This document shows positions 1 through 64,000 of a DNA stretch of 64,000 nucleotides, piece by piece. The number at the start of each line of letters is the position of its first letter. The stretch's first letter is position 1. The translations under genes and the position numbers were made by a program. The stretch spans positions 87,575 through 151,574 of the forward strand of contig CALHLC010000012.1 in NCBI GenBank assembly GCA_938034385.1, given 5' to 3'. Source of the DNA: an uncultured Bacteriovoracaceae bacterium. Its GTDB lineage: Bacteria > Bdellovibrionota > Bacteriovoracia > Bacteriovoracales > Bacteriovoracaceae. The notes under the pieces were generated by a model. That model ran no database searches. It saw nothing but the letters and a program-made list of their open reading frames with translations, and was not told where the DNA came from.

Positions 1-1301
1 CGCAAATTGAATTACGATTTCCTGCTCTTTGGTCAAAAGTGATTACAGGGCTTGAAGATATTTCTACAAATAGAGAGGTGTTTCTTTATAGCGCTGCTAA
101 TTATGACGATCTTCTTGATTGTCCTATAGAAATTGGATGTCATGAAAGTGATGGTTTTAAAGTAAGAGGCAAGGACCATCACCTTGCTTTTTATGGAACC
201 ACTTGGCCTCACTCACAAAATTTAAAAAGTGATATGAAAAAAATTGTAGAAACAGTCGCTGATTATATGATTGATATACCATATGAGCATTATAGCTTTA
301 TAACTCACTTCGCTCCTAATCTTTATGGAGGACTAGAACATAAAAACTCTACCGTATTAGCTTTTGATGGAAGGAAATTAAATAATAGAAAAGATTATAT
401 TAAATGGTTAACTCTTACTACTCATGAATATTTTCATACTTGGAATATAAAAAGAATTAGACCAGTAGAGCTTGGACCATTTGATTATCAAAATGAAAAT
501 TATACTTCTATGCTTTGGTTAGCTGAGGGGCTAACTAGCTTTATGGATAATTATCTTACACTTAAAACAGGTTTGATTTCTGAAAAAGAATATTGGGAGT
601 TAATAAAAGATGACCTAAACCTTTATTTAAGTATCCCTGGAAGAAAGTATGATTCCTTAGAAGCAAGCTCATTTGATGCTTGGATAAAGCTTTATAGACC
701 GCATGAAAATAGTCGAAATGCGACTATAAGTTATTATTTAAAAGGTGGATTGGTTTTTTTAGTTCTACATTCAAGACTTATAGAAATTGGAAAATCGATG
801 AAGGATTTAACAGATGCTTTATGGAATCATTATAAGCAAAGGCCAGAGCAAGGAATTAGTAAAACTGAGTTTATGGGATTAGTCAGGGAAATTTCAAATG
901 AGGAGATTGCTCTGGAGTTTGAGAAAATGATAGAAACTACTGAAGAGATCGATTTTACAGGAATTCTTAAAAAACATTCTATTGAGATAAGTTTTAAAAA
1001 CCCTGAATATCAACTTGGTTTAAGACCTGAATTTAAAGGAGAGCAAGTTTTCATTCACTCGATCATTGAAGATGGACTTGCTTATAAGATAGGTCTAAAT
1101 GCAGGAGATGAAATTCTATCTATTAATGATACTAGAATAGATAAAAGCTTTTTTAATTCATTATCAAAGTACTTGGCCCTGGATAAAGATCACTCTATTA
1201 CTATCTCTAGAATGGGGAGAAGTTTTAACTTTGAGTTCAGGCCTGAAACAACAGGGAAACTTGTAAAAAATATTGTCGATAATAAGAAAATTTCCTGGTA
1301 A
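1..1301 (+). CDS. M61 family glycyl aminopeptidase (5' end outside window)
   Basis: The frame is open from the window edge, with no stop upstream of the GTG at 39. HEYFHTWN zinc HExxH motif. C-terminal PDZ-like segment (GLNAGDEILSIND). Confidence 0.75.
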   Translation, partial: QIELRFPALWSKVITGLEDISTNREVFLYSAANYDDLLDCPIEIGCHESDGFKVRGKDHHLAFYGTTWPHSQNLKSDMKKIVETVADYMIDIPYEHYSFITHFAPNLYGGLEHKNSTVLAFDGRKLNNRKDYIKWLTLTTHEYFHTWNIKRIRPVELGPFDYQNENYTSMLWLAEGLTSFMDNYLTLKTGLISEKEYWELIKDDLNLYLSIPGRKYDSLEASSFDAWIKLYRPHENSRNATISYYLKGGLVFLVLHSRLIEIGKSMKDLTDALWNHYKQRPEQGISKTEFMGLVREISNEEIALEFEKMIETTEEIDFTGILKKHSIEISFKNPEYQLGLRPEFKGEQVFIHSIIEDGLAYKIGLNAGDEILSINDTRIDKSFFNSLSKYLALDKDHSITISRMGRSFNFEFRPETTGKLVKNIVDNKKISW

Positions 1302-1491
1302 AAAATGAGCTTCTAGAATTCTTAATATTTCTAATAGAAATTTATTCACACCTTGTTGAGGTATTTTCCTGCTTATTTAAAATCCATTTTTTTGACGCAT
1401 AAATTTATTTTTAGTAATAGCTATCTGATGTTCAAGATAGGGTTCAAGTGTTATCCTGACCCCAATAAGCTTACATAACAAAAGGTTTAAA

Positions 1492-3681
1492 ATGAGTCTT
1501 CAAAACACCCGAGAAATTACGAAATCCCAAGTTTTTCAAAGAAAATCACAACATCAAGAATTACCTAAAAATGCCCAAGGGAAGATGTTGAAGGTTAGCC
1601 AATATTTTGGAGAAAATGTTTTTCAACTAAAAAATAATAGAAACTTCTCAGCTGATACTCAAAAAGAAATTTTAAGTGTTTTGGATGGAACAAAGGCCTT
1701 AGATAAAAAGCTTGCGAAGCAGATTGCAGATGTTGTTTTAGCTTGGGCCTTAGAAAAAGGAGCAACTCATTTTTGTCATTGGTTTCAACCTCTTACAGGT
1801 TCAACTGCCGAAAAACATGATGCGTTCTTAGATCTTAAAGGTGATAGAGCAATAGAGAGATTAAGTGCATCTCAATTAATGCAAGGTGAGCCTGATGCAT
1901 CTTCATTTCCTAACGGAGGTTCAAGAAGTACTTTTGAAGCAAGAGGGTATACTTGTTGGGATTTAACTTCACCTATTTTCATTAAAGAAAATACAAACGG
2001 TAAGACTCTTTGTATTCCTACCGCTTTTATTTCTTATCATGGAGATGCTCTAGATATTAAAACTCCTTTATTAAGATCGATGAACTCTTTAAGTGAAGCT
2101 GCTACAACTTTTTTAAACCTTCTTGGTGTAAAGGAAGCAAAGTCTGTAACTGCAAGTTGCGGATGTGAGCAAGAATATTTTCTTGTTGATAAAGCTTTTT
2201 ATTTTCAAAGAGAAGATCTTGTTATGAGTGGGAGAACATTAGTTGGTAGCCTTACTGCTAAAAATCAACAATTAAGTGATCACTACTTTGGAACGATTCC
2301 TGAGCGAGTTCTGTCTTATATGCAAGAGTGTGAAATAGAATTATACAAATTAGGAATTCCAGCTAAGACAAGACATAACGAGGTTGCACCGGGACAATTT
2401 GAAATTGCTCCAATCTTTAGTGATGCTAATACAGCTGCAGATAATAACCAATTATTAATGGCTACACTAAAGTCAGTTGCTGATAAGCACGACTTTGTTT
2501 GTCTTTTCCACGAAAAGCCTTTTGCAGATATTAATGGGAGTGGGAAGCATTTAAATTGGTCTTTATCAGATAATAACGGAACAAATTTATTAGAACCTGG
2601 ATCAACTCCTCATGAAAATCATAGATTCTTAGCAATGGTATCTATTGTTTGCGAAGCTGTGAAAAGACATGCCGTTTCACTAAGAGCAGCTATTGGGAGT
2701 CACAGTAACGATCATAGATTAGGCGGCCATGAAGCTCCTCCTTCTATTATTTCTGTTTTCTTAGGTTCAACAGTTAAGTCTATTTTAGACAAGTGTATAA
2801 CAGGAGATAATTATTCTCCTGAAGAACAAACAATGATTAATACAGGTGCAGGTCAGCTTGCTCAATTCTTACAGGATAATACTGATAGAAATAGAACATC
2901 ACCTTTTGCATTTACGGGAAATAAGTTTGAATTTAGAGCTGTAGGGTCTTTAGCGAATGTAGGCTTTCCTTTAACTGTTTTAAATGCAGCAATTATAGAT
3001 GTACTAAAAGAAACGAATATTTATTTGAAAGAAAAATTAGATACGGGAGCAGATGTCACTACTGCTTTAAAAGAGATTACAAAAAAATGGTATAAAAGTT
3101 CTCACGATGTTGTTTTTAATGGTGATGGATATAGTGAAGCGTGGGTAAAAGAAGCTAGTTCACGAGGCCTTCCAAACCTTAAGACAACTGTTGATGCATT
3201 AATCGAATTTAATAAAAAAGAACACCATCAACACTTGTTCGATCTAGGTGTTTATAGACCAACAGAGCTCGAGAGTTTATATAATGTAAATTTAGAAAAA
3301 TATAATACGTGTAGAGATATTGAACTTAGAACACAAAAGAAAATGATAGATAGAACTATTAAGCCTTGTGTGTATCAGTATAAAAAAGAACTTGCTGAAC
3401 TTATAAAAGATCTAAAAGATTTGGGAGCAAGTTACTCAAGTGAAGAGAAAACTCTAAATAAAGTGAGTTCATTACTTGATGAGTTAACTTCAGTCTGTGA
3501 AAAACTGAGTCCATTTCTTAACACTGAAAATGAGTCTGAAGAAAAACGAGGGACAAATTATGCTAACGTTGGGCTAGAGTTAAGTGAAAGAGTTATCACT
3601 CTTGCAGGAGAACTAGAGGATATTGTTCCTGATTCAAGTTGGACTATACCGACATATTTTGACCTTCTTTTTATTAGATAG
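1492..3681 (+). CDS. glnN: glutamine synthetase type III
   Basis: 729 aa, the typical GSIII length. Conserved blocks include HFCHWFQPLTG, NEVAPGQFEIAP, GSGKHLNWS and NRTSPFAFTGNKFEFRA. Confidence 0.9.
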   Translation: MSLQNTREITKSQVFQRKSQHQELPKNAQGKMLKVSQYFGENVFQLKNNRNFSADTQKEILSVLDGTKALDKKLAKQIADVVLAWALEKGATHFCHWFQPLTGSTAEKHDAFLDLKGDRAIERLSASQLMQGEPDASSFPNGGSRSTFEARGYTCWDLTSPIFIKENTNGKTLCIPTAFISYHGDALDIKTPLLRSMNSLSEAATTFLNLLGVKEAKSVTASCGCEQEYFLVDKAFYFQREDLVMSGRTLVGSLTAKNQQLSDHYFGTIPERVLSYMQECEIELYKLGIPAKTRHNEVAPGQFEIAPIFSDANTAADNNQLLMATLKSVADKHDFVCLFHEKPFADINGSGKHLNWSLSDNNGTNLLEPGSTPHENHRFLAMVSIVCEAVKRHAVSLRAAIGSHSNDHRLGGHEAPPSIISVFLGSTVKSILDKCITGDNYSPEEQTMINTGAGQLAQFLQDNTDRNRTSPFAFTGNKFEFRAVGSLANVGFPLTVLNAAIIDVLKETNIYLKEKLDTGADVTTALKEITKKWYKSSHDVVFNGDGYSEAWVKEASSRGLPNLKTTVDALIEFNKKEHHQHLFDLGVYRPTELESLYNVNLEKYNTCRDIELRTQKKMIDRTIKPCVYQYKKELAELIKDLKDLGASYSSEEKTLNKVSSLLDELTSVCEKLSPFLNTENESEEKRGTNYANVGLELSERVITLAGELEDIVPDSSWTIPTYFDLLFIR

Positions 3682-3727
3682 TTTTTGGCCTATCCTTAAT
3701 AGGGCAACTTATTTAAGGAATTAGCTT

Positions 3728-4342
3728 ATGAAGTATTTTATAATTTTAGTTTTATCATTTAGTGTTTTGGGAAATGAGTCATCATGTAGATGCTCAGATA
3801 ATCCAAAGTTAGATGAGAGTAAAATAGAGAAGTTAAAGCTTTGGATTGCACCAGGCTTTACATTAAATGCAAGTAAAGAAGGATCAATGGCAGGTATTTC
3901 TGCTATGGCCGGAGGAGCCTATTACTTTAATGGGGTTGTTGGGATTACTAGTGGTGTTTCATTCATGCAAAGAGGAGCACTTGATCAACAAAGAGAACTT
4001 AAAGCAACGTATCTTGATATTCCTTTAGGATTTACTTTTATAAATGCCGGAAGTCTTGCGACAAATAGATTTACTCTTTTTAATATTGGGGCTTTTTATT
4101 CTATTCCATTGTCTGGTTCATCAATGGGAATTCCTAATGTTCCTACTGAGTTTACTCCTGATAGTTCTTTTGGATTTTTTCTAGATGGTATTCTAAGTTT
4201 CCCTATTCCAGGAGATATAACTTATGGACTTTATAGCTCTGTAAAGTTTAGCTTTAGCGATATGTTAAGTGTTGCAGATAATACTATTTTAAGAGCAAAT
4301 AATGCTACAAATTATAGTTTTGGGTTAGCAATAGTTTTTTAA
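3728..4342 (+). CDS. outer-membrane beta-barrel (porin-family) protein
   Basis: Signal peptide, alternating beta-strand pattern and a C-terminal aromatic residue (..GLAIVF). Confidence 0.5.
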   Translation: MKYFIILVLSFSVLGNESSCRCSDNPKLDESKIEKLKLWIAPGFTLNASKEGSMAGISAMAGGAYYFNGVVGITSGVSFMQRGALDQQRELKATYLDIPLGFTFINAGSLATNRFTLFNIGAFYSIPLSGSSMGIPNVPTEFTPDSSFGFFLDGILSFPIPGDITYGLYSSVKFSFSDMLSVADNTILRANNATNYSFGLAIVF

Positions 4343-5508
4343 TGGTTTTTTTGTACACTAGTGAAGTTGTCTCGGTTATGAAATTTATACATTAGATATC
4401 CTGAAATACCTCCAGCAAGGTGAGATAGATGAGATACATTTGTAGCACCAGGAATTTCAAAGAAAATGAACATGATTACTTCTTTAGCAATATAGTAAAT
4501 AAATAAAAATTTTGCACTTATATGTATCCAGGCAATAGGAGAGCGACTGATGATTTTAAAAATCACTAAGGGACCCCAGAATGGTAAAGTCGAAAAACCA
4601 ATTTTCGTATTTGGATTATCAAGAGCGTAAAATACCAAACAAGCAAAAACAAAGCCACTTAAACCAACTAATGGAATTTCGGTATTATTAAAAATAATGT
4701 TAACCATTCCTACAAGCAAACAGGTGAAAATAAAAAAAACTGTATAGTTTTTAGGACCAAGCGTTTCTTCTACATCATCAGAAAAGACATAGAAGAAAAT
4801 AAGGTTACCAAAAAGATGACCTAGGCCGCCATGCATAAAGGCATGAGTAAAAAAATTAAGACCTAAATTATTAAATGGATGTGCACTTACAAAACCTAAG
4901 GTTTCAATAAAAGATTGATAATTTGAATAAGATAAGATTAGGACGAGAATACAAATAAAAGTAATAGAATAAGTTAGAAGTGGCTGCGTAAAGTTATATG
5001 GATCTTCTATCTCTATAGGAAAACCGCAATGACCTAAGATTCTTTCTATATCATTAGCTGGTCCTGCTCCCCACCACGAGCTTTTTTCATTCTTAAGCCT
5101 TTCTTGATCAAGAGCATTTTTAGTCTGCAATGCAACGACTTCACTAACTCTTGAGGTATCTCCAAATTGAGACAAGAAATCATTTACTTTAGGAATATTG
5201 GGAAATGCATTATTTTCAAACCAAAATAAATGGCAAGCACAACAGACATCCATCTCTTTAGTTCCTATCCAAGTAGGAGTTTCTACAAACTTCATATTTT
5301 TTCTACATTGTGGACATTGCTTACTTGAAACTTCCTTTGATAATCGTGCTCTATACCAAATCTCTTGAGTTTCATGAGTTCCAATAAGGTGCCTAGAAAT
5401 TGTTCTTGTCATTAATCGGCCCAGAGAATCACTGGAGAACCAAATAGGTTGGTTTTTTATAGTTGCTCTCTTGAGAGGTAAATTTGTATGTGGACAATAA
5501 AACTTCAT
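4339..5508 (-). CDS. rhomboid family intramembrane serine protease with N-terminal zinc-ribbon
   Basis: Rhomboid motifs HGGLGHLFGN, GLSGFVFA (GxSG) and HLAGGISGY. The N-terminus has CPQC..(n)..CCACHLFWFE, a TFIIB-type zinc ribbon. Confidence 0.8.
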   Translation of the reverse strand: MKFYCPHTNLPLKRATIKNQPIWFSSDSLGRLMTRTISRHLIGTHETQEIWYRARLSKEVSSKQCPQCRKNMKFVETPTWIGTKEMDVCCACHLFWFENNAFPNIPKVNDFLSQFGDTSRVSEVVALQTKNALDQERLKNEKSSWWGAGPANDIERILGHCGFPIEIEDPYNFTQPLLTYSITFICILVLILSYSNYQSFIETLGFVSAHPFNNLGLNFFTHAFMHGGLGHLFGNLIFFYVFSDDVEETLGPKNYTVFFIFTCLLVGMVNIIFNNTEIPLVGLSGFVFACLVFYALDNPNTKIGFSTLPFWGPLVIFKIISRSPIAWIHISAKFLFIYYIAKEVIMFIFFEIPGATNVSHLSHLAGGISGYLMYKFHNRDNFTSVQKNH

Positions 5509-5641
5509 TTATTTGATCTTAGTCAAAAATAAAATTTATTACAAATAAGAGATAAAATATTTATATTTTCTTGACGAAACTTTAAATTTTTCATTTCCTC
5601 TTATTATTATATTTTAACCTTTATCAAAAACGAGTAGAGAA

Positions 5642-8197
5642 ATGAGTACAAAGGGAATCAATTTAGTGATCGTCGAGTCACCAACTAAAGCTAAAACTAT
5701 TAAGAAATTTCTTCCAAAAGACTACACGGTTATTGCAAGTATGGGCCATATTCGTGACCTTCCACAAACTGCAGCAGATGTTCCGGCTAAATATAAAAAG
5801 GAAGATTGGTCTAGATTAGGAATCAATGTAAAGAAAGATTTTGAACCTTTATATGTTGTCCCTAAATCTAAGAAAAAGGTCGTAACGGGTCTAAAGAAAT
5901 TAGTAAAAACTGCCAAAATTATCTATCTCGCAACCGATGAAGATAGAGAGGGAGAGAGTATTTCTTGGCACTTATTACAACTTTTTGACCCTAAAGTTCC
6001 TGTTAAACGAATGGTTTTTCACGAGATTACAAAAAAAGCAATTACTGAAGCTCTTGAGAAGGTCAGAGATGTTGATCTAAATTTAGTTAAAGCTCAAGAA
6101 ACCAGAAGAATTGTTGATAGATTATATGGTTATACATTATCACCACTTGTTTGGAAGAAAATCGCTTATGGATTATCAGCAGGGAGAGTTCAATCTCCAG
6201 GTTTAAAGATGATTGTTGAGCGTGAAAAAGAGAGAATGGTTTTTGTAAAGGCTGGTTATTGGTCTATTAAAGCTGATCTTTTAGTAAAAAAGAAACCACT
6301 AGAAGCTAAATTATCAAAAGTTGATGGTGTAAGAATCGCAATCGGAAAAGATTTTGATCAATTAACTGGGAAATTAATTAAGCCTAAAGATGTCTATTTA
6401 GTTGATGAGAAAAAAGCAAAGGCCATATCTAAAGAATTAGCGGCAGGTGATTGGATAGTAAAAAGTGTTGATGAAAGAGATACACACTCTAATCCGGCAA
6501 AACCTTTTATTACCTCTTCACTTCAACAAGAAGGAAATAGAAAACTTGGAATGAGTGCAAGAGAAACAATGAGAGCAGCCCAGAAATTATATGAAAACGG
6601 TCTTATTACTTATATGAGAACGGATTCTCCAAACTTATCTCAAGAAGCTATTAAAGCAGCTAGAAAAAATATTGAAGATCTTTATGGGAAAGAATTCTTA
6701 AGCGATGAAGTTAGGCAATATAAAGCTAAAACTAAAGGAGCTCAAGAGGCCCATGAAGCGATCAGGCCAGCTGGAAGTGATTTTAAACATCCAGATGATA
6801 TTGGAATGATGGGGAAAGAAAAAGCTCTCTATGATTTGATTTGGAAAAGAACTATGGCCACTCAAATGAAAAAGGCCCATAAGAGATCAATGTCTATTAA
6901 GATTGAAAATGGAAAACATTTATTTACTGCCAATGGCTCAAGAATTATTTTTCCAGGATTTTTAAGAGCTTATGTTGAAGGTAGCGATGATCCAGATAAA
7001 GCATTGGATGATAGAGAAGTAATTTTACCAGAGCTTAAGGCCAAGGATAAATTATCTCACTCTGAAATTTTACCAAATGCTCATGAAACAAAACCTCCAG
7101 CAAGATTTACTGAGGCAAGTATAGTTCAGCGTCTTGAAAAAGAAGGAATAGGTAGACCGTCAACTTACGCTAGTATTATCGGTACAGTTCAAGAAAGAGG
7201 TTACGTTAGAAAAGAAGGTTCTCAATTAGTTCCAACTTATACTGGTATAGCAGTGATTCAATTATTAGAAGATCACTTTGCCGATCTTGTAGACTATGGA
7301 TACACAACTAAACTTGAAGAGTCCCTAGATGAAATAGCTGCGGGAAAGCAAGACTCTAGAAAGTACTTAAGATCTTTCTACCTTGGAAAAAAAGGTTTAA
7401 AAGAGCAGGTTGATAGTAAAGAAAAAGGTATTAAACCAGATGTTTCTAGGACTTTAAGACTTCCACAAATTAAAGATATTATTGATATTAAAGTTGGTCG
7501 TTATGGGCCATATATTATTCAAAAAGTCGGTAAGGAAGAAATACATGCTTCTATCCCTGAAACTGTTGCTCCAGCAGATCTTAGGCCTGAAAACATTGAT
7601 GAATTAATTGAACTTTCAAAAAAAGGTCCAGAGCCAATTGGAGTTCATCCCAAGACTAAAGAGAATATTTATTGTCTCACAGGAAGATATGGGGCCTACG
7701 TTCAGCAAGGTGAAAAAACTGAAGAAGTTCCAAAGCCAAGAAGAGCAAGTATTGTTGCTCCTCTTACTCCTCAGACTATAACTTTAGAGCAAGCTCTAAG
7801 ATTATTAATTTTACCTCGAGACCTAGGAGAGCATCCAGATACAGGAAAGATGATTCAAGCAAACTCAGGAAGATTTGGTCCTTATGTTGTTCATGACGGA
7901 GACTTTAGGAATATTAAAAAAGATACTTTTGATGTTTATAAAATCACTCTTGATGAAGCATTAGCCATTATAAGTGAGCCTAAGGTTTCTTCTCGAGGAG
8001 CGAGTGTCTATAAAGAATATAAACGTCATACTACAACGAATAAAAAAATTACTGTTTATGATGGGAAATATGGTTTATTTGTTAAATATGGAACGAAGAA
8101 TATTGGTATTGCGGATGCGATGAGAAAACCTGAAATCATTGATAAGTGGAAACAAATTGATGTTGAGAAGTTTATTAAAGATTCAGGGAAAGGTTAA
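5642..8197 (+). CDS. topA: DNA topoisomerase I
   Basis: TOPRIM N-terminus (LVIVESPTKAKTI, ATDEDREGE). Active-site region ITYMRTDS. C-terminal repeated GRYGPY/GRFGPY motifs. Confidence 0.95.
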   Translation: MSTKGINLVIVESPTKAKTIKKFLPKDYTVIASMGHIRDLPQTAADVPAKYKKEDWSRLGINVKKDFEPLYVVPKSKKKVVTGLKKLVKTAKIIYLATDEDREGESISWHLLQLFDPKVPVKRMVFHEITKKAITEALEKVRDVDLNLVKAQETRRIVDRLYGYTLSPLVWKKIAYGLSAGRVQSPGLKMIVEREKERMVFVKAGYWSIKADLLVKKKPLEAKLSKVDGVRIAIGKDFDQLTGKLIKPKDVYLVDEKKAKAISKELAAGDWIVKSVDERDTHSNPAKPFITSSLQQEGNRKLGMSARETMRAAQKLYENGLITYMRTDSPNLSQEAIKAARKNIEDLYGKEFLSDEVRQYKAKTKGAQEAHEAIRPAGSDFKHPDDIGMMGKEKALYDLIWKRTMATQMKKAHKRSMSIKIENGKHLFTANGSRIIFPGFLRAYVEGSDDPDKALDDREVILPELKAKDKLSHSEILPNAHETKPPARFTEASIVQRLEKEGIGRPSTYASIIGTVQERGYVRKEGSQLVPTYTGIAVIQLLEDHFADLVDYGYTTKLEESLDEIAAGKQDSRKYLRSFYLGKKGLKEQVDSKEKGIKPDVSRTLRLPQIKDIIDIKVGRYGPYIIQKVGKEEIHASIPETVAPADLRPENIDELIELSKKGPEPIGVHPKTKENIYCLTGRYGAYVQQGEKTEEVPKPRRASIVAPLTPQTITLEQALRLLILPRDLGEHPDTGKMIQANSGRFGPYVVHDGDFRNIKKDTFDVYKITLDEALAIISEPKVSSRGASVYKEYKRHTTTNKKITVYDGKYGLFVKYGTKNIGIADAMRKPEIIDKWKQIDVEKFIKDSGKG

Positions 8198-8201
8198 ATT
8201 T

Positions 8202-9299
8202 ATGAAAAAAATTCTTATATTACTTAGTTGTTTGTTATTAAATGCTCATGCGTTGAACTTTTCAAGTGAAAAATTTTATTTGGGATACCGACATATTCAT
8301 ACTAAAGAAGGTAACAAGGCTTTTAAGTATATGAAGAAAAAAATTGTTCATACTTTTTCTCGAGGAAGAATAAATATTTATGAATTGAAAAAAGGTTATC
8401 AATTTAGAAAGTTACCTGAATTTGTTAAGAAGCATTTTTTTGTCCTTGATAAATCAAGTTTGTCCAACTTACGAGATTATCAAACGGGTTGGAAGAGAAA
8501 TCACAAAAGCTCTTATGTTCGTAAAAAATCAGATGCTATTATTGAGGCCCATCTAAAAAAACTCTCAATTGATAATTATACTGAGACTATTAAATCTATT
8601 GTCACTCATGGACCACGAGGAAATGAAGAAAAGATTAGAGAACATGTGATTTCTGAATTTTTAAAGATGGGTTTAAAGCCAATAAAGGATGAATATAACG
8701 TTGTTACAAAGATTAAAGGGAAGTCTAAAAAGAGTATAGTTATTATCGGTCATATGGATACAGTTTCTGGAACTATAGGAGCAGATGATAATGCTAGTGG
8801 AGCTGCAGGAGTTTTAGAGTTAGCTCGAGTTTCTCAAGAAGCTTTTGCTGATAAAGTACCAGAGCTTACTATATATTTCGTTGTTTCAGCCGATGAAGAA
8901 ATTGGATTAAAGGGAGCTCATCAATTTGTAAAAGAAATGAAAGAGAGTAATCTAAGTGAACATATCAAATTCTCGATTAATATGGATATGATCGCTTATA
9001 ATAAAAATCAGGTTGTTGACTTGGAGACTAATAAGAAAAATAAGTCCCTTGTAGAGTATTTTGCAGTTCTAGTAGGGAAATTTACCTCTTTAAAAGCAAA
9101 CTTAGTTTTACAAGCATGGGGTTCAGACCATATCCCATTTTTAAATAATGATATTCCTGCTCTTTTAACAATTGAGAACTGGAAAACACATACTCCTTGT
9201 TGGCATAAGTCTTGTGATACTTTAGATACTCTCAACTTTGAGTATGCAATGGAAATTCTTAAGTTAAATTTTTCAGCAATATTAGATAGCACTCTTTAG
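8202..9299 (+). CDS. M28 family metallopeptidase (secreted)
   Basis: The ATG at 8202 yields signal peptide MKKILILLSCLLLNAHA. The track start at 8139 overlaps topA. M28 motifs GHMDTV, ADDNASGAAGVLELAR, DEEIGLKGA. Confidence 0.75.
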   Translation: MKKILILLSCLLLNAHALNFSSEKFYLGYRHIHTKEGNKAFKYMKKKIVHTFSRGRINIYELKKGYQFRKLPEFVKKHFFVLDKSSLSNLRDYQTGWKRNHKSSYVRKKSDAIIEAHLKKLSIDNYTETIKSIVTHGPRGNEEKIREHVISEFLKMGLKPIKDEYNVVTKIKGKSKKSIVIIGHMDTVSGTIGADDNASGAAGVLELARVSQEAFADKVPELTIYFVVSADEEIGLKGAHQFVKEMKESNLSEHIKFSINMDMIAYNKNQVVDLETNKKNKSLVEYFAVLVGKFTSLKANLVLQAWGSDHIPFLNNDIPALLTIENWKTHTPCWHKSCDTLDTLNFEYAMEILKLNFSAILDSTL

Positions 9300-9311
9300 G
9301 CTTGTATTAAC

Positions 9312-9830
9312 TTGATATCGTTTGAAAGAATTGATTCTGATAATTTAGAGCAAGCCGAAACTTTCACATCTTGGTATCGTGACCCTGTAATGGTTCGTAA
9401 TTGGGTACTCCAAAGAGAAAGTAAAGTTTCCAGACAACCATATAATGTAGCACAATTTTCCAAAGAATTTTCTAGTCCTGATAAAATAGCATTTATGATT
9501 AAGTCCTTTGAAGACTATATTGGATATGGATCGTTTTATATAAATCATCCTGTAGGGATGTATAAAAGCGGTAAAACTTGTTGGCCAAGTATTGGTATTG
9601 GCAATAACGACTATAGAGGTAAAGGGCTAGGATTACAGCTCTGCCAGGAAGTTTATAGGCTAGCCAAGTCTCTTGATTGTACTCATATAGAGGCGGGTGT
9701 TTTTGAATTTAATCAAAAGATTAAAAGACTATTGTTAAGAAATAGCTTCCAGCATTTCGGAGATATGCCCAAAATGACCTTTGTGGATGGAAGGTGGTGG
9801 AGTTCTGAGCATTACTTACTAGCACTTTAA
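9312..9830 (+). CDS. GNAT family N-acetyltransferase
   Basis: 172 aa with motif A-like RGKGLGLQL. TTG start. Confidence 0.55.
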   Translation: MISFERIDSDNLEQAETFTSWYRDPVMVRNWVLQRESKVSRQPYNVAQFSKEFSSPDKIAFMIKSFEDYIGYGSFYINHPVGMYKSGKTCWPSIGIGNNDYRGKGLGLQLCQEVYRLAKSLDCTHIEAGVFEFNQKIKRLLLRNSFQHFGDMPKMTFVDGRWWSSEHYLLAL

Positions 9831-9977
9831 GAGAATTTTACCTCTAATTATTGGCACAAATTTAGGCTTATCTCATAATTGGAGCTGTTTTTCAGAATTT
9901 GAATGTCTCAACCTATAATTTATATAGATCTGAAATTGGGGAATTTAAGATCATATTTTTAGTATTTGGGGGCAAGT

Positions 9978-10349
9978 ATGAAAGTAGTTATTTTATCAGT
10001 TTTAATCTTTAGTTCAATTCAAAGTTATGCAAATAGTGAACGAATGTGTTTGAGTTTAAGAGGCAAACTTAAGAGAGCATGTCTAATAAAGGCAAAAAGT
10101 AAGCCTATAAGAACTATTGCAAGTACTAAGAAAACAAGTAATCAATGTATAGGGAAAACTTTAAGTTCAGGATATGTTGGGCATTGCAAAAATGGTGCTA
10201 AAAGCTTTTTTATCCTTGAAATCAATAAGAAACTTCATACTTTTAAAGGCGTTAAAAGATCAATTTATAAGAAGTTCTTAAGAGCTAAATCCAAGAAAAG
10301 CTTCTATAAAAAGTATATCCAGAGTCGATATCCAGTGATAAATTCATAG
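9978..10349 (+). CDS. small basic secreted protein, unknown function
   Basis: Signal peptide MKVVILSVLIFSSIQSYA from an internal ATG. Lys-rich. Confidence 0.35.
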   Translation: MKVVILSVLIFSSIQSYANSERMCLSLRGKLKRACLIKAKSKPIRTIASTKKTSNQCIGKTLSSGYVGHCKNGAKSFFILEINKKLHTFKGVKRSIYKKFLRAKSKKSFYKKYIQSRYPVINS

Positions 10350-10383
10350 AAATTACATAAAATTGGCTTAAATTCGTCGAATC

Positions 10384-10412
10384 TTGACAGAATTTAGCAG
10401 GATTTATATGCT
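10384..10412 (+). promoter_or_regulatory. sigma70-like promoter upstream of L31 gene
   Basis: TTGACA (10384-10389), a 17-nt spacer, then TATGCT (10407-10412), about 24 nt before the ATG at 10436. Confidence 0.45.
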
Positions 10413-10435
10413 GTGCTTCCAAACGAGGATTTATT

Positions 10436-10684
10436 ATGAAAAAAGATATTCACCCAAATTATAGAGATGTTGTTTACCAAGATATCTCTGCTGACTTTTC
10501 TATTTTAACAAAGTCTACAGTTGAGACTAAAGAGACTATAACTTGGGAAGATGGTAAAGAATATCCTTTATTTAAAGTAGATATCTCAAGCGCTTCTCAT
10601 CCATTCTACACAGGTAATCAAAAAGTTCTTGATACTGAAGGTAGAGTTGAGAAATTCAAAAACAGATACAAAAAGAAAAAATAG
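10436..10684 (+). CDS. rpmE2: 50S ribosomal protein L31, type B (no CxxC zinc motif)
   Basis: MKKDIHPNY... and HPFYTGNQK signatures. No cysteine pairs. Confidence 0.9.
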
Positions 10685-10805
10685 TTCTTATAAACAAAAT
10701 ATCCGTTACATGACCAATCTATTTAGGATTTATTGTCCCTTGATTGTCACAAACCACCTAAGCACTTAAAATTAGTATATTGAATTCAAATGAAGGACGT
10801 ATGTT

Positions 10806-12962
10806 ATGACTATTTTTAGACTCCTAATTTTAGGGGCCCTATTTTGCTGTAATTCTACTTATAGTGAAAAATCTAAAGCAAAATCTGCAGCTAAAAGTGC
10901 AACGAAATCATTAAGTGATAATAAGTCTGGCAAATTGACTAAAGAAGTACTTCTAGGAACAACATTAAAAGGAATTTTAGAAAATATGCACTTCTCTAAG
11001 AAAGATCTTGGAGATGATGTTTCTAAAAAAGCATTTGCTGAATATATAAAACGAATTGATTATGGAAAGCAGTTCTTACTAAAGAGCGATGTTGATTCTC
11101 TTAAGCAATATGAAAAATATATTGATGATCAAATAGCTGCTGGTGATTTAACTTTAATGAAGCAAGCAGCCAAGATGTTGAAAACAAGACAAGTAAGTGT
11201 TCAAAAATACGTTTTTGAAAGACTTAAGAAACCTTTTAACTTAAAGAATAATCTTAAATACATTATAGATTCTGAAAAAAGAGAATACGCTAAAAACCTT
11301 GGTGAGCTTAATCTTAGATGGGAGAAAATTTTAACACTTGATATTCTTGAAAAATATAGCGAGTTTTTAAATGAGCAAAACCCTGATCCGAGTGATAAGG
11401 ATTACAAAAAATTACTAAAAAAAGTTCCTGCTAAAAAGTTGACTTCACTTCAGCTCGAAAAGAAGGCTAGAGAGTCTACAACAAAAAGTTATACGAGACT
11501 ATTCAATAGGTTGAAAAAAGAGAAGATGTCTGATGAGATGGATAAGTTCTTTAACTCTGTAACGAAAATTTATGATCCACATACTCACTACTTAATCCCT
11601 GATGATAAAGAAGAATTTGATATTGAAATGAGTGGGAAACTTGAAGGAATTGGAGCTCTTTTACGAGAAGAAGGTTCTTACATAAAAGTTGAAAGAATTA
11701 TTCCTGGTTCAGCTTCTTGGAAAGGTAAAGAGTTAAAAGCTGAAGATATTATTTTAAAAGTTGGGCAAGGAGAGCAAGAGCCTGTCGATGTTGTTGATAT
11801 GGGCTTAAAAGAAGCCGTTAAACTTATAAGAGGTAGGAAAGGAACTGAAGTTAGATTAACGGTTAAGAAGCCTTCTGGACTTAAACAAGTTATATCCATT
11901 ATACGAGATGTGGTTGAAGTTTCAGAAAGTTATGTGAAATCGACTGTGATTCAGAAAAAAGGTGACAAGAAAAAATATGGTTATATAAATATTCCGAAGT
12001 TTTATAGAGACTTTCAAGATAGATTTGGAAGAAATTGTACTGATGATACAAGAGCAGCTCTTAAAAAATTAAAAGCTCAAAATGTAGCTGGAGTGGTTCT
12101 AGACCTTAGAAATAATGGTGGTGGAGCTTTAAAAGATTCGCAATACATTACTGGGTTATTTATTAATAAAGGTCCTGTTGTTCAAGTTAAAAATCACGAT
12201 AACAAAGTAGAGGTTTTAAAAGATAAAGATCCGGCAATTGAATTTGAAAAACCACTAATTGTATTAATTAATAGATTTAGTGCTTCAGCATCCGAGATTG
12301 TAGCTGCTGCACTTCAAGATTATAAAAGAGCAATTATAGTCGGAGGAGAATATTCTCACGGGAAAGGGACGGTTCAAGCAGTTGTTGATCTTGATAATTT
12401 TATCCCGCCTGTTGGAAGAAAATTATCACCATTTGGAGCATTAAAAATTACAATTCAGAAATTTTTTAGAGTAAATGGTTCATCTACTCAATATAAAGGA
12501 GTGACTCCAGATGTTATTCTTCCAGATCTTTACGGGCACTTAGAATCAGGTGAGAGACATTTAGATTACTCTCTTCCATGGGCAAAAATTAAAGAGGTTT
12601 CTCATAAGGACTGGGATAAGTACTCTTATAATATAGCAAAACTGAAATCTAATAGTGCTAAAAGAGTTGCTAAGAATAAGAAGTTCTCTAAAATTGATAG
12701 AAGTATAAATTGGTTCAAACAAAGAAAAGAGATTAAAACTAAAGAGTTAAATCTTAAGAAATATCTTGCTGAAAAGAAGATGCTTAAGGCCAAAGCAAAA
12801 GAGCTTGAGATAGACCAAATAGATAATAATATTATTGTTATGGATGTGGATAACTCAACACTTGAAGAAGATAAGGAGAAGTTTAAGGAGTTTAAAGAGT
12901 CTCTTCAAAAAGATCCATATATCGAAGAAACCCTAGCTATCTTTAAAGATATAGCCTTATAA
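10806..12962 (+). CDS. S41 carboxy-terminal processing (tail-specific) protease
   Basis: 718 aa with a signal peptide and a PDZ region. S41 catalytic block NRFSASASEIVAAALQD..GKGTVQ. Confidence 0.85.
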   Translation: MTIFRLLILGALFCCNSTYSEKSKAKSAAKSATKSLSDNKSGKLTKEVLLGTTLKGILENMHFSKKDLGDDVSKKAFAEYIKRIDYGKQFLLKSDVDSLKQYEKYIDDQIAAGDLTLMKQAAKMLKTRQVSVQKYVFERLKKPFNLKNNLKYIIDSEKREYAKNLGELNLRWEKILTLDILEKYSEFLNEQNPDPSDKDYKKLLKKVPAKKLTSLQLEKKARESTTKSYTRLFNRLKKEKMSDEMDKFFNSVTKIYDPHTHYLIPDDKEEFDIEMSGKLEGIGALLREEGSYIKVERIIPGSASWKGKELKAEDIILKVGQGEQEPVDVVDMGLKEAVKLIRGRKGTEVRLTVKKPSGLKQVISIIRDVVEVSESYVKSTVIQKKGDKKKYGYINIPKFYRDFQDRFGRNCTDDTRAALKKLKAQNVAGVVLDLRNNGGGALKDSQYITGLFINKGPVVQVKNHDNKVEVLKDKDPAIEFEKPLIVLINRFSASASEIVAAALQDYKRAIIVGGEYSHGKGTVQAVVDLDNFIPPVGRKLSPFGALKITIQKFFRVNGSSTQYKGVTPDVILPDLYGHLESGERHLDYSLPWAKIKEVSHKDWDKYSYNIAKLKSNSAKRVAKNKKFSKIDRSINWFKQRKEIKTKELNLKKYLAEKKMLKAKAKELEIDQIDNNIIVMDVDNSTLEEDKEKFKEFKESLQKDPYIEETLAIFKDIAL

Positions 12963-13072
12963 GTCTAAGACTTTGAAATCTGGTCCTATGAGGGCCCGAT
13001 TTCCCTCTCTTGAGCTTGAATATTCCTTAAATTGATCTTAGAATACCTCAAATATAAATTCAGAGGTAATCT

Positions 13073-13879
13073 ATGCAATTTGATAAACCAACACGTTTAA
13101 CATTAGATCAAAAATTTAGATATTATGAAGAAGCAGTTCAAAATGCTGAAGGTGAAGTTGAGACTCTTCAAGATCTTTATAAATCTATTAAAAATAAAAA
13201 AGCAAAAGTTCTAAGAGAAGATTTTTGTGGAACAGGATCAGTGATGTGTAATTGGGTAACGCAGGGCCCTGATTTTCATTCTTTTGGAATTGATTTAGAC
13301 CCAGAGCCAGTTGAATGGGGGAAACAAAATCATTTATCAAAATTAACAAAGGAAGAGCAAAGCAGGGTTGATTATATTATGGGAGACGTCTTTGAGACAA
13401 AGACTGAAAAAGCAGACTTAATCATTGCCTTAAATTTTTCATATTTTATTTTCAAGAAAAGAAAACAACTTATTAAATACTTTACAAAGGTGAGAGAACA
13501 TCTAAGTGATGACGGGGTATTTGTTTTAGATTTGTTTGGTGGTCCAGAGAGCATGATGCCATTAGAGGAAAAAACAAAACAAAAAGGCTTCAACTATTAT
13601 TGGGACTGTCATAAGTTTAATCCTATTACCCATGAATGTTTATATAGAATTCACTTTAAGCCAAAAGGTGAAAAGAAAGTAAAGAACGTGTTTACATACG
13701 ATTGGAGAATGTGGGGATTTGCTGAACTTAGGGAAATTCTAGATGATGTAGGTTTTTCTAAAACTATTGCTTATTGGGAAGGTGATGATGGCGATGGTGG
13801 AGGAGATGGTGAATTTAAACCAACTGAAAAAATTGATAATTGTGATGGCTGGGTTGGCTATATAGCAGCTTTAAAATAG
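13073..13879 (+). CDS. class I SAM-dependent methyltransferase
   Basis: Motif I VLREDFCGTGSV, with acidic post-I and motif II regions. Confidence 0.65.
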   Translation: MQFDKPTRLTLDQKFRYYEEAVQNAEGEVETLQDLYKSIKNKKAKVLREDFCGTGSVMCNWVTQGPDFHSFGIDLDPEPVEWGKQNHLSKLTKEEQSRVDYIMGDVFETKTEKADLIIALNFSYFIFKKRKQLIKYFTKVREHLSDDGVFVLDLFGGPESMMPLEEKTKQKGFNYYWDCHKFNPITHECLYRIHFKPKGEKKVKNVFTYDWRMWGFAELREILDDVGFSKTIAYWEGDDGDGGGDGEFKPTEKIDNCDGWVGYIAALK

Positions 13880-13880
13880 A

Positions 13881-14258
13881 TTAATATAAAACTGTTTTAA
13901 AGATCTCATGGTCTTTAGTTAACATTAAGTATCCAGAGTCTAGTTTTTTATCCTTTGAAATCGTTAGTTTAGTATTTTGTAAGACTTCTACAACACAATT
14001 ATGGAAAGCTTCAGACATTTCATAATTATCTGCAAAGACTTCAATATTAGATAGTTTTTGATTTTCAACATTAAACTTATACATTAATGGGACTTCTGAT
14101 AATTCATTGAGATAGGGAGCTTTGCATTCCTTTAATTTTGCTTTTTCTTGGCTAATACTAGATTTTACAGCACTCCAATCATTATAATAGTCTGTCATTT
14201 GATCTGGTTGCTTCTTGGTACAACTAAATACTAATAATGTAAGCAGAATTTTTTTCAT
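13881..14258 (-). CDS. hypothetical lipoprotein
   Basis: Lipobox LLVFSC at the N-terminus. Confidence 0.4.
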   Translation of the reverse strand: MKKILLTLLVFSCTKKQPDQMTDYYNDWSAVKSSISQEKAKLKECKAPYLNELSEVPLMYKFNVENQKLSNIEVFADNYEMSEAFHNCVVEVLQNTKLTISKDKKLDSGYLMLTKDHEIFKTVLY

Positions 14259-14338
14259 CGTTTTTCCCTTCTGTTATAATGAGTTATCGAGATACTTGAT
14301 CTAGGGCCTTAATTGATCCTAAGAGCTAGGCAAAATTT

Positions 14339-15442
14339 ATGAAAAATGTGCAATTTAGAAAATATATCGACACTATGCCTGAGGGATTAGATCCATCTTT
14401 TGTAGGTTTTGGAACTTCAAATTTAAAGGTTTATTCTAGCTTTTCTAAAGAGACAAAACTTAATACCTCAGATGTAGACTTGCCTAGAAGTTACTCGTAT
14501 TTAAGCTCATCTGAAGAGTTATTTCTTTGCCTCAGAAGTGATGATGATAAAATTGTCTGTAAACTCTCATCTCATCTTTTTGAAAATGTTTCAAAGTTTA
14601 AGGCATTAAATTTTTTGATGTATAACCTTGAAATAGATAAAAAAATTTTAGGTATTTCTGATCTAGGAGAGTACTCTATCTATGATCAAAAAAATAATTC
14701 ATTACGGTCTATGATTCACTTATCCTCTGCTTTCTTTGCTGGGATTGATGAGGTGAAAACTTATCCCTATGATCACTTCTTTAACTCTAATGATGAAAAA
14801 GCACAGCGCTTAGTAAAGCTAAGTTTTGATGTCTTAAATCAAGAGTCTCACTTAGGTCTGGTCAATGATCCTTTGAAAGGTTCATATTATGTTGAGTCTA
14901 GAGCTGATCAAATAGCACGTGCAACTTTTTCTCTGCTTAAAAAATATGATGAAGAGAGAGGAGATGATTTTTTAAACTCGGCAACTGTGAAATCTTGGGT
15001 AGCCAAGGGAGCTCAGAAAAGTAGAGACCTTGTTTATAAAATGGAGAAGAATATTCCAGGGATTAATAATTATATTAATTTTGAAGAAATTCTAAATGAA
15101 GCTGAATTTAAGTCTCATCCTGGAACAGTTTTTTCTTTAGAGAAAATTAGAACAAAAATACAAAGCTCAGGTGTAATTACAAATGTTTACTGCTTTGGTG
15201 AGTTAAAAGATTATTTGAAAAATCTTACCTTAATTACAAATATTTATAATAGTTTAGGTATCCAAGTAAAGGTTTTTGAAAATGAAGAAGCAGTGGATGA
15301 AAATGATTTTCATACAACGTTAGGAGAGCATAACCTCTCATTCTCATCTCAAGAAATTTCTAAAGAAGTGCTACTTTCAAAGAATTTAGACTTAGTTTTA
15401 AAAGAGTTAAATAAAAATGAAAGGTTTATAGCTGCATTATGA
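14339..15442 (+). CDS. methylmalonyl-CoA mutase small-subunit-like protein
   Basis: [17 protein letters not shown] block. Its stop overlaps the large-subunit start. Confidence 0.55.
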
Positions 15443-17544
15443 AAAGTATTTCAAAATTAAAATTTGAGGATTTGAAGCATAAATCGATCAAGACGGAAAA
15501 AGTAGTTATTAAAGAGACTTTAGAAAAAATTGCGATACATAAAGAATATGATCACGAGGATCATTCACACTTACACTCTGCTCCAGGGGAATTTCCCTAT
15601 TTAAGAGGACCATACAAAAATATGTATAGAGGAAGACCTTGGACTATACGGCAGTATGCTGGTTTTTCTACAGCTGAAGAAAGTAATGCATTTTATAAAA
15701 ATAACTTAAAGCAAGGGCAAAAAGGTTTATCTGTAGCGTTCGATCTCGCGACTCATAGAGGGTATGACTCAGATCATGAGAGAGTTGAGAGTGATGTAGG
15801 AATGGCAGGTGTAGCTATTGATTCTATCCTAGATATGGATATCTTATTTGATGGGATTCCCTTAGATAAAATGAGTGTCTCTATGACCATGAATGGCGCA
15901 GTTATTCCAATTATGGCCATGTATATCGTTGCGGCGAAGAGACAGGGAGTCAGTTTAGATAAACTCTCAGGGACTATTCAAAATGATATATTAAAAGAAT
16001 TCATGGTTAGAAATACTTATATTTATCCGCCACAACATTCGATGAGAATTATTGGAGATATTTTCGAGTATACTTCGAAAAATATGCCAAAGTTTAATTC
16101 TATCAGTATTTCTGGTTATCATATGCAAGAAGCAGGTGCTAGTGCAGACTTAGAATTAACTTACACTTTAGCTAATGGCTTAGAATATATAAAAGCCGGG
16201 ATTTCTAAGGGATTAAAGATTGATGACTTTGCACCAAGGCTGTCATTCTTCTTTGCTATAGGGATGAACTATTTTATGGAAGTGGCTAAGCTAAGAGCTG
16301 CGAGGTATCTCTGGGCCCAAATTGTTAGTGAATTTAAACCCCAAAATCCAAAATCATCTATGTTAAGAACACATTGCCAAACATCGGGGTGGAGTCTAAC
16401 AGCTCAAGACGTGAATAATAATATAGTACGGACAGGAATTGAAGCAATGGCGGCTGTTCATGGTCATACTCAGTCATTACATACAAATTCTCTGGATGAA
16501 GCAATTGCACTTCCTTCTAAAGAAAGTGCAAGAATTGCAAGAAATACTCAGATTTTTCTTCAAGAGGAAACTCAAACATGTAACTTAATTGATCCATATG
16601 GAGGAAGTTATTATGTTGAGTCTTTAACAAATGAATTAATTAGGACCGTCCAAAAAAACTTTGAAGAAATAGAAGAGCTTGGTGGAATGATTAAATCAAT
16701 TGAGTTAGGAATTCCGAAAAGAAAAATTGAAGAAGTTGCAGCCATTACCCAGGCAAAGATAGATTCAGGAGAACAAGTTATATTTGGCGTAAATTCCAAA
16801 GAACTTGATCAGGCAGAGGACTTAGAGGTTTTAAAAGTTGATAATAAAAAAGTTTATGATAATCAGATAAAAAGGTTACAAGCACTAAAGAAGCAAAGAA
16901 ATAATGAAGATGTTCAAAGCTGTTTAGATGAGATAACTAAAGCCTGCGAAGATAAAAATGGTAACTTACTTGAATTGGCAGTAAGAGCAGTTGAAGCAAG
17001 TGCGACTTTAGGTGAAATTTCATATGCGATGGAGAAGGTATTTGGGAGATATCAATCTCAAATATCTAGCATTAAAGGTGTTTATATGAGTAAAGTAAAA
17101 AACCATCAAGACATAAGTCAACTACGAGAGCTTGTTGAGAAATTTCAAATAAATCATGGTCGTAGACCAAGAATATTACTATCTAAGATAGGTCAAGATG
17201 GACACGATAGAGGTCAAAAGGTCGTTGCTACAAGTTTTGCTGACTTTGGGTTTGATGTTGATATTGGGCCTTTATTTCAAACTGTTCAAGAAGTTGTAAA
17301 GCAAGCCATTGAAAATGATGTGCATGTCTTAGCGATATCTTCTTTAGCAGCTGGACACTTATCTTTTTTTCCTATGCTGCAGAGTGAATTGAAGAGGAGA
17401 AACAAGCAGTTTGTTATTGTTCTTGGTGGAGTGATCCCTCCAGGAGACCATAAGGCTTTATATGATATGGGAGTGGATTTTATTTTTGGGCCAGGAACAA
17501 ATCTAATGGAAGCTGCGAAAACTTTACTTGAGAAAATAAAATGA
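15439..17544 (+). CDS. mutB: methylmalonyl-CoA mutase large subunit (B12-dependent)
   Basis: [37 protein letters not shown], and a C-terminal B12-binding DxHxxG region ([11 protein letters not shown]). Confidence 0.92.
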
Positions 17545-18455
17545 AAATAGATGAAATCAAAAAAGGCTTTCAAGAAAAGGATAGGGGAGCTCTTGCTAAA
17601 GCCATTACACTCATTGAAAGTTCAAAAGCACAAGAGCATCAATTGGCATTTTCTTTGATAGAACACGATTCACAAAAAACATCTAAGGTGATCGGAGTTT
17701 CAGGTCCCCCGGGAGTAGGAAAAAGTACTTTTCTTAATGCTATTACAAAAACTCTTCTAAAAGAAAATGATAAAATTCAAATTGCTATCTTAGCCGTAGA
17801 TCCAAGTAGTGATCTCTCTGGTGGTAGTATTTTGGGAGATAAAACAAGAATGGGAGAAATCTCATCATTGGAGCAAGTGTTTATTAGACCAACGGCTGCT
17901 GGCTCATTCCTTGGAGGAACAGCAACTAGGACTTTTGAGACTATAAAACTTTGTGAGGCCTTTGGATTTGATTATATTTTTGTTGAAACAGTCGGGGTAG
18001 GACAATCAGAAAGCATGATTGCTCATATGGTGGATTATTTTATTTTACTTGCAAATCCTAGTGCTGGAGATGATTTGCAGGGTATGAAAAGAGGAGTGCT
18101 CGAATTTGTAGATCTTTTGTTAATTAATAAGTGTGATGGTGAGTTAGAAAAGATTGCAAAGATTGCTCTTAATTTCTTTGATTCTTCTCAGAAATATGAA
18201 GTGAGGGTTATCTCATCACTAGAAAAGAAAAATATAGAAGATGTTACTAAATCGATAAAAGATTTTTTTAGCTCGTATGATAGTCTCAAACGGCTTGCTC
18301 AGTTTGATATTTTTACTAGCAAATATTTTGATAACTATATTCAGGAACAAGTGAATAACTTTAAAAAAACACAAGGATTTAATGGAGTTGGTTCTGTTTC
18401 ACTGAAAGATCTTCAAAAAATTACTGAACAGAGGTGGCAGAGCTTTAAAAAATAG
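17541..18455 (+). CDS. meaB: methylmalonyl-CoA mutase-associated GTPase MeaB/ArgK
   Basis: P-loop [19 protein letters not shown] and NKCD motifs. Coupled to the mutase gene by an ATGA overlap. Confidence 0.85.
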
Positions 18456-18457
18456 CT

Positions 18458-20266
18458 TTACTCTTCTTTATCAAAGTCTTCTTGTGTGAACTTTACTTTC
18501 CCGTCTTTCATTTTTTTTGAAAACCTTCTGTAATAAGGCTTTCCAGAAGGGCTGTTTTTTTCTTTTTGAACGAAGTGTACTTCAATCTCATCTTCAAAAG
18601 AGGCTAGAGGGATATCTTTTACTACAAGTTCAAAACAATCAACATTTGGTTTATCAGGAGAAGTTGTGACCTCTTTGGTATAATCATAAGGTTTTAAATT
18701 TGAAATTCTAGAGTTATCAAGTCTTAAAGGAGTAAAGTACTTAATTTCAGCTAAATTGAAAATACCATCTTCATCTGTATCTATTTCAGACTGAGGACGA
18801 CTTTTATTATCTCCTCCTCCGATTGCAACACCATCGATATTAAATCTTAATGCTAGCTTATCTGGAACTTGATCAAAGTTTGTATCATAGGGAGTTTGTC
18901 CGTCTCCGACGACTCCAACATTTGTTCCAAGAACTCTTTCTTCACAGTTTGTTAACCCATCACCATCTGAATCTTGTTTCCCTTTCTCTCCTAAACAATC
19001 TTCAGATGCTTCAATCTGAAATTCAGTTGAGCTACATCTTCGTGGATTGTCAGAAGATGGTTTACAAGGAAAGTCGAACTTTTCAAATTCCACTCTATCA
19101 TTTATTCCATTTTCATCACAATCAGCTTTGTCTATACAGCCCTCAAATTCTAGGAAATCATGAAGTCCATCACCGTCTGTATCTCTTAAAACTTTCCAGT
19201 TTAACTGATTAGTCTTTCTAGCTTCTTCTGGGTCCCAACCCCACATTGTATTTAAATTAGCAATGAGTAATTGTTCTTCAGTTGTATGTATTTTCTCTAT
19301 AGGGACATTGAGTAATTTATCAAAATCAATATCCTCTCCATTATTAAATGAAAAGAATTTCCCGTTTCCTGCGATGGCCATTTTTTCTAATAACTCTTCG
19401 GCTACATTGTTAGCGTCAAAGTGATAAAAGCCAGTACTTACATATATTCTTTTAATATAAGGACCAACGATAGAATCGTTTTGTAATTCAAGGATATCAT
19501 CCTTTATAAATTGGATGAGAGCATTGTCATAATTATTTACACCGGTATCTGTTGGTTGACCATCAGATGTAAAGACAACCTTATAATATGCTGGACTTGG
19601 AATAATATCTGTTGAACCATTTTCTATTTCTTCTAAATGTTTTTTTCTTGCAAGCCCTGCATCATCTTTGATTGTGTCTCGGATAAATTCAAGTGCTTTT
19701 CTAAAGTTCGTTCCTCTTCCTGATTGATCAGCTGTATTTCTAAAGTTTAAAACTGGAGCTCTAAATTCGTCGTTTAGATTTTTTTGGAAAAGAGTTGAAT
19801 CATTTTCAGGAGTACTCAATAATACTGAACTCCCAACTCCTGGAATGATAGGTGATGCTTCAGGGTCTTGAGTTCCTGAGTTTCCTGAACTTCCTGTACA
19901 GTTTTGACAGAAAAATTCTCCCAATGCAAAGTATTCAGACTCCTTAAAAGTGTGATCATCTAAGAATTTTATAAGTCCATTGGTTCTTTTGGTTCTATCT
20001 GGGTCGGTTCCGTTTACTCCAGCTCCACAATTTCCAGTTTCATCACAGTTACTTGCTGAACGATCTAGAATGAATAAAGTCTTAACGTCTGTCGCAATAT
20101 CATCTTCGAGTAAGCAATAACTTAATTGTGCTTCTCCAAGAATTGGATTAACGGTCGTCGTCGTTGTTGGAAAAACAATTGCTTTAAGACTCCTAGAGCC
20201 AGAACAAGACTGGAAGAGTGAAATACTCAGAAAGAATGTTAAAGATGTTATTATTAGTTTCCTCAT
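18458..20266 (-). CDS. lipoprotein with vWA-like region and thrombospondin type-3 Ca-binding repeats
   Basis: Lipobox LFQSC. Repeated DTDGDGLHD / DSDGDGLTNCEE / DTDEDGIFN motifs. Confidence 0.55.
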   Translation of the reverse strand: MRKLIITSLTFFLSISLFQSCSGSRSLKAIVFPTTTTTVNPILGEAQLSYCLLEDDIATDVKTLFILDRSASNCDETGNCGAGVNGTDPDRTKRTNGLIKFLDDHTFKESEYFALGEFFCQNCTGSSGNSGTQDPEASPIIPGVGSSVLLSTPENDSTLFQKNLNDEFRAPVLNFRNTADQSGRGTNFRKALEFIRDTIKDDAGLARKKHLEEIENGSTDIIPSPAYYKVVFTSDGQPTDTGVNNYDNALIQFIKDDILELQNDSIVGPYIKRIYVSTGFYHFDANNVAEELLEKMAIAGNGKFFSFNNGEDIDFDKLLNVPIEKIHTTEEQLLIANLNTMWGWDPEEARKTNQLNWKVLRDTDGDGLHDFLEFEGCIDKADCDENGINDRVEFEKFDFPCKPSSDNPRRCSSTEFQIEASEDCLGEKGKQDSDGDGLTNCEERVLGTNVGVVGDGQTPYDTNFDQVPDKLALRFNIDGVAIGGGDNKSRPQSEIDTDEDGIFNLAEIKYFTPLRLDNSRISNLKPYDYTKEVTTSPDKPNVDCFELVVKDIPLASFEDEIEVHFVQKEKNSPSGKPYYRRFSKKMKDGKVKFTQEDFDKEE

Positions 20267-20383
20267 TAATAGTATTATCGATCAGTTTATTGAAATACTT
20301 GAGAGAAAAGTTGAAAAGACATTAGTTATGATTAAAAGTATAAATGTTGCCTCATTTTATAGGCAGTTTAAATAGGATGAGAC

Positions 20384-21979
20384 CTACTTTCTCATTTTCC
20401 AGAGCATCTGGCTTATATAGGGGCGTCTTTGCTCGCCAGTGGCTATCATGAGAAGTTTAGTAATTTTGAGAGTAGTGGCATCTGTATAGAGAACAATTAA
20501 GAGCTCCTTAATATAGTTTGTATCAAGAGTTATATAATTATCAGTACCAATACCTAACTTTACTCCTTTCTTTTCCCACCAAGAAAATGGGTGATCTTTA
20601 TAATCAGAGAGAAAACCGGTAAGTTTCTTATTTGAAGATGGTAGAGAAATAAGAGAAACATTTTTGTGAATCATTCTATTTAAAACATCGTGTTGATAAT
20701 GTTCCACTTCTCTAGCAGTATGAAACTTCACTTTCACAAATTTAGTTTTTTCATCTTCATTTAAAATAGTCCCATCTATAAGCTTTTCAAGAATTTCAGG
20801 ATGTACACTCCAGTCCATCTCAAGGACTTCATTTGAATCCAGAGATCCTTTCGCTAATTTTATACCTTTAGAGTTCTGTTCAACGACCCTTAAGTATAAT
20901 GAGTGGAAGTAAAAATTTGGGTTGATTCCAAGGCTGACACCATGTTCAAGTGTGTTGATATGCCAAATATTCATAGAGTTATCAACTGCTTGAACTCCAA
21001 GTCTAAGAGTTTTCCATGTCTCGCCATGGTGGCTTCTAATAGAAAAACCTTTGTAGTGAAGTCTTCTCAGTCCTTGTTTCATATCTTGGAAATGTGTTTT
21101 TTTATAGAGATCTCTTTCATTTCCTACAGTGTCAACATCTTTTAAATGATTTGTTAGTTCAGGGTGTTTTTCAATGAGTGTTAAAATTGATTCTACTTGA
21201 TGATTGATATGCTCTTTTTTTGAAGAAAATTTCTGAGCATCATAATGATCAGCTTCTTTCCTAAAAGACGGAGAGAGGATGAAGTTAAAATCTGGTACTT
21301 CGGATTGAAACTTTTTATACCCGTTAAATAAACCTAAGACGACATCATCAGGAGTCAATTCACTTAAGCCTGGGATTTGTTCATCACTATTATTAGTGGC
21401 CCTTGAAAGTGTAAATTTAAGTCTTATGAAACCAACATTATATTTCTCATAAAGGTTTTTAGCCATATGGTATGCAGCTTCTTCATGGATCTTTCTGTCG
21501 GTAAGAATAAGCTTGGGAAGAATAAGGATTTCTAGATAACGATCAAATAATTCATTATCCTTTAGAGTCATAAAACTTTCTATGCTTTGAAGAGTTGCTT
21601 CCTTGAAGTCAGGGTATACTGAGTAAATTTTCTTTAAATAAATTTCTTTATTAGGTCCATCTAATAGCTTTTTTAATCTTGGATAAACAAAGTCTGCATC
21701 AAGAGAGCCTGTAAGGTGAATATGTTCTTCTCTGTATGGGATAGGGAAGTTCTTTAGAAAATAAAAAAGAATTTCAGATACTTCATGATTAAGTAAACTG
21801 GTGATTGATAGTTGGTCACTCTGGTACATTCTGAGGATCTCTATAAATTCAATTAAGCTTTTTGAGACAACTGAACCAGGTTTAGCTCCTTGGATAGCAA
21901 GTTCAATAGAATCATAAAGGTTAATTCCATTTGTCTCGCATATTGTCTTAATTAGATGATCTCGTAATTCTTTATTCAT
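20384..21979 (-). CDS. adenosine/AMP deaminase family metallohydrolase
   Basis: EEHIHLTGSL (HxH), SHHGETW (HAGE-like), LEHGVSLG and GIGTDN. Confidence 0.6.
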   Translation of the reverse strand: MNKELRDHLIKTICETNGINLYDSIELAIQGAKPGSVVSKSLIEFIEILRMYQSDQLSITSLLNHEVSEILFYFLKNFPIPYREEHIHLTGSLDADFVYPRLKKLLDGPNKEIYLKKIYSVYPDFKEATLQSIESFMTLKDNELFDRYLEILILPKLILTDRKIHEEAAYHMAKNLYEKYNVGFIRLKFTLSRATNNSDEQIPGLSELTPDDVVLGLFNGYKKFQSEVPDFNFILSPSFRKEADHYDAQKFSSKKEHINHQVESILTLIEKHPELTNHLKDVDTVGNERDLYKKTHFQDMKQGLRRLHYKGFSIRSHHGETWKTLRLGVQAVDNSMNIWHINTLEHGVSLGINPNFYFHSLYLRVVEQNSKGIKLAKGSLDSNEVLEMDWSVHPEILEKLIDGTILNEDEKTKFVKVKFHTAREVEHYQHDVLNRMIHKNVSLISLPSSNKKLTGFLSDYKDHPFSWWEKKGVKLGIGTDNYITLDTNYIKELLIVLYTDATTLKITKLLMIATGEQRRPYISQMLWKMRK

Positions 21980-22560
21980 TCATACACCTCGAAGAAGTCC
22001 TCATGGCTATCAAAGCCCCAGAAAAATTCATTCTTATAAAAAATAGAAGGTACTCCAAAAATTCCTCTTTGTGTTGCTTCTTGAACATTTGCTAGAATGA
22101 TTGTTTTAAATTCTTTCTCATAAGATAAATCAATAAGCTCTTTTGATTTTTTTATACCTCTGTTAAATAATTGCTCGGCTAAAATATCTGGGTCAGCAAC
22201 ATTGATTCTTTCTAACCAAGTAAGATCCCAAATTGTATCAATCAATTCTAATTGGTTAATATTTAGTTTTTCGCAGATTTCTTTACTGGATATCCTTAAA
22301 GTATAAAGAGTGTTGAAAGGATGTTGGAAAGGAAGGTGTATTTGTATATCTTCCTTCTTAGCCATTTTTTTACATTTCTTATAAAGATATGTTTTTTTGC
22401 TCTCTATTTCCGTAATAGGTTTTTGTCCCCAATGTGAAAATACTTTCCCGAGAATCAGAGGTTTAAAGTCAAACATTTCCAAACGATTCGTTTTCTTTAA
22501 CCATTTCCAGGATAAATAAGAATATGGAGAAATATAATCAAAGTACATGAGAGGCGACAT
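21976..22560 (-). CDS. DsbA-like 2-hydroxychromene-2-carboxylate isomerase family protein
   Basis: N-terminal FDYISPYSYL and C-terminal GIFGVPSIFYKNEFFWGFD. ATGA overlap with the downstream gene. Confidence 0.6.
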   Translation of the reverse strand: MSPLMYFDYISPYSYLSWKWLKKTNRLEMFDFKPLILGKVFSHWGQKPITEIESKKTYLYKKCKKMAKKEDIQIHLPFQHPFNTLYTLRISSKEICEKLNINQLELIDTIWDLTWLERINVADPDILAEQLFNRGIKKSKELIDLSYEKEFKTIILANVQEATQRGIFGVPSIFYKNEFFWGFDSHEDFFEVYE

Positions 22561-22686
22561 TTATAAGAACTACCCGAGTTGAGTTGCCTTGTACAGGCAC
22601 AATTTTCCTGCTTGTAAAAGTTATATCAAAATTGTGGCTATTTTGATCGATAGAGAGAATAGATACTTATTTTCAAGGAGGAAAAT

Positions 22687-23433
22687 ATGAAACGTCTTTT
22701 AGCAGTATTTTTGATATTACCATTTTTATCTGGCTGTGGAGAGTTTTCCCAAAGAGTTAAAGATTTAGTTGTAAACACCTTGGCCATTGATAATGACATG
22801 CACCTTGTTGCAACAACTTCTCTTGATCTAGGGGGAATTGTCTTACCTAATATTAAGCACGATGTAATCCATCCAAAGCTTGGGAAATTAGGATTATTAA
22901 GTATTCATGGTGATAATCAAGTGAGTTTTCAATTAAACATTAGTGTTTTAACACCAAATCTAAATGTGTCAGATGCGATTTTACCAAATGGAAAGAAGGT
23001 ACCTTTAATTGGCGATCTTCCAACAGTTGTTCTTCCTGTTAAAGGAACTGGAGCATCATTTTATATCACTCTAGCTAAAGGAGCTGCAGTGGTTGGTTTT
23101 GCCCTACCGTTTAAAAACTTTGGAGGAGAGCTTGGTGAAGACCTTGGTTCATTTAGTGTTATTCCAACATTTCAAGTTAAAGATTTTAAAGTTTCAGGTG
23201 GATTGTTTTATGGTGAAAATCCAGGAGAAAGTGGGCTGGGAGCATTTATCGATATAAGTGATCTATTAGCAAGGGCCTTTCCAAATACTGGAGTTCAACC
23301 ACCAATACTCATTGAAGATGATGGGCTTGAGCTAGATTATGAAGAAAGCATTTATACAAAAGATGAAGAGAAAGCATCTGGAAGATATTTAAGAGACTTA
23401 CATAATGAGGGGAGAGTTTTAGAGCTTTATTAA
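22687..23433 (+). CDS. hypothetical lipoprotein
   Basis: Lipobox FLSGC. Confidence 0.4.
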   Translation: MKRLLAVFLILPFLSGCGEFSQRVKDLVVNTLAIDNDMHLVATTSLDLGGIVLPNIKHDVIHPKLGKLGLLSIHGDNQVSFQLNISVLTPNLNVSDAILPNGKKVPLIGDLPTVVLPVKGTGASFYITLAKGAAVVGFALPFKNFGGELGEDLGSFSVIPTFQVKDFKVSGGLFYGENPGESGLGAFIDISDLLARAFPNTGVQPPILIEDDGLELDYEESIYTKDEEKASGRYLRDLHNEGRVLELY

Positions 23434-23450
23434 ACTCTAGAGAAAATGCC

Positions 23451-23488
23451 AAAAAAAAAGGCCTTACGAATGTAGGGCCTTTTTTTTT
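23451..23488. terminator. bidirectional rho-independent terminator
   Basis: An A9 run, then an 8-bp stem GGCCTTAC/GTAGGGCC (one G-U pair) with loop gaat, then a T9 run. It sits between convergent genes. Confidence 0.65.
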
Positions 23489-23505
23489 ATATATAAAAAT
23501 TAAGA

Positions 23506-23736
23506 TTATATTTTTTTAGAGTATCTATTGTTTTTGATACTATTTTTCTTTCTTCTTTTTTCAGCTGCTTCTAATTTTTCCTTCATTCTAACTGAAGGTT
23601 TCTGATAAGCTTCTCTTCTTCTGTATTCTTTAACGATTCCATAGCTATCACAAAGTCTTTTAAACTTTCTTAATGCTTTTTCTACCGGAAATCCGCTTCC
23701 AATTTCGATTTTAATATTCTCAGGCTTTTTACCCAT
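23506..23736 (-). CDS. rpsU: 30S ribosomal protein S21
   Basis: ALRKFKRLCDSYGIVKEYRRREAYQKPSVRMKEK is the S21 signature. The start was moved to the internal ATG, which has an SD. Confidence 0.85.
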   Translation of the reverse strand: MGKKPENIKIEIGSGFPVEKALRKFKRLCDSYGIVKEYRRREAYQKPSVRMKEKLEAAEKRRKKNSIKNNRYSKKI

Positions 23737-23930
23737 TTTATCCCCTTGATAAACCATATTTCTTAATCCTTATCGTAATGTGATGAGGCAACTTAACACA
23801 TATAGTAATATTTTGCCAAAATAATTTAAGCAAATATTTAATAGTTCTAGAATACATTTATACCACGGCTTTACATCCAATCAAGCTTTAGGCATATTTG
23901 ACTCGTAAGTATTTAAAATTAGGTGTTTTT

Positions 23931-24818
23931 ATGATTAAGCTATTACTCACTTTCTTTACACTTTTCATTCTATCCTGCTCTAGTACCTCTGGTCCGCTAG
24001 GTAAAAGGTCTGGTTCGACTTCGAATATGACTTTCCAAAAGTATGAAGAAGCTATCGCACAAGGGCTGGGTCTTTGGAAGAATAGATATAGAAAATCTTC
24101 GTTATTAAAATTTATTGATAAATTTGAATCTTGTGCTGGAGCCTCTGAAGATTATGATTCTCAAATCTTAAGCAGATATAAGATCTATGAACGTTTAGGA
24201 AGAGCTTATTATTTACTTGGCTATAATCATCAAAAAGATTTAGCTAAAAGTAAGAAGTCATGGCAAATGGGAGCAAGTTGGGCTGAAAAAGCTTTATATA
24301 CGAATCATAACTTTAAAGAAGCTGTCGGAAAATACGGGGAATTTACACCGGCTTTATCAAAAGTTCAGGATCATCAAGTCGGTGCTCTTTATTGGTATTT
24401 AGCAAATATAGGAATGTGGTCTAAGAATTCTGGAGTATCCACTACTTTAAAATATATTAAATTAATTAAATCAATGCTAAGGCGAATTTCTCAAACTGAC
24501 CCTAATTATCATTATGGTGGTTTAGATAGATATCGAGGAGCATATTTTGCTGTCCTGCCTAGTTATGCAGGAGGAAATATAACAAAAAGTAGAGATCACT
24601 TTATTAAGTCCTTAAGAGTTGGACCTGAGTATCTAGGGACGAAAGTTCTTTACGCAATGATTTATGCTCAAAAAACAAAAAATAAACCTTTGTTTAAAAA
24701 ACTGTTAAAGGAAGTCGTAGAAAGTCCCGCAGTACATGATCCTGATATAAGAGCTGAAAATCTTTTAGAGAAGAAAAAAGCGACCGTTTTATTAAAGAAG
24801 ATGAATGATTTATTTTAG
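23931..24818 (+). CDS. helical-repeat lipoprotein (TatT-like family?)
   Basis: Lipobox ILSCSS from the ATG at 23931. The YHYGGLDRYRGAYFAVLPSYAGGN block resembles TRAP-T TatT-family proteins. No TRAP genes are nearby. Confidence 0.35.
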   Translation: MIKLLLTFFTLFILSCSSTSGPLGKRSGSTSNMTFQKYEEAIAQGLGLWKNRYRKSSLLKFIDKFESCAGASEDYDSQILSRYKIYERLGRAYYLLGYNHQKDLAKSKKSWQMGASWAEKALYTNHNFKEAVGKYGEFTPALSKVQDHQVGALYWYLANIGMWSKNSGVSTTLKYIKLIKSMLRRISQTDPNYHYGGLDRYRGAYFAVLPSYAGGNITKSRDHFIKSLRVGPEYLGTKVLYAMIYAQKTKNKPLFKKLLKEVVESPAVHDPDIRAENLLEKKKATVLLKKMNDLF

Positions 24819-25086
24819 TCTATTTTTTGCACTCTTAAGTTTTAGTCAAACATCAACGACTTTAAATGGGTTTGATAATTTTAAAAAAAATTATGAGAAA
24901 AATATCCCACATGATCCAAAAGAGCACACTATTTATTCTCAAGGTGGAGAGACAAGAATCAATAGAATTACAAATAATGAATTTGCACTGAATTATTTAA
25001 AAAAAGAAGTTATTAACTTGAAAAAAGAAATAAAATTTTTAAAAGAAAAACTTATAAAACTTGAAAAGAAAAAAACGAGTAAGTAA
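24805..25086 (+). CDS. small secreted coiled-coil protein
   Basis: Signal-like N-terminus and a K/E-rich heptad tail. Confidence 0.3.
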   Translation: MIYFSLFFALLSFSQTSTTLNGFDNFKKNYEKNIPHDPKEHTIYSQGGETRINRITNNEFALNYLKKEVINLKKEIKFLKEKLIKLEKKKTSK

Positions 25087-25527
25087 ATGAAGCTTTTTTT
25101 TGAAACAAATGTTTTATCTCCACTTGATCATGTTGTAAGCTCATTTAACTTGGAATTATTCCAAAAATTATCCCCTCCTCTTACCAAGATGAAAATTGTT
25201 CAATTCGATGGTTGCTTAAAAGGTGATGAAGTAAAGTTTTATATGTCTTTTTTAGGGGTAGAGCAGTATTGGCATAGTTTAATTCTTGATGATTATAAAT
25301 CACCAAACGAGGTTTATTTCATCGATATCGGTAAAGATCTCCCTTGGCCTTTTAAGGCCTGGCACCATAAACATATAATGAGAAAAATTGACGAAAAACA
25401 AACAGTCATTATTGACGAAATTGAGTTTGAGTGCAATTCGGAATTATTAACCCTTGTTTTCAGGCCTCTATTAATAGGATACTTTTATTATAGGAAAATG
25501 ATTTACAAGAAAGTATTTAATGTTTGA
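25087..25527 (+). CDS. hypothetical protein
   Basis: 146-aa ORF abutting its neighbours, with no recognised motif. Confidence 0.3.
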   Translation: MKLFFETNVLSPLDHVVSSFNLELFQKLSPPLTKMKIVQFDGCLKGDEVKFYMSFLGVEQYWHSLILDDYKSPNEVYFIDIGKDLPWPFKAWHHKHIMRKIDEKQTVIIDEIEFECNSELLTLVFRPLLIGYFYYRKMIYKKVFNV

Positions 25528-26188
25528 ATTTTTAGACCCAACAGTTATAGAAAATTTTTTTCTAAGTTACGCTTACTCACCGATGTATGTATATGTTGGG
25601 GTTGTTGTATTTATGTGTTTAAGCAGTCTAGGCTTTCCTCTTCCAGAAGAAGTTATTTTAGTAAGTGCCGGCTTTATTGCTTTTATGGCCTTGCATCCAG
25701 ACGAATATCCACCTCCAACTCCTGATTCTCAAGGAGTAAATTATATTACTCTCTCTATCGTTTGCTTTGTAGCTGTCCTTGCCAGTGACTTTATAATTTA
25801 TTGTATAGGAAAGTATTTTGGTGAAAAAGTTTTAAAGAGTACATTTTTTTCGAAAATGTTAAGTGAAAAAAACATTGAAAAAATTGATAAGTGGTATGAT
25901 AAATACGGAGCCCTTGTGTGTGGACTCTTTAGGTTTACCCCAGGGATAAGATTTCCAGGACATATGAGTTGTGGAATGATGGGAGTAAAGTGGTGGAAGT
26001 TCTTAGCGGTAGATGGAGTAGCTGCGATGATATCAGTCCCAACTCAAGTAATACTGGTTGCCCTTTATGGTAAAGTAATCTTAGAAAAAGTTAAGCCTTA
26101 TAAAATGGTATTCTTTGGAATCCTTGCTTTAATAGTTTTATTTTATTTATTTAAGCACTTTTTTCTCTCCAAGAGACAATCTTCTTAA
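25520..26188 (+). CDS. DedA/SNARE-associated family membrane protein
   Basis: Polytopic. LASDFIIYCIGKYFG and FRFTPGIRFP motifs. Confidence 0.75.
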   Translation: MFEFLDPTVIENFFLSYAYSPMYVYVGVVVFMCLSSLGFPLPEEVILVSAGFIAFMALHPDEYPPPTPDSQGVNYITLSIVCFVAVLASDFIIYCIGKYFGEKVLKSTFFSKMLSEKNIEKIDKWYDKYGALVCGLFRFTPGIRFPGHMSCGMMGVKWWKFLAVDGVAAMISVPTQVILVALYGKVILEKVKPYKMVFFGILALIVLFYLFKHFFLSKRQSS

Positions 26189-26233
26189 TCTTACTTATAA
26201 TTAATATTAGCATTTTGATGGGAGTTTAGTTTT

Positions 26234-26758
26234 ATGAGATTAATTGATTATGTACACCAAGGTGGATTGATCATGTATATTTTGGTGATATTAAATATCA
26301 TTGGTATTACGATTATTCTATGGAAAATTTTTTCTCTCTATAGCTATAAAAATAGGCTCGACTCAATTGCAAAATTCATTGCAGAAGGATTTGAGAAAAA
26401 AACTTCTAACTCCACTCTTGGTGAAACACTTAAGCACTCTTTAGCAAAAGATGAAGTAGATAATGAAATGAGTAAGCTTGAATCTGGTTTAAATACAGTT
26501 AAAATTATCGCTTCAATTGCTCCACTGCTAGGTTTATTAGGAACGGTGATTGGAATCTTGGGAGCATTTGATGTTATCTCAAAGAAGGGATTAAGTGATC
26601 CTTCCTTATTTGCAGGAGGGATTTCTCTGGCCTTGATCACTACTGTTGGTGGGTTGATCGTGGCAATTCCACATTTGATTGGACATAACTACCTTGTGAG
26701 AGCAATAGATAAGATCCAAGCAAAACTAGAAGATAAAGTTTTTTCTAAGGTATTTTAA
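26234..26758 (+). CDS. MotA/TolQ/ExbB proton-channel family protein
   Basis: APLLGLLGTVIGI...GGISLALITTVGGLIVAIP signature. Confidence 0.8.
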   Translation: MRLIDYVHQGGLIMYILVILNIIGITIILWKIFSLYSYKNRLDSIAKFIAEGFEKKTSNSTLGETLKHSLAKDEVDNEMSKLESGLNTVKIIASIAPLLGLLGTVIGILGAFDVISKKGLSDPSLFAGGISLALITTVGGLIVAIPHLIGHNYLVRAIDKIQAKLEDKVFSKVF

Positions 26759-27153
26759 TGGCCAGAAAAAAAAGAGAATTTATTACTCCTGATTTAACAC
26801 CTTTGATTGATGTAGTCTTTCTATTATTAATATTCTTCCTAGTTTCGAGTGTGTTTAAAAAAGACGAATATGCTTTATTGTTAAACTTACCCGTTACTGA
26901 AGAAGGTGAAGGGGTCAAGAAAAAGGTTGAGGAATTAACTATAGAAATAAATAAAGATTCTTACGCTCTTAATAAAGAGTCAGTCTCCATAACTGAGCTT
27001 ACTGCTAAGCTAAATAGCTATGAAGCGAGTATAGTCGTAAATATTAGAGCTGATCAAGAAAGTCCTTATAAAAGGTTGATAAAAGTCTTAGAAACTCTTC
27101 AAAGTCAGAAAAAAGAAAATATATCATTGATCACCGAAAAAGAGACAAAATAA
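26758..27153 (+). CDS. ExbD/TolR biopolymer transport protein
   Basis: DLTPLIDVVFLLLIFFLV N-terminal signature. Directly abuts the ExbB-like gene. Confidence 0.8.
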   Translation: MARKKREFITPDLTPLIDVVFLLLIFFLVSSVFKKDEYALLLNLPVTEEGEGVKKKVEELTIEINKDSYALNKESVSITELTAKLNSYEASIVVNIRADQESPYKRLIKVLETLQSQKKENISLITEKETK

Positions 27154-27242
27154 ACAATTCCTTACAAAACAGCTCTTTGATTGACCAAAAGAATCCGAAG
27201 CCTCAAAATTTTTAAATAACTTTAACAACAAAGGTTTTCAGG

Positions 27243-28799
27243 ATGAATACTATTAAATTTCTCATTTTATTTTTTACTCTCACAAGCTTTAGTAATGTCT
27301 TAGCAATACTTGACTCAGGTGTAGATTATAAGCATACAGAACTTATAGATAAAATGTGGACGAACCCAAATGAAGTGGAAGGTAACAGAAGAGATGATGA
27401 TAAAAATGGTTATAGAGACGATTTTTACGGTTGGAACTTTGCTAGTTCAACGGGAGAGATTATTAATTATGATTATTTAGGAACATTTTCTAAAGACCCA
27501 CATCGCTTATTTAAGATTCAAGCTGAAATTTTAAGTAATGGTTTTCCATCATCTGCTCTTGGTTGTTATTGCAGTCAGGCAAACCCGAAATGCTCTAGTA
27601 TAGACTATGGAGATATTTATGCTAATTCGAAACTCGTAGAGGATGATTTTAAATGGATCTGTTCTAAAAGATCAGATAAGAAATTTAATGCTGAAATGGG
27701 CAAGTTTGGAAATTTTATTCATGGAACTCATGTTGCTCATATTGCTTCAAGGCTTTCTCCGGAATCAAAAGTCATGGGACTAAAGCTAATTCCTACTGAA
27801 ATAGGGGAAGTCCAATCTTGGATGCTTAATGTTTTTAAACAATCTTATAAAACTAAGAAATATTATACAGGAGAGGCTAAAAACAAGGATGGAGCTAGAG
27901 ATAAAGCATTAAAAACTCTATTATCAAGTCTTGCAGGAATGCAGACAGGAATGTTAGTTGAAGCCTTTAATTATATTAAAGATCAGAAAGTATCTGTAGT
28001 GAACGGATCTTTTGGAACGCCTTTTGAAGGGATCAAAATGTTTTCTGATAACGCTTTCAAAGTTATCTTTTTTAGAAAGCCAACTAAGGAAGAATCTGAT
28101 AAATATGCGAGACATTATTTTTCAGTTCAATTAGAAATCTTATCTAAATCTATTGCTAATGCTAAAGATACTCTTTGGGTTTTTGCTTCAGGAAATAGTG
28201 CGAGTAATAATGATTTATATCCTAGTTCTCCTACCAATATTGACCTTCCAAATGTGATATCTGTTGCTGCAACTCTAAATTACTCATCACTTGCAAGTTT
28301 CTCTAATTATGGAAGTAAAATGGTTGATGTGGGAGCTCCTGGTGTAGTTATTAAAGCTGCAATTCCCTCGCAGACTCATGATGAATTCATTCAAGTGAGC
28401 GGAACTTCACAGGCATCTCCATTTGTAGCAGGAGTGGCGGCAAAGATTAGAATGACTAATAACAAATTAACACCAGCAGAAGTTAAAAAGATTATTGTTA
28501 GCACTATTGATGAAAAAGATTTTATGAATGGTAAAACAAAGCATGCGGGAGTTGTTAATAATGAAAGAGCTGTACATGCTGCAGAGCTTTCTCTTAGCAA
28601 TGAATTAGATAAGGCCATAGGAATGGCTAAATCTAAAATTAATGATAGGCCTAGTACAATGAGTAAGTCTTTGATGAGCAAAGCTATTGATGCAACTGCA
28701 GGGTATATGCCAGACCTTACTCATGACAAGCAAACTCAAGCTGAAATGAATGAGCTTATAAGTAAAATGGCTACTCAAATGGTTCAACGTCTAAAATAA
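27243..28799 (+). CDS. S8 (subtilisin) family serine peptidase
   Basis: Catalytic triad blocks AILDSGVD, HGTHVAHIA and SGTSQASPFVAG. Signal peptide present. Confidence 0.85.
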   Translation: MNTIKFLILFFTLTSFSNVLAILDSGVDYKHTELIDKMWTNPNEVEGNRRDDDKNGYRDDFYGWNFASSTGEIINYDYLGTFSKDPHRLFKIQAEILSNGFPSSALGCYCSQANPKCSSIDYGDIYANSKLVEDDFKWICSKRSDKKFNAEMGKFGNFIHGTHVAHIASRLSPESKVMGLKLIPTEIGEVQSWMLNVFKQSYKTKKYYTGEAKNKDGARDKALKTLLSSLAGMQTGMLVEAFNYIKDQKVSVVNGSFGTPFEGIKMFSDNAFKVIFFRKPTKEESDKYARHYFSVQLEILSKSIANAKDTLWVFASGNSASNNDLYPSSPTNIDLPNVISVAATLNYSSLASFSNYGSKMVDVGAPGVVIKAAIPSQTHDEFIQVSGTSQASPFVAGVAAKIRMTNNKLTPAEVKKIIVSTIDEKDFMNGKTKHAGVVNNERAVHAAELSLSNELDKAIGMAKSKINDRPSTMSKSLMSKAIDATAGYMPDLTHDKQTQAEMNELISKMATQMVQRLK

Positions 28800-28901
28800 C
28801 GCAGAATACACAGGGATGACTACTAGAGTCATTCCTGAATATCTTTCACGCCTCTACATTTATCATCGTCATAAAGATCGATCTTAGCTAAATTCTTTTT
28901 A

Positions 28902-31205
28902 ATGAAGCAATCATTTATTAATTTCATTATTAGCTCGCCTAAGAAATCAATAATATTAAGCCTCGTTTTCATTTTAACGTCTCTAACTGGTTTTTTTTCT
29001 ATTCAGTCAGATTTCACTTATCAAGTTTGGTATGACCAAGATAATCCAGGATTAAACCAATTTAAAGAGTTTGAATCAAAGTTTGGAAATGATGATAATA
29101 TCCTGATCTCTATACATTCTAAAAGTGGAATTTTTAATGCCAAGACTTTAAAAACTATCAAAAAGTTAAGTGAGGAATTAAGCTTAGTTCAAGATGTTTT
29201 AAGAGTTGATTCCATTTTGGATTTCCCTGAGATTAAAAGCTTTAAAGATGATATTAAAATTTCTTCATTTATTGACGAAGATAAGCTTGATGAGCTTAGC
29301 CAGCAGGACTTTGATGAAATAAAGAACAAAGCAGTCAATGATAAGAATTTAAAAAACTGGTTTGTAAGTGAGGATGGAACTTTAAGTGTTTTGACAGCTA
29401 CTATGCGTCCAGGCTTTGATAATCCTCCTCCCTATATAGAGATCGATAAAGACATAGAGAAACTTTTGGAAAAATTTTCAAATGATAACCTTTCTCTTTA
29501 TAGGGCTGGAGCCGTAACTTTAACTAGGTTTTACCATGATGCAACTTTTAGAGATATTTCAGTAGTTGTCCCTACTGTGATAGGTATTTTTATTCTCATT
29601 TTATTTTATCTGTATAGAAGTTATTATTGCGTTCTGCTGACATTTTTTTTATTAGTTCTTAGTGACGTCATGATGCTAGGTTATTCTTTTCTATTAGGGT
29701 TTAAGGTTAATACCCTCTCCAGTGCTTCCCCTACAGTTTTATTAACAGTAGCAATGGCAGATGCCATTCATCTTTTAACAAGTTTCTTTATAGGGCTAGA
29801 AAGATTTAAAGATAAACAAGAAGCTATAAGATATTCACTTGATAAAAACTTTTACCCGACTCTATTAACTACTTTTACGACAGCTGTCGGTTTTTTAAGT
29901 TTTGGTATAGCCGAGATTGTCCCAATAGCCTGGATGGGAATAGGAGTTGCTATTGGTGTTGTATGTGCTTGGGTTTTATCTTTTACTCTTTTCGCTCCAC
30001 TTCTTCTCATAGGTTTTAAAGTAAAAGATCAGGTTAAAACAAAACAGCAATCTTTCAACTTAGTAGGGTTGAGTGAATTTGTGATAGGCAATGCTAAGTT
30101 AATTGTATTATTGGGTTGTATTCTGATGGGGTGGGGGATTTATTTTGGATCGAAGTTAGAGATTAATATGGAGCCTCTTAGTCAATTCAAAGATAGTCAC
30201 TATCTTGTGAAAACATCTAACTTTTTAAAATCCAAACTTGGAGCACTAAATTCTTTTGAGATAATGATAAATACTCCTGAAGAAGATGGAATAAAAGATC
30301 CTATTTTCTTAGAGAGAATTGATAAGTTTCAAGTTTGGTTGGAATCTCAACCAAAAATTACATATTCTACTTCATTTTTAAATATTTTAAAAAATATCAA
30401 TAAATCTTTGAATTCGGATAAGATAGAGTTTCATAAAATTCCTGAAACTAAAGGACAAGTAGCTGAAGAGTTATTACTTTATCAGTTTAGCGTTCCTGAA
30501 GGAAAAGATATGACTAACTTAACGAGTATAAAAAATAACTCATTAAGAATTCAAGGAAGGTGGGATATCGTTAGTTCCAAAGAAGGGCTGGAGATTATTG
30601 ATGATATTAGACTTAAACTCGATCGTCTTGGTTTAGATGGGACAGTTACAGGGAAGTCACCTCTGATCTTTGGTTTAGTTTTAGAAATCGTAAAAACTCT
30701 AGGATCATCATTTTTATTGGCAGTTATTTGTATTGGGATAATGCTAATTATTATTTTAAAGTCACTTCGTCTTGGACTCTTATCACTTATCCCTAATGTT
30801 CTTCCTATTATTATGGGATCGGCTGTTTTTTACTTCATAGGATCTGATATTGACTTAGGAGTTGTATTAGTTGCAAGTGTTTGCCTAGGTATAGCAGTAG
30901 ATGATTCAATACACTTTTTATTTGAGTACAAGAAAAACAAAGAAAGTGGAATGAGCATAGAGGATAACTTTACGAATATTTTTAATTATACTTTGCCGTC
31001 TCTTAGTTTTACGACCTTTCTATTATTTATAGGATTTGGAAGTTTCTTATTGGCTGATTATATACCGAATGTGAAATTTGGTTTAATGACTGCTCTTATT
31101 TTATTGTTGGCCTTAATTTCAGATATGCTTTTTTTACCTGCTGTTTTATATCTAGCAGATAAAGAGAAAAAACCTGTTCTTTCTATAGAAACTAATAAGT
31201 CTTAG
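28902..31205 (+). CDS. RND superfamily (MMPL-type) exporter
   Basis: 767 aa with two blocks of about 6 TM helices separated by large loops. SSD-like region. Confidence 0.7.
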   Translation: MKQSFINFIISSPKKSIILSLVFILTSLTGFFSIQSDFTYQVWYDQDNPGLNQFKEFESKFGNDDNILISIHSKSGIFNAKTLKTIKKLSEELSLVQDVLRVDSILDFPEIKSFKDDIKISSFIDEDKLDELSQQDFDEIKNKAVNDKNLKNWFVSEDGTLSVLTATMRPGFDNPPPYIEIDKDIEKLLEKFSNDNLSLYRAGAVTLTRFYHDATFRDISVVVPTVIGIFILILFYLYRSYYCVLLTFFLLVLSDVMMLGYSFLLGFKVNTLSSASPTVLLTVAMADAIHLLTSFFIGLERFKDKQEAIRYSLDKNFYPTLLTTFTTAVGFLSFGIAEIVPIAWMGIGVAIGVVCAWVLSFTLFAPLLLIGFKVKDQVKTKQQSFNLVGLSEFVIGNAKLIVLLGCILMGWGIYFGSKLEINMEPLSQFKDSHYLVKTSNFLKSKLGALNSFEIMINTPEEDGIKDPIFLERIDKFQVWLESQPKITYSTSFLNILKNINKSLNSDKIEFHKIPETKGQVAEELLLYQFSVPEGKDMTNLTSIKNNSLRIQGRWDIVSSKEGLEIIDDIRLKLDRLGLDGTVTGKSPLIFGLVLEIVKTLGSSFLLAVICIGIMLIIILKSLRLGLLSLIPNVLPIIMGSAVFYFIGSDIDLGVVLVASVCLGIAVDDSIHFLFEYKKNKESGMSIEDNFTNIFNYTLPSLSFTTFLLFIGFGSFLLADYIPNVKFGLMTALILLLALISDMLFLPAVLYLADKEKKPVLSIETNKS

Positions 31206-32374
31206 TATAATAAGATTTCTTTCCTCTTGTTTAGAAAGCTCTCTTTGCCCTCACTTTCTATTTCGTTTAATTGATCAAGGCTTCCGTTGTTTTCAATCCA
31301 TTTTTTTATTTTATCAGTCCCATTGATAAAATTAATTGGATCATCATCATATTGATATTCATAAGGAGGCTTGGTCCATTGGAAATCGTTCCCTAAATGA
31401 TGATAGAGTTCTCTCATCACTATTTGTCCTAATTGCCACGGCTTAAAAGCTTCTCGGTTTGTTACATGAATTTGGAAACCTCCACAATCAACTTTTGCAT
31501 GCTTTTGAAAAGTTGGTTGGAAGATACAAGGTCTAAGTTTAAAACCATCTATGTGGGAAAGCTTAGGAGCGATCTTTTCACAAAATGAATATGGCTCAAT
31601 TGAAGGATGACCGATATTTTCTAAACTAATAGTTGTGCCTCGTCCTTCTGAAACATTTGTCCCTTCATACATAACAGTTGAAACAAATGTTATGGCCGCT
31701 TCTGGGGTTGCAAGGTTTGGTGAAGGTAGAACCCATGGTAGTCCGGTATCTCTAAAATACATTCCTCGCTTCCAACCAGTCATTTCAACAATTGTTAGCT
31801 CACATGGTTTTTGCCAATTCTTATTGGCCATTAAAGCAACTTCTCCCATCGTAAGTCCATGTCTTATGGCAATAGGGTGAAGACCAACAAAAGATTTAAA
31901 TTTTTCCTCTAGAATATTTCCTTCAATTTGAAGTCCACCAATAGGATTTGGTCTATCTAGAATCACAACTTCTATCCCAAGTTCACTGCATTTTTTCATT
32001 AAAAGCGTCATTGTATAAATATAGGTATAAATTCTACATCCAACATCTTGAAGATCTACAAAGATAACATCTATACCACCTAACATTTCATCAGATGGAG
32101 TTCGAGTCTCACTATAGAGACTATAAATGGGAAGTTTGAAGTAAGGATGATCGTAGTGATCACTCTCGATCATATTGTCTTGAACATTTCCAATAAGGCC
32201 GTGCTGAGGGCCAAATACTTTTTTTAGACTATCTCCAAAAACTGACTTGAAAATATTGATAGAATGCTCGAGCTCAAAATTTACGGAAGCGGCATGACAA
32301 AGGAGAGCTATATTTTTAGACTTGTAATCAACAGAAATTGTTTTTAGTCGATCTAGACCAGTTTGAACCGTCAT
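31202..32374 (-). CDS. DUF1343 family protein (NamZ-like exo-muramidase family)
   Basis: TGLDRL...LLCHAASV N-terminus and length typical of DUF1343. Confidence 0.65.
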   Translation of the reverse strand: MTVQTGLDRLKTISVDYKSKNIALLCHAASVNFELEHSINIFKSVFGDSLKKVFGPQHGLIGNVQDNMIESDHYDHPYFKLPIYSLYSETRTPSDEMLGGIDVIFVDLQDVGCRIYTYIYTMTLLMKKCSELGIEVVILDRPNPIGGLQIEGNILEEKFKSFVGLHPIAIRHGLTMGEVALMANKNWQKPCELTIVEMTGWKRGMYFRDTGLPWVLPSPNLATPEAAITFVSTVMYEGTNVSEGRGTTISLENIGHPSIEPYSFCEKIAPKLSHIDGFKLRPCIFQPTFQKHAKVDCGGFQIHVTNREAFKPWQLGQIVMRELYHHLGNDFQWTKPPYEYQYDDDPINFINGTDKIKKWIENNGSLDQLNEIESEGKESFLNKRKEILLY

Positions 32375-32457
32375 AATCTTGCTCCTTAATATTAGAAATC
32401 TTATCTACTAAAATTTTAGGGTAGGTGGCATAATGAATCAACCAAAGGAAAAATCGT

Positions 32458-33252
32458 ATGAAGCAATATTTAGATCTAATGAATCATGTACTAGAAAACG
32501 GCACGGCTAAAGAAGATAGAACTGGTACGGGAACATATTCGGTCTTTGGTCATCAATTACGCTTTGACCTCTCAAAAGGTTTTCCATTGGTGACGACTAA
32601 AAAGATTCATCTTAAGTCAGTTATTTACGAACTATTATGGTTTATTAAAGGTCAGGGAAATATTCAATATCTTAAAGAGCATGGAGTTCGTATTTGGGAT
32701 GAGTGGGCAGATGAGCAAGGTAACCTTGGTCCTGTTTATGGAGTACAATGGAGGTCATGGCCTAAAGATAATGGAAAGTCTGTAGATCAATTAGCAGCAG
32801 TGATAGAGAGTATTAAAAATAATCCAAATTCAAGAAGGCATCTTGTGAACTCTTGGAACGTTGGGCTTATTGATCAAATGGCATTACCGCCATGCCATAC
32901 AATGTTTCAGTTTTATGTGGCAGATAATAAATTATCATGTCAGTTATACCAAAGGTCGGCTGATATCTTTCTAGGTGTTCCATTTAATATCGCGTCTTAT
33001 TCTCTTTTAACAATGATGATTGCTCAGGTATGTGATTTAGAACTTGGTGATTTTGTTCATACTCTTGGAGATGCTCACTTATACTCAAACCATATAGACC
33101 AAGCAAAGTTACAACTCTCTAGAGATACTTTCAAGCTGCCAACAATGAAGATTAATCCTGATATAAAATCAATTGATGATTTTAGGTTTGAAGACTTTGA
33201 AATTCAAAATTATGAATGTCATCCCGGAATCAAAGGTAAAGTAGCCGTATGA
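32458..33252 (+). CDS. thyA: thymidylate synthase
   Basis: MKQYLDL..., DRTGTGT, LPPCH active site and DAHLYSNH. Confidence 0.95.
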
Positions 33253-33746
33253 AGTATTCTCTTATTGTAGCTGTTAGTGAAAATAATGTAATAGGTAAAG
33301 ATAATGATATGCCATGGAGGCTCTCTGCTGACCTTAAGAATTTTAAAGAAATCACAATGGGGCATGCTTTAATAATGGGGAGAAAAACATTTGAATCTAT
33401 TGGTAGTGTTTTACCAGGGAGAAGGTCATGTGTTTTAACATCTCAAGATTTTATTTCAGACCAGGCAGATCTTGGGTTCTATCATTCATTTGATGAAATA
33501 GAGCAAACTCTTCCGGCCCATGATACTAAAGAAGCCTTTATCATAGGGGGAGCTCAAATATACAAAGAGTTTTTTGATAAAGCATCTACGTTTTATAGAA
33601 CAGTTGTGCATACTGAAATTCATGATGGAGACGCATTCTTTCCAGAGATTGACTTAAGTGACTGGACTAAAATAAGGGAAGAAAAACATTTCAAAGACGA
33701 GAAAAACGAGTATGATTATACTTTTGAAGTATATGTAAAAAACTAA
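33249..33746 (+). CDS. folA: dihydrofolate reductase
   Basis: [21 protein letters not shown] and [12 protein letters not shown] overlap with thyA. Confidence 0.9.
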
Positions 33747-33752
33747 AGGTAC

Positions 33753-34658
33753 TTGTTGAAGCCAATTGTATTCAGTGCATTTTTATTTATTCAGGTTTTA
33801 TTTGGAGTAAATATTGTTGCCGTAAAGAAAATTCTTAAAATTATGCCTGCTTCTTCTTTTAATTTATATCGATATATCTTAGCAGGAATTATCTTATTTA
33901 TCGCAGCTTTTATTATCAAGAAAGTTGAGTTTTCTAAACTAAAAAAATACTGGTTACTATTTTTAATAAGTGCATTGTCTGGAACTGTAATTGGTCAAAT
34001 GCTTTTTGCATGGGGAATCAATTACTCTAGTGCTACTAATGCCTCAATCATTTCTATTACTATTCCACTCTTTACGCTTTTGGTTTCCTCTATTCGAGGA
34101 CAAGTTAAAATTACAAAATGGAAAGTTTTTGGGTTATTGGGTGGAGCGATAGGCGTTGGGTTAATAAAACTAGAGAGTATGGGAGAGTTCTTAGGAGCAG
34201 CTTCTATGGGTGATCTTTACTTAATTCTTGGCTGTTTCTTTTTTGGTATTACTATTTCTTATTCAAAAGATTTTTATGCTGAAATAGCCGTTTCATTTGG
34301 AACGGGAGCATGCTTTTTGTTGGGGGCCTTGATATTACTTCCTTTAACTCCTTTAAATGTATCTACAGAACTGTATAACACTGAATACTTACCTTGGTTC
34401 ATTTTTGCTGTCATTGGAGGAACTGTACTTCCATATTTGATTGGGAACTGGGGAATAAAACAGGTCGATCCTTTTACTGCTTCAATCTTTATTTATATTC
34501 AGCCTGTCGTAACAGGGGTTCTTGCTTACTTTTTATTAAACGAAGTAATGACGACCCAAAAAATACTTGCAAGTATTATTATTTTTATATCCGTTTTATT
34601 GACTCAAAAAGATTCTAGAGTTGGCATTGTGGACAATAAAAAGTCCCACGTCCTTTAA
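33753..34658 (+). CDS. DMT (EamA-type) family transporter
   Basis: 10-TM pattern with a duplicated EamA-like organisation. Confidence 0.65.
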   Translation: MLKPIVFSAFLFIQVLFGVNIVAVKKILKIMPASSFNLYRYILAGIILFIAAFIIKKVEFSKLKKYWLLFLISALSGTVIGQMLFAWGINYSSATNASIISITIPLFTLLVSSIRGQVKITKWKVFGLLGGAIGVGLIKLESMGEFLGAASMGDLYLILGCFFFGITISYSKDFYAEIAVSFGTGACFLLGALILLPLTPLNVSTELYNTEYLPWFIFAVIGGTVLPYLIGNWGIKQVDPFTASIFIYIQPVVTGVLAYFLLNEVMTTQKILASIIIFISVLLTQKDSRVGIVDNKKSHVL

Positions 34659-35418
34659 GTATTATTTTTTTTATTTTCCCTTTTTTACACATTCCACAAA
34701 TTTTTTGATGAAAGACAACAAGATTTTGGACGCCCTTACCCTTTTGTCCAAAAGCATCAGAGTATCCACCTTGAAAAGTAACGCCGCTATTTTTAATAGA
34801 TTCTTTTAAAATGGAATCAAAACCTTTTTTGATGTTTTTTGCATCTTTAGTACAAAGAGAAGAGTTTTTACGAGTCGGGAGTAGTTTCGCTCTGGCACAA
34901 ACTTCATTGGCAATATAGTTTCCAGAGCCTGCAAAGAACTTTTGCTCTAATAAAAATGGTTTCAATTCCCGATTTGGATATTTTTGAATTTTTTCCCATA
35001 TAAATTCATGACTCATTTTTTTCGATAGAAGATCTGGACCTAACCTTTTTAGGTATTCTGTAAGCTGATCTGAGTCAAAAAAATACATATGACCAAATCG
35101 CCTGGGATCTACATAACTTAAATAAGATTCTGACCCATGAAAGATATAATGAATGTGTTTTTCTTTTAATTTCTCTTGAGAGATTCTCCAAGATCCAGTC
35201 ATTCCTAGATGGCTAAGTAGGAAGGTCGAATTTGAGAAATGAAAGATAAGGCATTTCCCATGTCTAGAGATTTTTTCAATTCTCGCACCTTTAAGGTTAG
35301 GGTTCTTAGTATGTAGTATCGATTTGATAACTTTAGATTTGCTCGTTTTCTCTATTTTAAAGGGTAGATTTTGATTTAGTTGACCTTGAATAGTTTTTAC
35401 TTCTGGTAATTCAGGCAT
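34615..35418 (-). CDS. mutM: formamidopyrimidine-DNA glycosylase
   Basis: N-terminal MPELPEV, an H2TH region and a C-terminal zinc finger C..C...CPQCQ. Confidence 0.85.
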   Translation of the reverse strand: MPELPEVKTIQGQLNQNLPFKIEKTSKSKVIKSILHTKNPNLKGARIEKISRHGKCLIFHFSNSTFLLSHLGMTGSWRISQEKLKEKHIHYIFHGSESYLSYVDPRRFGHMYFFDSDQLTEYLKRLGPDLLSKKMSHEFIWEKIQKYPNRELKPFLLEQKFFAGSGNYIANEVCARAKLLPTRKNSSLCTKDAKNIKKGFDSILKESIKNSGVTFQGGYSDAFGQKGKGVQNLVVFHQKICGMCKKGKIKKIILKGRGTFYCPQCQL

Positions 35419-35469
35419 TTCGACCTTAACTCCTTTAAATTATTGGTTTGTTTTCGGTGCGTTACCATC

Positions 35470-35514
35470 AATTCCGCCCAATTCCGCCCAAATTCCGCCC
35501 CGAAGGGCAGAATT
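35470..35514. repeat. 3 tandem AATTCCGCCC repeats plus inverted copy at island/integrase junction (att/arm-site candidate)
   Basis: Direct copies at 35470-35479, 35480-35489 and 35491-35500. Inverted GGGCAGAATT at 35505-35514. The whole block lies 10 nt from the integrase stop. Confidence 0.6.
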
Positions 35515-35523
35515 TGAACAAAA

Positions 35524-36831
35524 TTAGCAAACTCGATGTCGCTTAAACTCCTCAAAAGATACTACGTTGCCTTCAGCTTGTGAATTTTCTGAATGCTCAT
35601 GAGTTTCTTTTTGTACTTGTTTAAGCTTTTTTCTTTCACTTTTCTTTGGCGTAACTGGTGATCTTTTAAGTTGCTCACTAATATGCTCCATAACTTTTTG
35701 AGAGATCTCTTTTTGATCGGTCTCATCACATTTAGAGTAATGATCTGCTAACTTAATATCTTTATGACCAGTCATTGCTACAACAGCATCAAGACCTCCT
35801 CCTACTTTACGGGCCAGTTTTGCCATACCATGTCTGAGAATGTGGGTCCCTGTATAAGGGATACCACTTTTTCTCTGTGCACCACGATAATTGACTTGTA
35901 TCGTTCCGTAGTTCAAAGGTTTACCTTCAACATGAAAAACAAAACCACAGTTATCTCTTTTAAATGCTTCCATTCTTTTTAAGATTTCGAGAATTTCATC
36001 TGTAATATATACGACTCTCGGTTCTCTATTTTTAGGAAATGGTTTTAATTCTTGAAACATTTTTGATGAACCACCAAAGATGGAGGTAAATTTTATCAAC
36101 ATTCTTCTATTTTCAAAATCAACACACTCCCATTGAAGCCCTGCTATTTCACTAATCCTTGCTGCTGCAAAAAACTGTAGTTTTGCAAGATCTCTATAAA
36201 GTGGTCTTAAGAAATTAAAAAATAAAAAAGCATGCTCTAAGTCGATTTGTTTTTTCTTAACAGGTACAGGCTTTATGAAACCAAGCTTTTTATGCTTTTT
36301 CTTAATAGGACAAGTTAAGTAAAGAGCCTCTTTTTCAAATTCTTCACTTTCTTTATACCAATTAAAAATTGTCACAAAAATATTCAGTTCATTGTTAAGA
36401 TTACATCTTCCAGCCTTGCCCCTTTTTCTTTGATATTCCTCATCTTTAAATTTTTCAACCCAATAAGAAATCCATTTTGTAACTTTAGATGGAGTGATTT
36501 TATCCATAGGAAGGTGTTCAATGTTTTCCCAAAGACGATATCTTCTCTTCCAAATTGTTTTGGTACTTGTTGCAAGAAGGGGGAAATGTATCTCTTGCAT
36601 TTTTTGCCATACTTGCTTTAATGTTGAGTGTTGAGAAATTTTTTCATCCTCGGGAGTATAACTTATTCCATCAAAGTCTTTTCTCCAAACCTTTGCCTCA
36701 TATAAAGAATTAAAAGTTGCACTGTGAGTTTTTCTTTTTATCTTTTTTTCAGCGTAGTACTTTTTCGTTCCGATGTGTTGCCAAATTGCACTTACACCTG
36801 GAATTTTTTTGTAATTTTTCTTTCTGCTCAT
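35524..36831 (-). CDS. tyrosine-type site-specific integrase
   Basis: C-terminal catalytic domain with AARISEI (R), HILRHGMA (HxxR) and GHKDIKLADHY (Y). Confidence 0.9.
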   Translation of the reverse strand: MSRKKNYKKIPGVSAIWQHIGTKKYYAEKKIKRKTHSATFNSLYEAKVWRKDFDGISYTPEDEKISQHSTLKQVWQKMQEIHFPLLATSTKTIWKRRYRLWENIEHLPMDKITPSKVTKWISYWVEKFKDEEYQRKRGKAGRCNLNNELNIFVTIFNWYKESEEFEKEALYLTCPIKKKHKKLGFIKPVPVKKKQIDLEHAFLFFNFLRPLYRDLAKLQFFAAARISEIAGLQWECVDFENRRMLIKFTSIFGGSSKMFQELKPFPKNREPRVVYITDEILEILKRMEAFKRDNCGFVFHVEGKPLNYGTIQVNYRGAQRKSGIPYTGTHILRHGMAKLARKVGGGLDAVVAMTGHKDIKLADHYSKCDETDQKEISQKVMEHISEQLKRSPVTPKKSERKKLKQVQKETHEHSENSQAEGNVVSFEEFKRHRVC

Positions 36832-36832
36832 T

Positions 36833-37048
36833 TCAAGATCCTTTCATCCATTGGATGATTTCTTTTGGAACGAAAATGAGTTTCTTTCGTCTTCCTCTTC
36901 TTCTGTATGGTATTTCACCCTTTGAAACCAAGTTATAAATAGTTCCCTTGGCATATCCAGTAAACCTACAGACTTCGTCTATATCCCATATTAAATTGTC
37001 AAAGAGCTTTTGGGAAAAAGGGGGCTGAGCCCCCTGATTCTTATTCAA
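36833..37048 (-). CDS. excisionase/AlpA-type helix-turn-helix DNA-binding protein
   Basis: 71 aa. DEVCRFTGYAKGTIYNLVSKGEIPYRR is an HTH_17-like motif. Immediately upstream of the integrase. Confidence 0.65.
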   Translation of the reverse strand: MNKNQGAQPPFSQKLFDNLIWDIDEVCRFTGYAKGTIYNLVSKGEIPYRRRGRRKKLIFVPKEIIQWMKGS

Positions 37049-37427
37049 ATCCTACCTTCCTTTGCTCTGAAGTTGAAGTTTGAGGTTGGACTTTTTGAAC
37101 TTGTTTTTTTGGGCGTTTAGAACGCTCTTTAAGAGCATTCTTACGCTTTCTGATCATTTCTTTGATTTGTTTATTGGCTTCAATCAAAGGAATATTTGAT
37201 TTGAAGAGGCTTTGGCTAAAGAGGTTTTCATCAAGAAATCTGTAGTAAATCTCTTCAATTTTTCTTTTGCTTATAGATTTTTGGTAGTCAGTAATAATCC
37301 AGCTAACGAGTAAGTTATCATCAACTTTACAATGATTACCTGTTTTCTTTATCTCTATGAGTAGATTTTCAAGCCTTTCAACTGAATCTGAATTTAGTGT
37401 GATTTTTTTTGATTTTAAAGCACTCAT
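37041..37427 (-). CDS. hypothetical basic protein (relaxosome accessory?)
   Basis: 128-aa ORF in the operon with a K/R-rich tail. No motif recognised. Confidence 0.3.
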   Translation of the reverse strand: MSALKSKKITLNSDSVERLENLLIEIKKTGNHCKVDDNLLVSWIITDYQKSISKRKIEEIYYRFLDENLFSQSLFKSNIPLIEANKQIKEMIRKRKNALKERSKRPKKQVQKVQPQTSTSEQRKVGFE

Positions 37428-37798
37428 CGTACCCCCTTTTTATGATTCTTGAGATAATCTTGTTTTGGAAAGAAAAAGTTTTGAGAGCTTTCTTCTCCTG
37501 AAACTGGTTGAGATACACCAAAGTTTTCAAGATTAAAAAGAGTTTTTTTGCGGACATTTGCATCTCTTTTCTGAAGAGAGTTGTGAATAATGTAACTCGC
37601 AATCCCTCCAAGAATAGCACCACTTGCAGCAGCAATTTGTGCTTTCTTGTCTCGATCGGTGTGAGAAAATGCCTTGCCTCCAGCTCCTCCTGCAACTGCT
37701 CCTGAAATAACTCCAATCGTAGCGGAGTCTTTAAGAGTACTGCAGGAAGTGGTAGAGAGCATCAAAGTTAAAGTAAGTATTTTAATATTATTGTGCAT
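37424..37798 (-). CDS. glycine-zipper lipoprotein
   Basis: Lipobox LSTTSC. GVISGAVAGGAGG and AAASGAILGGIASYI glycine zippers. Chosen over the overlapping ORF 37378..37716. Confidence 0.5.
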   Translation of the reverse strand: MHNNIKILTLTLMLSTTSCSTLKDSATIGVISGAVAGGAGGKAFSHTDRDKKAQIAAASGAILGGIASYIIHNSLQKRDANVRKKTLFNLENFGVSQPVSGEESSQNFFFPKQDYLKNHKKGVR

Positions 37799-37988
37799 AA
37801 TAACCTCCTAGTGTGATGTCGATGGATATTGATTAAAAATTGTAAATATCGACATATAGTAAAAAGACATAAGACTTTTAGTTTTTTCTAAAATTAGGTA
37901 TTTAGATTGGCTTTTTATTCCAGAAAACTGGCCATTACTGGTGAGAAAGTGGGTATGAAGATGGCTGCTTTCTGGGCTTTTGACTTTG

Positions 37989-38738
37989 CTATGAAAAAAC
38001 GGCAAGTTCTTTTCCTAAACGATTTTCAAAAACTAAATTTTTAGATTCTTGTAAAAAATCATCGAGAGTAATGAAGTAAATTTTCCCTCTTTTGGAATCG
38101 TTATACTTATTCTCTGTATTAACGAGAAAACTTAAGATAGAATTGTTCTTACAGACATAGATGACACCGTTGATTTCCTTTTTTTGGTAGTAATCAATAA
38201 ATTTATTCTTTACCCGTTCTTGCTTTTTCTGACTTGCTTCATATTCAACTGCAAAATAATGATTTGAATTATTCCAATTGATGAGTAATGCTGAGTCGCT
38301 TCTCAATCCTTTGAGTTGGTCTAAAGATTCATTGAACTCAAACTCTGAAGCAATGAGAATTTCATTTTCACTCCATACTTTTTGAACATTCTTAAGCTGA
38401 TTAAATCGTTGTCTGATTTTTGTAAGCATGAAATCATGTTCGATTTTGTCACTTTGCAACTTGATTGATTTTACATCTCTCAAATAGGGAAAGGAAAAAC
38501 TTAGCCCTTTTTTGGTTAAGTGATAAGCTGTTGTTGACCTTGAATTTTCGTTAGGAATGAATTTTCTTTCAATAAATCCACCCGCAATAAGATTACTTAG
38601 AACCTTGTTTATTGCTCTAATTCCTTTTGAAGGATAAACGTTAGAATTGATATTCTTACTTGTTGTGATTTTGTTTTTGAGAATGAATTCAAGAATCTTT
38701 TTTTCTTTAGCCCCGAGTCTAATGTTTTGGTTTTTCAT
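37989..38738 (-). CDS. Replic_Relax (replication-relaxation)-like protein
   Basis: N-terminal winged-HTH-like region (KKILEFILKN...AYHLTKKGL). Then IEHDFMLTKIR and a DSALLI...FAVEYEASQKKQERVKNKFIDYY block resembling PF13814. The start was set at the ATG at 38738, which has a GAGGAAG SD. Confidence 0.45.
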   Translation of the reverse strand: MKNQNIRLGAKEKKILEFILKNKITTSKNINSNVYPSKGIRAINKVLSNLIAGGFIERKFIPNENSRSTTAYHLTKKGLSFSFPYLRDVKSIKLQSDKIEHDFMLTKIRQRFNQLKNVQKVWSENEILIASEFEFNESLDQLKGLRSDSALLINWNNSNHYFAVEYEASQKKQERVKNKFIDYYQKKEINGVIYVCKNNSILSFLVNTENKYNDSKRGKIYFITLDDFLQESKNLVFENRLGKELAVFS

Positions 38739-40221
38739 AATCTTCCTCTGGGTTTTTATCTCCATCTTTGAAAGATGAATTACTGATTAACTCTGGTTGA
38801 AAAACTTCTCTGTGCTCTTCGATATATTCTGAGCGAAGCTCTGAGACTGACTTCTCAAGGTCTTTGTCAGAAAGTAGAGGAGCTTGAAACTCTTCATAGT
38901 CACTCCCAAAATGGAAGATTGCTCGGCCTGGAATTGCAGGAAGGTCTGTCGCCATTGTGTTTCCAATGATCGTCATTGATGCTGCATTGTCGTTGGCCTT
39001 AAAGCTGACACGCCCAGACATGTTTTCTCTAATGTGAGTATCAAGAGTCTCTTTAGTAACCTTCTGAGTTGCGATGACAATATTGATTCCTGCTGCTCTT
39101 GCAAGCTTTGCTAGTTCATCAGTGATTTTTCTGGCCTCTAGGGTCTTCTTTCCATCATCAGTTTTGGCGTAACTTTTCATATAAAGAACACTGGCTTCAT
39201 CAATCGCGAGAATGATTCGGTCTTTCTTATCTCTCTTTGGATCGATGCTTGTGTGTCCAACCTTATAGAGATAATCAAAACGGTCATCCATTTCTTCTTT
39301 GATATTTCTAAGAGTGGTCAATGCTCCGTCAATACTACTGACAAAATTAACGTTTGGAAGATCCTTAAAAGCTTTCATCTCAAGACCTCCTTTCAAATCA
39401 ATCAAATGCATTTGAATATGATTGGTGTTTTGAAGAAGATTAAGAAGAACTTGTTTGAAGAAATTGGATTTTCCAAAGTTCGTTGTCCCAGCAATCAACA
39501 TGTGAGGAAGCTTTCTAATATCCTGAGTAAGGAGTCCACTTCTGGATTCACCAAGGATAAAGTGACAAGGTTTTGTGCAATCCTCTCTAACTTCAGAGTA
39601 ATCAAATTTCTTTGGAAGACTCTTCGTGTTAAGAATGATTTGAATATACTTTGGAGATCTCCCTCTACTAATACTTTCAATTTGTTGATTAAACCCTGAC
39701 TCTAAATCATCGTGAGAACTTTTAAACTTATCAAGTCCAGCAAAGGGAGAATCAACAAGCACTTTTGTCTTATGTTCATTTAGCTTCTCAATTTTGATGA
39801 CTTTTGGATAAGTTTTGTCATTTCCTTTACTCAAAATTTTCACAGCTTTTTTAATGCGATCGGTTCTATCAACTTCATTTTTTCCTGTGACTGCGTAGTA
39901 AAGAAAAACAAAAGCACCAAAGAACGTTACATCATAGATGACCGGACCAATAAAGGATTTATACCAAAAAAGAATATTCTCCATAACTTCTGGTATCCAG
40001 TAGGGCCAATGAGCATGAAAGAAATCAATATTAGCCAACACTAAAGATGTCACAAGTGCGGTTGCAAAAAGTGGAACATCCCTTGAAAGGGATACTTTTT
40101 TCTTCTTTAATCCATTCATAAAGTACCAGAGAATAAGTGCTCCAAACTTTGTAAATTCGATTAGCATTTTTGCGATGCCATCAAGGGCACCGCCGGAATT
40201 AGATTGTGTTTTAGTCGTCAT
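38719..40221 (-). CDS. FtsK/SpoIIIE-family ATPase (type IV coupling protein candidate)
   Basis: N-terminal TM helices. Walker A GTTNFGKS and Walker B ILAIDEASVL. ARAAGINIVIATQK...GRVSFKANDNAAS is an FtsK-type signature. Confidence 0.8.
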   Translation of the reverse strand: MTTKTQSNSGGALDGIAKMLIEFTKFGALILWYFMNGLKKKKVSLSRDVPLFATALVTSLVLANIDFFHAHWPYWIPEVMENILFWYKSFIGPVIYDVTFFGAFVFLYYAVTGKNEVDRTDRIKKAVKILSKGNDKTYPKVIKIEKLNEHKTKVLVDSPFAGLDKFKSSHDDLESGFNQQIESISRGRSPKYIQIILNTKSLPKKFDYSEVREDCTKPCHFILGESRSGLLTQDIRKLPHMLIAGTTNFGKSNFFKQVLLNLLQNTNHIQMHLIDLKGGLEMKAFKDLPNVNFVSSIDGALTTLRNIKEEMDDRFDYLYKVGHTSIDPKRDKKDRIILAIDEASVLYMKSYAKTDDGKKTLEARKITDELAKLARAAGINIVIATQKVTKETLDTHIRENMSGRVSFKANDNAASMTIIGNTMATDLPAIPGRAIFHFGSDYEEFQAPLLSDKDLEKSVSELRSEYIEEHREVFQPELISNSSFKDGDKNPEEDYEKPKH

Positions 40222-40225
40222 TAAA

Positions 40226-41122
40226 TTACCTCCTGATTGATTTTGTTAATATGACAATAAGATCCTTTCCGGCATCGACAGTGATATAGTCTTGCTCGGA
40301 TTTGAGTTCTCCTAGGGTGGAGTTTGCTTCATCTCTAGCAACACCACTTGCTCCTGCAAGTAGGGCGTTTTCAGCATTAAAGTCTGGAACTTGAACACCA
40401 GCACTATTCATTGACCTTTGCTGAGCAAATCCAGCAGCAGCCGAAATGACATTTAGTGCAACTGATCCAGCGACTTTAATCGCTTTATCTGAGTGAACAT
40501 GTCCGACTAATCCAGTTGAAAAATCCTTAGAATCGAGGGCCTGCGCATTAACGGGTTCTTCACTTCCATCAGGGTTGATGATAGTGAAAAAACTCACGTA
40601 TACGCGGTCATTTCCTTGATTGTAAGTTGCTTTCCCAAGAGCGATTGATCCTGGTTTAAAATGAACTCCAGACCTTGTTTTAAGTCCGTAGAGAAGTCTA
40701 ACTCTTACCAATTGACTCGGATCTCGTGAGTCAATGGTATTTAAAAGCTCGGCCACTGCACTTGTTCCTTGAGGTAGGTTTCCTAGTGTACTTCCATCTT
40801 CATTAACTAGTACTTGCTTGGCCTTGAGCTTTAATTTTTTCTTGGTTTTTTTACCTTTTTTTGATGATGAGGATGAACCTTCATTTAAAGGTTCACCCGA
40901 ACCATACATCTTTCTTTTTGTAACAATCGTTACAGTCCCATCTCTACTGATTGTCTTAACTTTAACTTCAACACTACTGTTATCTGGTTTTTCTTTTAGA
41001 TGCCAGCTAATGAGTCCAATAAAACAAACAAGACTGAGAAAGACGATCATTACTTTTTGAGATTTTAAAACGTACTTTTCTCCACTTTTTTCAAAAAAGT
41101 GCTTTCTAAAAAATTTCTTCAA
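40226..41122 (-). CDS. VirB10/TrbI-like T4SS protein
   Basis: N-terminal TM helix, a Ser/Lys-rich linker and a C-terminal block (RVYVSFFTIINPDGSEEPVNAQALD..GLVGHV) typical of TrbI/VirB10. Confidence 0.65.
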   Translation of the reverse strand: MKKFFRKHFFEKSGEKYVLKSQKVMIVFLSLVCFIGLISWHLKEKPDNSSVEVKVKTISRDGTVTIVTKRKMYGSGEPLNEGSSSSSKKGKKTKKKLKLKAKQVLVNEDGSTLGNLPQGTSAVAELLNTIDSRDPSQLVRVRLLYGLKTRSGVHFKPGSIALGKATYNQGNDRVYVSFFTIINPDGSEEPVNAQALDSKDFSTGLVGHVHSDKAIKVAGSVALNVISAAAGFAQQRSMNSAGVQVPDFNAENALLAGASGVARDEANSTLGELKSEQDYITVDAGKDLIVILTKSIRR

Positions 41123-41817
41123 AGCATTCTCCTTGGTACGATAAGTTTTACTTTTGTTTTTCTTGATCTTAGGTGAGTGGTAAATCCCTTCTTTAACTTC
41201 AATCGAACAATCAATCGAATCCTTGTGGATTCACCTGCTGTTAAAGATTCTTTGGTAAGGACTTTTTCTAGAATAGGAAGTAATTTATTGTTTCTCGTTA
41301 TCCAGATTTTTGAGGATTTTAAATTTAATTTTTTCATGCTCAAGTTTTGGATGGAGTAATCAATAAGGTGAACTCCTGTTCTAGAGTTAAAATTCGTATT
41401 GGTTAACACGAGTCTTAAGTTTTTTCTTTGTGAGCTAAGATACTCACGAGGTTTCTTTTTCTTTACTTTTTTTGGTGCTTTCCATTTAAGATAAACAAGA
41501 TCGTCATATTTCTTTGGATTTCCTGGTTTTAAAATGACTCCATATCTTAATTTATCGGTATAAATGAAAATATTGCTTTCAATATTACTTAAGGGCTGGA
41601 TGGTAACGTCGATTCCTGTAAACTCAATGTTAAAGTAATTTGAGTTACCAACAATTATCTTCTTTGGTGGTCTTTCAAAAGTCAGTACAGTGGATCTTCC
41701 TGTTGAAAGATAAACTGTTCCCATTTTGTAAGGGCCAACAGTAATTGTTTTAATTTTTCCAGCAAAAGAATTTATCGAAAGAAGTGCACCTAATAAACAA
41801 TACCTATATCGCTTCAT
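41119..41817 (-). CDS. VirB9/TrbG-like T4SS protein
   Basis: Signal peptide. STVLTFERPPKKIIVGNSNYFNIEFTG..VTIQP...NIFIYTDKLRYGVILKP matches the VirB9/CagX N-domain pattern. Confidence 0.6.
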   Translation of the reverse strand: MKRYRYCLLGALLSINSFAGKIKTITVGPYKMGTVYLSTGRSTVLTFERPPKKIIVGNSNYFNIEFTGIDVTIQPLSNIESNIFIYTDKLRYGVILKPGNPKKYDDLVYLKWKAPKKVKKKKPREYLSSQRKNLRLVLTNTNFNSRTGVHLIDYSIQNLSMKKLNLKSSKIWITRNNKLLPILEKVLTKESLTAGESTRIRLIVRLKLKKGFTTHLRSRKTKVKLIVPRRML

Positions 41818-42385
41818 ATTGAATGATATTGTTTATATAGATTCCAAGAGGATTGAGTTGATTGGAGTTTCCCTCCATCATTAAAAACTCAACTTCAATT
41901 GGTGTAACGAGCGGCAGCCCATCAACTTTTAGAATCCGATCAAATGAGACTTTTATCTTCTCCATTGTGACTTCGGATTGAATGTTGGCTACACTTTGAG
42001 AAATGAGTTTATCCTTCGGAAATTGTTTAGCTAACTTTGTTAGCTCTTTTTTGATCTTGCCTGTGAGTTTATTTGTAATAAAGGGAGTAATTCCTTTTAC
42101 AATAGAAGTTCTATCAAATTGATCCCACTGATAGCGTGCCAGTATGAACTGACTTGCGACATCTTCGAGATCTCTTGAAGTAACTTCTACATTGACTCTT
42201 CTGGCAATGGAGTAATCTTTTTTTCCTCTGTCTTCAGTGATGACGAGAGGGGGGCTTAAGACTAAATAAGTGATAACGATAACCAGTATTGCGTTAATGG
42301 CACTTAAAATTAGGCTTAAGAGTTTTTGTCGATCTAGTTCTCTATTGAGACCTAGCCAACTAGGTAGTGGATTTTTTCTTTTCAT
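41804..42385 (-). CDS. VirB8-like T4SS protein
   Basis: Single N-terminal TM helix plus a periplasmic domain of about 150 aa. Lies between the B6- and B9-like genes. Confidence 0.45.
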   Translation of the reverse strand: MKRKNPLPSWLGLNRELDRQKLLSLILSAINAILVIVITYLVLSPPLVITEDRGKKDYSIARRVNVEVTSRDLEDVASQFILARYQWDQFDRTSIVKGITPFITNKLTGKIKKELTKLAKQFPKDKLISQSVANIQSEVTMEKIKVSFDRILKVDGLPLVTPIEVEFLMMEGNSNQLNPLGIYINNIIQYEAI

Positions 42386-43310
42386 CCATTTTCTCCTTCG
42401 GAGGGACTATTCCTCCTGTGTATGAAATCTGTCTTCTTGCTTCACGCTTTTTATGAATATGCTCTCTAGTTTTATTAAAAGCATATTTAGGTGGTTCAAA
42501 TGCTGCTCTTTTTGCATAGTGAGTGGACTTCTTTGCTGCACTCCCGCTTAATCTTCTTGCTTGAGATTTAATCACGTTGGCTATTGGGTAGGTCGTTGCC
42601 ATGGCAAGGCCAGTGGTAAAACTCCCTAGAGCATTTCCAAAAAGTGAATTAGCAAAAAGTGGAATAAAGAGCATTGAAACACCAACGCAAAGATTGATGA
42701 CAATGGTTGTGATGATGTTATCATCACCAAAGTTTAGATCATCGACTTCAATAAACTTAATCAGCAGTACTCCAAGAAGTGAAAATAGTACCTTCCAACT
42801 CATGACTTTTATGAGGTTGGAAAATAGGTTTCTTGTCACTCCCATGGTTTCTCTAAAAATAACCATTAAAATCATTAAGGGGCTTAAAACAAAAAGTATC
42901 GCCCAAATAAAATGAATAATAGCATTGGTGAAAAAGAAACCGATGTAGCTAATCAAATAGGCGAGCATATTTAATATAAATATGATTCCTGATTTGAGAT
43001 TAAGCCAATCAAAGTTTAGATCCATTGTTTTTGTTTTCAGATCTTCAAGAACTTTCCATACATCAGTATCTCCAATAATCCTTTCACTTAATCCATCCCC
43101 GATTGATGCGATGGCATCAAAGACAAAAGGAAAGATTAAAAGTAAAATGACTGAGATGACTGATCGTTGCAGAACTCCTTTCACATCTGGCATTTGTTTT
43201 AAGGTTTCTATGCCACAGGCAGTAACGACTAAAAGGGGGAAGAGTATCCAGTAGATACTCACCATCTCTAATCGTAGTGAGCGGCATATTTCTGGAAGAT
43301 AAGAGTACAT
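42360..43310 (-). CDS. VirB6/TrbL-like polytopic T4SS membrane protein
   Basis: Multiple TM helices and a basic C-terminal tail, supported by gene order. Confidence 0.5.
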   Translation of the reverse strand: MYSYLPEICRSLRLEMVSIYWILFPLLVVTACGIETLKQMPDVKGVLQRSVISVILLLIFPFVFDAIASIGDGLSERIIGDTDVWKVLEDLKTKTMDLNFDWLNLKSGIIFILNMLAYLISYIGFFFTNAIIHFIWAILFVLSPLMILMVIFRETMGVTRNLFSNLIKVMSWKVLFSLLGVLLIKFIEVDDLNFGDDNIITTIVINLCVGVSMLFIPLFANSLFGNALGSFTTGLAMATTYPIANVIKSQARRLSGSAAKKSTHYAKRAAFEPPKYAFNKTREHIHKKREARRQISYTGGIVPPKEKMDEKKKSTT

Positions 43311-43855
43311 TACTCAAACCTCGGCATTTTAAAGTCTTCTTTACTCATGACCTTAACTCCTTTTTTGAAATCTCCTCCAATTTTTCTTAAATAGTTCACG
43401 TGTTCTTTTTCACCTTTGTTATTGGTGGCAAGAACTTCAGCTTGAACTTTAAGCATTTGTCCATTTATCTTAATAAGCTGATTGAGACTATGAAGAATGG
43501 CAGAGTTGACCTCAACGTTCATTTTGGCCGCACCTTTTGGAGATGCTGCCTGTGCTCTTTTGGATAGTCTTTTTGCATTTAACTCTTGAGTCTTTGTGTA
43601 ATTGAGAGCTTGTGAAATCATCTTAATGGACTCGCTGACCGTTCGGTCGTGAAGTCTGTGAATAAGCTCTTCTTTTGACTTTGGAACCACTCCATAAAGA
43701 TGTTCGATTCTTCTAAGAGCATCACGGTAACGAGTGAGATCTCCTAGAATTTTTTCATCTTTAATAGGCATTTCAATTAAAACTCCCAAAACTCCATCAA
43801 GACCAGCATTAACCTTTCTTAAAAGATTATGAGAACCTCTCACATCTCTAAGCAT
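43310..43855 (-). CDS. coiled-coil protein in VirB5 position (start uncertain, see findings)
   Basis: ORF from the ATG at 43855. The in-frame upstream extension encodes a signal-peptide-like segment but has no canonical start. Confidence 0.3.
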   Translation of the reverse strand: MLRDVRGSHNLLRKVNAGLDGVLGVLIEMPIKDEKILGDLTRYRDALRRIEHLYGVVPKSKEELIHRLHDRTVSESIKMISQALNYTKTQELNAKRLSKRAQAASPKGAAKMNVEVNSAILHSLNQLIKINGQMLKVQAEVLATNNKGEKEHVNYLRKIGGDFKKGVKVMSKEDFKMPRFE

Positions 43856-43983
43856 GGTTTTAAGCTGGTAATACCTTCTTAAGTTTTCTTGGAAAATTTT
43901 AATTAAATAAAGAACCTGTGTTGGTCCAGTAGGGTCAATGAAAGAATAAGAGTTAATTGATAGAAAAAGACTTAATACTATTA

Positions 43984-45087
43984 CTAAGCAGCGTCTTTTA
44001 AAGTTAACCTCCTTTTGGCTATTTCAAAATAATCTTCTCTTTTTTCTATTCCAATAAATCGTCGATCATTAAATAAACTTGCAAGTCCTGTGGTTCCTGA
44101 ACCCATAAATGGATCAAGAACGATTCCTCCTTTAGGAGTGAAAAGCTTAATTAAATGCTCAAAGAGCTTTATTGGTTTTACAGTTGGATGAGTGTTAAAC
44201 TCATCTTTTTTTGCTTTCTTGCAGTAAATAACTTGAGAGTTGTCCATTGAAGTTCGACTAAGTGATTCAAAGTATTCTCCACCTGATCTTAAGCATCTTT
44301 TTACAGTTTCACTGCCATCTGTGATGAAGTTTGCAGGATACCCTTTTTTCTTCACATCATTAATATTATAAGCACCAAGCTTATATTTAAGCATGTTGTG
44401 AATATAAGACTTTTCACAAGGTTTTTGACCAATGAAGATTGGCTCAATGGCCGGTTTTAATGTTTGAAGTCCGTAGTAGAAACTTTCAAATTTCTCTGTA
44501 GCAATGTCCTCATTGAACTTAACACTTTCGCCCATCTTCTCTATAACTTCAGAGTGACTGAGTTTTAAGTCAAGAATAAATTGAAGTCTTTTCCAAACTT
44601 TCTCACTTGGAAATTGTGGTTGAGATTTTCCAAGATAATGAGAAAACATTCCCTTGATTTCAAGCATCCGCTCAACTCTTGAAGCAGAAAGGTTCTTTCT
44701 ATCAAGTGCAGTTCTTAAATACTTTCTAAATTTATCAGTCGGAACACTTCTTGATTCATGCTTTTTTATTGCTGCTCCAAGGTTCATTCCTTTAGGCATT
44801 CCACTAGCGTAGGCCCAAACCATCATTTGATGGCTGATAAAACCAGATTTCTCAATCTGTGTGGCCATACGGTGATAAAGTCTTGAGCCACTTGTTGCTA
44901 CGATAAATCCTCCAGGTTTTAAGACTCGAAAGCATTGGCTCCAAATTTGATTTGAAGGAAGTGCCTTATCCCATTCTTCTCCATTTATTCCTATCCCGTA
45001 GGGTGGATCACAGATGATCGCATCAATAGATCTTTCTTTTAATTTTCTTAACTCAAAAACTGAGTTTCCGTTAATTAGACTAAGCAT
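43984..45087 (-). CDS. beta-class N6-adenine/N4-cytosine DNA methyltransferase (orphan)
   Basis: DPPY motif (ICDPPYGIG) near the N-terminus and an AdoMet motif LDPFMGSGTTGLAS near the C-terminus. No adjacent restriction endonuclease. Confidence 0.85.
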   Translation of the reverse strand: MLSLINGNSVFELRKLKERSIDAIICDPPYGIGINGEEWDKALPSNQIWSQCFRVLKPGGFIVATSGSRLYHRMATQIEKSGFISHQMMVWAYASGMPKGMNLGAAIKKHESRSVPTDKFRKYLRTALDRKNLSASRVERMLEIKGMFSHYLGKSQPQFPSEKVWKRLQFILDLKLSHSEVIEKMGESVKFNEDIATEKFESFYYGLQTLKPAIEPIFIGQKPCEKSYIHNMLKYKLGAYNINDVKKKGYPANFITDGSETVKRCLRSGGEYFESLSRTSMDNSQVIYCKKAKKDEFNTHPTVKPIKLFEHLIKLFTPKGGIVLDPFMGSGTTGLASLFNDRRFIGIEKREDYFEIAKRRLTLKDAA

Positions 45088-45090
45088 TAT

Positions 45091-47469
45091 TTATTCTCCT
45101 TTTGATATGATTTTTAAAATTTCGATTATTGACTTGTCTGGGTATTTTTCTTTAAATTCATCAATCTGTTTTTGATCAGCTGGATCAGTGGTGCAAATCC
45201 AGTAACTAAGTGGACTTGGTTCTAATCTTAAGACCGTTTTATTTTCTTCTTGAATGAAAAGTAGCTCTGAAAATTTACCCTTATCTTTTCTTAGTGACTG
45301 AATGACCTCTAACTCTCGATCATTTAGGCTTAAGGTTTTTTGAAAGTCTTCCCAGTTTGCTCCACTTTGTCTTAAAATAATTCTGTTAGGAGTATTCTGT
45401 AAGATAGCGTTGGCAATCTCTGGACGAGCTTTAAAGTCATTGATATTTTGAGAAATGGCCCAAATCCCAGCACGAAACTTCCGAAAAGTTCTAAAGGCCT
45501 CAATCGCAAAATTTGCTCCGCACGGCGTATCGAATAATTTCCAAGCTTCATCAACAATTAACAAACTTCTTTTTGTTCGATCTTCCATCATTTTATTTCT
45601 GATAAAATCAGTGAAGATAAGAAGCATGACATTTTGAAGTTCTGGATAACTATCAAGTCCCTTAAGCTCAATGGTGGTTAAGTCCTTATCCAGTGAAATT
45701 GTCGTTTCACCATCAAGCATTCTTCCAAAAGCGGTATTCCCACACCAAGAGTAGAGGATACTTGAAAAGTCTTTGACTCGATGATCCCCTAAGTTTTCAA
45801 GCTCAGATCTAAAATCACTCAAAGTAGGTATCTTTGGAGCTTTCTTTCTATAAGTTTCAAAAATAACCCTTTCAAGTAAGGCTTTTTGAAGTTTGGGAAG
45901 TCCAAGAGAATCATCTTCTTTAAAAATACTTTCAAGTACAGCCAGAATGAACTTTACTTTTGATGGGCTTGGTTTTGTATCTCCATTTGGCAGATCAAAT
46001 AGATTAACTCTTATCCCTGAATCAACTCCAAGATCAATAAATGACCCACTAAGAACTTCAAGCAGTCTCTTTGAAGATGCACCATTATCAATCCAGACAA
46101 TTTGGGGTCTTTCAGTTTGTCCGTAGTATTGAAGGATAATTTGATTGAGCCCGAAGCTTTTTCCACTTCCTGATGAACCAATGACAATACCGTTCCAGGA
46201 ACTAAGAGAATTATCAAAGATGTCTAATCCTACTAAGTTTGATTCTCTATTAGTATAAAGACAAATAGGATCAGGGTTTCCTTGCCAGCTACTTAGGATC
46301 GGTAAGAGGTGAGATAGGTTTGAGCTTTTAAGCTTCTTTTCTCTAAAAGAGATACATCTCCCAGGAAGGTTAGCGATAAAGCTATCCATATTAGTAAGGG
46401 TTTCTCTTACTCCTTGACTCATTTCAAGATCATTAAAGGCCTTTAGGACTAAGTCGACTTTTGTTTCAAGCTCTTCCTCATTTTCTGCTATGATCATGAC
46501 ATTAAAGTCAAAACTCATCAATTTTTCAGCTCCAACTAAATCTCTAAGAAGTGATTCCATATCATCAAGTTTTGCCTCTTGATCGATGTCGGAGATGTTG
46601 TATTCATTTGAAGAAAATGAGTGGGTGACTTTTCTTTTAAGCTTTAGTCCTTCTATCTCTTTTTTCTGAATACCAAGCTTAAAGTTTTGAACGACCTCAA
46701 AGTCAATTGGGAGATTTAGAAACTGATTAATCATCGAAGCATATGTATGAGTATCGGGAAGATCTTTTAAGTTGATGAAGCATACTTTTATGCCATCGAG
46801 GTCAAGATAGTTCTTTCCTACGATCAAATCAGAAAGAGTAAGCGAGTTTGAAAAATTTCCTTTTTTAGGTAAATCTAAAAAATCACTCCTACTTGGATTG
46901 AGGTATTCATAAACCAGTTTTCTCCAGTCACTTTTCTTAAGCTTTTTAGGGTAGAGTTTACAGCTGACAAGGCTTGATTCAATTGCTTCAATGGATCTCT
47001 TAAATTTATCCTTATGAGCTCTAAATTTCTTTTCTTCAATCTCTTGGAATCTTCTAGTTTTTTCAAAGAATTTCTTTTTCTTTAAATCAGGTGTATTTGA
47101 CCTAAAGAAGAGGTAGATTTGAGTATTAAAGAAAACTCCATTTTTTAACCTTAAGTTGAGATAATCTTCTCGATCCTTAACAATGTCTTTGTAGGTTTCT
47201 CCACTATTTCGACCAATATCAAGATGACTTTCAATTTTATTTTCGCAGTCAGTAGACTTTTTGAATCGAACTTGAGCTTTAATATGATCAGGCAGTGAAT
47301 TTAAAAGGACATGTAGATTTTTATAAAAACTGTTTAGACTTTCATCATCTTTTAGTGAGAGATCAATGCCTTGAAGTTCATACCCAATGCCAAGAGAGAG
47401 GTCATCAAAGACCATCAAATCATCATTGATCATCCAGTAAGGTAGTTTATTTGCTAGAGCGTTTTGCAT
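45091..47469 (-). CDS. VirB4/TrbE-family T4SS ATPase
   Basis: 792 aa with Walker A GSSGSGKSF and Walker B LLIVDEAWKLF. Confidence 0.9.
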   Translation of the reverse strand: MQNALANKLPYWMINDDLMVFDDLSLGIGYELQGIDLSLKDDESLNSFYKNLHVLLNSLPDHIKAQVRFKKSTDCENKIESHLDIGRNSGETYKDIVKDREDYLNLRLKNGVFFNTQIYLFFRSNTPDLKKKKFFEKTRRFQEIEEKKFRAHKDKFKRSIEAIESSLVSCKLYPKKLKKSDWRKLVYEYLNPSRSDFLDLPKKGNFSNSLTLSDLIVGKNYLDLDGIKVCFINLKDLPDTHTYASMINQFLNLPIDFEVVQNFKLGIQKKEIEGLKLKRKVTHSFSSNEYNISDIDQEAKLDDMESLLRDLVGAEKLMSFDFNVMIIAENEEELETKVDLVLKAFNDLEMSQGVRETLTNMDSFIANLPGRCISFREKKLKSSNLSHLLPILSSWQGNPDPICLYTNRESNLVGLDIFDNSLSSWNGIVIGSSGSGKSFGLNQIILQYYGQTERPQIVWIDNGASSKRLLEVLSGSFIDLGVDSGIRVNLFDLPNGDTKPSPSKVKFILAVLESIFKEDDSLGLPKLQKALLERVIFETYRKKAPKIPTLSDFRSELENLGDHRVKDFSSILYSWCGNTAFGRMLDGETTISLDKDLTTIELKGLDSYPELQNVMLLIFTDFIRNKMMEDRTKRSLLIVDEAWKLFDTPCGANFAIEAFRTFRKFRAGIWAISQNINDFKARPEIANAILQNTPNRIILRQSGANWEDFQKTLSLNDRELEVIQSLRKDKGKFSELLFIQEENKTVLRLEPSPLSYWICTTDPADQKQIDEFKEKYPDKSIIEILKIISKGE

Positions 47470-47764
47470 AAAAGCTACTCCTTATTGTTACTTTCTCAGC
47501 AGCACTGTAATGTCCTGGAGTCAGGTAGAATCTAAAAAGATCAAAAAGGTACCCTTTAGGCTTTCCTTTCTTTCCAAAATAGAGTCCCATCGACAAAATT
47601 CCAGGAATTCCAAAAACAATGAACTCAGTAAAAGGGAGTCCACTGAATAAGAAATTTAAAACCATGCTGACTAAGAGGATAAAGAGAAGATCTTGGGCAT
47701 CAAGCCCAAAGATCTTCACGTCAGTATCCAAGTTTTTGTGTACGGTTGATGTTTCTAAACTCAT
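47447..47764 (-). CDS. VirB3/TrbD-like protein
   Basis: Small two-TM protein. The ATG at 47764 overlaps the upstream stop (ATGA), and its stop overlaps the VirB4 start. Confidence 0.5.
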   Translation of the reverse strand: MSLETSTVHKNLDTDVKIFGLDAQDLLFILLVSMVLNFLFSGLPFTEFIVFGIPGILSMGLYFGKKGKPKGYLFDLFRFYLTPGHYSAAEKVTIRSSFYAKRSSK

Positions 47765-48066
47765 GCTGCAAACGACTTTAGCCAGTTGATAATGTAGGGA
47801 GCGAGAAATCCAACCACTGAACAAGCAATGATCGTTGTGATTTTTCCCTTGGCCTCTGGTGATCCATTCATCGCGAGAGCTGAAGCGTAGAAAAGACCAA
47901 TAATTGAAAGAAGTGGAAGAATTTGAGTGATCAAGGCATTTGATAATCCTGAGACCTTGGATTCAAAACTTCCCCCGACATATTGAGCACTTGCTTCAGG
48001 GATAGTGAAAATACACAAAACGATAATTGTAATACTTACGATTGAAATTAATTTATTTATTTTCAT
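47761..48066 (-). CDS. VirB2/TrbC-like pilin
   Basis: 101 aa with a long signal peptide ending ..EASA followed by two hydrophobic helices. Confidence 0.55.
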   Translation of the reverse strand: MKINKLISIVSITIIVLCIFTIPEASAQYVGGSFESKVSGLSNALITQILPLLSIIGLFYASALAMNGSPEAKGKITTIIACSVVGFLAPYIINWLKSFAA

Positions 48067-48391
48067 TGAAAAACCTCATTGTTAGTTTGTATCCAGAAAA
48101 CGGAGGGATAGTTATTTCCACAAACTTTGATCCCACACATTCACTGACTTTAAATTTTTTAACGACTCCACCATTTGAGTTGGTGATGACTTTTTCTAAC
48201 TCAAAATAGGTTTGGCTATTTTGAGCTGCTTTGGGGGTTAAGTAATAAATCTCTTTACTTGAAAAGGTACTGACCTTCAGGCGGTAAGTTCCTTTTTCTG
48301 GGTTAAAGAAAGCGACACCTGCGAAGGTATGCTCTTTAGTTTTTAAGCATTTCCAAAAAACTGGGATTGCATCTGGTTTGTATTCATTCAT
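48053..48391 (-). CDS. hypothetical protein
   Basis: 112-aa ORF in the operon with no motif. Confidence 0.3.
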   Translation of the reverse strand: MNEYKPDAIPVFWKCLKTKEHTFAGVAFFNPEKGTYRLKVSTFSSKEIYYLTPKAAQNSQTYFELEKVITNSNGGVVKKFKVSECVGSKFVEITIPPFSGYKLTMRFFNENK

Positions 48392-48403
48392 AATCTTTCT
48401 CCT

Positions 48404-48799
48404 TTAAAGTTGAAGCATTCTTGCTTTTAAGTTTTCTTTCCACTTAGAAAAACTGCTTGAGTACATTTTTTGAAGATTCGTCATCCCATCTTCTAGGTAC
48501 TCTTTAATTTTTTGTTCATTTAGATTTAAGAGTTTTGCAATGTCTTGAGTGTTAAAGTCTCTCCAGTATCTTAGATATAAGACGAGAAATTCTTCTTGGT
48601 TAAGATCGAACATCATCTCTTGGATGAACTCCCTTTGCTCCAAGCTGAAATTTGCGATGGATTGAGCTTCAGGTGCACTTTGTTTTTTTGCGATTTCTCT
48701 TTCTTTTCTCTGCTTAAGCTTTTTGGCTTCAATTAGGTCAATAGTGTAATTTAATGCACTTGCCATAATTAACCTCAAAGCCCTTTTTGGTTTAAACAT
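48404..48799 (-). CDS. small sigma-70 region-4-like HTH protein
   Basis: LVLYLRYWRDFNTQDIAKLLNLNEQKIKEYLEDGMTNL resembles a sigma70 r4 HTH. At 131 aa it is too short for a full sigma factor. Confidence 0.4.
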   Translation of the reverse strand: MFKPKRALRLIMASALNYTIDLIEAKKLKQRKEREIAKKQSAPEAQSIANFSLEQREFIQEMMFDLNQEEFLVLYLRYWRDFNTQDIAKLLNLNEQKIKEYLEDGMTNLQKMYSSSFSKWKENLKARMLQL

Positions 48800-48978
48800 T
48801 CAATCGCGAGGGACAGATGTTTCTCATAATCGGTGATAAGCTTCTGTACTTGCCGATCTCCTGCTAAAACACTAACTGGAAGGTGAGCACACCAAGTTCT
48901 GAAGCGATCCCTTAAGGTCGTAAGGTTCTCGGCCGTCATTTCCAATTTTTTAGTTAGCTGTTGGTTGTTTAGATTCAA
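48775..48978 (-). CDS. hypothetical 67-aa protein, first gene of transfer operon
   Basis: TTG start preceded by an AAGGAGG SD. Confidence 0.35.
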   Translation of the reverse strand: MNLNNQQLTKKLEMTAENLTTLRDRFRTWCAHLPVSVLAGDRQVQKLITDYEKHLSLAIECLNQKGL

Positions 48979-48997
48979 AATTCCTCCTTATGATTAT

Positions 48998-49018
48998 GGA
49001 ATTAAAAAATTTAATTCC
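48998..49018. promoter_or_regulatory. operator-like palindrome GGAATTAAA-N3-TTTAATTCC
   Basis: Perfect 9-bp inverted arms, 20 nt upstream of the TTG start at 48978. Confidence 0.4.
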
Positions 49019-49035
49019 TTCATAAAGTGTATTTT

Positions 49036-49075
49036 TGGAAACCTTGGTGGAAACGGTTTACACTGGTTTCCACTC
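49036..49075. repeat. GGAAAC/GTTTCC four-half-site dyad, copy A
   Basis: TGGAAACCTTGGTGGAAACGGTTTACACTGGTTTCCACTC. A second copy is at 54432-54470. Confidence 0.7.
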
Positions 49076-49174
49076 TAGGGAGCGCCAGAAATAAAAAAGA
49101 ACAGAGCTAAGATTAATTTCGAGGAAATACTGATATTTTTAGACCTATTAAAATGACAGGGGAATTTTGGACAC

Positions 49175-49199
49175 AAAAAAGCCCGAAATTTTTTCGGGC
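49175..49199 (-). terminator. rho-independent terminator of 49244..49588 gene
   Basis: Stem GCCCGAAA/TTTCGGGC followed on the minus strand by TTTTTT. Confidence 0.65.
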
Positions 49200-49243
49200 G
49201 ATCATGTTAAATTAATTTGAACGAGATATTAGTGATTTGTGAA

Positions 49244-49588
49244 TTAAACTTCGTCTTTTATAAGGCTAAAGTCATTAACTTCAGTCAATGTACAATCGCT
49301 TTCGACTGTAAAAGTAAATACATGAGTTATAATTGCTCCACTATCTGCAACAGAGTCAACAGATGTTGCAGCACTTTTAAAGTTTCCGTTAGTGATATTA
49401 GTTGAAACACGTGGGTTATATACTTGGGTAGTAGGGACTCCCATCCCATTCTTAATATAATCAGCTGTTACTTGCTCAAGTTGATTGTAGACTTTTTTAG
49501 TATTAGTGCTATTAGGTTTGCAGGCTGAAAAGCCTGAAAGACTTTTTAAAATTAAAGAAATAATAAATAAATTTCTCGCAATTCTCAT
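49244..49588 (-). CDS. hypothetical lipoprotein
   Basis: The ATG at 49588 has a GGGAGGAA SD. Lipobox LSGFSAC. Confidence 0.45.
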   Translation of the reverse strand: MRIARNLFIISLILKSLSGFSACKPNSTNTKKVYNQLEQVTADYIKNGMGVPTTQVYNPRVSTNITNGNFKSAATSVDSVADSGAIITHVFTFTVESDCTLTEVNDFSLIKDEV

Positions 49589-49919
49589 GATTTTCCTCCC
49601 TCGTTGATTACCACGAGGTATTAATAGCACAAGATAAAGCGTAATTCACGAGAAAATGAAAAAAGCTTTCTGTATAGCGTAGTTTTTATACTAATATATC
49701 GCTGGGGCCTTTTGCCCTAAAACTGCTTAAATTTGATGGATTTACGAAATTTCAACCACTTGTGCGATCGCTCGGACTTTCTGTACATCCAAGTGCCCTA
49801 GAAAAATTTGATTAAATGCCATTCCCCAGCTTGGGTTTCTTAACGCAACCTTAACTTGAAGAAGACTATTGATATGCTAAAAAACTTTTAAGAATTTTTG
49901 TTTTATATAAAGGGGCAAC

Positions 49920-50237
49920 ATGAAAAAAATCATTATTTTAATTCTACTTACTAGTTCAATTTCATTATTAGCAAATGCTATAAAAATCACTAAAAAAGCA
50001 ACTAGTGTTCAAGTAATTGAAGTCGAGACAAAGACAACTTGCAAGGAAATAGATACCTTCATTGATGATATTGATTTTGACTGCAATATAGCACAACTTA
50101 AAAAAAGTATTTCTACAAAAATTGGAAATATTATCAAAATTGAAGGAATGGATAAGAATTCTAATTATGTTTTAAGTAATAGTGTTGATGATGTGGGTAC
50201 TTATAATATTAAGGTTAGGATTTTATACTATAAATAA
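49920..50237 (+). CDS. small secreted protein
   Basis: Signal peptide MKKIIILILLTSSISLLANA. Confidence 0.4.
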   Translation: MKKIIILILLTSSISLLANAIKITKKATSVQVIEVETKTTCKEIDTFIDDIDFDCNIAQLKKSISTKIGNIIKIEGMDKNSNYVLSNSVDDVGTYNIKVRILYYK

Positions 50238-50280
50238 TAACTGAACGATAATCACTCGATTTCTGAATAATTAAATATTT

Positions 50281-50313
50281 CAAGAACCACTGACTAAATA
50301 GCAGTGGTTCTTG
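50281..50313. terminator. hairpin between convergent genes
   Basis: Perfect 12-bp stem CAAGAACCACTG/CAGTGGTTCTTG with a 9-nt loop. The T tract is weak. Confidence 0.5.
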
Positions 50314-50359
50314 TGTTATAAAAAGTTTGGTTCACAATACACCTCTTTGAAATTCATTT

Positions 50360-51165
50360 TTAAGTGATTATTTCAATCATGCGATTTTCTTGACCATTAT
50401 CTCCGGAATATTCAACAACTTTAGCTTGATTTGTTTGTGGGATAGGTGGTGGCTCAATTTTAAGTGATTTTTCTTGTTCTTTCTTTTCTCTTGAGATTTT
50501 TTTCTGAATTTTAAAAGGGTCATCAAGAAAATATTCTCTTACAGTATCAATTTTTATACTGTTTGCTTTCGTCATCGGAATTCCTTCTGCTTTTGCCATC
50601 TCTTTTTTCATTTCCAAAATTTCTTTTGAGATACTTCCAGTAGAAGTATTGGCAATCCTTGCACTTTCCCGGGAACTAATTCCTTTTATAAAAAGTTGCC
50701 TTATGAGTGTACTTGGACGAGTCTTTTTCCTTCCTAAAACACGACCTTCAGCTTTTACTCTTGCAAGGCCGGCAATTACTCGCTCTCTTATTAAATCGCG
50801 TTCTAACTGCGATAAAGCCCCAACTACAGCAACAAGAGCTTGCCCGATTGCTGTGTTTGTATCAATCTGCTCAGATAAGCTAACAAGAGAGCACTTATTT
50901 GACCTCATTGTTTCAAGGCATCTGAGGAGATGGGAACAAGATCTTGAAATTCTAGAAAAAGAGAATGTGGTTACTTGAATTATTCTCCCGTTCCTTATTT
51001 CGTCCATCATTTGATCTAGTGCTGGCCTCGAATCTTTTGCTCCGGATATTGCTGTATCTTTGAAAACTTTGTAGTTACTAATTTCGTTGTCACGATAATA
51101 TTTTTCAATAGACCTAATCTGACTTTCCATACCCCCTTGCTGAAAATTAGTACTCACTCTTACGT
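50360..51165 (-). pseudogene. resolvase/invertase-type serine recombinase, 5' end severed by RIT insertion
   Basis: The body has resolvase blocks (..SGAKDSRPALDQMM.., SRISRS, ALSQLERDLIRERV) and a C-terminal HTH. The frame reads stop-AQHNVRVSTNFQQ, so the first beta-strand and the start codon are missing here. They are found at 54343-54364. Confidence 0.8.
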
Positions 51166-51183
51166 TATGTTGAGCTCAACATA

Positions 51184-51215
51184 ACGTCAGTTATGTGAAG
51201 TCGTTGGATATGTTG
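51184..51215. repeat. RIT left terminal inverted repeat
   Basis: acgtcaGTTATGTGAAGTCGttggatatgttg matches the reverse complement of 54311-54342 at 29 of 32 positions. Confidence 0.8.
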
Positions 51216-51307
51216 TCAATATGTAAATAATGGACGAATTTTTTGCTGGCTCTCCATTTTAACTAAAAATCGCTCTACATATCATTTACTTAAGAAAGGA
51301 GTAAGTG

Positions 51308-52291
51308 ATGATAAGAGAGGTTGTTACAGATCAGGAAAGGGAGTTTTTCTATGCTAGAAAAAAGCTCCCAAAGCTTTACACTGATTATTTAGATTATTGC
51401 AGGAAAATAAAAAACCTAGCAATAGGTACTATCCAAAATAGAAAGAGACATGTTCTTTCATTTATTTTAGAACACCCAAATAAAGCTTCAGCTTCTAAGG
51501 TTAATAAAATAACACAAGAAGAAATCCAAGAGTATGTCGTAAAAGCGGCGACAAATCTCTCAAGAGAAATGAAAAGAAGTCTTGTCGTTTCCCTTAGAGA
51601 TTTTTTTAGGTTTCTTCACTTAAAAGAGTACACTGAGCTTGATTTGTCTCATTCAGTACCTACGATTACAACTTATAGAATGTCTCGAATCCCACGAACA
51701 ATGCCCTGGGAAACGGTTGAGTTAATTTTAAAAACCATTAATAAAAAAACGTTATCTGGAAAAAGAGATTACGCTATCATTCTTGTATTTGCTCGATACG
51801 GTATAAGAGCATGCCAACTTAGAGAGCTTCGATTGAAAGATATTGATTGGGATAAAAAAACAATAAGATTTTTAGCAATCAAAGGTGGAAATGAAATTAC
51901 TTCACCTCTATTTGATGATGTTGCAAAAGCAATTCTTGCTTATTTTAAAGCTGGGAGAATGAAAGCTTCTGATAAATATGATCATGTGTTTTTAACTTCA
52001 GGGGAATGGGGAAGCAAAGTTATGGGGCAAGTGCCCTTAAGAGAGTCAACCTGGAATATTGTGAGCAGGGCCCTGAAAAAAGCGAAACAACAAGGCTTAA
52101 TTAATCATGCTCAGGGACCTCATGCGATTAGACATGCTTTTGCAACAAAGCTTCTGGATAAAGATACTCCTCTCAAAAATATCTCAGATATGCTTGGCCA
52201 TCGATCTTTAGAGACAACTTTTATTTATACAAAGACCAGCTTAAAGCAAATGAGAAAGTTAACACTAAGATGGCCAGGAAGTTCTCTATGA
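51308..52291 (+). CDS. tyrosine recombinase, RIT subunit A
   Basis: AIRHAFATKLL (HxxR) and GHRSLETTFIYT (Y). An SD precedes the ATG at 51308. Confidence 0.85.
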   Translation: MIREVVTDQEREFFYARKKLPKLYTDYLDYCRKIKNLAIGTIQNRKRHVLSFILEHPNKASASKVNKITQEEIQEYVVKAATNLSREMKRSLVVSLRDFFRFLHLKEYTELDLSHSVPTITTYRMSRIPRTMPWETVELILKTINKKTLSGKRDYAIILVFARYGIRACQLRELRLKDIDWDKKTIRFLAIKGGNEITSPLFDDVAKAILAYFKAGRMKASDKYDHVFLTSGEWGSKVMGQVPLRESTWNIVSRALKKAKQQGLINHAQGPHAIRHAFATKLLDKDTPLKNISDMLGHRSLETTFIYTKTSLKQMRKLTLRWPGSSL

Positions 52292-53262
52292 AAAAGATAG
52301 ATCAAAAGTGGCCTGGGCACCTCGGTGAGCTTATGAAAAAGCATATGGATATGAGAAGAGCTATTGGAAGGGTTGGAACAGCTGATGCTTATACTCTTTA
52401 TAACTTTAATAATTTTTTAATCGAAAATTATCCAAAAATTAAAGTTCCAAATAGAATGGCTATTCTTCACTACATGAAAACTTACTCACACTTAAGTGTT
52501 GGAGGACGTAGAAATAAACTCATTTATATTCGCCAGTTTTGTTTATTCTTAAACCAGCGAGGGATAGAGTGTTATGTTCCTGATAAAACTTTAATTCCAA
52601 AGTATACTTATGAACCTCGATATTATCCTCTTAATGAAAAACAAATCATTCAAATAATGAATCTCATTGAAAATTATAAGAATCACCATAACAAAAAATA
52701 TACAGGGAGAATGTACTCAACCTTTATTGGACTTCTCTGGGCCACGGGACTACGCTCAGGTGAAGCATGCAGGCTAAAGCATGAAGACATTGACCTTGAA
52801 GAAGGATTGATCTTAGTTAAGCAAACCAAGTTCTTTAAAGACAGAATTATTCCAATTTCTAAGACATCAATAGAGGCACTAAAGGATCATTTATCCCTAA
52901 AAGAATCTTTAGGTTTGAATACATCTTCAGATTCATCTTTTTTTCTAAACTCTCAAGGAAGACCACTTTCCGCTCATACTGTTGGCTCAATGTTTGGAAG
53001 GTTTGTGAGAAGAATGAAGATAAAAAAGATCAATGGAAGATATCCTGTTTTACATGACTTGAGACATAACTTTGCAACTCAGTGGATTCATCGTTTTTAC
53101 AAAGATACTGCCAAATATCCTCCCCAATCTTATGTCCCAAAGTTATCGACATATTTAGGTCATACAACGTTATTTTCTAGCCAGTATTATATTCATCCAG
53201 ATTTTGACCTTCTTCAAAGTGCATCTAAAAATTTTAACTTAGAGGATTTATATGAAAAATAA
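52270..53262 (+). CDS. tyrosine recombinase, RIT subunit B
   Basis: GLRSGEACRL (R), LHDLRHNFATQ and GHTTLFSSQYYIH. Overlaps the previous gene by 22 nt. Confidence 0.85.
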   Translation: MARKFSMKKIDQKWPGHLGELMKKHMDMRRAIGRVGTADAYTLYNFNNFLIENYPKIKVPNRMAILHYMKTYSHLSVGGRRNKLIYIRQFCLFLNQRGIECYVPDKTLIPKYTYEPRYYPLNEKQIIQIMNLIENYKNHHNKKYTGRMYSTFIGLLWATGLRSGEACRLKHEDIDLEEGLILVKQTKFFKDRIIPISKTSIEALKDHLSLKESLGLNTSSDSSFFLNSQGRPLSAHTVGSMFGRFVRRMKIKKINGRYPVLHDLRHNFATQWIHRFYKDTAKYPPQSYVPKLSTYLGHTTLFSSQYYIHPDFDLLQSASKNFNLEDLYEK

Positions 53263-54232
53263 TTTAATGCTTCTAACTCAAAACTTTTTCCAAAAATACT
53301 TACCAAACGAAAGAGGCTTTAGTCAGCATACTGTTTACTCTTATCGAGATACACTTAAGGTTTATTTTAGTTTTTTATCTCAAAAAAACAAAAAGCCTAA
53401 GCTTGACGATATGACGGCCCAAAATGTTATCAATTTTTTAGATTTTTTAAAAAGCACTAGAAATAACTCAGTTAAGACACAAAACCAAAGACTGGCTGTT
53501 CTAAAATGCTTCTATGAGTATTTACGTGCTCACGACCCGATAAGATCTAATCAATATAGTCGAATTGAACATATAAAAATGAAGAGAGCTCCTAGAAGGC
53601 CGATTGAGTACTTTGACAAAGAAGAGGTTAAAGCAATATTAGATTCAGTCGATCGAGGTAGTCGCAATGGTGATAGAGACTATGCTTTGTTAAAGCTTCT
53701 TTATAATAGTGGTGCTCGTGTTCAAGAGCTTTGTGACTTACGAGTTAGAGATATCAGAGCATATCCACCTTACCTTGTTGAGCTAACAGGAAAAGGAAGG
53801 AAAACGAGAAAGGTCCCATTATGGAAAGATACTGTTCTTTCGCTCGAGTCACTAATAAAGGGGCGAGATAGTTTAGCCCCTGTTTTTTGTTATCAGGAAA
53901 AGCCACTTGGCAGGTTTGGAGTTCGATACATCGTCAAAAAGCATTGCAAGAAAGCATCACAACAACAGATCAGTTTGCAAGGCAAGAAGATTGGTCCTCA
54001 TACTTTTAGGCATACAACGGCAATGCACCTTCTTCAAAGCGGAACAGACATCAGTGTTATAAAAACTTGGTTAGGGCATGTCGATCTTAATACGACTCAT
54101 GGATACATTGAAATTGACCTTGAGATGAAAAGAAAGGCAATGAATAAGATAAGTAAAGTTGCTTCTAAAAACACAGAAAATCTTTTAAAGAAAAATAAAG
54201 ATATTGTCAGTTGGTTATCTAATTTTAAATAA
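53252..54232 (+). CDS. tyrosine recombinase, RIT subunit C
   Basis: GARVQELCDL (R), PHTFRHTTAMHLL and GHVDLNTTHGYIE. Overlaps the previous gene by 11 nt. Confidence 0.85.
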   Translation: MKNNLMLLTQNFFQKYLPNERGFSQHTVYSYRDTLKVYFSFLSQKNKKPKLDDMTAQNVINFLDFLKSTRNNSVKTQNQRLAVLKCFYEYLRAHDPIRSNQYSRIEHIKMKRAPRRPIEYFDKEEVKAILDSVDRGSRNGDRDYALLKLLYNSGARVQELCDLRVRDIRAYPPYLVELTGKGRKTRKVPLWKDTVLSLESLIKGRDSLAPVFCYQEKPLGRFGVRYIVKKHCKKASQQQISLQGKKIGPHTFRHTTAMHLLQSGTDISVIKTWLGHVDLNTTHGYIEIDLEMKRKAMNKISKVASKNTENLLKKNKDIVSWLSNFK

Positions 54233-54310
54233 AAAACAAAAAGATATGTGAAGTAATTTTCTGTGTTAAGAGTTTTTTTACGCTGACTGGTTGTATTTAT
54301 TAAAAGTTTG

Positions 54311-54342
54311 CAACATATCAAGCGACTTCACATAACTTACGT
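54311..54342. repeat. RIT right terminal inverted repeat
   Basis: caacatatcaagCGACTTCACATAACttacgt, the partner of 51184-51215. Confidence 0.8.
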
Positions 54343-54364
54343 AGCTTGCATGATATCTGTTCAT
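54343..54364 (-). pseudogene. orphaned 5' fragment (MNRYHAS..) of the serine recombinase gene
   Basis: The ATG at 54364 overlaps the stop of the upstream HTH gene (TAATG). Joining it across the 7-bp repeat gives MNRYHASYVRVSTNFQQ in frame. Confidence 0.75.
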
Positions 54365-54912
54365 TAATCCTCCGTTTTTGTGGGATTAAGTTTTGTTATT
54401 AGTTTTATAATCCCTTCATAGAGTGGTGAAATGGAAACCTGAGTGGAAACCGTTTCCACTTGGTTTCCATTTTTACACTTATTAGAGAGGTAGTTTTTTT
54501 CAATGAAAAATTTTAAATTTTCTATCGCTCTGTTTCTTATCTTGGAGACAGCTGTGTGTGAAATTTTTAATTCCTTAGCAAGCTGTCTCATTGAAAGATT
54601 CCCGAAGTATAAACCGGTAATAACAGTTTTTTGCTTAGGACAAAGACTTTGAATACTTTTATCTAAAATTTCTTTGAAGTGAATATACTCTTTGTCTGTT
54701 TCGATATTTTGAAATAGAGTTGAAATTTGTATCTTCTCAGCTCTATCATCGAAGTATTCTTCATTATGAATTTGTCGCTCTTTTTGGTTGATCTCAATAG
54801 TTTTTAAATACCGTTCCCAAGTTTCTGGGTTCCAAGTTTTTACGGCTTCTTTTAGATCTGTATCTGAAAGTGCTTGCCCTTTTTCATCTAACCACGGAAA
54901 TTCTTTGTTCAT
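54364..54912 (-). CDS. sigma-70 region-4-like HTH protein
   Basis: The ATG at 54912 has an AAGGAG SD. QKTVITGLYFGNLSMRQLAKELKISHTAVSKIRNRAIENL is an r4-type HTH. Confidence 0.5.
   Translation of the reverse strand: MNKEFPWLDEKGQALSDTDLKEAVKTWNPETWERYLKTIEINQKERQIHNEEYFDDRAEKIQISTLFQNIETDKEYIHFKEILDKSIQSLCPKQKTVITGLYFGNLSMRQLAKELKISHTAVSKIRNRAIENLKFFIEKNYLSNKCKNGNQVETVSTQVSISPLYEGIIKLITKLNPTKTED
54432..54470. repeat. GGAAAC/GTTTCC four-half-site dyad, copy B
   Basis: TGGAAACCTGAGTGGAAACCGTTTCCACTTGGTTTCCAT, a near-perfect palindrome inside the 3' end of the HTH gene and about 70 bp upstream of the recombinase ATG. Confidence 0.7.
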
Positions 54913-55048
54913 TGCATTGCTCCTTATGTTGCGCCGAGTAATTCGACTGTTGTTAAGTGCAAACACTAAGTACAAATCTGGCACCAAGAATTTTTAAAAC
55001 CCGGCCTTTTAAAAACAGTTAGTTAGAAGTTTGAAGAAAAATATCCAT

Positions 55049-55082
55049 ATCAATATTGATTTGACTTCGTATCAAAATTGAT
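55049..55082. promoter_or_regulatory. twin palindromic operator-like sites ATCAA-NN-TTGAT
   Basis: ATCAATATTGAT (55049-55060) and ATCAAAATTGAT (55071-55082). Their centres are 22 bp apart, and they lie 32 bp upstream of the operon start. Confidence 0.45.
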
Positions 55083-55113
55083 ATAGAAGTGATCAACTTC
55101 GGAGATCAAAGGT

Positions 55114-56475
55114 ATGTCGTTAGACGTTTTGTTAATTGAAGACAATCCTCATACTGCTCTTAATTTTCAAGAGATGTTTGAGGATGAGGACTATGGACAC
55201 AGAGTTTCAGTGGCAAAATCCACGACAGTGGCAAAGTCACTTATTCAAAAAAGAAACTTTGATATTGCTTTTGTTGATCTTGATCTCGAAAAGAAAAGAG
55301 CAGGCTTTGATGTTGTACCACTTTTAAAAGATAAAAAAGTTTATACAGTTATCCTTTCTGGTCATGATGAAGATGAGTATGTTGAAAAAGGCTATGGACT
55401 CAATTGTAACGCTTATTTAACTAAACCTTATGATTTAGAGCAAATCGAAAATATTTTCACGACTCTGGATCGCCATAATGAATTTATTCTTTCTTACAGA
55501 GAGTTATTGAAGACAGATTATTTAACTCGAAATGAATTTACTCTCAAAGAGCTGAAGAAAGCAGAAAACTATTTATTAAGAGATGATATTAAGTTGTTTA
55601 TCTCAGGTGAAACGGGTGTCGGAAAAACGGCATTATCGAAAGTTCTTCACTTGGCTCAGTTCAAAAACTTTAATAACTATGTTCATGTAAACTGTGCCCA
55701 AATAGAAAGTACTCTTCTCAAGTCTGAATTATTTGGAGCTAAAAAAGGATCACACTCTGAGGCAAAAACTGATAAAGCAGGGCTGATTGTTGGAGCTAAT
55801 GGAGGAACTCTTCATTTGGATGAAATCGCCTGTTTAGACCTTGAAGCTCAGGCAATGCTTCTAACTTTTCTCGATACAGGAATCGTTCAACCCCTTGGTG
55901 GTGAAAAGAAAGATGAAGTAAAGATCAAGACTAAGATTATTTGTTCGACGAACGAAAGCTTAGAAAAAATGATTCAAGAGAAGAAGTTTAGAGAAGATCT
56001 TTATCATCGAATTATGGGAAAAGTGCTAGAAGTACCATCTTTAAAAGAAAGACCTGAAGATGTGAAGCTTTTTGTTGATCTTGAGATTGAAAAATTAAAT
56101 AGGAAAAAAGTATTTCGATTCAGTAAAGCTGCAAGAGAAAAACTCTATGCATATAACTGGTATGGAAACATTAGAGAGCTAAAAGAATACTTTAAAGGAA
56201 TTTCTGATGGGAAGGGATTTCTTAATGTCTCTGATTTACCTGCTTGGATTGTTAATAACTTTAATAAAAATAATATTCCAACAAGGTCTGTCCTAACTGA
56301 TGAGCAGATCGCTTATGTCCAAGATAATGGACTAAATAAATTTTTAGAAAAAATCTCATCTGAGGTGATTGAGCACTTTTATCACAAGAATGGACGCAAG
56401 TTTAATAGAACTAAGAATGAACTGGGAATAACTCAGTACAATTTAAAAAAGTATCTTGAGGGTCATTCAAAATGA
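55114..56475 (+). CDS. NtrC-family response regulator (REC + AAA+ + Fis-type HTH) with degenerate GAFTGA
   Basis: REC (FVDLDL, LTKP). Walker A GETGVGKT and Walker B GGTLHLDEI. ELFGAKKGSHSEA replaces ELFGHEKGAFTGA. C-terminal HTH NELGITQYNLKKYL. Confidence 0.8.
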   Translation: MSLDVLLIEDNPHTALNFQEMFEDEDYGHRVSVAKSTTVAKSLIQKRNFDIAFVDLDLEKKRAGFDVVPLLKDKKVYTVILSGHDEDEYVEKGYGLNCNAYLTKPYDLEQIENIFTTLDRHNEFILSYRELLKTDYLTRNEFTLKELKKAENYLLRDDIKLFISGETGVGKTALSKVLHLAQFKNFNNYVHVNCAQIESTLLKSELFGAKKGSHSEAKTDKAGLIVGANGGTLHLDEIACLDLEAQAMLLTFLDTGIVQPLGGEKKDEVKIKTKIICSTNESLEKMIQEKKFREDLYHRIMGKVLEVPSLKERPEDVKLFVDLEIEKLNRKKVFRFSKAAREKLYAYNWYGNIRELKEYFKGISDGKGFLNVSDLPAWIVNNFNKNNIPTRSVLTDEQIAYVQDNGLNKFLEKISSEVIEHFYHKNGRKFNRTKNELGITQYNLKKYLEGHSK

Positions 56476-56720
56476 GTAAAAATTTGTATGAATCACAAGA
56501 TATCAAAGAGATTAGAGAAAGTTTACATTGGCTTTCGACTAGAATTCAAGATTTGAATACAACGAACTTACTGGTTAGAAAATATTTAGGGCGTGAGGAT
56601 AAAGAAGATTTTTGTAAGAAAAGCTTGGATGCCTCTTTAGAGGCCAGAGAACGAATGACTAAAGAGTTAAAAAATATAAGATCAAAATTGAAGGTATTAA
56701 GAGAGTACAAAGATGTTTAA
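56472..56720 (+). CDS. small coiled-coil protein
   Basis: 82 aa with an ATGA overlap upstream and an 8-nt overlap downstream. Confidence 0.4.
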   Translation: MSKNLYESQDIKEIRESLHWLSTRIQDLNTTNLLVRKYLGREDKEDFCKKSLDASLEARERMTKELKNIRSKLKVLREYKDV

Positions 56721-58191
56721 GTTTTTTGTCACTCTCATGTTCACTCTTTCTTCTCTACATGTTTTTGGAAACAGCGATATTATGCTAATTCCTGTTAAAG
56801 AGATTCCTAAGAAAATCGACTCTTTTTACGGAAATGATTTAACTCTTAATAAAATTATCAATCAATTAGCAGAAGGGCTTGTTAAACTTGATGATTCGCT
56901 TTATCCAAGGCCTGCAGTAGCAAAATCTTGGAAAATTGATGAAAGAAATAAGAGTATCGAATTTAGTTTAGATACAGGCAAAAAGTTTCACGATGGTTCA
57001 ACAGTTAAAAGCATTGATGTTTTTAATGTGCTCCAACAAAGCTTGGCTAAGAAAAGTGATTTAACTAGCCAGATATCAGAATTTGAAAGCTGTAAAACAA
57101 TGAGAAAATGCGAAGGTTTTAGTGAGATTGATCAAAAAAGCTTCAAACTAAAATTAAATGATACAAACTTTATTGGTTTTTTGAGAAAGCTCTCAAATAT
57201 AGAGGGAGTCATATTCAAGAGAGATAGTTCTCGATTCATTGGAACTGGGCCTTATAAGCTAGAGAAATTAACAAAATCTCAGGTTGTCTTGAATCGAGTA
57301 AGTAAATCATATTTCAAAAAAATTATATTCAAGAAAATGAACGATAAGGATGCTCTAAAGTCTTTTTTAGCTGGGAAGGTCGATTTTATAAGTGATAGCG
57401 ATTTTAAGGTTTCAAAATCTGACTTAAACAATCCTTTAGTTAAGGAAGAAAATACGGTTCTTACTTTTGGGTTAGTCTTTAACTTAAAGAAAGGAGTTTT
57501 CAAATCGAAGCATAATAGAAAAGTGCTATCAGTGGCAATTGATAAAGAAAAACTCGTTAAGCTCTATTCTCACCCTGCGATTGTCGCTAATGGATTAATA
57601 CCAAAAGGTTTTCAAGGACATGTTCGTAATACTGAAAAGAGTAAAGGTTTTGGAAGATTAAAGCTCTATGGATCAAAGAAAGTTATCTTTGGATTAAGGC
57701 ACAAGTACAAAGGGAATAAAGCAATTACAGATTATCTCCCGAGAGTCATGAAGTCTTTGGGCTTAGATGTGAAAGTTGTCTTTGATGATTTTGGAGCAAT
57801 TTTAAAAGATTTAAAGAAGCCTAGTGGGAAGTATCATCTTACGATCAAGGGTGAGGCCCCTCGATACTTTGATTCCGCTTCTGTATTTCGTCCTTACGTT
57901 TATGGTCAATTTCCAAACGTAACTAATTATAAGAACGATGAGTTCACTAAGCTTTATTTTGATTCTGAAAGCTTGCTCGGAAAAAAGAAACTTATGGCCC
58001 TTGGTAGAATGGAAGAAATTCTTAGAGAAGAGGTTCCAGTTATCCCTCTTTTTCATCCTGTTTTTACGAAGTGGTATCAAAGTTCAATGAATATCAATAA
58101 AGATTTGAAATCCTCAATAAAGTTTTGGGATTTTCCGTTTTATTCCTACTCAAGGAATAAAATTAACACTGAAAAAGGAGGTCGACTATGA
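56713..58191 (+). CDS. family-5 (peptide/nickel) ABC substrate-binding protein, orphan
   Basis: Signal peptide and the GTGPYKLEK signature of SBP_bac_5. No ABC permease or ATPase genes are in the operon. Confidence 0.75.
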   Translation: MFKFFVTLMFTLSSLHVFGNSDIMLIPVKEIPKKIDSFYGNDLTLNKIINQLAEGLVKLDDSLYPRPAVAKSWKIDERNKSIEFSLDTGKKFHDGSTVKSIDVFNVLQQSLAKKSDLTSQISEFESCKTMRKCEGFSEIDQKSFKLKLNDTNFIGFLRKLSNIEGVIFKRDSSRFIGTGPYKLEKLTKSQVVLNRVSKSYFKKIIFKKMNDKDALKSFLAGKVDFISDSDFKVSKSDLNNPLVKEENTVLTFGLVFNLKKGVFKSKHNRKVLSVAIDKEKLVKLYSHPAIVANGLIPKGFQGHVRNTEKSKGFGRLKLYGSKKVIFGLRHKYKGNKAITDYLPRVMKSLGLDVKVVFDDFGAILKDLKKPSGKYHLTIKGEAPRYFDSASVFRPYVYGQFPNVTNYKNDEFTKLYFDSESLLGKKKLMALGRMEEILREEVPVIPLFHPVFTKWYQSSMNINKDLKSSIKFWDFPFYSYSRNKINTEKGGRL

Positions 58192-58286
58192 CTACACTTG
58201 AGCAGAATGAACAGTTGGAAGATGTGATTATTAATCTGGACATCTTCGATGATGAAATTATGTCTGAGGCTAGAGTCAGCGCATAA
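58188..58286 (+). CDS. 32-aa acidic peptide (candidate precursor/signal peptide): MTTLEQNEQLEDVIINLDIFDDEIMSEARVSA
   Basis: Below the ORF-track size cutoff. AAAGGAGG SD 6 nt upstream of the ATG. ATGA overlap with the SBP stop. Ends 8 nt before the HExxH gene. Confidence 0.55.
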   Translation: MTTLEQNEQLEDVIINLDIFDDEIMSEARVSA

Positions 58287-58294
58287 TTGAGGCA

Positions 58295-59149
58295 ATGATG
58301 AAAATGGAAGCAATGTTTAATATTGTACTTGTAGAACGTTTTATCGCTTCTATACGGAAGAGGGGGGAGATTTCTCTCCCTTCTTCTCTTTCATCCAAAA
58401 ATGTAGAAACAATGAGTACTCCTTTCTTGGCTTGGATTTTTTCGCAGAGAAAAAACGATATTGATCTTAAAATCATTCAAAAAACCTATGAACTTGATCA
58501 AAAAAGATCTAATTTTGTTGTTGGACATAGTATTTTTGAAGATCAAAATACTTCGAATTACCCAGAGCTTGAAGAAAAGTATCTTAAGGCAAGAAAAATC
58601 ATCAAATCCTATTGGCCTGAGTTAGACTGTTTGATCGAAGCAATTGGTCCAAGAGTATCCTTTCTGCCAAATGATAGTTTAACGTATGAGTCTTCGTCTG
58701 ATCCTAAAACATTTGGAGAGATTATCTTCAATATGGAGCATCCTTGTGTTTTAAGATGGGTTGAAATTCTTACCCATGAAATTGGGCACATGTACCTTAA
58801 TATTCTATTGGCCACAAGCCATATGACTCCTGAAAACAAATCTAAATTAGCAAAGAGGAAATTCTCTAATATTAGACAAGAGGAAAGACCTCTTATTGGT
58901 ATTGTCCATGGTGTTTTTGTTCAGGCATGGATGATGATAATGGCTGCAAAAGTTATTCAAGGAAGTAATTACAACGATGATCATATTGGAGCCGTTAGAA
59001 CTATTGATCGTTTTAAGAAATCTTTCTTAGAAGATTATAGGACAATATACGATGAAGGTCTGAGCGATATTGTAACGGGGTTTTCTAGCTTTGTTGACCA
59101 AGGATTCAATTTTTTGAAAGAGACAGAGGAGGTACTTTGTGAAGTCTAA
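58295..59149 (+). CDS. HExxH-motif peptide-modification-type protein
   Basis: The THEIGHMYLN HExxH motif is followed by ..RQEERPLIGIVHGVFVQAW... This resembles the TIGR04267 / alpha-KG-HExxH family pattern (HExxH ... RP..G..H). No signal peptide. Confidence 0.55.
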   Translation: MMKMEAMFNIVLVERFIASIRKRGEISLPSSLSSKNVETMSTPFLAWIFSQRKNDIDLKIIQKTYELDQKRSNFVVGHSIFEDQNTSNYPELEEKYLKARKIIKSYWPELDCLIEAIGPRVSFLPNDSLTYESSSDPKTFGEIIFNMEHPCVLRWVEILTHEIGHMYLNILLATSHMTPENKSKLAKRKFSNIRQEERPLIGIVHGVFVQAWMMIMAAKVIQGSNYNDDHIGAVRTIDRFKKSFLEDYRTIYDEGLSDIVTGFSSFVDQGFNFLKETEEVLCEV

Positions 59150-60404
59150 CTCTGTCATAAAAAGTCTTGGTATCTATTATGCTCTAAACGCATCGGCTGT
59201 TCAGTTTAACTCGATTGTTTTTCGAGTGGTTGTTGGTTTTTTAGTTGGGGCTCCGCTTAAAGCAGTAGCTTATATCACCTGTATTGAATATCTCCTGAAC
59301 TTTATTTTAGAAGTACCTACTGGGAGAATTGCTGACAAGTATGGTCGAATTCCTATGGCCATTATAGGTCATGTTTCGGTGATTCTTGGCTTGAGTTGTG
59401 GTTACGTTGCTGCCAGCGGTTTTATTAACGATGAAAATACAATACACATTTTTTATATGTTGCATGGAGTTTTTATCGGATTTTGTCGCCCTTTGATCTC
59501 TGGATCTATTGATGGGTTTTATAAAGATGCGATGAAGAGAAAAGGTGAAAGTGAAGCTGACCTCGGTTTTTCCATTAGTAGCAAATATGGAAGGTATCTT
59601 ACAACGATCTATATCACTTTGGCTTTTATTGTTTTGATTGTTTTTGATCAAACGCTTGGGGCTCAACATGCTTTTGTTCCAGGGATATTACTTTGGGTAA
59701 TGACAACTCATCGCTTATATAAGGATTACTTGAGCTTTGGGGATTCCTCTATAAAAACGGAAACACCTATTAAGAAAATCTTTCAAGTTTTTAAGCAGAA
59801 TAGAAATATTCTAGTTTCGACTTATTATAATTTTGCTCAGTGGGTAATTAAGTATCTTGTCTTTGGGTATTTTTTGGTAACTTTTGGACGAGAGTTTGCT
59901 GGACAATCAAAAAGTTTACAGTGGATGACGATGATTGCCTTTATGCTTGGTTCACAAGGTTTTGGGTGGATTTTAAAATCGGTAGTTATCCCTAAAATGA
60001 TTTATAAAATGAGCGAAAAACAATATTTAACTACTTTTTTAGCGGCAAGCTTTTTCGCTGGGTTGCTAGGCCTTAGTACACTTGATACTTCTAATCTTTC
60101 GGTGAACTTTACTGTAGCTGTTTTTATTTTTGGAATGTTCACTTTTGCAGCAATGTCTGCTGTAGAAAGATATTCTAAGGATAAATTAACAAAAGAGGTC
60201 GCTTCGACTGATTATGCGATGTTTTTAAGTATCCAAAATATGCCAGGTTATACTTTCGTTGTGCTTCATGGGTTGTATTATATTTTCTTGGGAACGGGGA
60301 CACCGAGCTTGAATGAAATATTTTCTCAGGTCGCTATCACTTCGATTATGTTCATTATTGGGGTTTATATTCTTGATAAGAGTAAAGAGAGAGGTGCAGT
60401 ATGA
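59139..60404 (+). CDS. MFS transporter
   Basis: About 12 TM helices, MFS motif A-like PTGRIADKYGR and a GTG start overlapping the upstream gene. Confidence 0.75.
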   Translation: MKSNSVIKSLGIYYALNASAVQFNSIVFRVVVGFLVGAPLKAVAYITCIEYLLNFILEVPTGRIADKYGRIPMAIIGHVSVILGLSCGYVAASGFINDENTIHIFYMLHGVFIGFCRPLISGSIDGFYKDAMKRKGESEADLGFSISSKYGRYLTTIYITLAFIVLIVFDQTLGAQHAFVPGILLWVMTTHRLYKDYLSFGDSSIKTETPIKKIFQVFKQNRNILVSTYYNFAQWVIKYLVFGYFLVTFGREFAGQSKSLQWMTMIAFMLGSQGFGWILKSVVIPKMIYKMSEKQYLTTFLAASFFAGLLGLSTLDTSNLSVNFTVAVFIFGMFTFAAMSAVERYSKDKLTKEVASTDYAMFLSIQNMPGYTFVVLHGLYYIFLGTGTPSLNEIFSQVAITSIMFIIGVYILDKSKERGAV

Positions 60405-61939
60405 AAAAGCATTTCTCAAAACAGGTTCTTTTTTATTCATTAGTTTTATTTACTGTTGTCTTGGTAATTAACTTCTCATTTTTATTCTGGATGCACCAAA
60501 AGGCAGAATCTAATAAGTTTGATCTTTTGACCAAGCAGCTTGGAGCAGGAATTAGGCCCCATGTTGCCTCACAGGTAGAAATAGCAGTGAGATCACAACT
60601 AAAAAACATTCTGAATGAGCCTACAGTGCTTGCGATTCAGGTAGATTCAGATAACTTTCAAATTCTTGAAGAAAAAGAACATTTCAACGAAAAAAGTAGT
60701 GGGATTTTATCTGACTACCTTTGGGCCAGTGGTACATTTCCTACGTATGAAAACTCTAACGAAAAATTCTCTGTAAAAGTTGCTTATGAGAATAGTTTAG
60801 CTAGAAAAACTCTCTTTGATGCACTTGGATTATCAGGTTTGCTCTTATTTTTAATAGGGTTCGTTTATTGGCTATTTGTTTCTAGGGTTGTAACAAAGGA
60901 AACTTTGGAGATTGAAAAAAGTAACATGGCGAAGAGAATTTTTCATGTACTCAAGTCTGAATTTATTCCTTTGATCAATCTTGAGGATGAGAAGCACTTC
61001 CAAAGGTTTTCAAATAAGAAGAAGAGGTTAATGCGACTTAGCTTTTATCAGAGAATTTTGGGCAGTATAAGCAAGTTTGTTACTTTTGATGGAGCTGAAT
61101 ATCACTCCCTTGAAAAATATGAAATTATTAAGCTTGAGAAATTTCTCAAAGAATTTGTAGAAGCTAAAAGAATTGAGCATGTGAAGAGGAATATCAAGAT
61201 TACTGTTTCTAAAATGGTTAAAGATTACTCAGTAAAAACCGTTTCAAGTGAGCTATGGCAAGCGTTATCAAATTTGGTCAATAATTCTTATGAAGCAATT
61301 AAAGAGAGTGGAAGTATTGAAATCTCTGTAAGTGAAGTCGATAAAGATTTAATCGAAATCATTGTCAAAGATGATGGTAAGGGAATTCCTAAAGACCAGT
61401 TAGACCAAATATTAACTGAAGGTTATTCTTATGAAAAAAGTAATGGAAATGGAATTGGCTTACCTCAATCCATAAATAAAATAAGAAGCTTGGGAGGAGA
61501 GTTAATAATTGATTCTGAAGAAGGTGTAGGAACAAAAGTTTCAATCACTTTGATTAAAGAAAATGATAATAATCTAAGCAAAGACAGGGTTGATCTTATT
61601 TTGATCGACGATGCTTTAAATAGAAGAATTAACGCTGAAGAGATGGCAGAGGAAAGTGGGTATTCGATGCTGTCTTTCGAGAGTTATGACTCTTGTCTTG
61701 AGTACCTCAAGAGTAATCCCTTAGACTCATCAACACCCATCTTTGGTGACTCTGAAATGTGTGATGGAAAAGCTAAAGGAGAAATGAGATCAAAGGATCT
61801 CTACGATATGGGATATAAAAATATAGCTATAGTTACTGGTGCCGAATCGGTTGAAATTAGTAAGATGGGTGAGTTACCTTGGATATCCAGAGTGATTTCT
61901 AAGAACAGCATTGGCTCTGACTACACGGAGTTGATGTGA
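60401..61939 (+). CDS. hybrid sensor histidine kinase (2 TM + HATPase + C-terminal REC-like)
   Basis: Two TM helices flank a periplasmic loop of about 120 aa. H-box-like FHVLKSEFIPL, N-box NLVNNSYEAI, G1 DDGKGIP and G2 GNGIGL. The C-terminus DLILIDD...GDSEM...VTGA...ISK is REC-like. Confidence 0.75.
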   Translation: MKKHFSKQVLFYSLVLFTVVLVINFSFLFWMHQKAESNKFDLLTKQLGAGIRPHVASQVEIAVRSQLKNILNEPTVLAIQVDSDNFQILEEKEHFNEKSSGILSDYLWASGTFPTYENSNEKFSVKVAYENSLARKTLFDALGLSGLLLFLIGFVYWLFVSRVVTKETLEIEKSNMAKRIFHVLKSEFIPLINLEDEKHFQRFSNKKKRLMRLSFYQRILGSISKFVTFDGAEYHSLEKYEIIKLEKFLKEFVEAKRIEHVKRNIKITVSKMVKDYSVKTVSSELWQALSNLVNNSYEAIKESGSIEISVSEVDKDLIEIIVKDDGKGIPKDQLDQILTEGYSYEKSNGNGIGLPQSINKIRSLGGELIIDSEEGVGTKVSITLIKENDNNLSKDRVDLILIDDALNRRINAEEMAEESGYSMLSFESYDSCLEYLKSNPLDSSTPIFGDSEMCDGKAKGEMRSKDLYDMGYKNIAIVTGAESVEISKMGELPWISRVISKNSIGSDYTELM

Positions 61940-62529
61940 GAGTTGAGCTTAGAGACTGGAAAAAAAAAGATCTCAATTTATATACGGAATGGTCTAAGCC
62001 GGGGCATAAATGGCAAGAGTTTGATGGACCTTATTATAAAAGGTCTTTTGAAAAGTTAGAAAGCAATATTGCCAAGTTAGAAGAAAAAATAATAAATCAA
62101 GGGTTCTCTTATCCTAGAGCTAGACAAGTTATTTCTTTGAAGGAAACCGATGATTTTATTGGAACTGTGAGCTGTTATTGGGAATCAATTGAAACAAATT
62201 GGTTGTGTGCAGGCATAAGTTTATATGATGAAAAATATTGGGGTAAAGGGCTTGGTTATGAAGCCTTGGGTTTATGGGTTGACTATCTCTTTGAAAGCTA
62301 TCCTGACATTATCAGACTCGACCTAAGAACTTGGTCTGGAAATATGGGGATGATTAAACTTGCAGAGAAACTTGGTTTTAAATTGGAAGCGAGGTTCAGA
62401 AAAGCAAGGATAGTCAATGGCGAGTACTTTGACAGCCTTGGGTACGGAGTACTTAAAGATGAATGGTTAGATAGTTTCCCTGAAGGGTTCGCTGGTTTAA
62501 TTTCAGACAAAGGAAGATTAAAAAAATGA
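61936..62529 (+). CDS. RimJ/RimL-type GNAT N-acetyltransferase
   Basis: Acetyltransf_3-like layout with WGKGLGYEAL. GTGA overlap with the kinase gene. Confidence 0.65.
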   Translation: MRVELRDWKKKDLNLYTEWSKPGHKWQEFDGPYYKRSFEKLESNIAKLEEKIINQGFSYPRARQVISLKETDDFIGTVSCYWESIETNWLCAGISLYDEKYWGKGLGYEALGLWVDYLFESYPDIIRLDLRTWSGNMGMIKLAEKLGFKLEARFRKARIVNGEYFDSLGYGVLKDEWLDSFPEGFAGLISDKGRLKK

Positions 62530-62918
62530 TTAAATACTCTTTTTCAAAACCAGATACAGATGAAACTTTACAGCTTTATAAAGAGTCAGGTATCTACAAT
62601 GAACAGTGGAATAGAGACAGGATGGATAAAACTCTTGAAAACTCCGATATCCTTCTTTGTTGTTATGATGATAAAAAGCTTATTGGAATTGCTAGAGGCA
62701 TAACAGATTTTCACTGGATTGCTCATTTATCACACCTTGCAGTTCATCCTGATTATCAAAGACAGGGATTTGGTAAAAAGCTTGTTCAGATGGTGAATGA
62801 AAAACTTGGAGATGGGGTTGCCCTGATGGTTCATTCCGTGCCTGAAGCAAAAAATTTTTATCAAGGCTTAGGTTTCGAGCCTTATGATGATGTTTATCGA
62901 ATACCTAGGAAGATATGA
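62526..62918 (+). CDS. GNAT N-acetyltransferase
   Basis: Motif A VHPDYQRQGFGKKLV. ATGA overlap. Confidence 0.7.
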   Translation: MIKYSFSKPDTDETLQLYKESGIYNEQWNRDRMDKTLENSDILLCCYDDKKLIGIARGITDFHWIAHLSHLAVHPDYQRQGFGKKLVQMVNEKLGDGVALMVHSVPEAKNFYQGLGFEPYDDVYRIPRKI

Positions 62919-62948
62919 TTGAATACTTAGCTTTAGGAGTTCTTATTG

Positions 62949-63644
62949 ATGGATAAACATATATTAGCAATGGGCGGCGGTGGATTTTCAATGGAGCCAG
63001 ACAACTTAAAGCTCGATAAGTATTTATTGTCTTTAGTAAAAAAAGATAAGCCTAAAGTATGTTTTGTTAGTACTGCTAGTGGAGATTCAAAAGAGTACAT
63101 TGAAAGGTTTTATAATTCCTTTTCTAATCTTCTATGCGAACCCAGTAATTTGGCTTTATACAGACCTCCAGAAGAAGATCTTCGAGAGTTTGTTATGGAT
63201 AAAGATATATTTTATGTTGGTGGTGGAAATACTCGAAACCTTCTTGTCCTATGGAAAGAATGGGGCTTGGATTTATTATTAAAAGAGGCTTTGGAAAAAG
63301 GAGCAGTCCTCGCAGGAATTAGTGCTGGGTCTATTTGCTGGTTTGATCAAGGATTAACTGATTCGGTAACAGGAAAGCTACTTCCTTTAAGCTGTCTAGG
63401 TATTTTAAAAGGTAGTAATTGCCCACATTACCATGGAGAAGAAAAAAGAAGACCGTCATATCAGAAATCGATTTTAAATGGCTCGATGAAAGATGGTATA
63501 GCCTGTGATGATGGAGTTGCTGCACACTTTATAAATGGAGAGCTAAGTAAGTTTGTATCGTCCAGAAAGGGTGCAAATGCGTACAAAGTGGAATTAACGG
63601 AAATCGGCATATTAGAGACTAGAATAAAGCCTGAACTTCTGTAA
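62949..63644 (+). CDS. S51 family peptidase (PepE/cyanophycinase-like)
   Basis: ILAMGGGGF N-terminus, nucleophile block LAGISAGSICWF and a His near CPHYH. Confidence 0.65.
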   Translation: MDKHILAMGGGGFSMEPDNLKLDKYLLSLVKKDKPKVCFVSTASGDSKEYIERFYNSFSNLLCEPSNLALYRPPEEDLREFVMDKDIFYVGGGNTRNLLVLWKEWGLDLLLKEALEKGAVLAGISAGSICWFDQGLTDSVTGKLLPLSCLGILKGSNCPHYHGEEKRRPSYQKSILNGSMKDGIACDDGVAAHFINGELSKFVSSRKGANAYKVELTEIGILETRIKPELL

Positions 63645-63668
63645 AGTCTGTCCAAAGGTGAGTGCTTG

Positions 63669-64000
63669 ATGTCTATGCTTGAGATAATAAGAAAAAAAGT
63701 AGATTTTAAAATCAATGGTTTTGAAAAGTTACATTTCGGTGAAAATAAATCGTATTTTTTAAGAGGTGACTCAGAGAATTATCTCTTAAAGATTTACAGA
63801 GACAACAGAGGTTTTAAACAATCACCGGAAGGAGAGATAGACTTTACCCAAACGCTCATTAGCCTTGGTGTAAAAACCAGTGATTACCTTAAATTCAATA
63901 ATGACCAATACGTTGAAAAGATTGACGGGAAAAAGATAAGTATCCAGAAAGTAATTCAGGGTTATATGATTCTGAATACAGATGAAGATTATTATTTCAA
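63669..64000 (+). CDS. phosphotransferase (APH/CotS-like kinase) family protein, 3' end outside window
   Basis: Open frame from the ATG at 63669 to the window end. It is not in the ORF track. The N-terminal pattern GENKSYFLRGDSENYLLKIY is typical of the APH-fold nucleotide-binding lobe. Confidence 0.4.
   Translation, partial: MSMLEIIRKKVDFKINGFEKLHFGENKSYFLRGDSENYLLKIYRDNRGFKQSPEGEIDFTQTLISLGVKTSDYLKFNNDQYVEKIDGKKISIQKVIQGYMILNTDEDYYF

Follow-up and report, generated by a model that had tools for sequence, protein, structure and literature searches.

On Agrobacterium Ti plasmids, the small element-encoded HTH regulator TraR activates conjugation operons in response to a signal. Its tra boxes, 18-bp dyads that overlap the -35 region or take its place, are found in front of more than one operon. 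The conjugative transposon Tn916, an integrative conjugative element, encodes small sigma-70-region-4-like proteins of the Orf7/Orf8 type just upstream of its transfer genes, which they are thought to control; no comparable four-heptamer operator is known for Tn916. In the Pho box of PhoB, heptamer repeats spaced by approximately one helical turn take the place of the -35 element, about 10 nt ahead of a -10-like element, and closely spaced inverted heptamers (7-2-7) are read by the small four-helix HTH domain of NarL. ECF sigma4 domains recognize GGAAC-type -35 elements, an example being E. coli sigmaE (PDB entry 2h27). Dyads just upstream of small serine recombinase genes are known as res (Tn3/gamma-delta resolvase) and hix/gix (Hin/Gin). 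Cleavage by serine recombinases is staggered by 2 bp, and its axis lies between base pairs. Many oriT regions combine a variable inverted repeat with a conserved box approximately 10 nt away, in front of a transfer operon.

The locus described here was found in a 64,000-nt stretch of DNA (the window) from an uncultured Bacteriovoracaceae bacterium. As in the TraR system, a small HTH regulator is encoded by the element and dyads precede more than one operon, but the regulator is of the sigma-region-4 type, whereas TraR is a LuxR protein with an autoinducer domain, and four heptamers with a presumed role in activation lie inside the regulator's own coding tail. The spacing of the heptamers, and their place some 10 nt ahead of a -10-like element instead of a -35, resemble the Pho box and NarL arrays, whereas the protein family differs and two direct plus two inverted heptamers with a non-canonical 7-1-7 center are present. 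The regulator's DNA-binding domain matches the ECF sigma4 fold and family, and GGAAAC resembles the ECF -35 core; unlike in ECF systems, region 2 is not detectable, four sites in two orientations replace the single -35, and no ECF-type -10 follows at 16–17 nt. Likeness to the Tn916 proteins is by kind of protein and gene position, and the host phylum differs. The res, hix and gix sites share the position upstream of a recombinase gene, but not the symmetry, spacing, centers or linkage described below.

Two four-heptamer dyads and their surroundings

Genes and dyads of the locus are located as follows (window positions):

48404–48799, minus strand: 131-aa sigma-region-4 protein, second gene of the T4SS head operon
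48775–48978, minus strand: 67-aa first gene (p67) of the T4SS head operon
49036–49075, minus strand: dyad copy A, three TGGAAAC heptamers plus GTTTACA, upstream of the T4SS head operon
49181–49199, minus strand: intrinsic terminator of the recombinase-cargo block; copy A follows 106 bp downstream
49244–50237: two cargo ORFs, one on the minus strand (128 aa, lipoprotein-like) and one on the plus strand (105 aa, with signal peptide)
50360–51157, minus strand: body of a serine recombinase of the invertase/resolvase type with an 85-aa tail
51184–54342, plus strand: RIT element with three tyrosine recombinases, interrupting the serine recombinase gene
54364–54912, minus strand: sigma-region-4 (ECF-type sigma4-like) regulator, 182 aa from ATG 54912 (Pfam Sigma70_r4)
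54432–54470, minus strand: dyad copy B, four TGGAAAC heptamers, within the 3' tail of the regulator gene

Both dyads, described in the original prediction as four-half-site GGAAAC dyads, are present exactly as quoted there. Its distances were also correct: 58 bp separate copy A from the TTG of p67 (48978; about 60 bp predicted), and 68 bp separate copy B from the recombinase ATG (54364; about 70 bp predicted). Copy B is inside the regulator ORF (54364–54987) and hence in the 3' end of the HTH gene, as had been stated. This ORF extends to a TTG at 54987; the ATG at 54912 was picked from homologs and the ribosome-binding site. Disruption of the recombinase by the RIT was likewise correctly recognized: the inverted repeats of the element occupy 51184–51231 and 54295–54342, and the first eight recombinase codons lie beyond it at 54341–54364. 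The recombinase is nearest to Gin and gamma-delta resolvase, and family searches with the cargo ORFs gave no matches. Downstream of the 131-aa gene, pilin, VirB3-like and VirB4 genes follow.

The regulator scored 50.5 bits against TIGR02937 (cut-off 42.9), with a match confined to profile positions 61–162; sigma region 2 was not detected (profile positions 1–60 unmatched), and Pfam likewise assigned region 4 only. Foldseek searches with its structural model (mean pLDDT 67.5) returned sigma4 domains only, namely those of the ECF structures 3hug and 2h27, at weak E-values.

Each array consists of two direct and two inverted heptamers starting 12, 8 and 10–11 bp apart (spacing 7-5-7-1-7-3-7 in copy A and 7-5-7-1-7-4-7 in copy B). 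Within the window, TGGAAAC-N4-GTGGAAAC was found without mismatches at 49036 and 54432 only. In the 2.67-Mb genome (66 contigs), A and B are the sole four-heptamer dyads of this kind, and clusters of three or more half-sites are absent elsewhere.

Similarity between the copies reaches 58 nt (49012–49069 versus 54408–54465, 76% identical), and a gapped alignment, which begins approximately 15 nt before the dyad, continues through the ribosome-binding site to the start codon. With the dyads masked, the flanks aligned as direct repeats better than any shuffled sequence (0/300), whereas both inverted alignments were matched by shuffles (37/300 and 219/300). The flanks are direct repeats only, and the relative orientation, previously considered ambiguous, is unambiguous; inversion of the 5.4-kb segment between the copies, one of two rearrangements proposed, is consequently unlikely. 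Furthermore, A and B agree in 27 of 28 heptamer columns, compared with 56 of the 109 remaining columns of the module (Fisher p = 3e-6), which suggests selection on the heptamers. Copy B encodes NGNQVETVSTQVS, and these residues are predicted to be disordered (pLDDT <50 in the AF2 model).

The module around each dyad

Both dyads are part of a module of approximately 120–130 bp with the order dyad, about 11 nt, box CACTYTATGAAGG, AT-rich hairpin, GGAGG and start codon. Its elements are:

48998–49018, minus strand: AT-rich hairpin (GGAATTAAA..TTTAATTCC) in module A; GGAGG (48983–48988) and TTG (48978) come next
49012–49029, minus strand: conserved box of module A, CACTTTATGAAGGAATTA
54408–54425, minus strand: conserved box of module B, CACTCTATGAAGGGATTA
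54470–54492, plus strand: mirror-image box beyond copy B, TTTTTACACTTATTAGAGAGG, lying antisense in the regulator gene

Mirrored flanks were also observed in the related loci L052, L047 and L005. Counterparts of the AT-rich hairpin, with other stem sequences, are present in module B (54382–54414) and in L005, L022, L023, L032, L034 and L052. The box follows regulator genes in at least 17 related loci, often past the stop codon and thus partly outside coding sequence, which argues for a signal at the DNA level; genome-wide, its position-weight matrix is unspecific, ranking A 13th and B 27th.

No sigma-70-type promoter match was obtained on the minus strand between the terminator and 48978. Because the terminator lies 106 bp upstream of copy A and no such match follows up to the start codon, the T4SS operon needs a promoter at A. 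Alternatively, copy A could be a non-functional remnant of the duplication or block exchange by which the recombinase-cargo segment arrived, with function residing in B or in neither copy. Copy A does contain a decayed regulator tail (TVSTKVSKNTLYEGI, compared with TVSTQVSISPLYEGI in B), and its one damaged heptamer contributes a TAA stop in the frame of this vestigial tail. However, the heptamers of A are conserved far beyond the rest of the module, module A retains box, hairpin, ribosome-binding site and spacing, and copy A is within the sole stretch able to hold the T4SS operon promoter. Loss of function in A is therefore very unlikely.

Association with the regulator gene in related loci

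In the related loci, mostly short metagenomic contigs, the dyad is associated with the regulator gene and not with the recombinase. It is located in the regulator-gene tail in the window, L052, L053, L047, L005 and L056, whatever follows. In L052, a regulator 56% identical to that of the window carries four TGGTAAC heptamers in its tail. The box, the hairpin and a ribosome-binding site come next, then a p67 homolog (68%) and the T4SS head genes, and no recombinase follows the dyad. A lipoprotein gene and then p67 follow the regulator and four-part dyad in L005 and L056, and the recombinase follows them in L053 and L047; in L049/L050, the recombinase comes after a regulator gene that lacks both tail and dyad. 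L054 shares the order of A (terminator, box, ribosome-binding site, T4SS head), and the regulator family is encoded directly upstream of T4SS head genes in many genomes of the family. Direct repeats 9–11 bp apart replace the dyad in L024, L025, L028 and L030; distinct direct repeats upstream of the box are present in only about half of the loci. A close relative of the whole element was not found in same-genus genomes.

This distribution bears directly on the proposal that the serine recombinase binds or recombines the dyads as res, hix or att-like sites, which as direct repeats would delimit an excisable or integrated 5.4-kb cassette frozen by insertion of the RIT. The copies do flank the recombinase-bearing segment, and copy B occupies the usual place of resolvase sites just upstream of the recombinase gene. 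Half-site clusters also precede homologous genes (TTGTTAC in C2 and G315, GGCGGACC in L048 and L059), and TGGNAAC-like heptamers recur among the recombinase-bearing loci (window, L047, L053). Moreover, near-identical recombinases are encoded beside very different regulators (26–49% identity), which implies that the recombinase block moved between elements, always landing behind a regulator gene. However, L052 and L005 possess the dyad without an adjacent recombinase, L049 possesses the recombinase without the dyad, and homology among the recombinase loci begins at the ORF, not in the upstream module. The recombinase HTH segment SSRESARIANTSTGSISKEI is identical in the window, in C2 (own contig) and in G315 (same-genus genome), yet a conserved TTGTTAC array, consisting of two direct repeats and a 28–31-bp palindrome, precedes the gene in the latter two and is absent from the window.

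The symmetry of the dyads also fits recombination poorly. In A, B, L052, L047, L053 and L005 the axis passes through a single base (AAC-C/G-GTT, CAC-C-GTG), a poor fit to the 2-bp stagger. When the copies are read in the direct orientation that their flanks define, A has G and B has C at the center. Heptamers 2 and 4 cover 25 bp in A but 26 bp in B, heptamers 1 and 3 cover 27 bp in both, and no heptamer pair gives an even-length site of equal size in the two copies. The dyads thus differ from crossover sites of the res site I/hix/gix type on three counts: the axis lies on one base in all six dyads, centers (G versus C) and half-site spacing (25 versus 26 bp) are unequal, and the dyad does not travel with the recombinase (L052, L005, L049; C2, G315). 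We regard recombination at the dyads, and with it excision of the segment, as very unlikely.

The dyad itself is conserved and covaries between loci. Across six loci, 80.6% of the symmetry cells are paired compared with 68.6% after shuffling (0/500), slid controls reach at most 49.5%, and 7 of 17 pairs are altered on both sides. Pairing kept by such compensatory changes would also be expected of a nucleic-acid hairpin, either an RNA stem-loop ending the regulator message (attenuating, processing or stabilizing it) or a single-stranded oriT-type inverted repeat with the box as nick region. The predicted folds are stable (copy B -26.5 kcal/mol, z = -6.6; L052 -33.2, L047 -27.6 and L005 -19.3 kcal/mol), and complementarity passes the heptamer edges in locus-specific sequence. 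The layout is oriT-like, with a variable inverted repeat and, approximately 10 nt away, the conserved box ahead of a transfer operon. Furthermore, inner and outer arms are unlike in L047, L053 and L005, i.e., in three of five lineages compared, which one domain reading four equal sites leaves unexplained.

However, all four heptamers are identical within the window (one altered in copy A) and within L052, and from TGGAAAC to TGGTAAC the same position changed in all of them. A hairpin does not demand such concerted change, which argues for one DNA-binding domain reading four sites. The recognition helices of the two regulators are close (SHTAVSKIRNR and SHVAVAKTRDR), and L053, L047 and L005 combine more distant helices with other heptamers. 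The fold of A is weakened by an uncompensated change (-14.5 kcal/mol) and L053 retains an inner 6-bp stem only (z = -0.4), yet the A and B heptamers agree at all positions but one. A U-tract for termination is absent at the dyad, no Rfam family matched it, and more distant elements carry unpairable direct repeats at its position. It would be unusual for one element to carry two oriT copies, and the candidate relaxase gave no more than a sub-threshold Replic_Relax match. A hairpin is therefore considered unlikely as the basis of the dyads.

A putative operator at the head of the transfer operon

On balance, copies A and B probably represent a duplicated operator/promoter module of the regulator, with A serving the T4SS operon and retaining the decayed regulator tail, and B serving the recombinase-cargo block. 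Both copies lie in regulatory regions, and the dyad co-occurs with the regulator gene across related elements, as is expected of an operator. The alternative offered in the original prediction, operators for the sigma-region-4-like HTH proteins, thus appears favored by the comparative sequence evidence. A palindrome that runs past the heptamers in locus-specific sequence and folds very stably as a single strand suits a hairpin as well.

In a family of conjugative elements of Bacteriovoracaceae, the module is the conserved junction that links a regulator gene of the sigma-region-4 type to the T4SS head operon. In the clade of the window, the heptamer array is superimposed on the sequence for a linker, predicted to be disordered, in the C-terminal tail of the regulator itself. 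We infer that the regulator is the binding protein and most likely an activator as opposed to a repressor: probably as a dimer of dimers, it would occupy the heptamers and govern transcription from the box in place of the missing -35 element. Alternatively, the 131-aa sigma-region-4 protein or a divergent response regulator could bind. Copy A would control the T4SS operon and copy B the recombinase-cargo block, and A would be the old, decayed tail of a regulator gene left from joining the regulator/recombinase/cargo block to the T4SS block.

Conjugative elements of Bdellovibrionota are essentially unstudied, and a literature search for Bacteriovorax combined with conjugative and type IV secretion found no paper. 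A recombinase-driven switch, the more exciting reading, is unsupported and has been removed. What takes its place is a likely control point of DNA transfer, comprising a sigma4-like regulator, a heptamer operator in its own coding tail and a conserved promoter-like box. The junction between regulator and T4SS is modular, the T4SS genes being 76% identical to those of L005 whereas the regulator is only 31% identical. A broader proposal, which we consider improbable at present, is that the regulator family comprises minimal element-specific sigma-like factors, each with its own heptamer array and a common TATAGGG/TATGAAGG-type box, and that conjugative elements of predatory bacteria preferentially exchange blocks (regulator, recombinase plus cargo, T4SS) at the module. 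If so, captured blocks such as the recombinase-cargo segment would join the conjugation switch through their own copy of the module. The module may also serve as a marker for finding such conjugative elements, and is of relevance mainly to specialists in mobile elements and predatory bacteria.

Dyad copies A and B and their setting

Copies A and B, two four-heptamer GGAAAC dyads, flank the 5.4-kb segment carrying the serine recombinase. Both were re-read at the coordinates listed here and agreed exactly with the sequences originally reported.

Features of the dyad-flanked segment (window coordinates)
49036-49075: copy A, heptamer layout 7-5-7-1-7-3-7, minus-strand T4SS block downstream
p67, minus strand: 67-aa gene, TTG start 58 bp from copy A, heads the T4SS block
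49181-49199, minus strand: intrinsic terminator ending the recombinase-cargo block; copy A follows after 106 bp
50360-51157: serine recombinase body; its missing first codons lie at 54364-54341, beyond the RIT
54432-54470: copy B, heptamer layout 7-5-7-1-7-4-7, within the 3' end of the Sigma70_r4 ORF
54364-54987: Sigma70_r4 (regulator) ORF as listed, containing copy B in its 3' end

The placing of copy A about 60 bp upstream of the T4SS operon was confirmed by the measured 58 bp to the p67 start codon, and that of copy B about 70 bp before the recombinase start, in the 3' end of the helix-turn-helix gene, by 68 bp from the ATG at 54364. Within the window, zero-mismatch matches to TGGAAAC-N4-GTGGAAAC were restricted to copies A and B. 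The single TGGAAAC is not enriched in the window (14 found vs 10 expected, with 7 of the 14 located in the two copies), and nowhere else among the 66 contigs of the 2.67-Mb genome do three or more half-sites occur together. The dyad pattern gave four matches in metagenomes, all on high-GC, unrelated contigs without related proteins. Moreover, counts of the inner palindrome in a phylum-wide scan did not exceed the reversed-pattern control, and distant blastn of 47400-51180 against a plasmid database returned no match.

The T4SS block on the minus strand includes a 131-aa Sigma70_r4 protein, a pilin, a VirB3-like protein and VirB4. Within the island, a tyrosine integrase adjoining mutM, the VirB-type T4SS, an FtsK-like coupling protein and a weak Replic_Relax match were identified. 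Furthermore, a sigma54-type response regulator gene diverges from the regulator gene; repeated TATCAA..TTGATA dyads between the two (55040-55090; ATATCAATATTGATTTGACTTCGTATCAAAATTGATAT) represent a candidate response-regulator binding site. A second T4SS of this genome, with VirB4 76% identical to that of the window, abuts the end of contig C13 (C13:117767-120127, L046), leaving its head genes and regulator unassembled.

The repeat formed by A and B is longer than 40 bp. A repeat search yielded 58 nt at 76% identity, and the gapped alignment sets in some 15 nt upstream of the dyad and continues as far as the start codon. In gene-ward direction, both copies share the order dyad, approximately 11 nt, a box reading CACT(C/T)TATGAAGG, AT-rich hairpin, GGAGG and start codon. 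After masking of the dyad, direct alignment of the flanks exceeded the shuffles (0/300), as opposed to 37/300 and 219/300 for the inverted alignments. The orientation, originally regarded as ambiguous, is hence that of direct repeats, and the inversion of the segment envisaged in the original prediction is not expected, since the flanks align only directly.

Translated in frame with the regulator tail, copy A gives ..V(stop)TVSTKVSKNTLYEGI.. and copy B ..VETVSTQVSISPLYEGI.., and the single variant heptamer of copy A, GTTTACA, contains the stop codon. Since copy A translates as a broken regulator tail in this frame, it is a decayed copy of a regulator gene's 3' end. Heptamer columns of A and B are identical in 27 of 28 cases vs 56 of 109 for other module columns (Fisher p = 3e-6), which indicates that the two modules are old copies with selectively kept heptamers and not a fresh target duplication. 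The same difference speaks against copy A being a dead relic, a reading that is hardly credible.

No sigma-70-type promoter match was found on the minus strand between the terminator at 49181-49199 and the T4SS start codon. Given this terminator upstream, the T4SS operon can only be read from a promoter within the stretch holding copy A and the box. A sigma-70 promoter scan of the gene strand likewise gave nothing at copy A or B. The plus strand at copy B scores as a terminator-like hairpin, which was taken as a by-product of the palindrome. Interpretation of the heptamers as ECF-type -35/-10 or sigma-54 -24/-12 elements was rejected by eye, as a fitting second element was absent.

The dyad and the regulator in related conjugative elements

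In many Bacteriovoracaceae genomes, the regulator family adjoins the T4SS head genes, directly upstream and on the same strand, often with a divergent response regulator. The comparison covers six dyad-bearing loci in all, and the contigs compared are mostly short and metagenomic. Locus L052 encodes a regulator of 56% identity with TGGTAAC four times within its tail, in an array of the same 7-4-7-1-7-5-7 kind. The box CTTAGTGAAGGG, a hairpin and a ribosome-binding site come next and precede the genes for a p67 homolog (68%), a sigma-r4 protein and a pilin. The recombinase is absent, and the layout is that expected were the 5.4-kb segment missing. Loci L005 and L056 (VirB4 76%, regulator 31% identical) also lack the recombinase; their regulator has the four-part dyad TTTCGGTC / AGTCAC-C-GTGAC / GACCGAAA, and a lipoprotein gene comes next, ahead of p67. 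In L053 (regulator 49% identical, response regulator divergent), the dyad is TGGCAAC / TGTCCAC-C-GTGGACA, and the recombinase following the regulator has nearly the N-terminus of the window's enzyme. L047 (regulator 39%, recombinase 74% identical, the latter directly after the former) features GGCACCC / TGGAAAC-C-GTTGCCA / GGGTGCC with the 12/8/11 spacing of the window. Loci L049/L050 were considered together with L054/L055; one sample yielded L050 and L055. Here, a regulator without tail and dyad precedes the recombinase (83% and 76% over two parts), past which AzlCD, a trypsin-like protein and MepB make up the cargo. Behind a terminator, the box TTTTTCCCATTAGTGAAGGG and a ribosome-binding site then lead into the T4SS head genes. 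Because the dyad occurs without the recombinase (L052, L005/L056) and the recombinase without the dyad (L049/L050), the dyad accompanies the regulator-gene tail, whatever gene comes next, and not the recombinase.

Across the six loci, compensatory change maintains the symmetry of the dyad: 80.6% of cells are paired vs 68.6% in shuffles (0/500) and at most 49.5% in slid controls, and 7 of 17 pairs are altered on both sides; this co-variation is based on six loci, as protein searches for regulator homologs added three proteins only. The dyad could act as a hairpin, be it in RNA, as an attenuator or a processing site, or in single-strand DNA, as an oriT-type inverted repeat with the box as nick region. 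Very stable folds (-26.5 kcal/mol, z = -6.6, for B; -33.2 for L052), pairing that continues past the heptamers, and inner and outer arms that are unequal in three loci are in line with such a role. However, the heptamers are kept although the fold of copy A is weaker (-14.5) and that of L053 almost lost, a U-tract is absent, direct repeats occupy the same place in distant relatives, and an Rfam search matched no family; overall, a hairpin function is considered unlikely.

Between the window and L052, the same position differs in all four heptamers (A against T), which one DNA-binding domain reading four sites would explain more simply than a hairpin. The recognition helices of the two regulators are close (SHTAVSKIRNR vs SHVAVAKTRDR), whereas those of the 131-aa protein are not. 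Judged from these sequence comparisons, the dyad is a genuine cis-element, probably functional, and most likely serves in both copies as operator for the sigma4-like regulator of the element. Of the two functions initially proposed, that of an operator for a sigma-r4-like helix-turn-helix protein is thus favoured, as the dyad is associated with the regulator tail across loci, and that of a recombination site is not supported.

For the regulator, the start at ATG 54912 (182 aa) is backed by homologs and an AAGGAG ribosome-binding site, whereas the listed ORF starts at TTG 54987 (207 aa). Pfam assigned Sigma70_r4, and the NCBIfam sigma70-ECF superfamily model scored above its cut-off, covering profile positions 61-162 only. 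The AF2 model (mean pLDDT 67.5) comprises a helical N-domain and a sigma4-like domain, with the dyad-encoded residues 146-161 below a pLDDT of 50; Foldseek retrieved the ECF sigma4 domains 3hug and 2h27 with weak E-values. The protein may act as sigma factor, activator or repressor.

The serine recombinase and its own sites

As originally stated, the recombinase gene is broken by the RIT, an element with three tyrosine recombinases inside and 48-nt inverted repeats at its ends (51184-51231 and 54295-54342), on either side of which the gene body and the first codons are located. The RIT recombinases were dismissed as heptamer binders, these inverted repeats being unlike the heptamers. The serine enzyme is of the small type (invertase/resolvase) and has a tail of 85 aa. 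Among solved structures, Gin and gamma-delta resolvase are its best relatives, and its subfamily is common in the family (37 of 237 genomes).

The closest intact relatives are encoded on contig C2 of the same genome (79%) and in the same-genus genome G315 (75%), and the helix-turn-helix segment is identical among the three. Upstream of both relatives, two direct CTTGTTAC 11 bp apart are followed by a 28-31-bp CTTGTTAC...GTAACAAG palindrome; neither recombinase has a regulator gene beside it, and an array of this type is absent from the window. A more distant homolog (50%) has two GGCGGACC and an inverted copy. If these arrays represent cognate res-like sites, TGGAAAC should not be the target of an enzyme whose DNA-binding helix is the same. 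A TGGTAAC cluster upstream of the C2 recombinase was dropped as evidence for recombinase binding, since G315 shows the conserved core CTTGTTAC and a different architecture.

Serine recombinases make a 2-bp staggered cut around an axis between base pairs. By contrast, the dyad axis runs through one base in all six aligned copies, this central base is not the same in A and B in direct orientation, and no heptamer pair yields an equal-length even site in both. Together with the linkage of the dyad to the regulator across relatives and the CTTGTTAC array of the C2 and G315 enzymes, these features make the crossover sites originally suggested very improbable.

The C2 paralog (300 aa) is located at the contig start (C2:1-460, L045) behind a 3' tRNA-like fragment (C2:78-136), for which ARAGORN found no full tRNA. 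Its array of two direct repeats and a 28-bp palindrome, of the same architecture in G315 (L058:1270-1340), has the appearance of a res-like site cognate to this enzyme. Moreover, genes of this subfamily are repeatedly interrupted: the window copy is split by the RIT at codon 8 (50360-51157, 54341-54364), the break in contigs L049 (7488-7961) and L054 (38-568) falls within the gene in both cases, past ..ERDLIR, and both ends carry foreign sequence, and in L051 (6624-10125) the gene stops at about residue 180, adjoining two opposite-strand tyrosine-recombinase genes. Elements of this kind may insert preferentially into the recombinase gene.

The conserved box, block exchange and the cargo slot

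At least 17 loci have the motif CC(C/A)YT-TA(T/G)-(G/A)GRGG downstream of their regulator gene (e.g., CACTYTATGAAGG, CTTAGTGAGGGG, CCCTATAGGGTGAGAGGAC), 25-55 nt before the next start codon. Since it is often located past or across the regulator stop codon, it is conserved as DNA. In L024, L025, L028 and L030, direct repeats 9-11 bp apart take the place of a dyad ahead of the box, recalling pho-box-type activator sites, which stand in for a -35 element. With a matrix built without A and B, copy A ranks 13th and copy B 27th genome-wide; the box alone is therefore too weak and unspecific to define a regulon. A mirrored box lies beyond the dyad, antisense in the regulator gene, at 54470-54492 on the plus strand (TTTTTACACTTATTAGAGAGG in B), L052:479-496 and L047:610-636; it could be an antisense promoter or just the outermost stretch of a roughly 60-bp palindrome. 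The box downstream of the regulator genes of L024, L028 and L030 also resembles a phage T7-type promoter core (ACTATAGATAGGGAGA, CCCTATAGGGTGAGAGG).

Recombinases are 74-87% identical while the adjoining regulators share 26-49%, and for the T4SS block in comparison with L005 the values are 76% (VirB4) and 31% (regulator). This mismatch suggests that blocks were exchanged at the regulator/T4SS junction. Copy A would be explained most simply if regulator, copy B, recombinase and cargo had arrived as one block and become joined to the resident T4SS module immediately upstream of it, at a point within the tail of an earlier regulator gene.

The slot between regulator and T4SS head genes holds variable cargo across loci: two small secreted or lipoprotein ORFs in the window (49244-50237), a 191-aa lipoprotein in L005 (3193-3768), and AzlCD, a trypsin-like protease and MepB in L054 (728-3919). 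This slot is a cargo hot spot of these elements, and its small lipoproteins could be candidates for entry exclusion.

What the first reader, a model, noticed from the sequence alone, without database searches (positions are those of the whole stretch)
51159..54342. RIT (three tyrosine recombinases) element caught inside a serine recombinase gene; excision in silico restores the ORF exactly
Seen in sequence: three overlapping tyrosine recombinase genes are bounded by 32-bp inverted repeats (51184-51215 and 54311-54342, 29 of 32 matching). The heptamer CTTACGT occurs at both edges (51159-51165 and 54336-54342). On the minus strand, the gene body at 50360-51157 begins abruptly at ..RVSTNFQQ (catalytic Ser motif) with a stop 6 codons upstream. 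Right of the element, an ATG at 54364, coupled by TAATG to the upstream HTH gene, encodes MNRYHASYV. Deleting one heptamer copy plus the intervening 3.18 kb gives ATG AAC AGA TAT CAT GCA AGC TAC GTA AGA GTG AGT ACT. This translates as MNRYHASYVRVSTNFQQ, a canonical resolvase N-terminus, in frame. Established knowledge: RIT elements are IR-flanked trios whose mobility has rarely been observed. Tyrosine recombinases exchange strands across a 6-8 bp overlap, which fits a 7-bp shared core. Inference: this is a clean, probably recent RIT insertion that defines its target and core sequence and inactivates a competing recombinase.
Basis: partly seen in the sequence, partly recalled or inferred. Interest (0 to 1): 0.7.

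Follow-up and report, generated by a model that had tools for sequence, protein, structure and literature searches.

The report
Recombinase trio homing into resolvase genes
A small mobile element carrying three tyrosine recombinases has cut into another recombinase's gene exactly at the codons for its active site; its relatives hit the same spot in at least eleven other such genes, which gives these little-understood RIT elements a defined target and a testable mechanism.

Summary
Three overlapping tyrosine-recombinase genes (ritA-ritB-ritC, 51305-54232) with inverted-repeat ends split a serine recombinase (SR) gene. Deleting 3177 bp restores a 275-aa ORF. Its N-terminus, MNRYHASYVRVST, matches uninterrupted homologues at 75-83% identity.

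The shared "heptamer" is a 6-bp crossover sequence (CTTACG) plus one arm base. Between it and the left repeat lies a 20-bp palindrome (P, 51165-51184), followed by a second 6-mer.

In six related elements every readable junction but one has the same plan: SR stub ending Tyr-x | 6 nt | long IR ... long IR | 6 nt | P | 6 nt | third base of the Arg codon, then Val-Ser-Thr. This covers 11 distinct SR bodies and 9 clear stubs. P always faces the RVST side, whichever way the trio points. The inner 6-mer is always the reverse complement of a Tyr-x-Arg 6-mer, so it records an earlier target.

Best model (inferred): a circular form carries two dyad-related attachment sites around P, and 6-bp coupling sequences travel with the element.

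In passing: 50 distant RITs share this architecture. Their clades target motif-coding sequences in other mobile-element genes (IstB, RadC, IS256-type, ISL3, TrwC, reverse transcriptase and others). I found none of this in the papers I could reach.

The parts
50360..51158 (-). Body of the interrupted serine recombinase gene. It runs from the third base of the Arg codon (R-V-S-T-N-F-Q-Q...) to the stop. This is the right half-site (BR) of the target.
   Evidence: Pfam Resolvase E 1.5e-32, starting at profile position 8. My own SR HMM aligns from the codon before Arg. 100% identical to database protein P0001.
51159..51164 (.). Outer 6-mer o3 (CTTACG on +, CGTAAG in SR sense). It comprises the third base of the Tyr codon, the Val codon and the first two bases of the Arg codon. 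It is the crossover or coupling sequence at the P-to-target junction.
   Evidence: Read directly. The same position and the pattern [CT]NNN[CA]G hold in 11 of 11 related junctions.
51165..51184 (.). P: a perfect 20-bp palindrome, TTATGTTGAG|CTCAACATAA, made of two inverted copies of the terminal arm. It is part of the mobile unit.
   Evidence: It is the only such palindrome in the window. An element-specific P lies on the RVST side in all 11 distinct related junctions and in 50 distant RITs.
51185..51190 (.). Inner 6-mer o2 (CGTCAG on +). On the + strand it reads as a Tyr3-Val-Arg1,2 6-mer (C GTC AG); in SR sense it is CTGACG, its reverse complement. I infer it is a record of an earlier SR target.
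   Evidence: The reverse complement of o2 fits [CT]NNN[CA]G in 11 of 11 junctions. In L024/L025 and L004/L005 it equals the target 6-mer of a sister copy.
51191..51231 (+). Long left inverted repeat (IRL). It starts TTATGTGAAG and carries three TATGT repeats, at 51192, 51209 and 51220.
   Evidence: the repeat finder pair I1, 48 nt at 79% including the 6-mer region. Repeat positions.
51305..52291 (+). ritA, a tyrosine recombinase of 328 aa from GTG (327 aa as called from ATG 51308). The R, H-x-x-R-H and G-H...Y motifs are present.
   Evidence: Pfam Phage_integrase E 9.8e-27. It best matches the first gene in 81 of 104 distant trios. Translation.
52288..53262 (+). ritB, a tyrosine recombinase of 324 aa. 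Its start overlaps the ritA stop as ATGA.
   Evidence: Pfam E 1.5e-24. It best matches the middle gene in 83 of 101 trios. Homologues listed.
53252..54232 (+). ritC, a tyrosine recombinase of 326 aa with an N-terminal SAM-like domain. It is the most conserved of the three across RITs.
   Evidence: Pfam Phage_integrase 4e-29 and Phage_int_SAM_1 5e-14. It best matches the third gene in 86 of 103 trios. Between-class identity is 0.40.
54242..54267 (+). Sub-terminal extra copy of the arm motif (AGATATGTGAAGT), inverted relative to IRR. Role unknown.
   Evidence: the repeat finder D5 and I6. Three-mismatch match.
54295..54335 (-). Long right inverted repeat (IRR), ending ...CGACTTCACATAA.
   Evidence: the repeat finder I1..
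54336..54341 (.). Outer 6-mer o1 (CTTACG on +) at the junction between IRR and the SR stub. It is identical to o3, so precise excision restores the gene.
54342..54364 (-). Orphaned 5' stub of the serine recombinase gene, from ATG through the 'TA' of the Tyr codon: M-N-R-Y-H-A-S-Y(-V, whose codon lies in o1). This is the left half-site (BL) of the target.
   Evidence: Conserved in homologues P0002, P0003 and P0005 and colinear with L001.
54364..54987 (-). Upstream sigma-70 region-4 / HTH gene. Its stop overlaps the SR start codon (TAATG). It is context, not part of the mobile unit.
   Evidence: Pfam Sigma70_r4 2.4e-07. NCBIfam sigma70-ECF superfamily 2e-13.

Best explanation
The 3177-bp unit 51165-54341 is a recombinase-in-trio (RIT) element. 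It comprises the palindrome P, a 6-mer, the long IR, ritA-ritB-ritC, the second long IR and a 6-mer. It has integrated by tyrosine-recombinase site-specific recombination into the 5' end of a serine recombinase gene that lies next to type IV secretion genes.

Shown by comparison:
- The insertion point is not accidental. This RIT clade (RitB about 45% identical or more) targets the DNA that encodes the SR catalytic motif Tyr-x-Arg-Val-Ser-Thr.
- The 6-bp exchange region is always the third base of the Tyr codon, codon x and the first two bases of the Arg codon.
- The upstream half-site (ending TA) becomes joined to a long IR. The downstream half-site (N-GT-N-W-S-N-AC) becomes joined to an arm of P.

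Inferred:
- The element moves as a circle whose joint reads IRR - 6 nt - P - 6 nt - IRL.
- That joint is a large imperfect palindrome holding two equivalent attachment sites (P arm | 6 nt | long-IR arm) related by the dyad. Either site can recombine with the asymmetric target. This explains why P is always on the RVST side while the trio can face either way.
- The 6-bp overlaps need not match the target. They travel with the element as coupling sequences, as in Tn916, Tn554 and SE elements. The unused site therefore keeps the 6-mer of an earlier target.

More speculative: the four half-sites of a synapse need three specificities, namely two element arms, the upstream target half and the downstream target half. 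That would explain three recombinases, with RitC on the conserved TTATG arms and RitA and RitB on the two target halves.

In the window both outer 6-mers are CTTACG, so precise excision would restore the SR gene.
For: Insertion and restoration.

RIT identity: three Phage_integrase genes with an ATGA overlap. A-B-C order orthology to about 100 distant trios. Terminal IRs.

Target specificity:
- Six other elements (RitB P0157, P0122, P0129, P0149, P0140, P0152; 46-61% identical) came from different samples.
- They give 11 distinct junctions of the form IR-6-P-6-(R)VST and 10 junctions of the form stub-6-IR. Nine stubs end in a hydrophobic residue, then Tyr, then x, for example MQHRIGSYV, MRHNIGLYL, MSVYKCAIYT and KQKRVACYA.
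- The SR genes hit range from roughly 200-aa small SRs to large SRs of 549 and about 555 aa.
- None of 121 distant trios has an adjacent SR gene.

P belongs to the element: it is element-specific and identical at different sites. In L024 and L025 it keeps its orientation relative to the trio while changing sides.

Coupling sequences:
- The reverse complement of o2 fits [CT]NNN[CA]G in 11 of 11 cases.
- L025's o2 is the reverse complement of L024's target 6-mer, and the converse also holds. L005's o2 is the reverse complement of L004's o1.
- In L190, o1 (CGCCCG) gives the required Arg codon, whereas o3 (CGCCAG) would give Ser. So o3 is foreign to the target.

Generality: 50 distant RITs parse with the same 6-bp spacing. 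The reverse complement of o2 differs from o3 by 1.18 positions on average, against 3.86 for o2 read directly. P lies on the RitC side in 20 and on the RitA side in 30.

Division of labour: N-domain identity between target classes is 0.40 for RitC, 0.23 for RitA and 0.24 for RitB.
Against: - No circle, empty site or excision product of this very element has been observed. Mobility is inferred from comparative data alone.
- Most related contigs are short-read metagenome assemblies. They can be chimeric across a 3.2-kb repeat, so the pairing of left and right junctions is unreliable. L014/L015 show SR stubs on both sides. L191/L192 show P on both sides.
- Only the window, L024/L025 (long contigs) and perhaps L190 give trustworthy pairs.
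- One stub-type junction (L005, ..GILYF, 6-mer TTTTGG) does not look like an SR start.
- Two further clade members had no Resolvase gene called nearby, and no DNA could be fetched for them.
- The rule that the stub side keeps the target 6-mer while the P side receives the element's 6-mer rests on a single clearly informative case (L190).
- The RitA/B/C division of labour rests on divergence rates of genes that co-evolve as a unit, so it is weak evidence.
- Site-specific inversion of the trio between the hybrid site and the intact internal site could also produce both orientations and the inverted 6-mer.
Confidence: 0.8

Rival explanations
1. The simple model. The element is bounded by the 32-bp repeats at 51184 and 54342. 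It recombines through one fixed 7-bp core, CTTACGT, shared by a single attP and the target. The 18 bp between the left heptamer and the left repeat have no role.
For: In the window the two copies of the heptamer are identical, and deleting one copy restores the gene.
Against: - The intervening sequence is a perfect palindrome made of arm copies, and relatives conserve its position.
- The 6-mers differ between elements, between sites and even between the two junctions of one copy.
- The seventh base is explained by the invariant T of the TTATG arm on one side and the A of the Tyr codon on the other.
Confidence: 0.08
2. A domesticated genetic switch. The trio is kept by the host or by the conjugative element to turn the serine recombinase gene off and on through reversible, precise excision, like the developmentally excised elements in sigK or nifD.
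For: The two outer 6-mers are identical, so excision would be scarless. The SR ORF and all three rit ORFs are intact.
Against: Related elements sit in at least 11 unrelated SR genes, in both orientations, in many samples, and often in several copies per assembly. Distant clades do the same to transposase, relaxase and reverse-transcriptase genes. That is the signature of a selfish homing element rather than of one host's regulator.
Confidence: 0.06
3. The direct repeat is a target-site duplication made by staggered cuts of a transposase-like reaction, not a recombinase overlap.
For: A 6-7 bp direct repeat flanks an element with inverted-repeat ends, which is the classical look of an insertion sequence.
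Against: The element has no DDE or other transposase gene; its only genes are three tyrosine recombinases. Sister copies have outer 6-mers that differ at several positions (L024: CATCCG against TGCGCG), which a fresh duplication cannot give. The inner 6-mer memory also has no place in a duplication model.
Confidence: 0.03
4. Assembly artefact or chimera. The trio and the SR fragments were joined wrongly by the assembler.
For: Related metagenome contigs do show flank combinations that may be chimeric (L004-L013, L014, L191/L192).
Against: In the window both flanks are halves of one gene that fit to the nucleotide. The same 12.9 kb is found in a second assembly with no mismatch. No second copy of the element's ends exists in the 64-kb window.
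Confidence: 0.02

Closest known systems
RIT (recombinase in trio) elements, e.g. ritA1B1C1 and ritA2B2C2 of Cupriavidus metallidurans CH34 (Van Houdt 2009/2012; Ricker 2013)
   Same: Three adjacent, overlapping tyrosine recombinase genes in the order A-B-C, with ATGA overlaps and flanking inverted repeats. Known copies interrupt genes of other mobile elements: radC in two species, an IS66 tnpA, and a Tn6049-like transposase (PMC2864759; PMC3414803). The distant loci I parsed include the radC-targeting type (L028, L030).
   Different: - The window's clade has a short RitA (328 aa, against a median of about 420 for stop-to-stop ORFs in distant trios).
- It lives in AT-rich, apparently Bdellovibrionota/Oligoflexia-like genomes.
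- It has a target, the serine recombinase catalytic-site codons, that I did not find described.
- The 2023 summary table lists RIT target specificity, empty-site formation and mode of movement as "not tested" (PMC10214605).
- The IR-6-P-6 architecture and the 6-mer memory are not in any paper I could read. Ricker 2013 could not be read.
Tn554 family (TnpA, TnpB, TnpC; Staphylococcus)
   Same: It uses several tyrosine recombinases, inserts site-specifically (att554 in radC) without making a target duplication, and carries 6 bp from the previous flank into the new site (as summarised in PMC10214605).
   Different: Tn554 has no terminal inverted repeats and no palindrome. Its third protein, TnpC, is not a recombinase. 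It inserts in one orientation, and its recombinases belong to other subgroups (PMC8138268).
SE (strand-biased circularizing integrative elements) and GInts
   Same: They are multi-recombinase integrative elements with a circular intermediate that contains 6 bp of the left flank and leaves a 6-bp footprint at the new site (PMC10214605).
   Different: They have four conserved genes, including Tfp/GinC and Srap/GinD, carry large cargo and are restricted to Gamma- and Betaproteobacteria. The window's proteins do not match the gamma-mobile-trio model: NCBIfam GmtY scores 23.9 bits against a cut-off of 340.
Tn916 / CTnDOT-type conjugative transposons (coupling sequences)
   Same: Their tyrosine recombinase makes staggered cuts 6-7 bp apart. 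The flanking 'coupling sequences' need not be homologous and travel in the circle joint to the next site (my own knowledge).
   Different: They have one integrase plus Xis, weak target specificity and no double attachment site.
'res hunters' (Tn5053/Tn402 family) and homing elements (group I/II introns, inteins)
   Same: The strategy is the same: insert into sequences that belong to other mobile elements, or that selection on a protein active site keeps constant. Targets are therefore always available and tend to sit on transferable DNA (my own knowledge).
   Different: The enzymes are different: a DDE transposase with TniQ, or homing endonucleases and reverse transcriptases. res hunters target the resolvase's DNA site, not the resolvase gene.

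Membership tests
RIT (recombinase in trio) element | Three adjacent tyrosine recombinase genes on one strand with short overlaps | tested here: met
   ORFs at 51305-52291, 52288-53262 and 53252-54232, each with Pfam Phage_integrase. The ritA/ritB overlap is ATGA, as reported for known RITs.
RIT (recombinase in trio) element | The three proteins belong to three distinct subfamilies in the fixed order RitA-RitB-RitC | tested here: met
   By BLAST against about 100 distant trios, the window's first, second and third proteins best match the first, second and third gene in 81/104, 83/101 and 86/103 trios. The exceptions look like one-gene shifts in my automatic trio calling.
RIT (recombinase in trio) element | Catalytic Arg, His-x-x-Arg-His and Tyr present in all three proteins | tested here: met
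   Read from the translations. RitA: YGIRAC, HAIRHAF, LGH...FIY. RitB: TGLRSGE, HDLRHNF, LGH...QYY. RitC: SGARVQE, HTFRHTT, LGH...HGY. The RitB residues are invariant in the 42-sequence alignment.
RIT (recombinase in trio) element | Flanking imperfect inverted repeats | tested here: met
   48 nt at 79% complementarity. The arm consensus TTATG is shared with 50 distant RITs.
RIT (recombinase in trio) element | RitA with two core-binding domains and RitC with an extra C-terminal helix (Smyshlyaev 2021, PMC8138268) | tested here: inconclusive
   In the window's RitA only about 135 residues precede the catalytic domain, and the protein is shorter than in most trios. No structure was predicted.
RIT (recombinase in trio) element | Moves as a unit | not testable with these tools
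   Only comparative evidence is available: the same element at different sites and an uninterrupted homologous target.
Tn554 family | TnpA and TnpB recombinases plus the non-recombinase TnpC; no terminal inverted repeats | tested here: not met
   The element has three recombinases, no TnpC-like ORF and clear IRs. It resembles Tn554 only in behaviour (6-bp carry-over).
SE / GInt (gamma-mobile-trio) elements | Four conserved genes (IntA/GinA, Tfp/GinC, IntB/GinB, Srap/GinD) | tested here: not met
   There is no fourth gene. The NCBIfam GmtY match is 23.9 bits against a cut-off of 340.
Serine recombinase (the interrupted target gene) | Full Resolvase catalytic domain with the Y-x-R-V-S-T nucleophile motif at the N-terminus | tested here: met
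   After in-silico excision, Pfam Resolvase covers profile positions 2-144 of 145 at E 2.7e-36. The N-terminus is conserved in homologues.

The most novel reading that the evidence does not exclude
RIT elements as a whole are site-specific hyperparasites of other mobile elements. Each clade homes to a short DNA sequence that encodes a conserved active-site motif. The targets seen here are:
- serine recombinase Y-x-R-V-S
- IstB Walker B
- RadC H-N-H-P-S-G
- IS256-type and ISL3 transposases
- the G-K-x-E-R region of rve-type transposases
- IstA D-N
- TrwC relaxase S-A-P-K-S
- reverse transcriptase Y-A-D-D
- tyrosine recombinase L-R-H

They do this with a dyad-symmetric double attachment site and 6-bp coupling sequences. 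The three recombinases divide the labour: RitC binds the universal TTATG arms, while RitA and RitB each read one half of the target. On this reading target choice is modular and evolvable, and the old puzzle of why there are three recombinases is solved.
Probability: 0.3. Interest if true: 0.9.

Novelty: new variant of a known kind. Interest (0 to 1): 0.78.

Why it matters
RIT elements have been known since 2009 and occur in many phyla. Yet a 2023 review table still lists their target specificity, empty-site formation and mode of movement as untested, and nobody has reproduced their transposition (PMC10214605). Van Houdt et al. wrote that it is hard to see why three recombinases would be needed to cut four strands (PMC3414803).

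This window gives a clean, fully intact example with an unambiguous target, and its relatives define several things:

- **Exchange region.** It is defined to the nucleotide.
- **Composition of the mobile unit.** It includes a palindrome that had not been taken into account.
- **Predicted circle joint.** It can be amplified with outward-facing primers.
- **A rule for the 6-bp sequences.** They travel with the element.
- **A hypothesis for the three proteins.** It can be tested by DNA-binding assays.

If the wider pattern holds, RITs are a general class of elements that disable and ride on other mobile elements by homing to their active-site codons. That bears on conflicts between mobile elements, on genome annotation (split transposase and recombinase "pseudogenes") and possibly on recombinase engineering.

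Tried and rejected
- **NCBIfam** has no RIT-specific model. All three proteins fall well below the Xer and integron cut-offs.
- **Ricker et al. 2013 (Plasmid)**, the main descriptive paper, is not held. I cannot exclude that the palindrome or some targets are described there. Seven literature searches found no paper describing an SR target, motif homing or the IR-6-P-6 plan. One apparent hit used RIT for Rho-independent terminators.
- **Closest uninterrupted homologue P0002** (80% identity): its contig could not be fetched.
- **Two further clade members** (P0169, P0155) returned gene lists without DNA and without a called Resolvase neighbour. These are uninformative.
- **Scan of viral contigs** found nothing.
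- **Organism names** were not available from the cluster look-up.
- **Promoter and terminator scan** of the element gave no more matches than shuffles did, so I make no claim about expression.
- **A one-mismatch match to the IR core at 11929** lies inside a 718-aa ORF with no other element features, so I treat it as chance. Matches with up to three mismatches number 7, against 3.8 expected.
- **My first automatic palindrome scan** flagged nothing because the IR alignments had absorbed the 6-mers. A slower version timed out. The rewritten parser worked but also produces false parses in GC-rich loci and mis-parsed L004-L013, which I read with a family-specific script instead.
- **Picking the longest junction-spanning ORF** often chose the wrong frame in GC-rich loci. 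I then selected frames by motif and confirmed them with Pfam.

Full report
**1. The observation**

- CTTACGT occurs at 51159-51165 and 54336-54342, with one further copy in the 64-kb window.
- The repeats 51184-51215 and 54311-54342 match at 29 of 32 positions and extend to 48 nt at 79%.
- Three overlapping plus-strand ORFs (51305-52291, 52270/52288-53262, 53252-54232) each carry a Pfam Phage_integrase domain.
- On the minus strand, ORF 50360-51157 matches Pfam Resolvase only from profile position 8 and begins at ..RVSTNFQQ, with a stop six codons upstream.
- To the right of the element, an ATG at 54364 overlaps the stop of a sigma-70-region-4 gene (TAATG) and encodes MNRYHASYV.
- Removing 3177 nt gives an in-frame 275-aa ORF. 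Its Resolvase match now covers profile positions 2-144 of 145.

**2. The restoration is real**

A search with the restored protein found uninterrupted homologues with the same N-terminus:

| Protein | Identity | N-terminus |
|---|---|---|
| P0003 | 75% | MKKQKYHASYVRVSTHMQQGGMESQ |
| P0002 | 80% | ..KKRYHASYLRVSTNMQ |
| P0005 | 83% | ..KKFHASYLRVST |

The DNA of the P0003 locus (L001) aligns with the restored window sequence without a gap across the junction, with ACGTTAG in place of ACGTAAG. A second assembly of the locus is identical over 12.9 kb.

**3. Finer anatomy**

Between the left "heptamer" and the left repeat lies a perfect 20-bp palindrome, TTATGTTGAG|CTCAACATAA (51165-51184). I call it P. 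Each half is a copy of the terminal arm of the long repeats (TTATGTGAAG). P is followed by a 6-mer, CGTCAG (51185-51190), before the long repeat starts at 51191.

In the sense of the serine recombinase (SR) gene the locus reads:

stub ...AGCTA | CGTAAG | long IR ... trio (antisense) ... long IR | CTGACG | P | CGTAAG | AGTGAGTACT...

These resemble each other because the + strand 6-mers CGTCAG (51185-51190) and CTTACG (54336-54341, reverse complement CGTAAG) are both versions of "third base of Tyr, Val codon, first two bases of Arg".

**4. It is a RIT**

- The window's three proteins best match the first, second and third gene in 81/104, 83/101 and 86/103 distant trios.
- ritA and ritB overlap by ATGA, as reported for known RITs.
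- All three proteins keep the catalytic Arg, His-x-x-Arg-His and Tyr.
- NCBIfam has no specific model. The gamma-mobile-trio (SE/GInt) model is not matched.

**5. Relatives do the same thing**

RitB homologues at 42-61% identity are numerous. Many sit on stand-alone contigs of about 3.1-4.3 kb, as expected for a repeated element. I fetched contigs for six of them and read every junction with an SR profile built. Each is one of two types.

- **P-side.** Long-IR end ...ACATAA, 6 nt (o2), an element-specific 20-bp P (TTATGT...ACATAA), 6 nt (o3), then the third base of an Arg codon followed by V-S-T of an SR body. There are 11 distinct SR bodies, the window included: RVSTNFQQ, RVSTEEQAQI, RVSTEEQAQV, RVSTEEQAAN, RVSTANQ, RTSTLMQ, (S)VSTQDQ, RVSTALQ, RVSTLEQ, RVSTGNQ and RVSTLDQ.
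- **Stub-side.** A short SR N-terminus ending hydrophobic-Tyr-x, then 6 nt (o1) and the long IR. Examples are MNRYHASYV, MQHRIGSYV, MRHNIGLYL, MSVYKCAIYT, MEKAVALYL, ..KIGFYI, ..VTGLYA, ..KYVALYC and ..KQKRVACYA. A tenth, ..GILYF, is doubtful.

The exchange region is at the same nucleotide in all of them. The upstream flank ends in TA in 10 of 10, with G at -8 in 9 of 10. The downstream flank reads N-G-T-N-W-S-N-A-C.

The SR genes hit range from small resolvase/invertase-like proteins to large serine recombinases. The restored L004 protein is 549 aa with Resolvase, Recombinase and Zn_ribbon domains; the L024 ORF is about 555 aa. None of 121 complete trios from distant RitB relatives (25-35% identity) has an SR gene next to it. 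SR targeting is therefore a property of this clade.

**6. P, orientation and the 6-mers**

P is always on the RVST side. The trio, however, is antisense to the SR gene with P next to ritA in the window, L024, L190 and L192, and sense with P next to ritC in L004-L013, L025, L186/188 and L193. Within one genome assembled into long contigs (L024 and L025), P has the same orientation relative to the trio but lies on opposite sides of it.

P is identical at different sites of one element and differs between elements, so it travels with the element.

All 11 inner 6-mers are reverse complements of the pattern [CT]NNN[CA]G, the Tyr3-x-Arg1,2 pattern. In three cases the inner 6-mer equals the reverse complement of a sister copy's target 6-mer:

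| Copy | Inner 6-mer (o2) | Sister copy's target 6-mer (o1) |
|---|---|---|
| L025 | CGGATG | L024: CATCCG |
| L024 | CGCGCA | L025: TGCGCG |
| L005 | CTTACG | L004: CGTAAG |

The two outer 6-mers can differ. In L190 the stub-side 6-mer CGCCCG completes the required Arg codon, while the P-side 6-mer CGCCAG would encode Ser. The P-side 6-mer there must be foreign.

**7. Model**

These facts fit a circular intermediate whose joint is IRR-6-P-6-IRL. That joint is an imperfect palindrome containing two equivalent sites, each "P arm | 6 nt | long-IR arm", related by the dyad.

The asymmetric target (stub half | 6 nt | RVST half) recombines with either site. This always joins the stub to a long IR and the RVST half to a P arm. 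The choice of site decides which way the trio faces and on which side of it P ends up. The site not used keeps its 6-mer, which comes from an earlier target and is read in the opposite direction.

The overlaps do not have to be identical to the target and are carried along. This behaviour is known for Tn916 coupling sequences (my own knowledge) and for Tn554 and SE elements (PMC10214605).

This part is inference. No circle has been seen, and site-specific inversion between the hybrid site and the intact internal site could give some of the same patterns.

**8. A possible reason for three recombinases**

A synapse would contain two TTATG arms plus two unlike target halves, which makes three specificities for four half-sites. 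Across 27 trios assigned to target classes, RitC is the most conserved between classes: N-terminal domain identity is 0.40, against 0.23 for RitA and 0.24 for RitB. RitC also has the highest BLAST scores to distant trios. This fits RitC binding the near-universal arms (consensus TTATG(C/T)(C/G)GAG) and RitA and RitB reading the target. The three genes co-evolve as a unit, so the evidence is weak.

**9. Seen in passing: the plan is general**

An automatic parser found the full structure, with 6-bp spacers, in 50 loci. The structure is flank - 6 - long IR ... long IR - 6 - P - 6 - flank.

- The outer 6-mers are identical in 28 of the 50.
- The reverse complement of the inner 6-mer differs from the outer one by 1.18 positions on average, against 3.86 when read directly.
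- P is on the ritC side in 20 loci and on the ritA side in 30.

In-silico excision restores ORFs whose junction falls in conserved motifs. Pfam gives single uninterrupted domain matches across the junction:

| Target family (Pfam) | Junction motif |
|---|---|
| RadC | AAAIILM\|HNHPTGDPTPS |
| IstB_IS21 | DLLILD\|DFGL, LLLVD\|EVGYLPF, LVILD\|ELGYLPF and others |
| Transposase_mut | QRCWV\|HKTANVL |
| DUF3489 | ATNWQP\|HTVRG |
| Phage_integrase | TPHSLR\|HTAAMALL |
| IstA (rve) | GGVPAMV\|VSDNLK |
| TrwC | DLTFSAPK\|SVS |
| DDE_Tnp_ISL3 | SNGPTE\|AINGVIE |
| rve | GR\|GKIERFF |
| RVT_1 | LIRY\|ADDFVVL |
| DUF72 (apparently not a mobile-element gene) | YAYANNH\|YAGHGPA |

The radC case matches what is published for CH34 and Bordetella petrii. 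Insertions in an IS66 tnpA and a Tn6049-like transposase are also published.

**10. Novelty**

RITs are a known kind of element. Within the papers I could search and read, their target specificity, empty-site formation and movement are listed as untested, and transposition has not been reproduced. I found no description of an SR target, of the IR-6-P-6 structure, of the 6-mer memory or of clade-wise motif homing. I therefore rate the finding as a new variant of a known kind. It is of high interest because it turns the open question of how RITs move into concrete experiments.

**11. Limits**

- Most related contigs are short-read metagenome assemblies, in which left and right flanks of a 3.2-kb repeat can be mis-paired.
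- Configurations with stubs on both sides (L014/L015) or P on both sides (L191/L192) may be chimeras, products of homologous recombination between inverted copies, or real secondary reactions.
- One stub-type junction (L005) is not clearly an SR start.
- Two clade members could not be examined.
Homologues are annotated from Bdellovibrio, Bdellovibrionales and Oligoflexia.
- The SR gene lies next to type IV secretion genes (TraC/VirB4) and a DNA methyltransferase gene, which suggests a conjugative element.

Noticed in passing
L028-L185 (distant RitB loci from genome and metagenome scans): The one-sided 20-bp palindrome with 6-bp spacers is general for RITs (50 full parses). Different clades interrupt different conserved motif-coding sequences: RadC HNHPSG, IstB Walker B, IS256-type and ISL3 transposases, IstA, rve, TrwC relaxase, reverse transcriptase YADD, a tyrosine recombinase LRH box, DUF3489 and DUF72. 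Pfam gives uninterrupted domain matches after in-silico excision.
   Followed up: partly
L014, L015 (P0152 element); L191, L192 (P0140 element): These are non-canonical configurations. The P0152 element has SR N-terminal stubs on both sides and no P, seen in two assemblies from different samples. The P0140 element shows four distinct P-side junctions and no stub side. They could be assembly chimeras, RecA-mediated inversions between inverted copies, or secondary site-specific reactions such as integration into a solo P.
   Followed up: partly
L014-L019 (about 414 bp after ritC); P0169 contig: Two clade members carry one extra small gene (137 and 142 aa, no Pfam hit) between ritC and the right inverted repeat. 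These RITs can therefore carry cargo.
   Followed up: no
L168, L033, L150: In three IstB-targeting RITs the best matches to RitA and RitB fall in one long ORF (about 780-800 codons). This suggests a RitA-RitB fusion protein, or a missed stop codon.
   Followed up: no
L025 (contig_3 of ERZ21862375), 4015-4999 and 7062-7217: The second copy in this genome is decaying. ritA is split into ORFs of 261 and 62 aa, and the SR body next to P is only about 50 codons long.
   Followed up: no
window 44360-50300 and 55114-58200: To the left of the interrupted SR gene lie type IV secretion genes (a 792-aa TraC/VirB4-like ATPase), an N6/N4 DNA methyltransferase and small sigma-70-region-4 proteins. To the right lie a sigma-54 response regulator and an SBP_bac_5 gene. 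The SR is probably the recombinase of a conjugative element at or near its border.
   Followed up: no
window 54242-54267: An extra inward copy of the arm motif (AGATATGTGAAGT) lies about 70 bp inside the right end, inverted relative to IRR. No counterpart exists at the left end, and its role is unknown.
   Followed up: no
window 54426-54476: A near-perfect 25-nt inverted repeat (GTGAAATGGAAACCTGAGTGGAAAC / GTTTCCACTTGGTTTCCATTTTTAC) lies inside the 3' part of the sigma-70-region-4 gene, just upstream of the SR start. The terminator scan also reports it. It could be a binding site or an attenuator for the SR operon.
   Followed up: no

Follow-up and report, generated by a model that had tools for sequence, protein, structure and literature searches.

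Positions 55114 to 62918 of the window (the whole 64,000-nt stretch of DNA that was analysed) hold a cassette that may encode an element-borne modified-peptide signalling loop controlling conjugation, carried in the integrative conjugative element (ICE) of a Bacteriovoracia-type predator. We give this reading a probability of roughly one half. Computation establishes the conserved gene set, the families of enzyme and peptide, the hybrid nature of the kinase, the ICE setting and the sigma-54 promoters of relatives. Because the cassette lies beside the element's DNA-transfer genes, it may be a switch for gene transfer and, if the reading is true, may constitute an undescribed peptide "pheromone" switch of this kind.

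Gene content and conservation of the cassette

The region consists of nine ORFs, all on the + strand and all confirmed in the window's ORF listing (55114-56475, 56472-56720, 56713-58191, 58188-58286, 58295-59149, 59139-60404, 60401-61939, 61936-62529 and 62526-62918). Consecutive ORFs are joined by seven overlaps of 4, 8, 4, 11, 4, 4 and 4 nt, in that order, and an 8-nt gap between the peptide gene and the HExxH gene is the sole non-overlapping junction. An independent set of gene calls for this DNA (L019) uses identical starts except for the HExxH gene, which is placed at 58298 instead of 58295. The ORFs and overlaps, like the twin palindromes described below, are located where a first-pass annotation of this DNA had placed them. 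Pfam and other HMM domains across the nine genes are Response_reg with Sigma54_activat, SBP_bac_5, TIGR04267, MFS_1, HATPase_c and two GNATs, and a Peptidase_S51 gene adjoins the run. A domain search of the neighbourhood finds no radical SAM, YcaO, lanthipeptide or ThiF gene near the cassette, in agreement with the earlier statement that such partners are missing.

Genes for the family-5 solute-binding protein (SBP), the HExxH protein, the MFS transporter and the kinase recur together in the window and in L001, L002, L006-L010, L013, L016, L021 and L023, a set spanning 27-88% enzyme identity, 34-64% GC and three gene orders, with all relatives being MAG or metagenome contigs and some possibly redundant (L008 and L015). 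The suspected association of these four genes is therefore upheld by the neighbourhood comparison, as they co-occur in every related context despite changes of order. Within Bacteriovoracia, the NtrC-type regulator and the small helical protein recur as well. The seven core ORFs are all intact here, and comparison with the 89%-identical L020 reveals an excess of synonymous changes (e.g. 138 synonymous versus 38 non-synonymous codons in the MFS gene).

The earlier treatment of all nine genes as one unit holds for the overlaps; the conserved part ends at the kinase gene, not at the second GNAT. The two GNAT genes (61936..62918, +; Acetyltransf_3 and Acetyltransf_10) are overlap-coupled to the kinase gene, and the S51 peptidase gene is followed by an APH kinase gene (on L019, just outside the window). 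No homologue of GNAT1, GNAT2, the S51 peptidase or APH is found in ten related loci (E 1e-3), and the microcin-C-like export and immunity set that had been proposed is not supported. MccF, the microcin C peptidase, belongs to family S66, not S51. The GNATs and the S51 peptidase look like local cargo outside the conserved system.

The SBP (56713..58191, +; SBP_bac_5, E 7e-35) is of the peptide/nickel type, with an N-terminus, MFKFFVTLMFTLSSLHVFGN, that resembles a signal peptide, and is proposed to act as a periplasmic peptide receptor. Its gene is present in every context, duplicated in L002 and L021 and moved 3' of the MFS gene in L010; neither the flank in the window nor any related locus includes an ABC permease or ATPase for it. 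The MFS transporter (59139..60404, +; MFS_1, E 1.4e-9) is the proposed peptide exporter, a direction of transport that we infer. Its gene is always directly 3' of the HExxH gene, at 29-44% identity across the 14 related loci that retain this flank.

Precursor peptide, oxygenase and RNA hairpin

The 32-aa ORF at 58188..58286 (+), which encodes MTTLEQNEQLEDVIINLDIFDDEIMSEARVSA with the conserved core INLDIFDDEIMSEARVS, is a real gene, predicted to encode a precursor peptide. Its start lies 7 nt 3' of a strong Shine-Dalgarno sequence, AAAGGAGG, and overlaps the SBP stop codon (ATGA), so that its translation is coupled to that of the SBP gene. The core motif h[N/S]L.h....hh[G/S]E.R[AGV]S is found in 13 related stretches, in one copy per locus and always directly 5' of the HExxH gene, which answers the question of whether the small ORF is kept beside HExxH homologues. 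These stretches (34-64% GC) provide 11 distinct peptide sequences, whose alignment shows an invariant Ser31 and conservation of at least 90% for Leu17, Glu27 and Arg29. Behind the conserved x-R-x-S box the peptides have a variable tail of 1-9 residues, and some peptides, at 19 aa, have almost no leader. Relative to L020, the peptide gene is identical at 99 of 99 nt and is contained in a 185-nt identical run, the longest such block at an overall identity of 89.3%. Net charge ranges from -8 here to +9 in relatives, so the acidity originally emphasized is no family trait, and peptide charge does not covary with the charge of the SBP or the enzyme. Two lineages, L018 and L021, have no recognisable peptide gene beside the HExxH gene.

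The adjacent gene (58295..59149, +) encodes a predicted stand-alone aKG-HExxH-type peptide oxygenase with the motif H161-E162-x-x-H165. The protein scores 43.5 bits against TIGR04267.2 (cut-off 40). A search of the clade profile against the PDB returns 8s5f, the HExxH domain of ChlH, as its only match (E 2e-5), with the SxSD, HExxH and RPxxGxxH motifs in alignment. The AF2 model (pLDDT 93.5) likewise has 8s5f as its top Foldseek match (TM 0.68, probability 1.0), followed by SjiH. Invariant among 27 clade members are E132, S133, S135, H161, E162, H165, R198, P199 and H205. By HMM, PDB profile and predicted fold, the protein is a member of the aKG-HExxH peptide-oxygenase family, and the TIGR04267-type assignment of the first-pass annotation is retained. 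Stand-alone enzymes of this family with adjacent precursor peptides as substrates have precedents (PMC12636437, PMC13060819).

An RNA hairpin of 14 bp (58356..58387, +) is predicted within the 5' end of the HExxH ORF, about 70 nt beyond the stop codon of the peptide gene. Its folding energy is -23 to -24 kcal/mol, versus a shuffle mean of -12.9. The three substitutions found in L020 are all compatible with the fold, two of them keeping stem pairing and one located in the loop. Most loci share the feature: comparable hairpins (-23 to -46 kcal/mol) are present in L001, L006, L007, L008, L009 and L014, and L002 has an intergenic GC stem with a U-tract in its place; none follows the peptide gene in L010, L013 and L016. 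The hairpin is a candidate attenuator or transcript-stabilising element.

Phosphorelay, control region and conjugative element

The kinase (60401..61939, +; HATPase_c) has two TM helices (9-27 and 142-160) enclosing a periplasmic loop of ~115 aa, the H-box His182, an ATPase domain and a C-terminal receiver with D450. An alignment of nine kinases retains His182, the N, G1 and G2 boxes and receiver residues D403/D404, D450, T479 and K501, and this conserved receiver validates the description of the kinase as hybrid. In L023 the kinase is non-hybrid and the receiver is encoded separately (109 aa, aligning to kinase residues 447-509 here, E 8e-6) by a gene that adjoins those for a 62-aa His protein and the response regulator.

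The 82-aa protein (56472..56720, +) is a candidate for the phosphotransfer (H2) step. Seven loci have an ORF of 65-82 aa between the response regulator and SBP genes, and L023 has such a gene beside that of the regulator. In one alignment (A3) only His19 and the start Met are invariant, and in another (A4) His19 alone. The protein was previously called a coiled coil; AF2 instead predicts a two-helix hairpin (pLDDT 89). Since Pfam, PDB profile and Foldseek searches return no match to Hpt, HisKA/DHp or Spo0B, its phosphotransfer role is assigned on these features by inference only, and the 62-aa protein of L023 matches the small-His-protein profile at E 0.04 only. The response regulator (55114..56475, +; Response_reg, Sigma54_activat and AAA_lid_14) is of the NtrC type, with receiver residue D55, an AAA+ domain and a C-terminal HTH. 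Its sigma-54 contact motif, GAFTGA, reads GSHSEA, as it does in L020; the motif is canonical in L006, L013, L016 and L021 and variant in L001, L007 and L008. Together these proteins probably form a four-step phosphorelay running from kinase to receiver, small His protein and regulator.

Two palindromes, ATCAATATTGAT and ATCAAAATTGAT, are located at 55049..55082, spaced 22 bp centre to centre and 32-65 bp 5' of the regulator start. Their pattern, ATCAAnnTTGAT (55049-55060 and 55071-55082), has no other match in the 64 kb, where 0.42 are expected by chance. Every related locus has dyad repeats of its own at the equivalent place, and the pair is probably an operator or enhancer in a divergent control region. 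On the opposite side, a sigma-70 region-4-only HTH protein (54364..54912, -; Sigma70_r4, E 2e-7; no region 2 in this protein) is encoded by the first gene of the transfer-gene side, and homologues occupy the opposite strand 5' of the regulator gene in L001, L006, L007, L008, L013 and L016. In L007, L008 and L021, sigma-54 promoters with at most one mismatch point towards transfer or regulator genes, and L021 also has a site with two mismatches 5' of its SBP operon. No sigma-54 promoter with at most two mismatches is found between 47 and 64 kb of the window, and a small Zn-ribbon ORF of the relatives is absent here.

The conjugation genes (38719..48799, -; Pfam), a probable regulated target, encode in order an FtsK-type coupling protein, TrbI/VirB10, TrbL/VirB6, a DNA methylase, VirB4, a VirB3-like protein, a TrbC/VirB2 pilin and a second sigma70_r4 protein. 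Homologues of 45091-48799 follow directly 3' of the sigma_r4 gene in L006, L007 and L008, where homologous VirB2, VirB3 and VirB4 genes and two sigma_r4 genes adjoin the cassette, and TraU-type transfer genes have the equivalent position in L016 and L021. L023 includes a relaxase, an excisionase and an integrase, and L021 an integrase and an excisionase. The left end of the element (35524..38765, -; Pfam) carries a Replic_Relax protein (37989-38765) and a tyrosine integrase (35524-36831) that adjoins chromosomal fpg, with housekeeping thyA, EamA and fpg further left. The earlier term "self-contained" is misleading for the cassette: it sits inside an ICE, divergently paired with the regulator and type IV secretion genes of that element. 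In L006 and L008 only ~270 bp lie between the two sigma_r4 genes. Here they are separated by an insertion of ~5.5 kb of foreign DNA (49244..54321; ORFs and Pfam), which sets the transfer operon of this genome apart from the cassette. The insertion carries one serine recombinase (50360-51157, -), a tyrosine recombinase trio (51305-54232, +) and small ORFs. Regulator and transfer genes are absent near the cassette in the distant contexts L002 and L010, so the link to conjugation is limited to the Bacteriovoracia ICE subset and does not extend to the whole enzyme clade.

Proposed circuit and alternative readings

In the proposed circuit, the 32-aa peptide would be the substrate of the neighbouring Fe/alpha-ketoglutarate HExxH oxygenase, which would either hydroxylate a conserved core residue or trim the C-terminus oxidatively in the manner of PflC. 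The modified peptide would be exported via the MFS transporter and captured in the periplasm by the orphan SBP, which would signal to the hybrid kinase through its ~115-aa loop. Phosphate would then pass from His182 to Asp450 in the receiver of the kinase, next to His19 in the 82-aa protein and finally to Asp55 of the regulator. The regulator would bind the dyad repeats of the divergent control region and, in relatives, drive a sigma-54 promoter directed towards the genes for the sigma70_r4 regulators and type IV secretion. The hairpin probably shifts transcript levels in favour of peptide (and SBP) over the enzyme, exporter and kinase genes. In this genome the output arm of the circuit looks altered: GSHSEA stands in place of GAFTGA, no good sigma-54 promoter is present and the recombinase-trio insertion parts the cassette from the transfer operon. 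The earlier reading of a modified peptide that is made, exported, sensed and self-regulated is supported in part, without its immunity set, its acidic peptide or its autonomy.

An antimicrobial or toxic RiPP cluster, in which the hydroxylated peptide acts as a weapon, export and self-protection fall to the MFS transporter, immunity of the microcin C kind comes from the GNATs and S51 peptidase, and the two-component system is confined to regulating production, is unlikely. Such a peptide is plausible for a predator, aKG-HExxH enzymes are known from antibiotic pathways (the biphenomycins and the Pseudomonas pfl/pos clusters, of which pfl also encodes a GNAT and transporters), and the GNAT genes here are coupled to the kinase gene. 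However, no immunity set is conserved, the conserved partners are a transporter-less periplasmic SBP and a sensor kinase that fit sensing and not killing, and the transfer genes have the cassette in their control region. Almost leaderless peptides and the lack of a conserved protease also speak against this view. The co-occurrence of SBP, HExxH, MFS and kinase genes, with a peptide in all but L018 and L021, favours a system that makes, exports and senses its own peptide over a toxin. It is similarly improbable that the SBP and kinase sense an external peptide derived from prey, cell wall or recipient while the peptide, oxygenase and MFS transporter do something else, the cassette peptide being for example an intracellular or periplasmic modulator or antagonist of sensing. 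Family-5 SBPs bind many peptides, murein peptides included, and inhibitor peptides have precedents on pheromone plasmids. In L018 and L021 the genes for SBP, HExxH protein and MFS transporter persist although no peptide gene is recognisable, and the two SBP genes of L002 and L021 would also suit external sensing. Against it, the overlap of peptide start and SBP stop lies in the most conserved DNA block, and the genes for peptide, enzyme, exporter, SBP and kinase stay associated across the three gene orders.

Two further alternatives concern parts of the signalling loop. The HExxH protein could be a (metallo)protease or oxidative backbone-cleaver, acting behind the invariant Ser or the ExR[AGV]S box to take off the variable C-terminal tail; we consider this a minority prospect, and it affects the modification step only and is compatible with signalling. 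Oxidative removal of a conserved C-terminal tetrapeptide, ARMD, is the reaction of PflC and PosC, which can also hydrolyse at that site, and the box-and-tail layout of the peptides and the lack of a separate conserved protease would fit cleavage, but characterised family members are mostly beta-hydroxylases of Asp, His, Phe, Gln or Pro; the present data fit both reactions. It is also rather unlikely that the circuit in this genome is a decaying or rewired remnant that has lost transfer control. The GSHSEA motif, the lack of a sigma-54 promoter, the recombinase-trio insertion between the sigma_r4 genes and the missing Zn-ribbon ORF would fit such a remnant. The intact core ORFs, the synonymous excess and the perfectly conserved peptide gene argue against decay, and GSHSEA, being shared with L020, is not a recent lesion.

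The signalling loop, as preferred here, resembles several known systems in different respects. A true hybrid kinase and the invariant His of the small protein suggest a LuxPQ/LuxU/LuxO-like relay, with the proposed wiring of SBP, hybrid kinase, small His protein and regulator corresponding to LuxP, LuxQ, LuxU and LuxO. The logic of making, modifying and sensing a peptide is that of agr and comQXPA, and the placement of peptide signalling on a conjugative element is that of the enterococcal pheromone plasmids.

Conserved gene set and peptide precursor

The cassette comprises nine co-directional open reading frames (ORFs) on the plus strand, and both the frames and their junctions are exactly as given in the first-pass annotation. 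An independent gene call on L019, the same DNA in another assembly, places all starts identically save that of the HExxH gene, which differs by 3 nt. HMM-based domain searches of all nine proteins assign families to every product except the 82-aa (56472-56720) and 32-aa (58188-58286) proteins. Pfam-type searches describe the first gene (55114-56475) as a regulator with a receiver and a sigma-54 AAA+ domain, and domain searches identify a family-5 solute-binding protein (SBP_bac_5; 56713-58191), the HExxH protein as TIGR04267.2 aKG-HExxH (58295-59149), an MFS transporter (59139-60404), a histidine kinase (60401-61939) and two GNATs (61936-62529 and 62526-62918) followed by an S51 peptidase gene. 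The twin palindromes ATCAAnnTTGAT reported for the promoter region are present at 55049 and 55071 and are the sole matches within the window.

Related loci were gathered by protein look-ups and by genome and metagenome scans, the genome scans using a 10-sequence alignment of the enzyme, and conservation was assessed by tBLASTn of the window proteins against these loci together with Pfam context tables. The genes for the solute-binding protein (SBP), HExxH protein, MFS transporter and kinase occur together in every related context with enough flanking sequence. This four-gene core persists in L002, where enzyme identity falls to 27% and GC content is 64%, in L010, where the order is peptide-HExxH-MFS-SBP-kinase, and in L021, where the kinase gene is on the other strand. 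The peptide gene joins the core except in two lineages (L018 and L021), and the Bacteriovoracia loci also keep the regulator, an ORF of 65-82 aa and a divergent gene for a sigma-70 region-4-only protein (sigma70_r4). No locus provides the SBP with an ABC permease or ATPase. A DUF4423 gene and its neighbour, seen in L001 and L002, were considered as conserved accessories and set aside as coincidence, the neighbour proteins being unrelated. At the distant locus L010, regulator and conjugation genes are absent nearby, and a sigma-54-like promoter (TGGTAC-N5-TTGCA; within 6591-7464, minus strand) faces a type IV pilin-like gene (N_methyl/ComP_DUS), away from the peptide operon.

Conservation of the proposed nine-gene operon thus extends to its core genes, which recur, and not to the GNAT genes. 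The GNAT, S51 and APH-type genes have no homologue in ten related loci and for that reason are excluded as parts of the system. The S51 gene (PepE/cyanophycinase-like; 62946-63644) adjoins the GNATs downstream and is followed, just past the window end, by a gene for an APH-type kinase (L019 15372-16256); both are probably cargo of the conjugative element described below. L023 also has an APH-family gene, with no detectable homology to that of L019.

A strong ribosome-binding site serves the 32-aa ORF, whose ATG shares bases with the stop codon of the SBP gene. The ORF is kept beside homologues of the enzyme: in 13 stretches an ORF of 19-41 aa with the shared core h[N/S]L.h....hh[G/S]E.R[AGV]S lies directly 5' of the HExxH gene, one per locus, and the motif occurs at no other position. 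All 11 distinct peptides carry Ser31 when aligned, with conservation of 90% or more at Leu17, Glu27 and Arg29. The C-terminus forms a conserved 17-residue block preceded by an extension of 1 to ~21 residues (~14 in the window). As in RiPP clusters, the short precursor gene adjoins and travels with its enzyme, L018 and L021 excepted; a leader/core organisation with a leader-removing protease does not describe the window family, in which the extension is variable and no protease is conserved across the related loci. The peptide had been called acidic, a label that does not carry over to the family: net charge ranges from -8 to +9, so acidity is a local trait. Across ten loci, peptide charge does not correlate with SBP or enzyme charge (rho -0.20 and +0.24, respectively). 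In L018 and L021 no peptide gene can be recognised ahead of the HExxH gene, and a search for the motif elsewhere in these two loci and in L022 found none. In both lineages the HExxH gene follows an SBP gene with no space for a peptide gene (L021 8503-13605; L018 1-1502), and L021 has a second SBP5 gene after the MFS gene.

Comparison with the close relative L020 (3.9 kb, 89.3% nucleotide identity overall) shows the peptide gene to be identical at 99 of 99 nt. It lies in a 185-nt run of complete identity (58108-58292) that takes in the final 84 nt of the SBP gene together with the Shine-Dalgarno sequence and the entire peptide ORF; the next-longest run is 76 nt. A 14-bp stem (58356-58387) lies 70 nt past the stop codon of the peptide gene, within the HExxH reading frame, where its 5' arm encodes Arg/Lys/Gly/Glu and its 3' arm Ser/Leu/Pro. 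In L020 the fold is kept despite three substitutions, two preserving stem pairing and one in the loop. Six further loci have hairpins of equal or greater strength at the corresponding place, whereas the counterpart in L002 is an intergenic GC stem followed by a U-tract, and three loci have no such hairpin. RNAalifold gives a weak consensus energy from a poor MAFFT alignment, with five pairs showing double-sided changes, and the per-sequence folds are the stronger evidence. An Rfam scan of the region returned no match. From its placement, the hairpin may cause transcripts that stop behind the peptide gene to accumulate relative to those of the downstream genes.

The HExxH enzyme

The link drawn at first pass between the HExxH protein and TIGR04267 stands by a small margin: the TIGR04267.2 match, covering residues 99-222, scores 43.5 bits where the cut-off is 40 (E 3.3e-11). 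An exhaustive HMMER search places the protein in a compact clade of ~36 clusters of 270-290 aa at E<1e-10, after which there is a gap to 4e-8 before the wider HExxH family begins. Nine residues are invariant in 27 clade members: E132, S133, S135, the HExxH residues H161, E162 and H165, and R198, P199 and H205 of a downstream motif. The only solved structure matched by the clade profile is 8s5f, the HExxH domain of ChlB, to which identity is only 16-17%. Three motifs (SxSD, HExxH and RPxxGxxH) align, the latter two corresponding to HEHRH and RPPSGLLH of 8s5f. With an AF2 model of the protein (pLDDT 93.5), Foldseek ranks chains of 8s5f first to fourth in the PDB (E 4e-8, TM 0.65-0.68, probability 1.0), followed by SjiH, with nothing else below E 0.1. 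By profile, motifs and predicted fold, the protein is a member of the aKG-HExxH peptide oxygenase family (TIGR04267 / IPR026337), and its predicted activity is peptide oxidation. Enzymes of this family are Fe/aKG oxygenases whose targets for beta-hydroxylation in precursor peptides are Asp, His, Phe, Gln or Pro; PflC/PosC additionally remove a conserved C-terminal tetrapeptide by oxidation (PMC12636437, PMC13060819).

Proposed phosphorelay, regulator output and conjugative element

The kinase gene encodes two transmembrane helices flanking a periplasmic loop of ~115 aa. It is truly hybrid, as first described, with an H-box His182 and a C-terminal receiver that has the full canonical set (D403/D404, D450, T479 and K501), conserved across loci; the kinases of L008 and L021 show a weak Response_reg match. 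For a hybrid kinase to signal to a response regulator, a His-phosphotransfer step is needed. The small protein family encoded between the genes for the regulator and the SBP has a single invariant residue, His19, and its 82-aa window member is predicted by AF2 to form a helical hairpin. Pfam scans of the whole family with E as high as 10, profile searching of the PDB and AF2 plus Foldseek gave no Hpt, HisKA or Spo0B match for the 82-aa protein, and hhalign of the 62-aa protein of L023 added nothing specific, so an Hpt identity has no support from these searches. Because sequence and fold searches return no specific Hpt or DHp match, phosphotransfer is a predicted role that draws on gene position, the invariant His and the logic of hybrid kinases. 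At L023 the kinase is non-hybrid, and a separate 109-aa receiver is homologous to residues 447-509 of the window kinase. Genes for the regulator, the 62-aa His protein and this receiver overlap by 4-8 nt beside the kinase gene (L023 13411-15405, minus strand), a string that by homology reads as a split form of the hybrid-kinase arrangement. This fission of kinase and receiver supports a four-step relay.

The domain architecture of the regulator fits a sigma-54-dependent activator, and dyad repeats, specific to each locus, lie upstream of its gene in each locus. The GAFTGA motif is canonical in L006, L013, L016 and L021. Sigma-54 promoters with at most one mismatch are aimed from the control region at regulator or transfer genes in L007, L008 and L021, and in L021 an additional site precedes the SBP operon. 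In the control region, small Cys-rich, zinc-ribbon-like ORFs separate the sigma-54 promoter from the sigma70_r4 gene in L006 (4339-4581, minus strand) and L008 (4229-4516, minus strand), and in L023 one is placed in front of the SBP gene (7987-8445); the window has no counterpart of these ORFs.

The window carries an integrative conjugative element (ICE). An integrase, type IV secretion (T4SS) and coupling proteins and a relaxase-type protein lie in one block at 35.5-48.1 kb beside housekeeping genes. From the left, chromosomal thyA and fpg are followed by a tyrosine integrase gene adjoining fpg and by genes for a Replic_Relax protein, an FtsK-type coupling protein, TrbI, TrbL, an N6/N4 DNA methylase, VirB4, a VirB3-like protein, a TrbC pilin and a sigma70_r4 protein; the backbone from integrase to pilin spans 35524-48799. 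Next come a recombinase segment of ~5.5 kb, a second, divergent sigma70_r4 gene (54364-54912, minus strand) and, on the opposite strand, the cassette. Pfam matches include Phage_integrase, FtsK_SpoIIIE, TrbI and VirB4/TraC; those for TrbL and TrbC are weak, as is that for Replic_Relax (21.3 bits against a cut-off of 25.3). A tRNA scan found no tRNA gene anywhere in the window, and a plasmid database search gave one weak Bacillus match only.

Transfer genes adjoin the cassette elsewhere. Homologues of the sigma70_r4, pilin, VirB3 and VirB4 genes directly follow the divergent sigma70_r4 gene in L006, L007 and L008, TraU-type transfer genes take this position in L016 and L021, and L021 and L023 have genes for an integrase, excisionase or relaxase at their borders. 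The two sigma70_r4 genes are only ~270 bp apart in L006 and L008; in the window they are parted by an insertion (49244-54321) that separates the cassette from the transfer operon. This insertion holds a serine recombinase gene (50360-51157, minus strand) with small ORFs and three adjacent tyrosine recombinase genes with overlapping starts and stops (51305-54232), and it looks like a mobile insertion of the 'recombinase in trio' type in the ICE regulatory region. L006 also has a cyclodipeptide synthase gene (CDPS, E 3e-63; 13216-13983, minus strand) ~0.9 kb downstream of the kinase gene.

Interpretation and comparison with known systems

The preferred model, to which we assign a probability of about one half, is a signalling loop of RiPP type, borne by the element and built on its peptide. 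After synthesis the peptide would undergo oxidation and export, in the periplasm it would be read by the SBP and hybrid kinase, the small His protein would relay the signal to the NtrC-type regulator, and the regulator would act on the adjacent regulator and conjugation genes. The fuller proposition is more tentative and, on balance, doubtful: that Bacteriovoracia conjugative elements communicate by a ribosomal peptide oxidised by an aKG-HExxH enzyme, exported by the MFS protein, read by an OppA-like periplasmic protein and passed through a four-step phosphorelay to a sigma-54 switch of the T4SS.

Among the alternatives, decay of the circuit in this genome is unlikely. In its favour, the GAFTGA motif of the window regulator reads GSHSEA (55747-55764, residues 212-217), likewise in the 88%-identical L020, and no sigma-54 promoter with at most two mismatches is present at 47-64 kb; the best candidates, TGGTGC-N5-TTGTA (54971-54986, minus strand) and TGGCAC-N5-ATTTT (54979-54994, plus strand), lack the -12 GC. 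On the other side, all core ORFs of the window cassette are intact and appear to be under purifying selection. The output arm may have been rewired or weakened in this genome. The window and L001 have the most degenerate GAFTGA motifs, and the best promoter candidate there also lacks the -12 GC. It is similarly unlikely that the HExxH chemistry is protease-like and not that of a hydroxylase; PflC and PosC, which can also hydrolyse at the site of their oxidative cut, speak for such a reading, and the beta-hydroxylase activity of most characterised family members speaks against it.

That the SBP and kinase sense a foreign peptide is more improbable still: the two lineages with no recognisable peptide gene fit this reading, and the overlap of the peptide and SBP genes inside the 185-nt identical run, together with the joint recurrence of peptide, enzyme, exporter, SBP and kinase genes in three gene orders, speaks against it. 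A toxin cluster is given the same low probability. MFS, RimL-like GNAT and peptidase genes do lie close together in the window, a likeness to microcin C (MccC, an MFS protein; MccE, a GNAT; MccF, a peptidase) that the first-pass annotation had read as an export and immunity set. That comparison fails, as the window has no ThiF/MccB gene and no MccB-type adenylyltransferase, its peptidase belongs to family S51 whereas MccF belongs to S66, and the GNAT and S51 genes are missing from all ten related loci.

If the fuller proposition is true, it would provide the first signalling role for the aKG-HExxH family, giving these recently discovered RiPP oxygenases a new biological function, and a peptide-pheromone-controlled ICE outside Firmicutes. 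Signalling between cells by means of peptides is well established for Gram-positive bacteria and uncommon among Gram-negative species. As the enzyme would depend on O2, Fe and aKG, the metabolic state of the cell would gate signal production. For quorum sensing, the cassette would add a peptide-reading, LuxPQ-like relay of SBP and hybrid kinase, and for mobile elements it would bring self-recognition or density control of conjugation to predatory bacteria, among which gene exchange is poorly understood. Its parts lend themselves to testing: the conserved 17-residue core of the peptide, just one enzyme and one binding protein, a candidate operator and a candidate minimal phosphotransfer protein built around a single invariant His. 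Should the model prove wrong, the clade would remain a compact setting for the study of aKG-HExxH action on very short, near-leaderless substrates.

No description of this architecture was found in the searchable literature; the cassette is a new arrangement of known kinds of parts. With the aKG-HExxH RiPP oxygenases (ChlBH/ChlH 8s5f, BpmH, PflC/PosC and PesO) the window enzyme shares HMM family, motifs, predicted fold and a gene that adjoins short precursor and transporter genes. It is stand-alone, as are PflC and PesO, and neither the pfl cluster nor that of the window has a protease. Unlike the known systems, it forms its own small clade, is accompanied by no radical SAM, MNIO or other maturase, as noted at first pass, and has precursors of only 19-41 aa. 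It is constantly accompanied by a periplasmic binding protein and a sensor kinase, and in Bacteriovoracia loci it sits on conjugative elements.

The sensing arm resembles Vibrio LuxP/LuxQ-LuxU-LuxO in joining a transporter-less periplasmic binding protein and a hybrid kinase to a small protein with a His, in the window a putative relay step, and to a response regulator of sigma-54 type. By analogy the window system would operate like LuxPQ without belonging to that family. Its ligand would be a ribosomal peptide instead of AI-2, and its SBP is of the SBP_bac_5 type, whereas LuxP is a family 1, ribose-binding-like protein. The kinase has a periplasmic loop of ~115 aa in place of the tandem PAS domains of LuxQ, the putative relay protein, unlike LuxU, is a predicted hairpin of 65-82 aa in which searches detect no similarity to Hpt, and all genes, including those for signal synthesis and export, share one operon.

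Like agrBDCA and comQXPA of Firmicutes, the cassette unites a precursor peptide, a single modifying enzyme, a sensor kinase and a regulator. It differs from them in its Gram-negative host, predicted Fe/aKG oxygenase chemistry, putative dedicated MFS exporter, SBP-mediated detection, multi-step relay and location on an ICE. The pCF10/pAD1 systems, with PrgZ and TraC, and RapI-PhrI of ICEBs1 are also peptide signal systems encoded by a mobile element and governing its own transfer genes, as proposed here, and in PrgZ and TraC the element itself encodes a peptide-binding protein of the OppA-like kind (family 5). To our knowledge, known pheromone control of conjugation uses imported, unmodified peptides; in pCF10, pAD1 and ICEBs1 these enter via Opp and bind cytoplasmic receptors, whereas the window peptide is probably modified, the permease is absent and the kinase would signal across the membrane.
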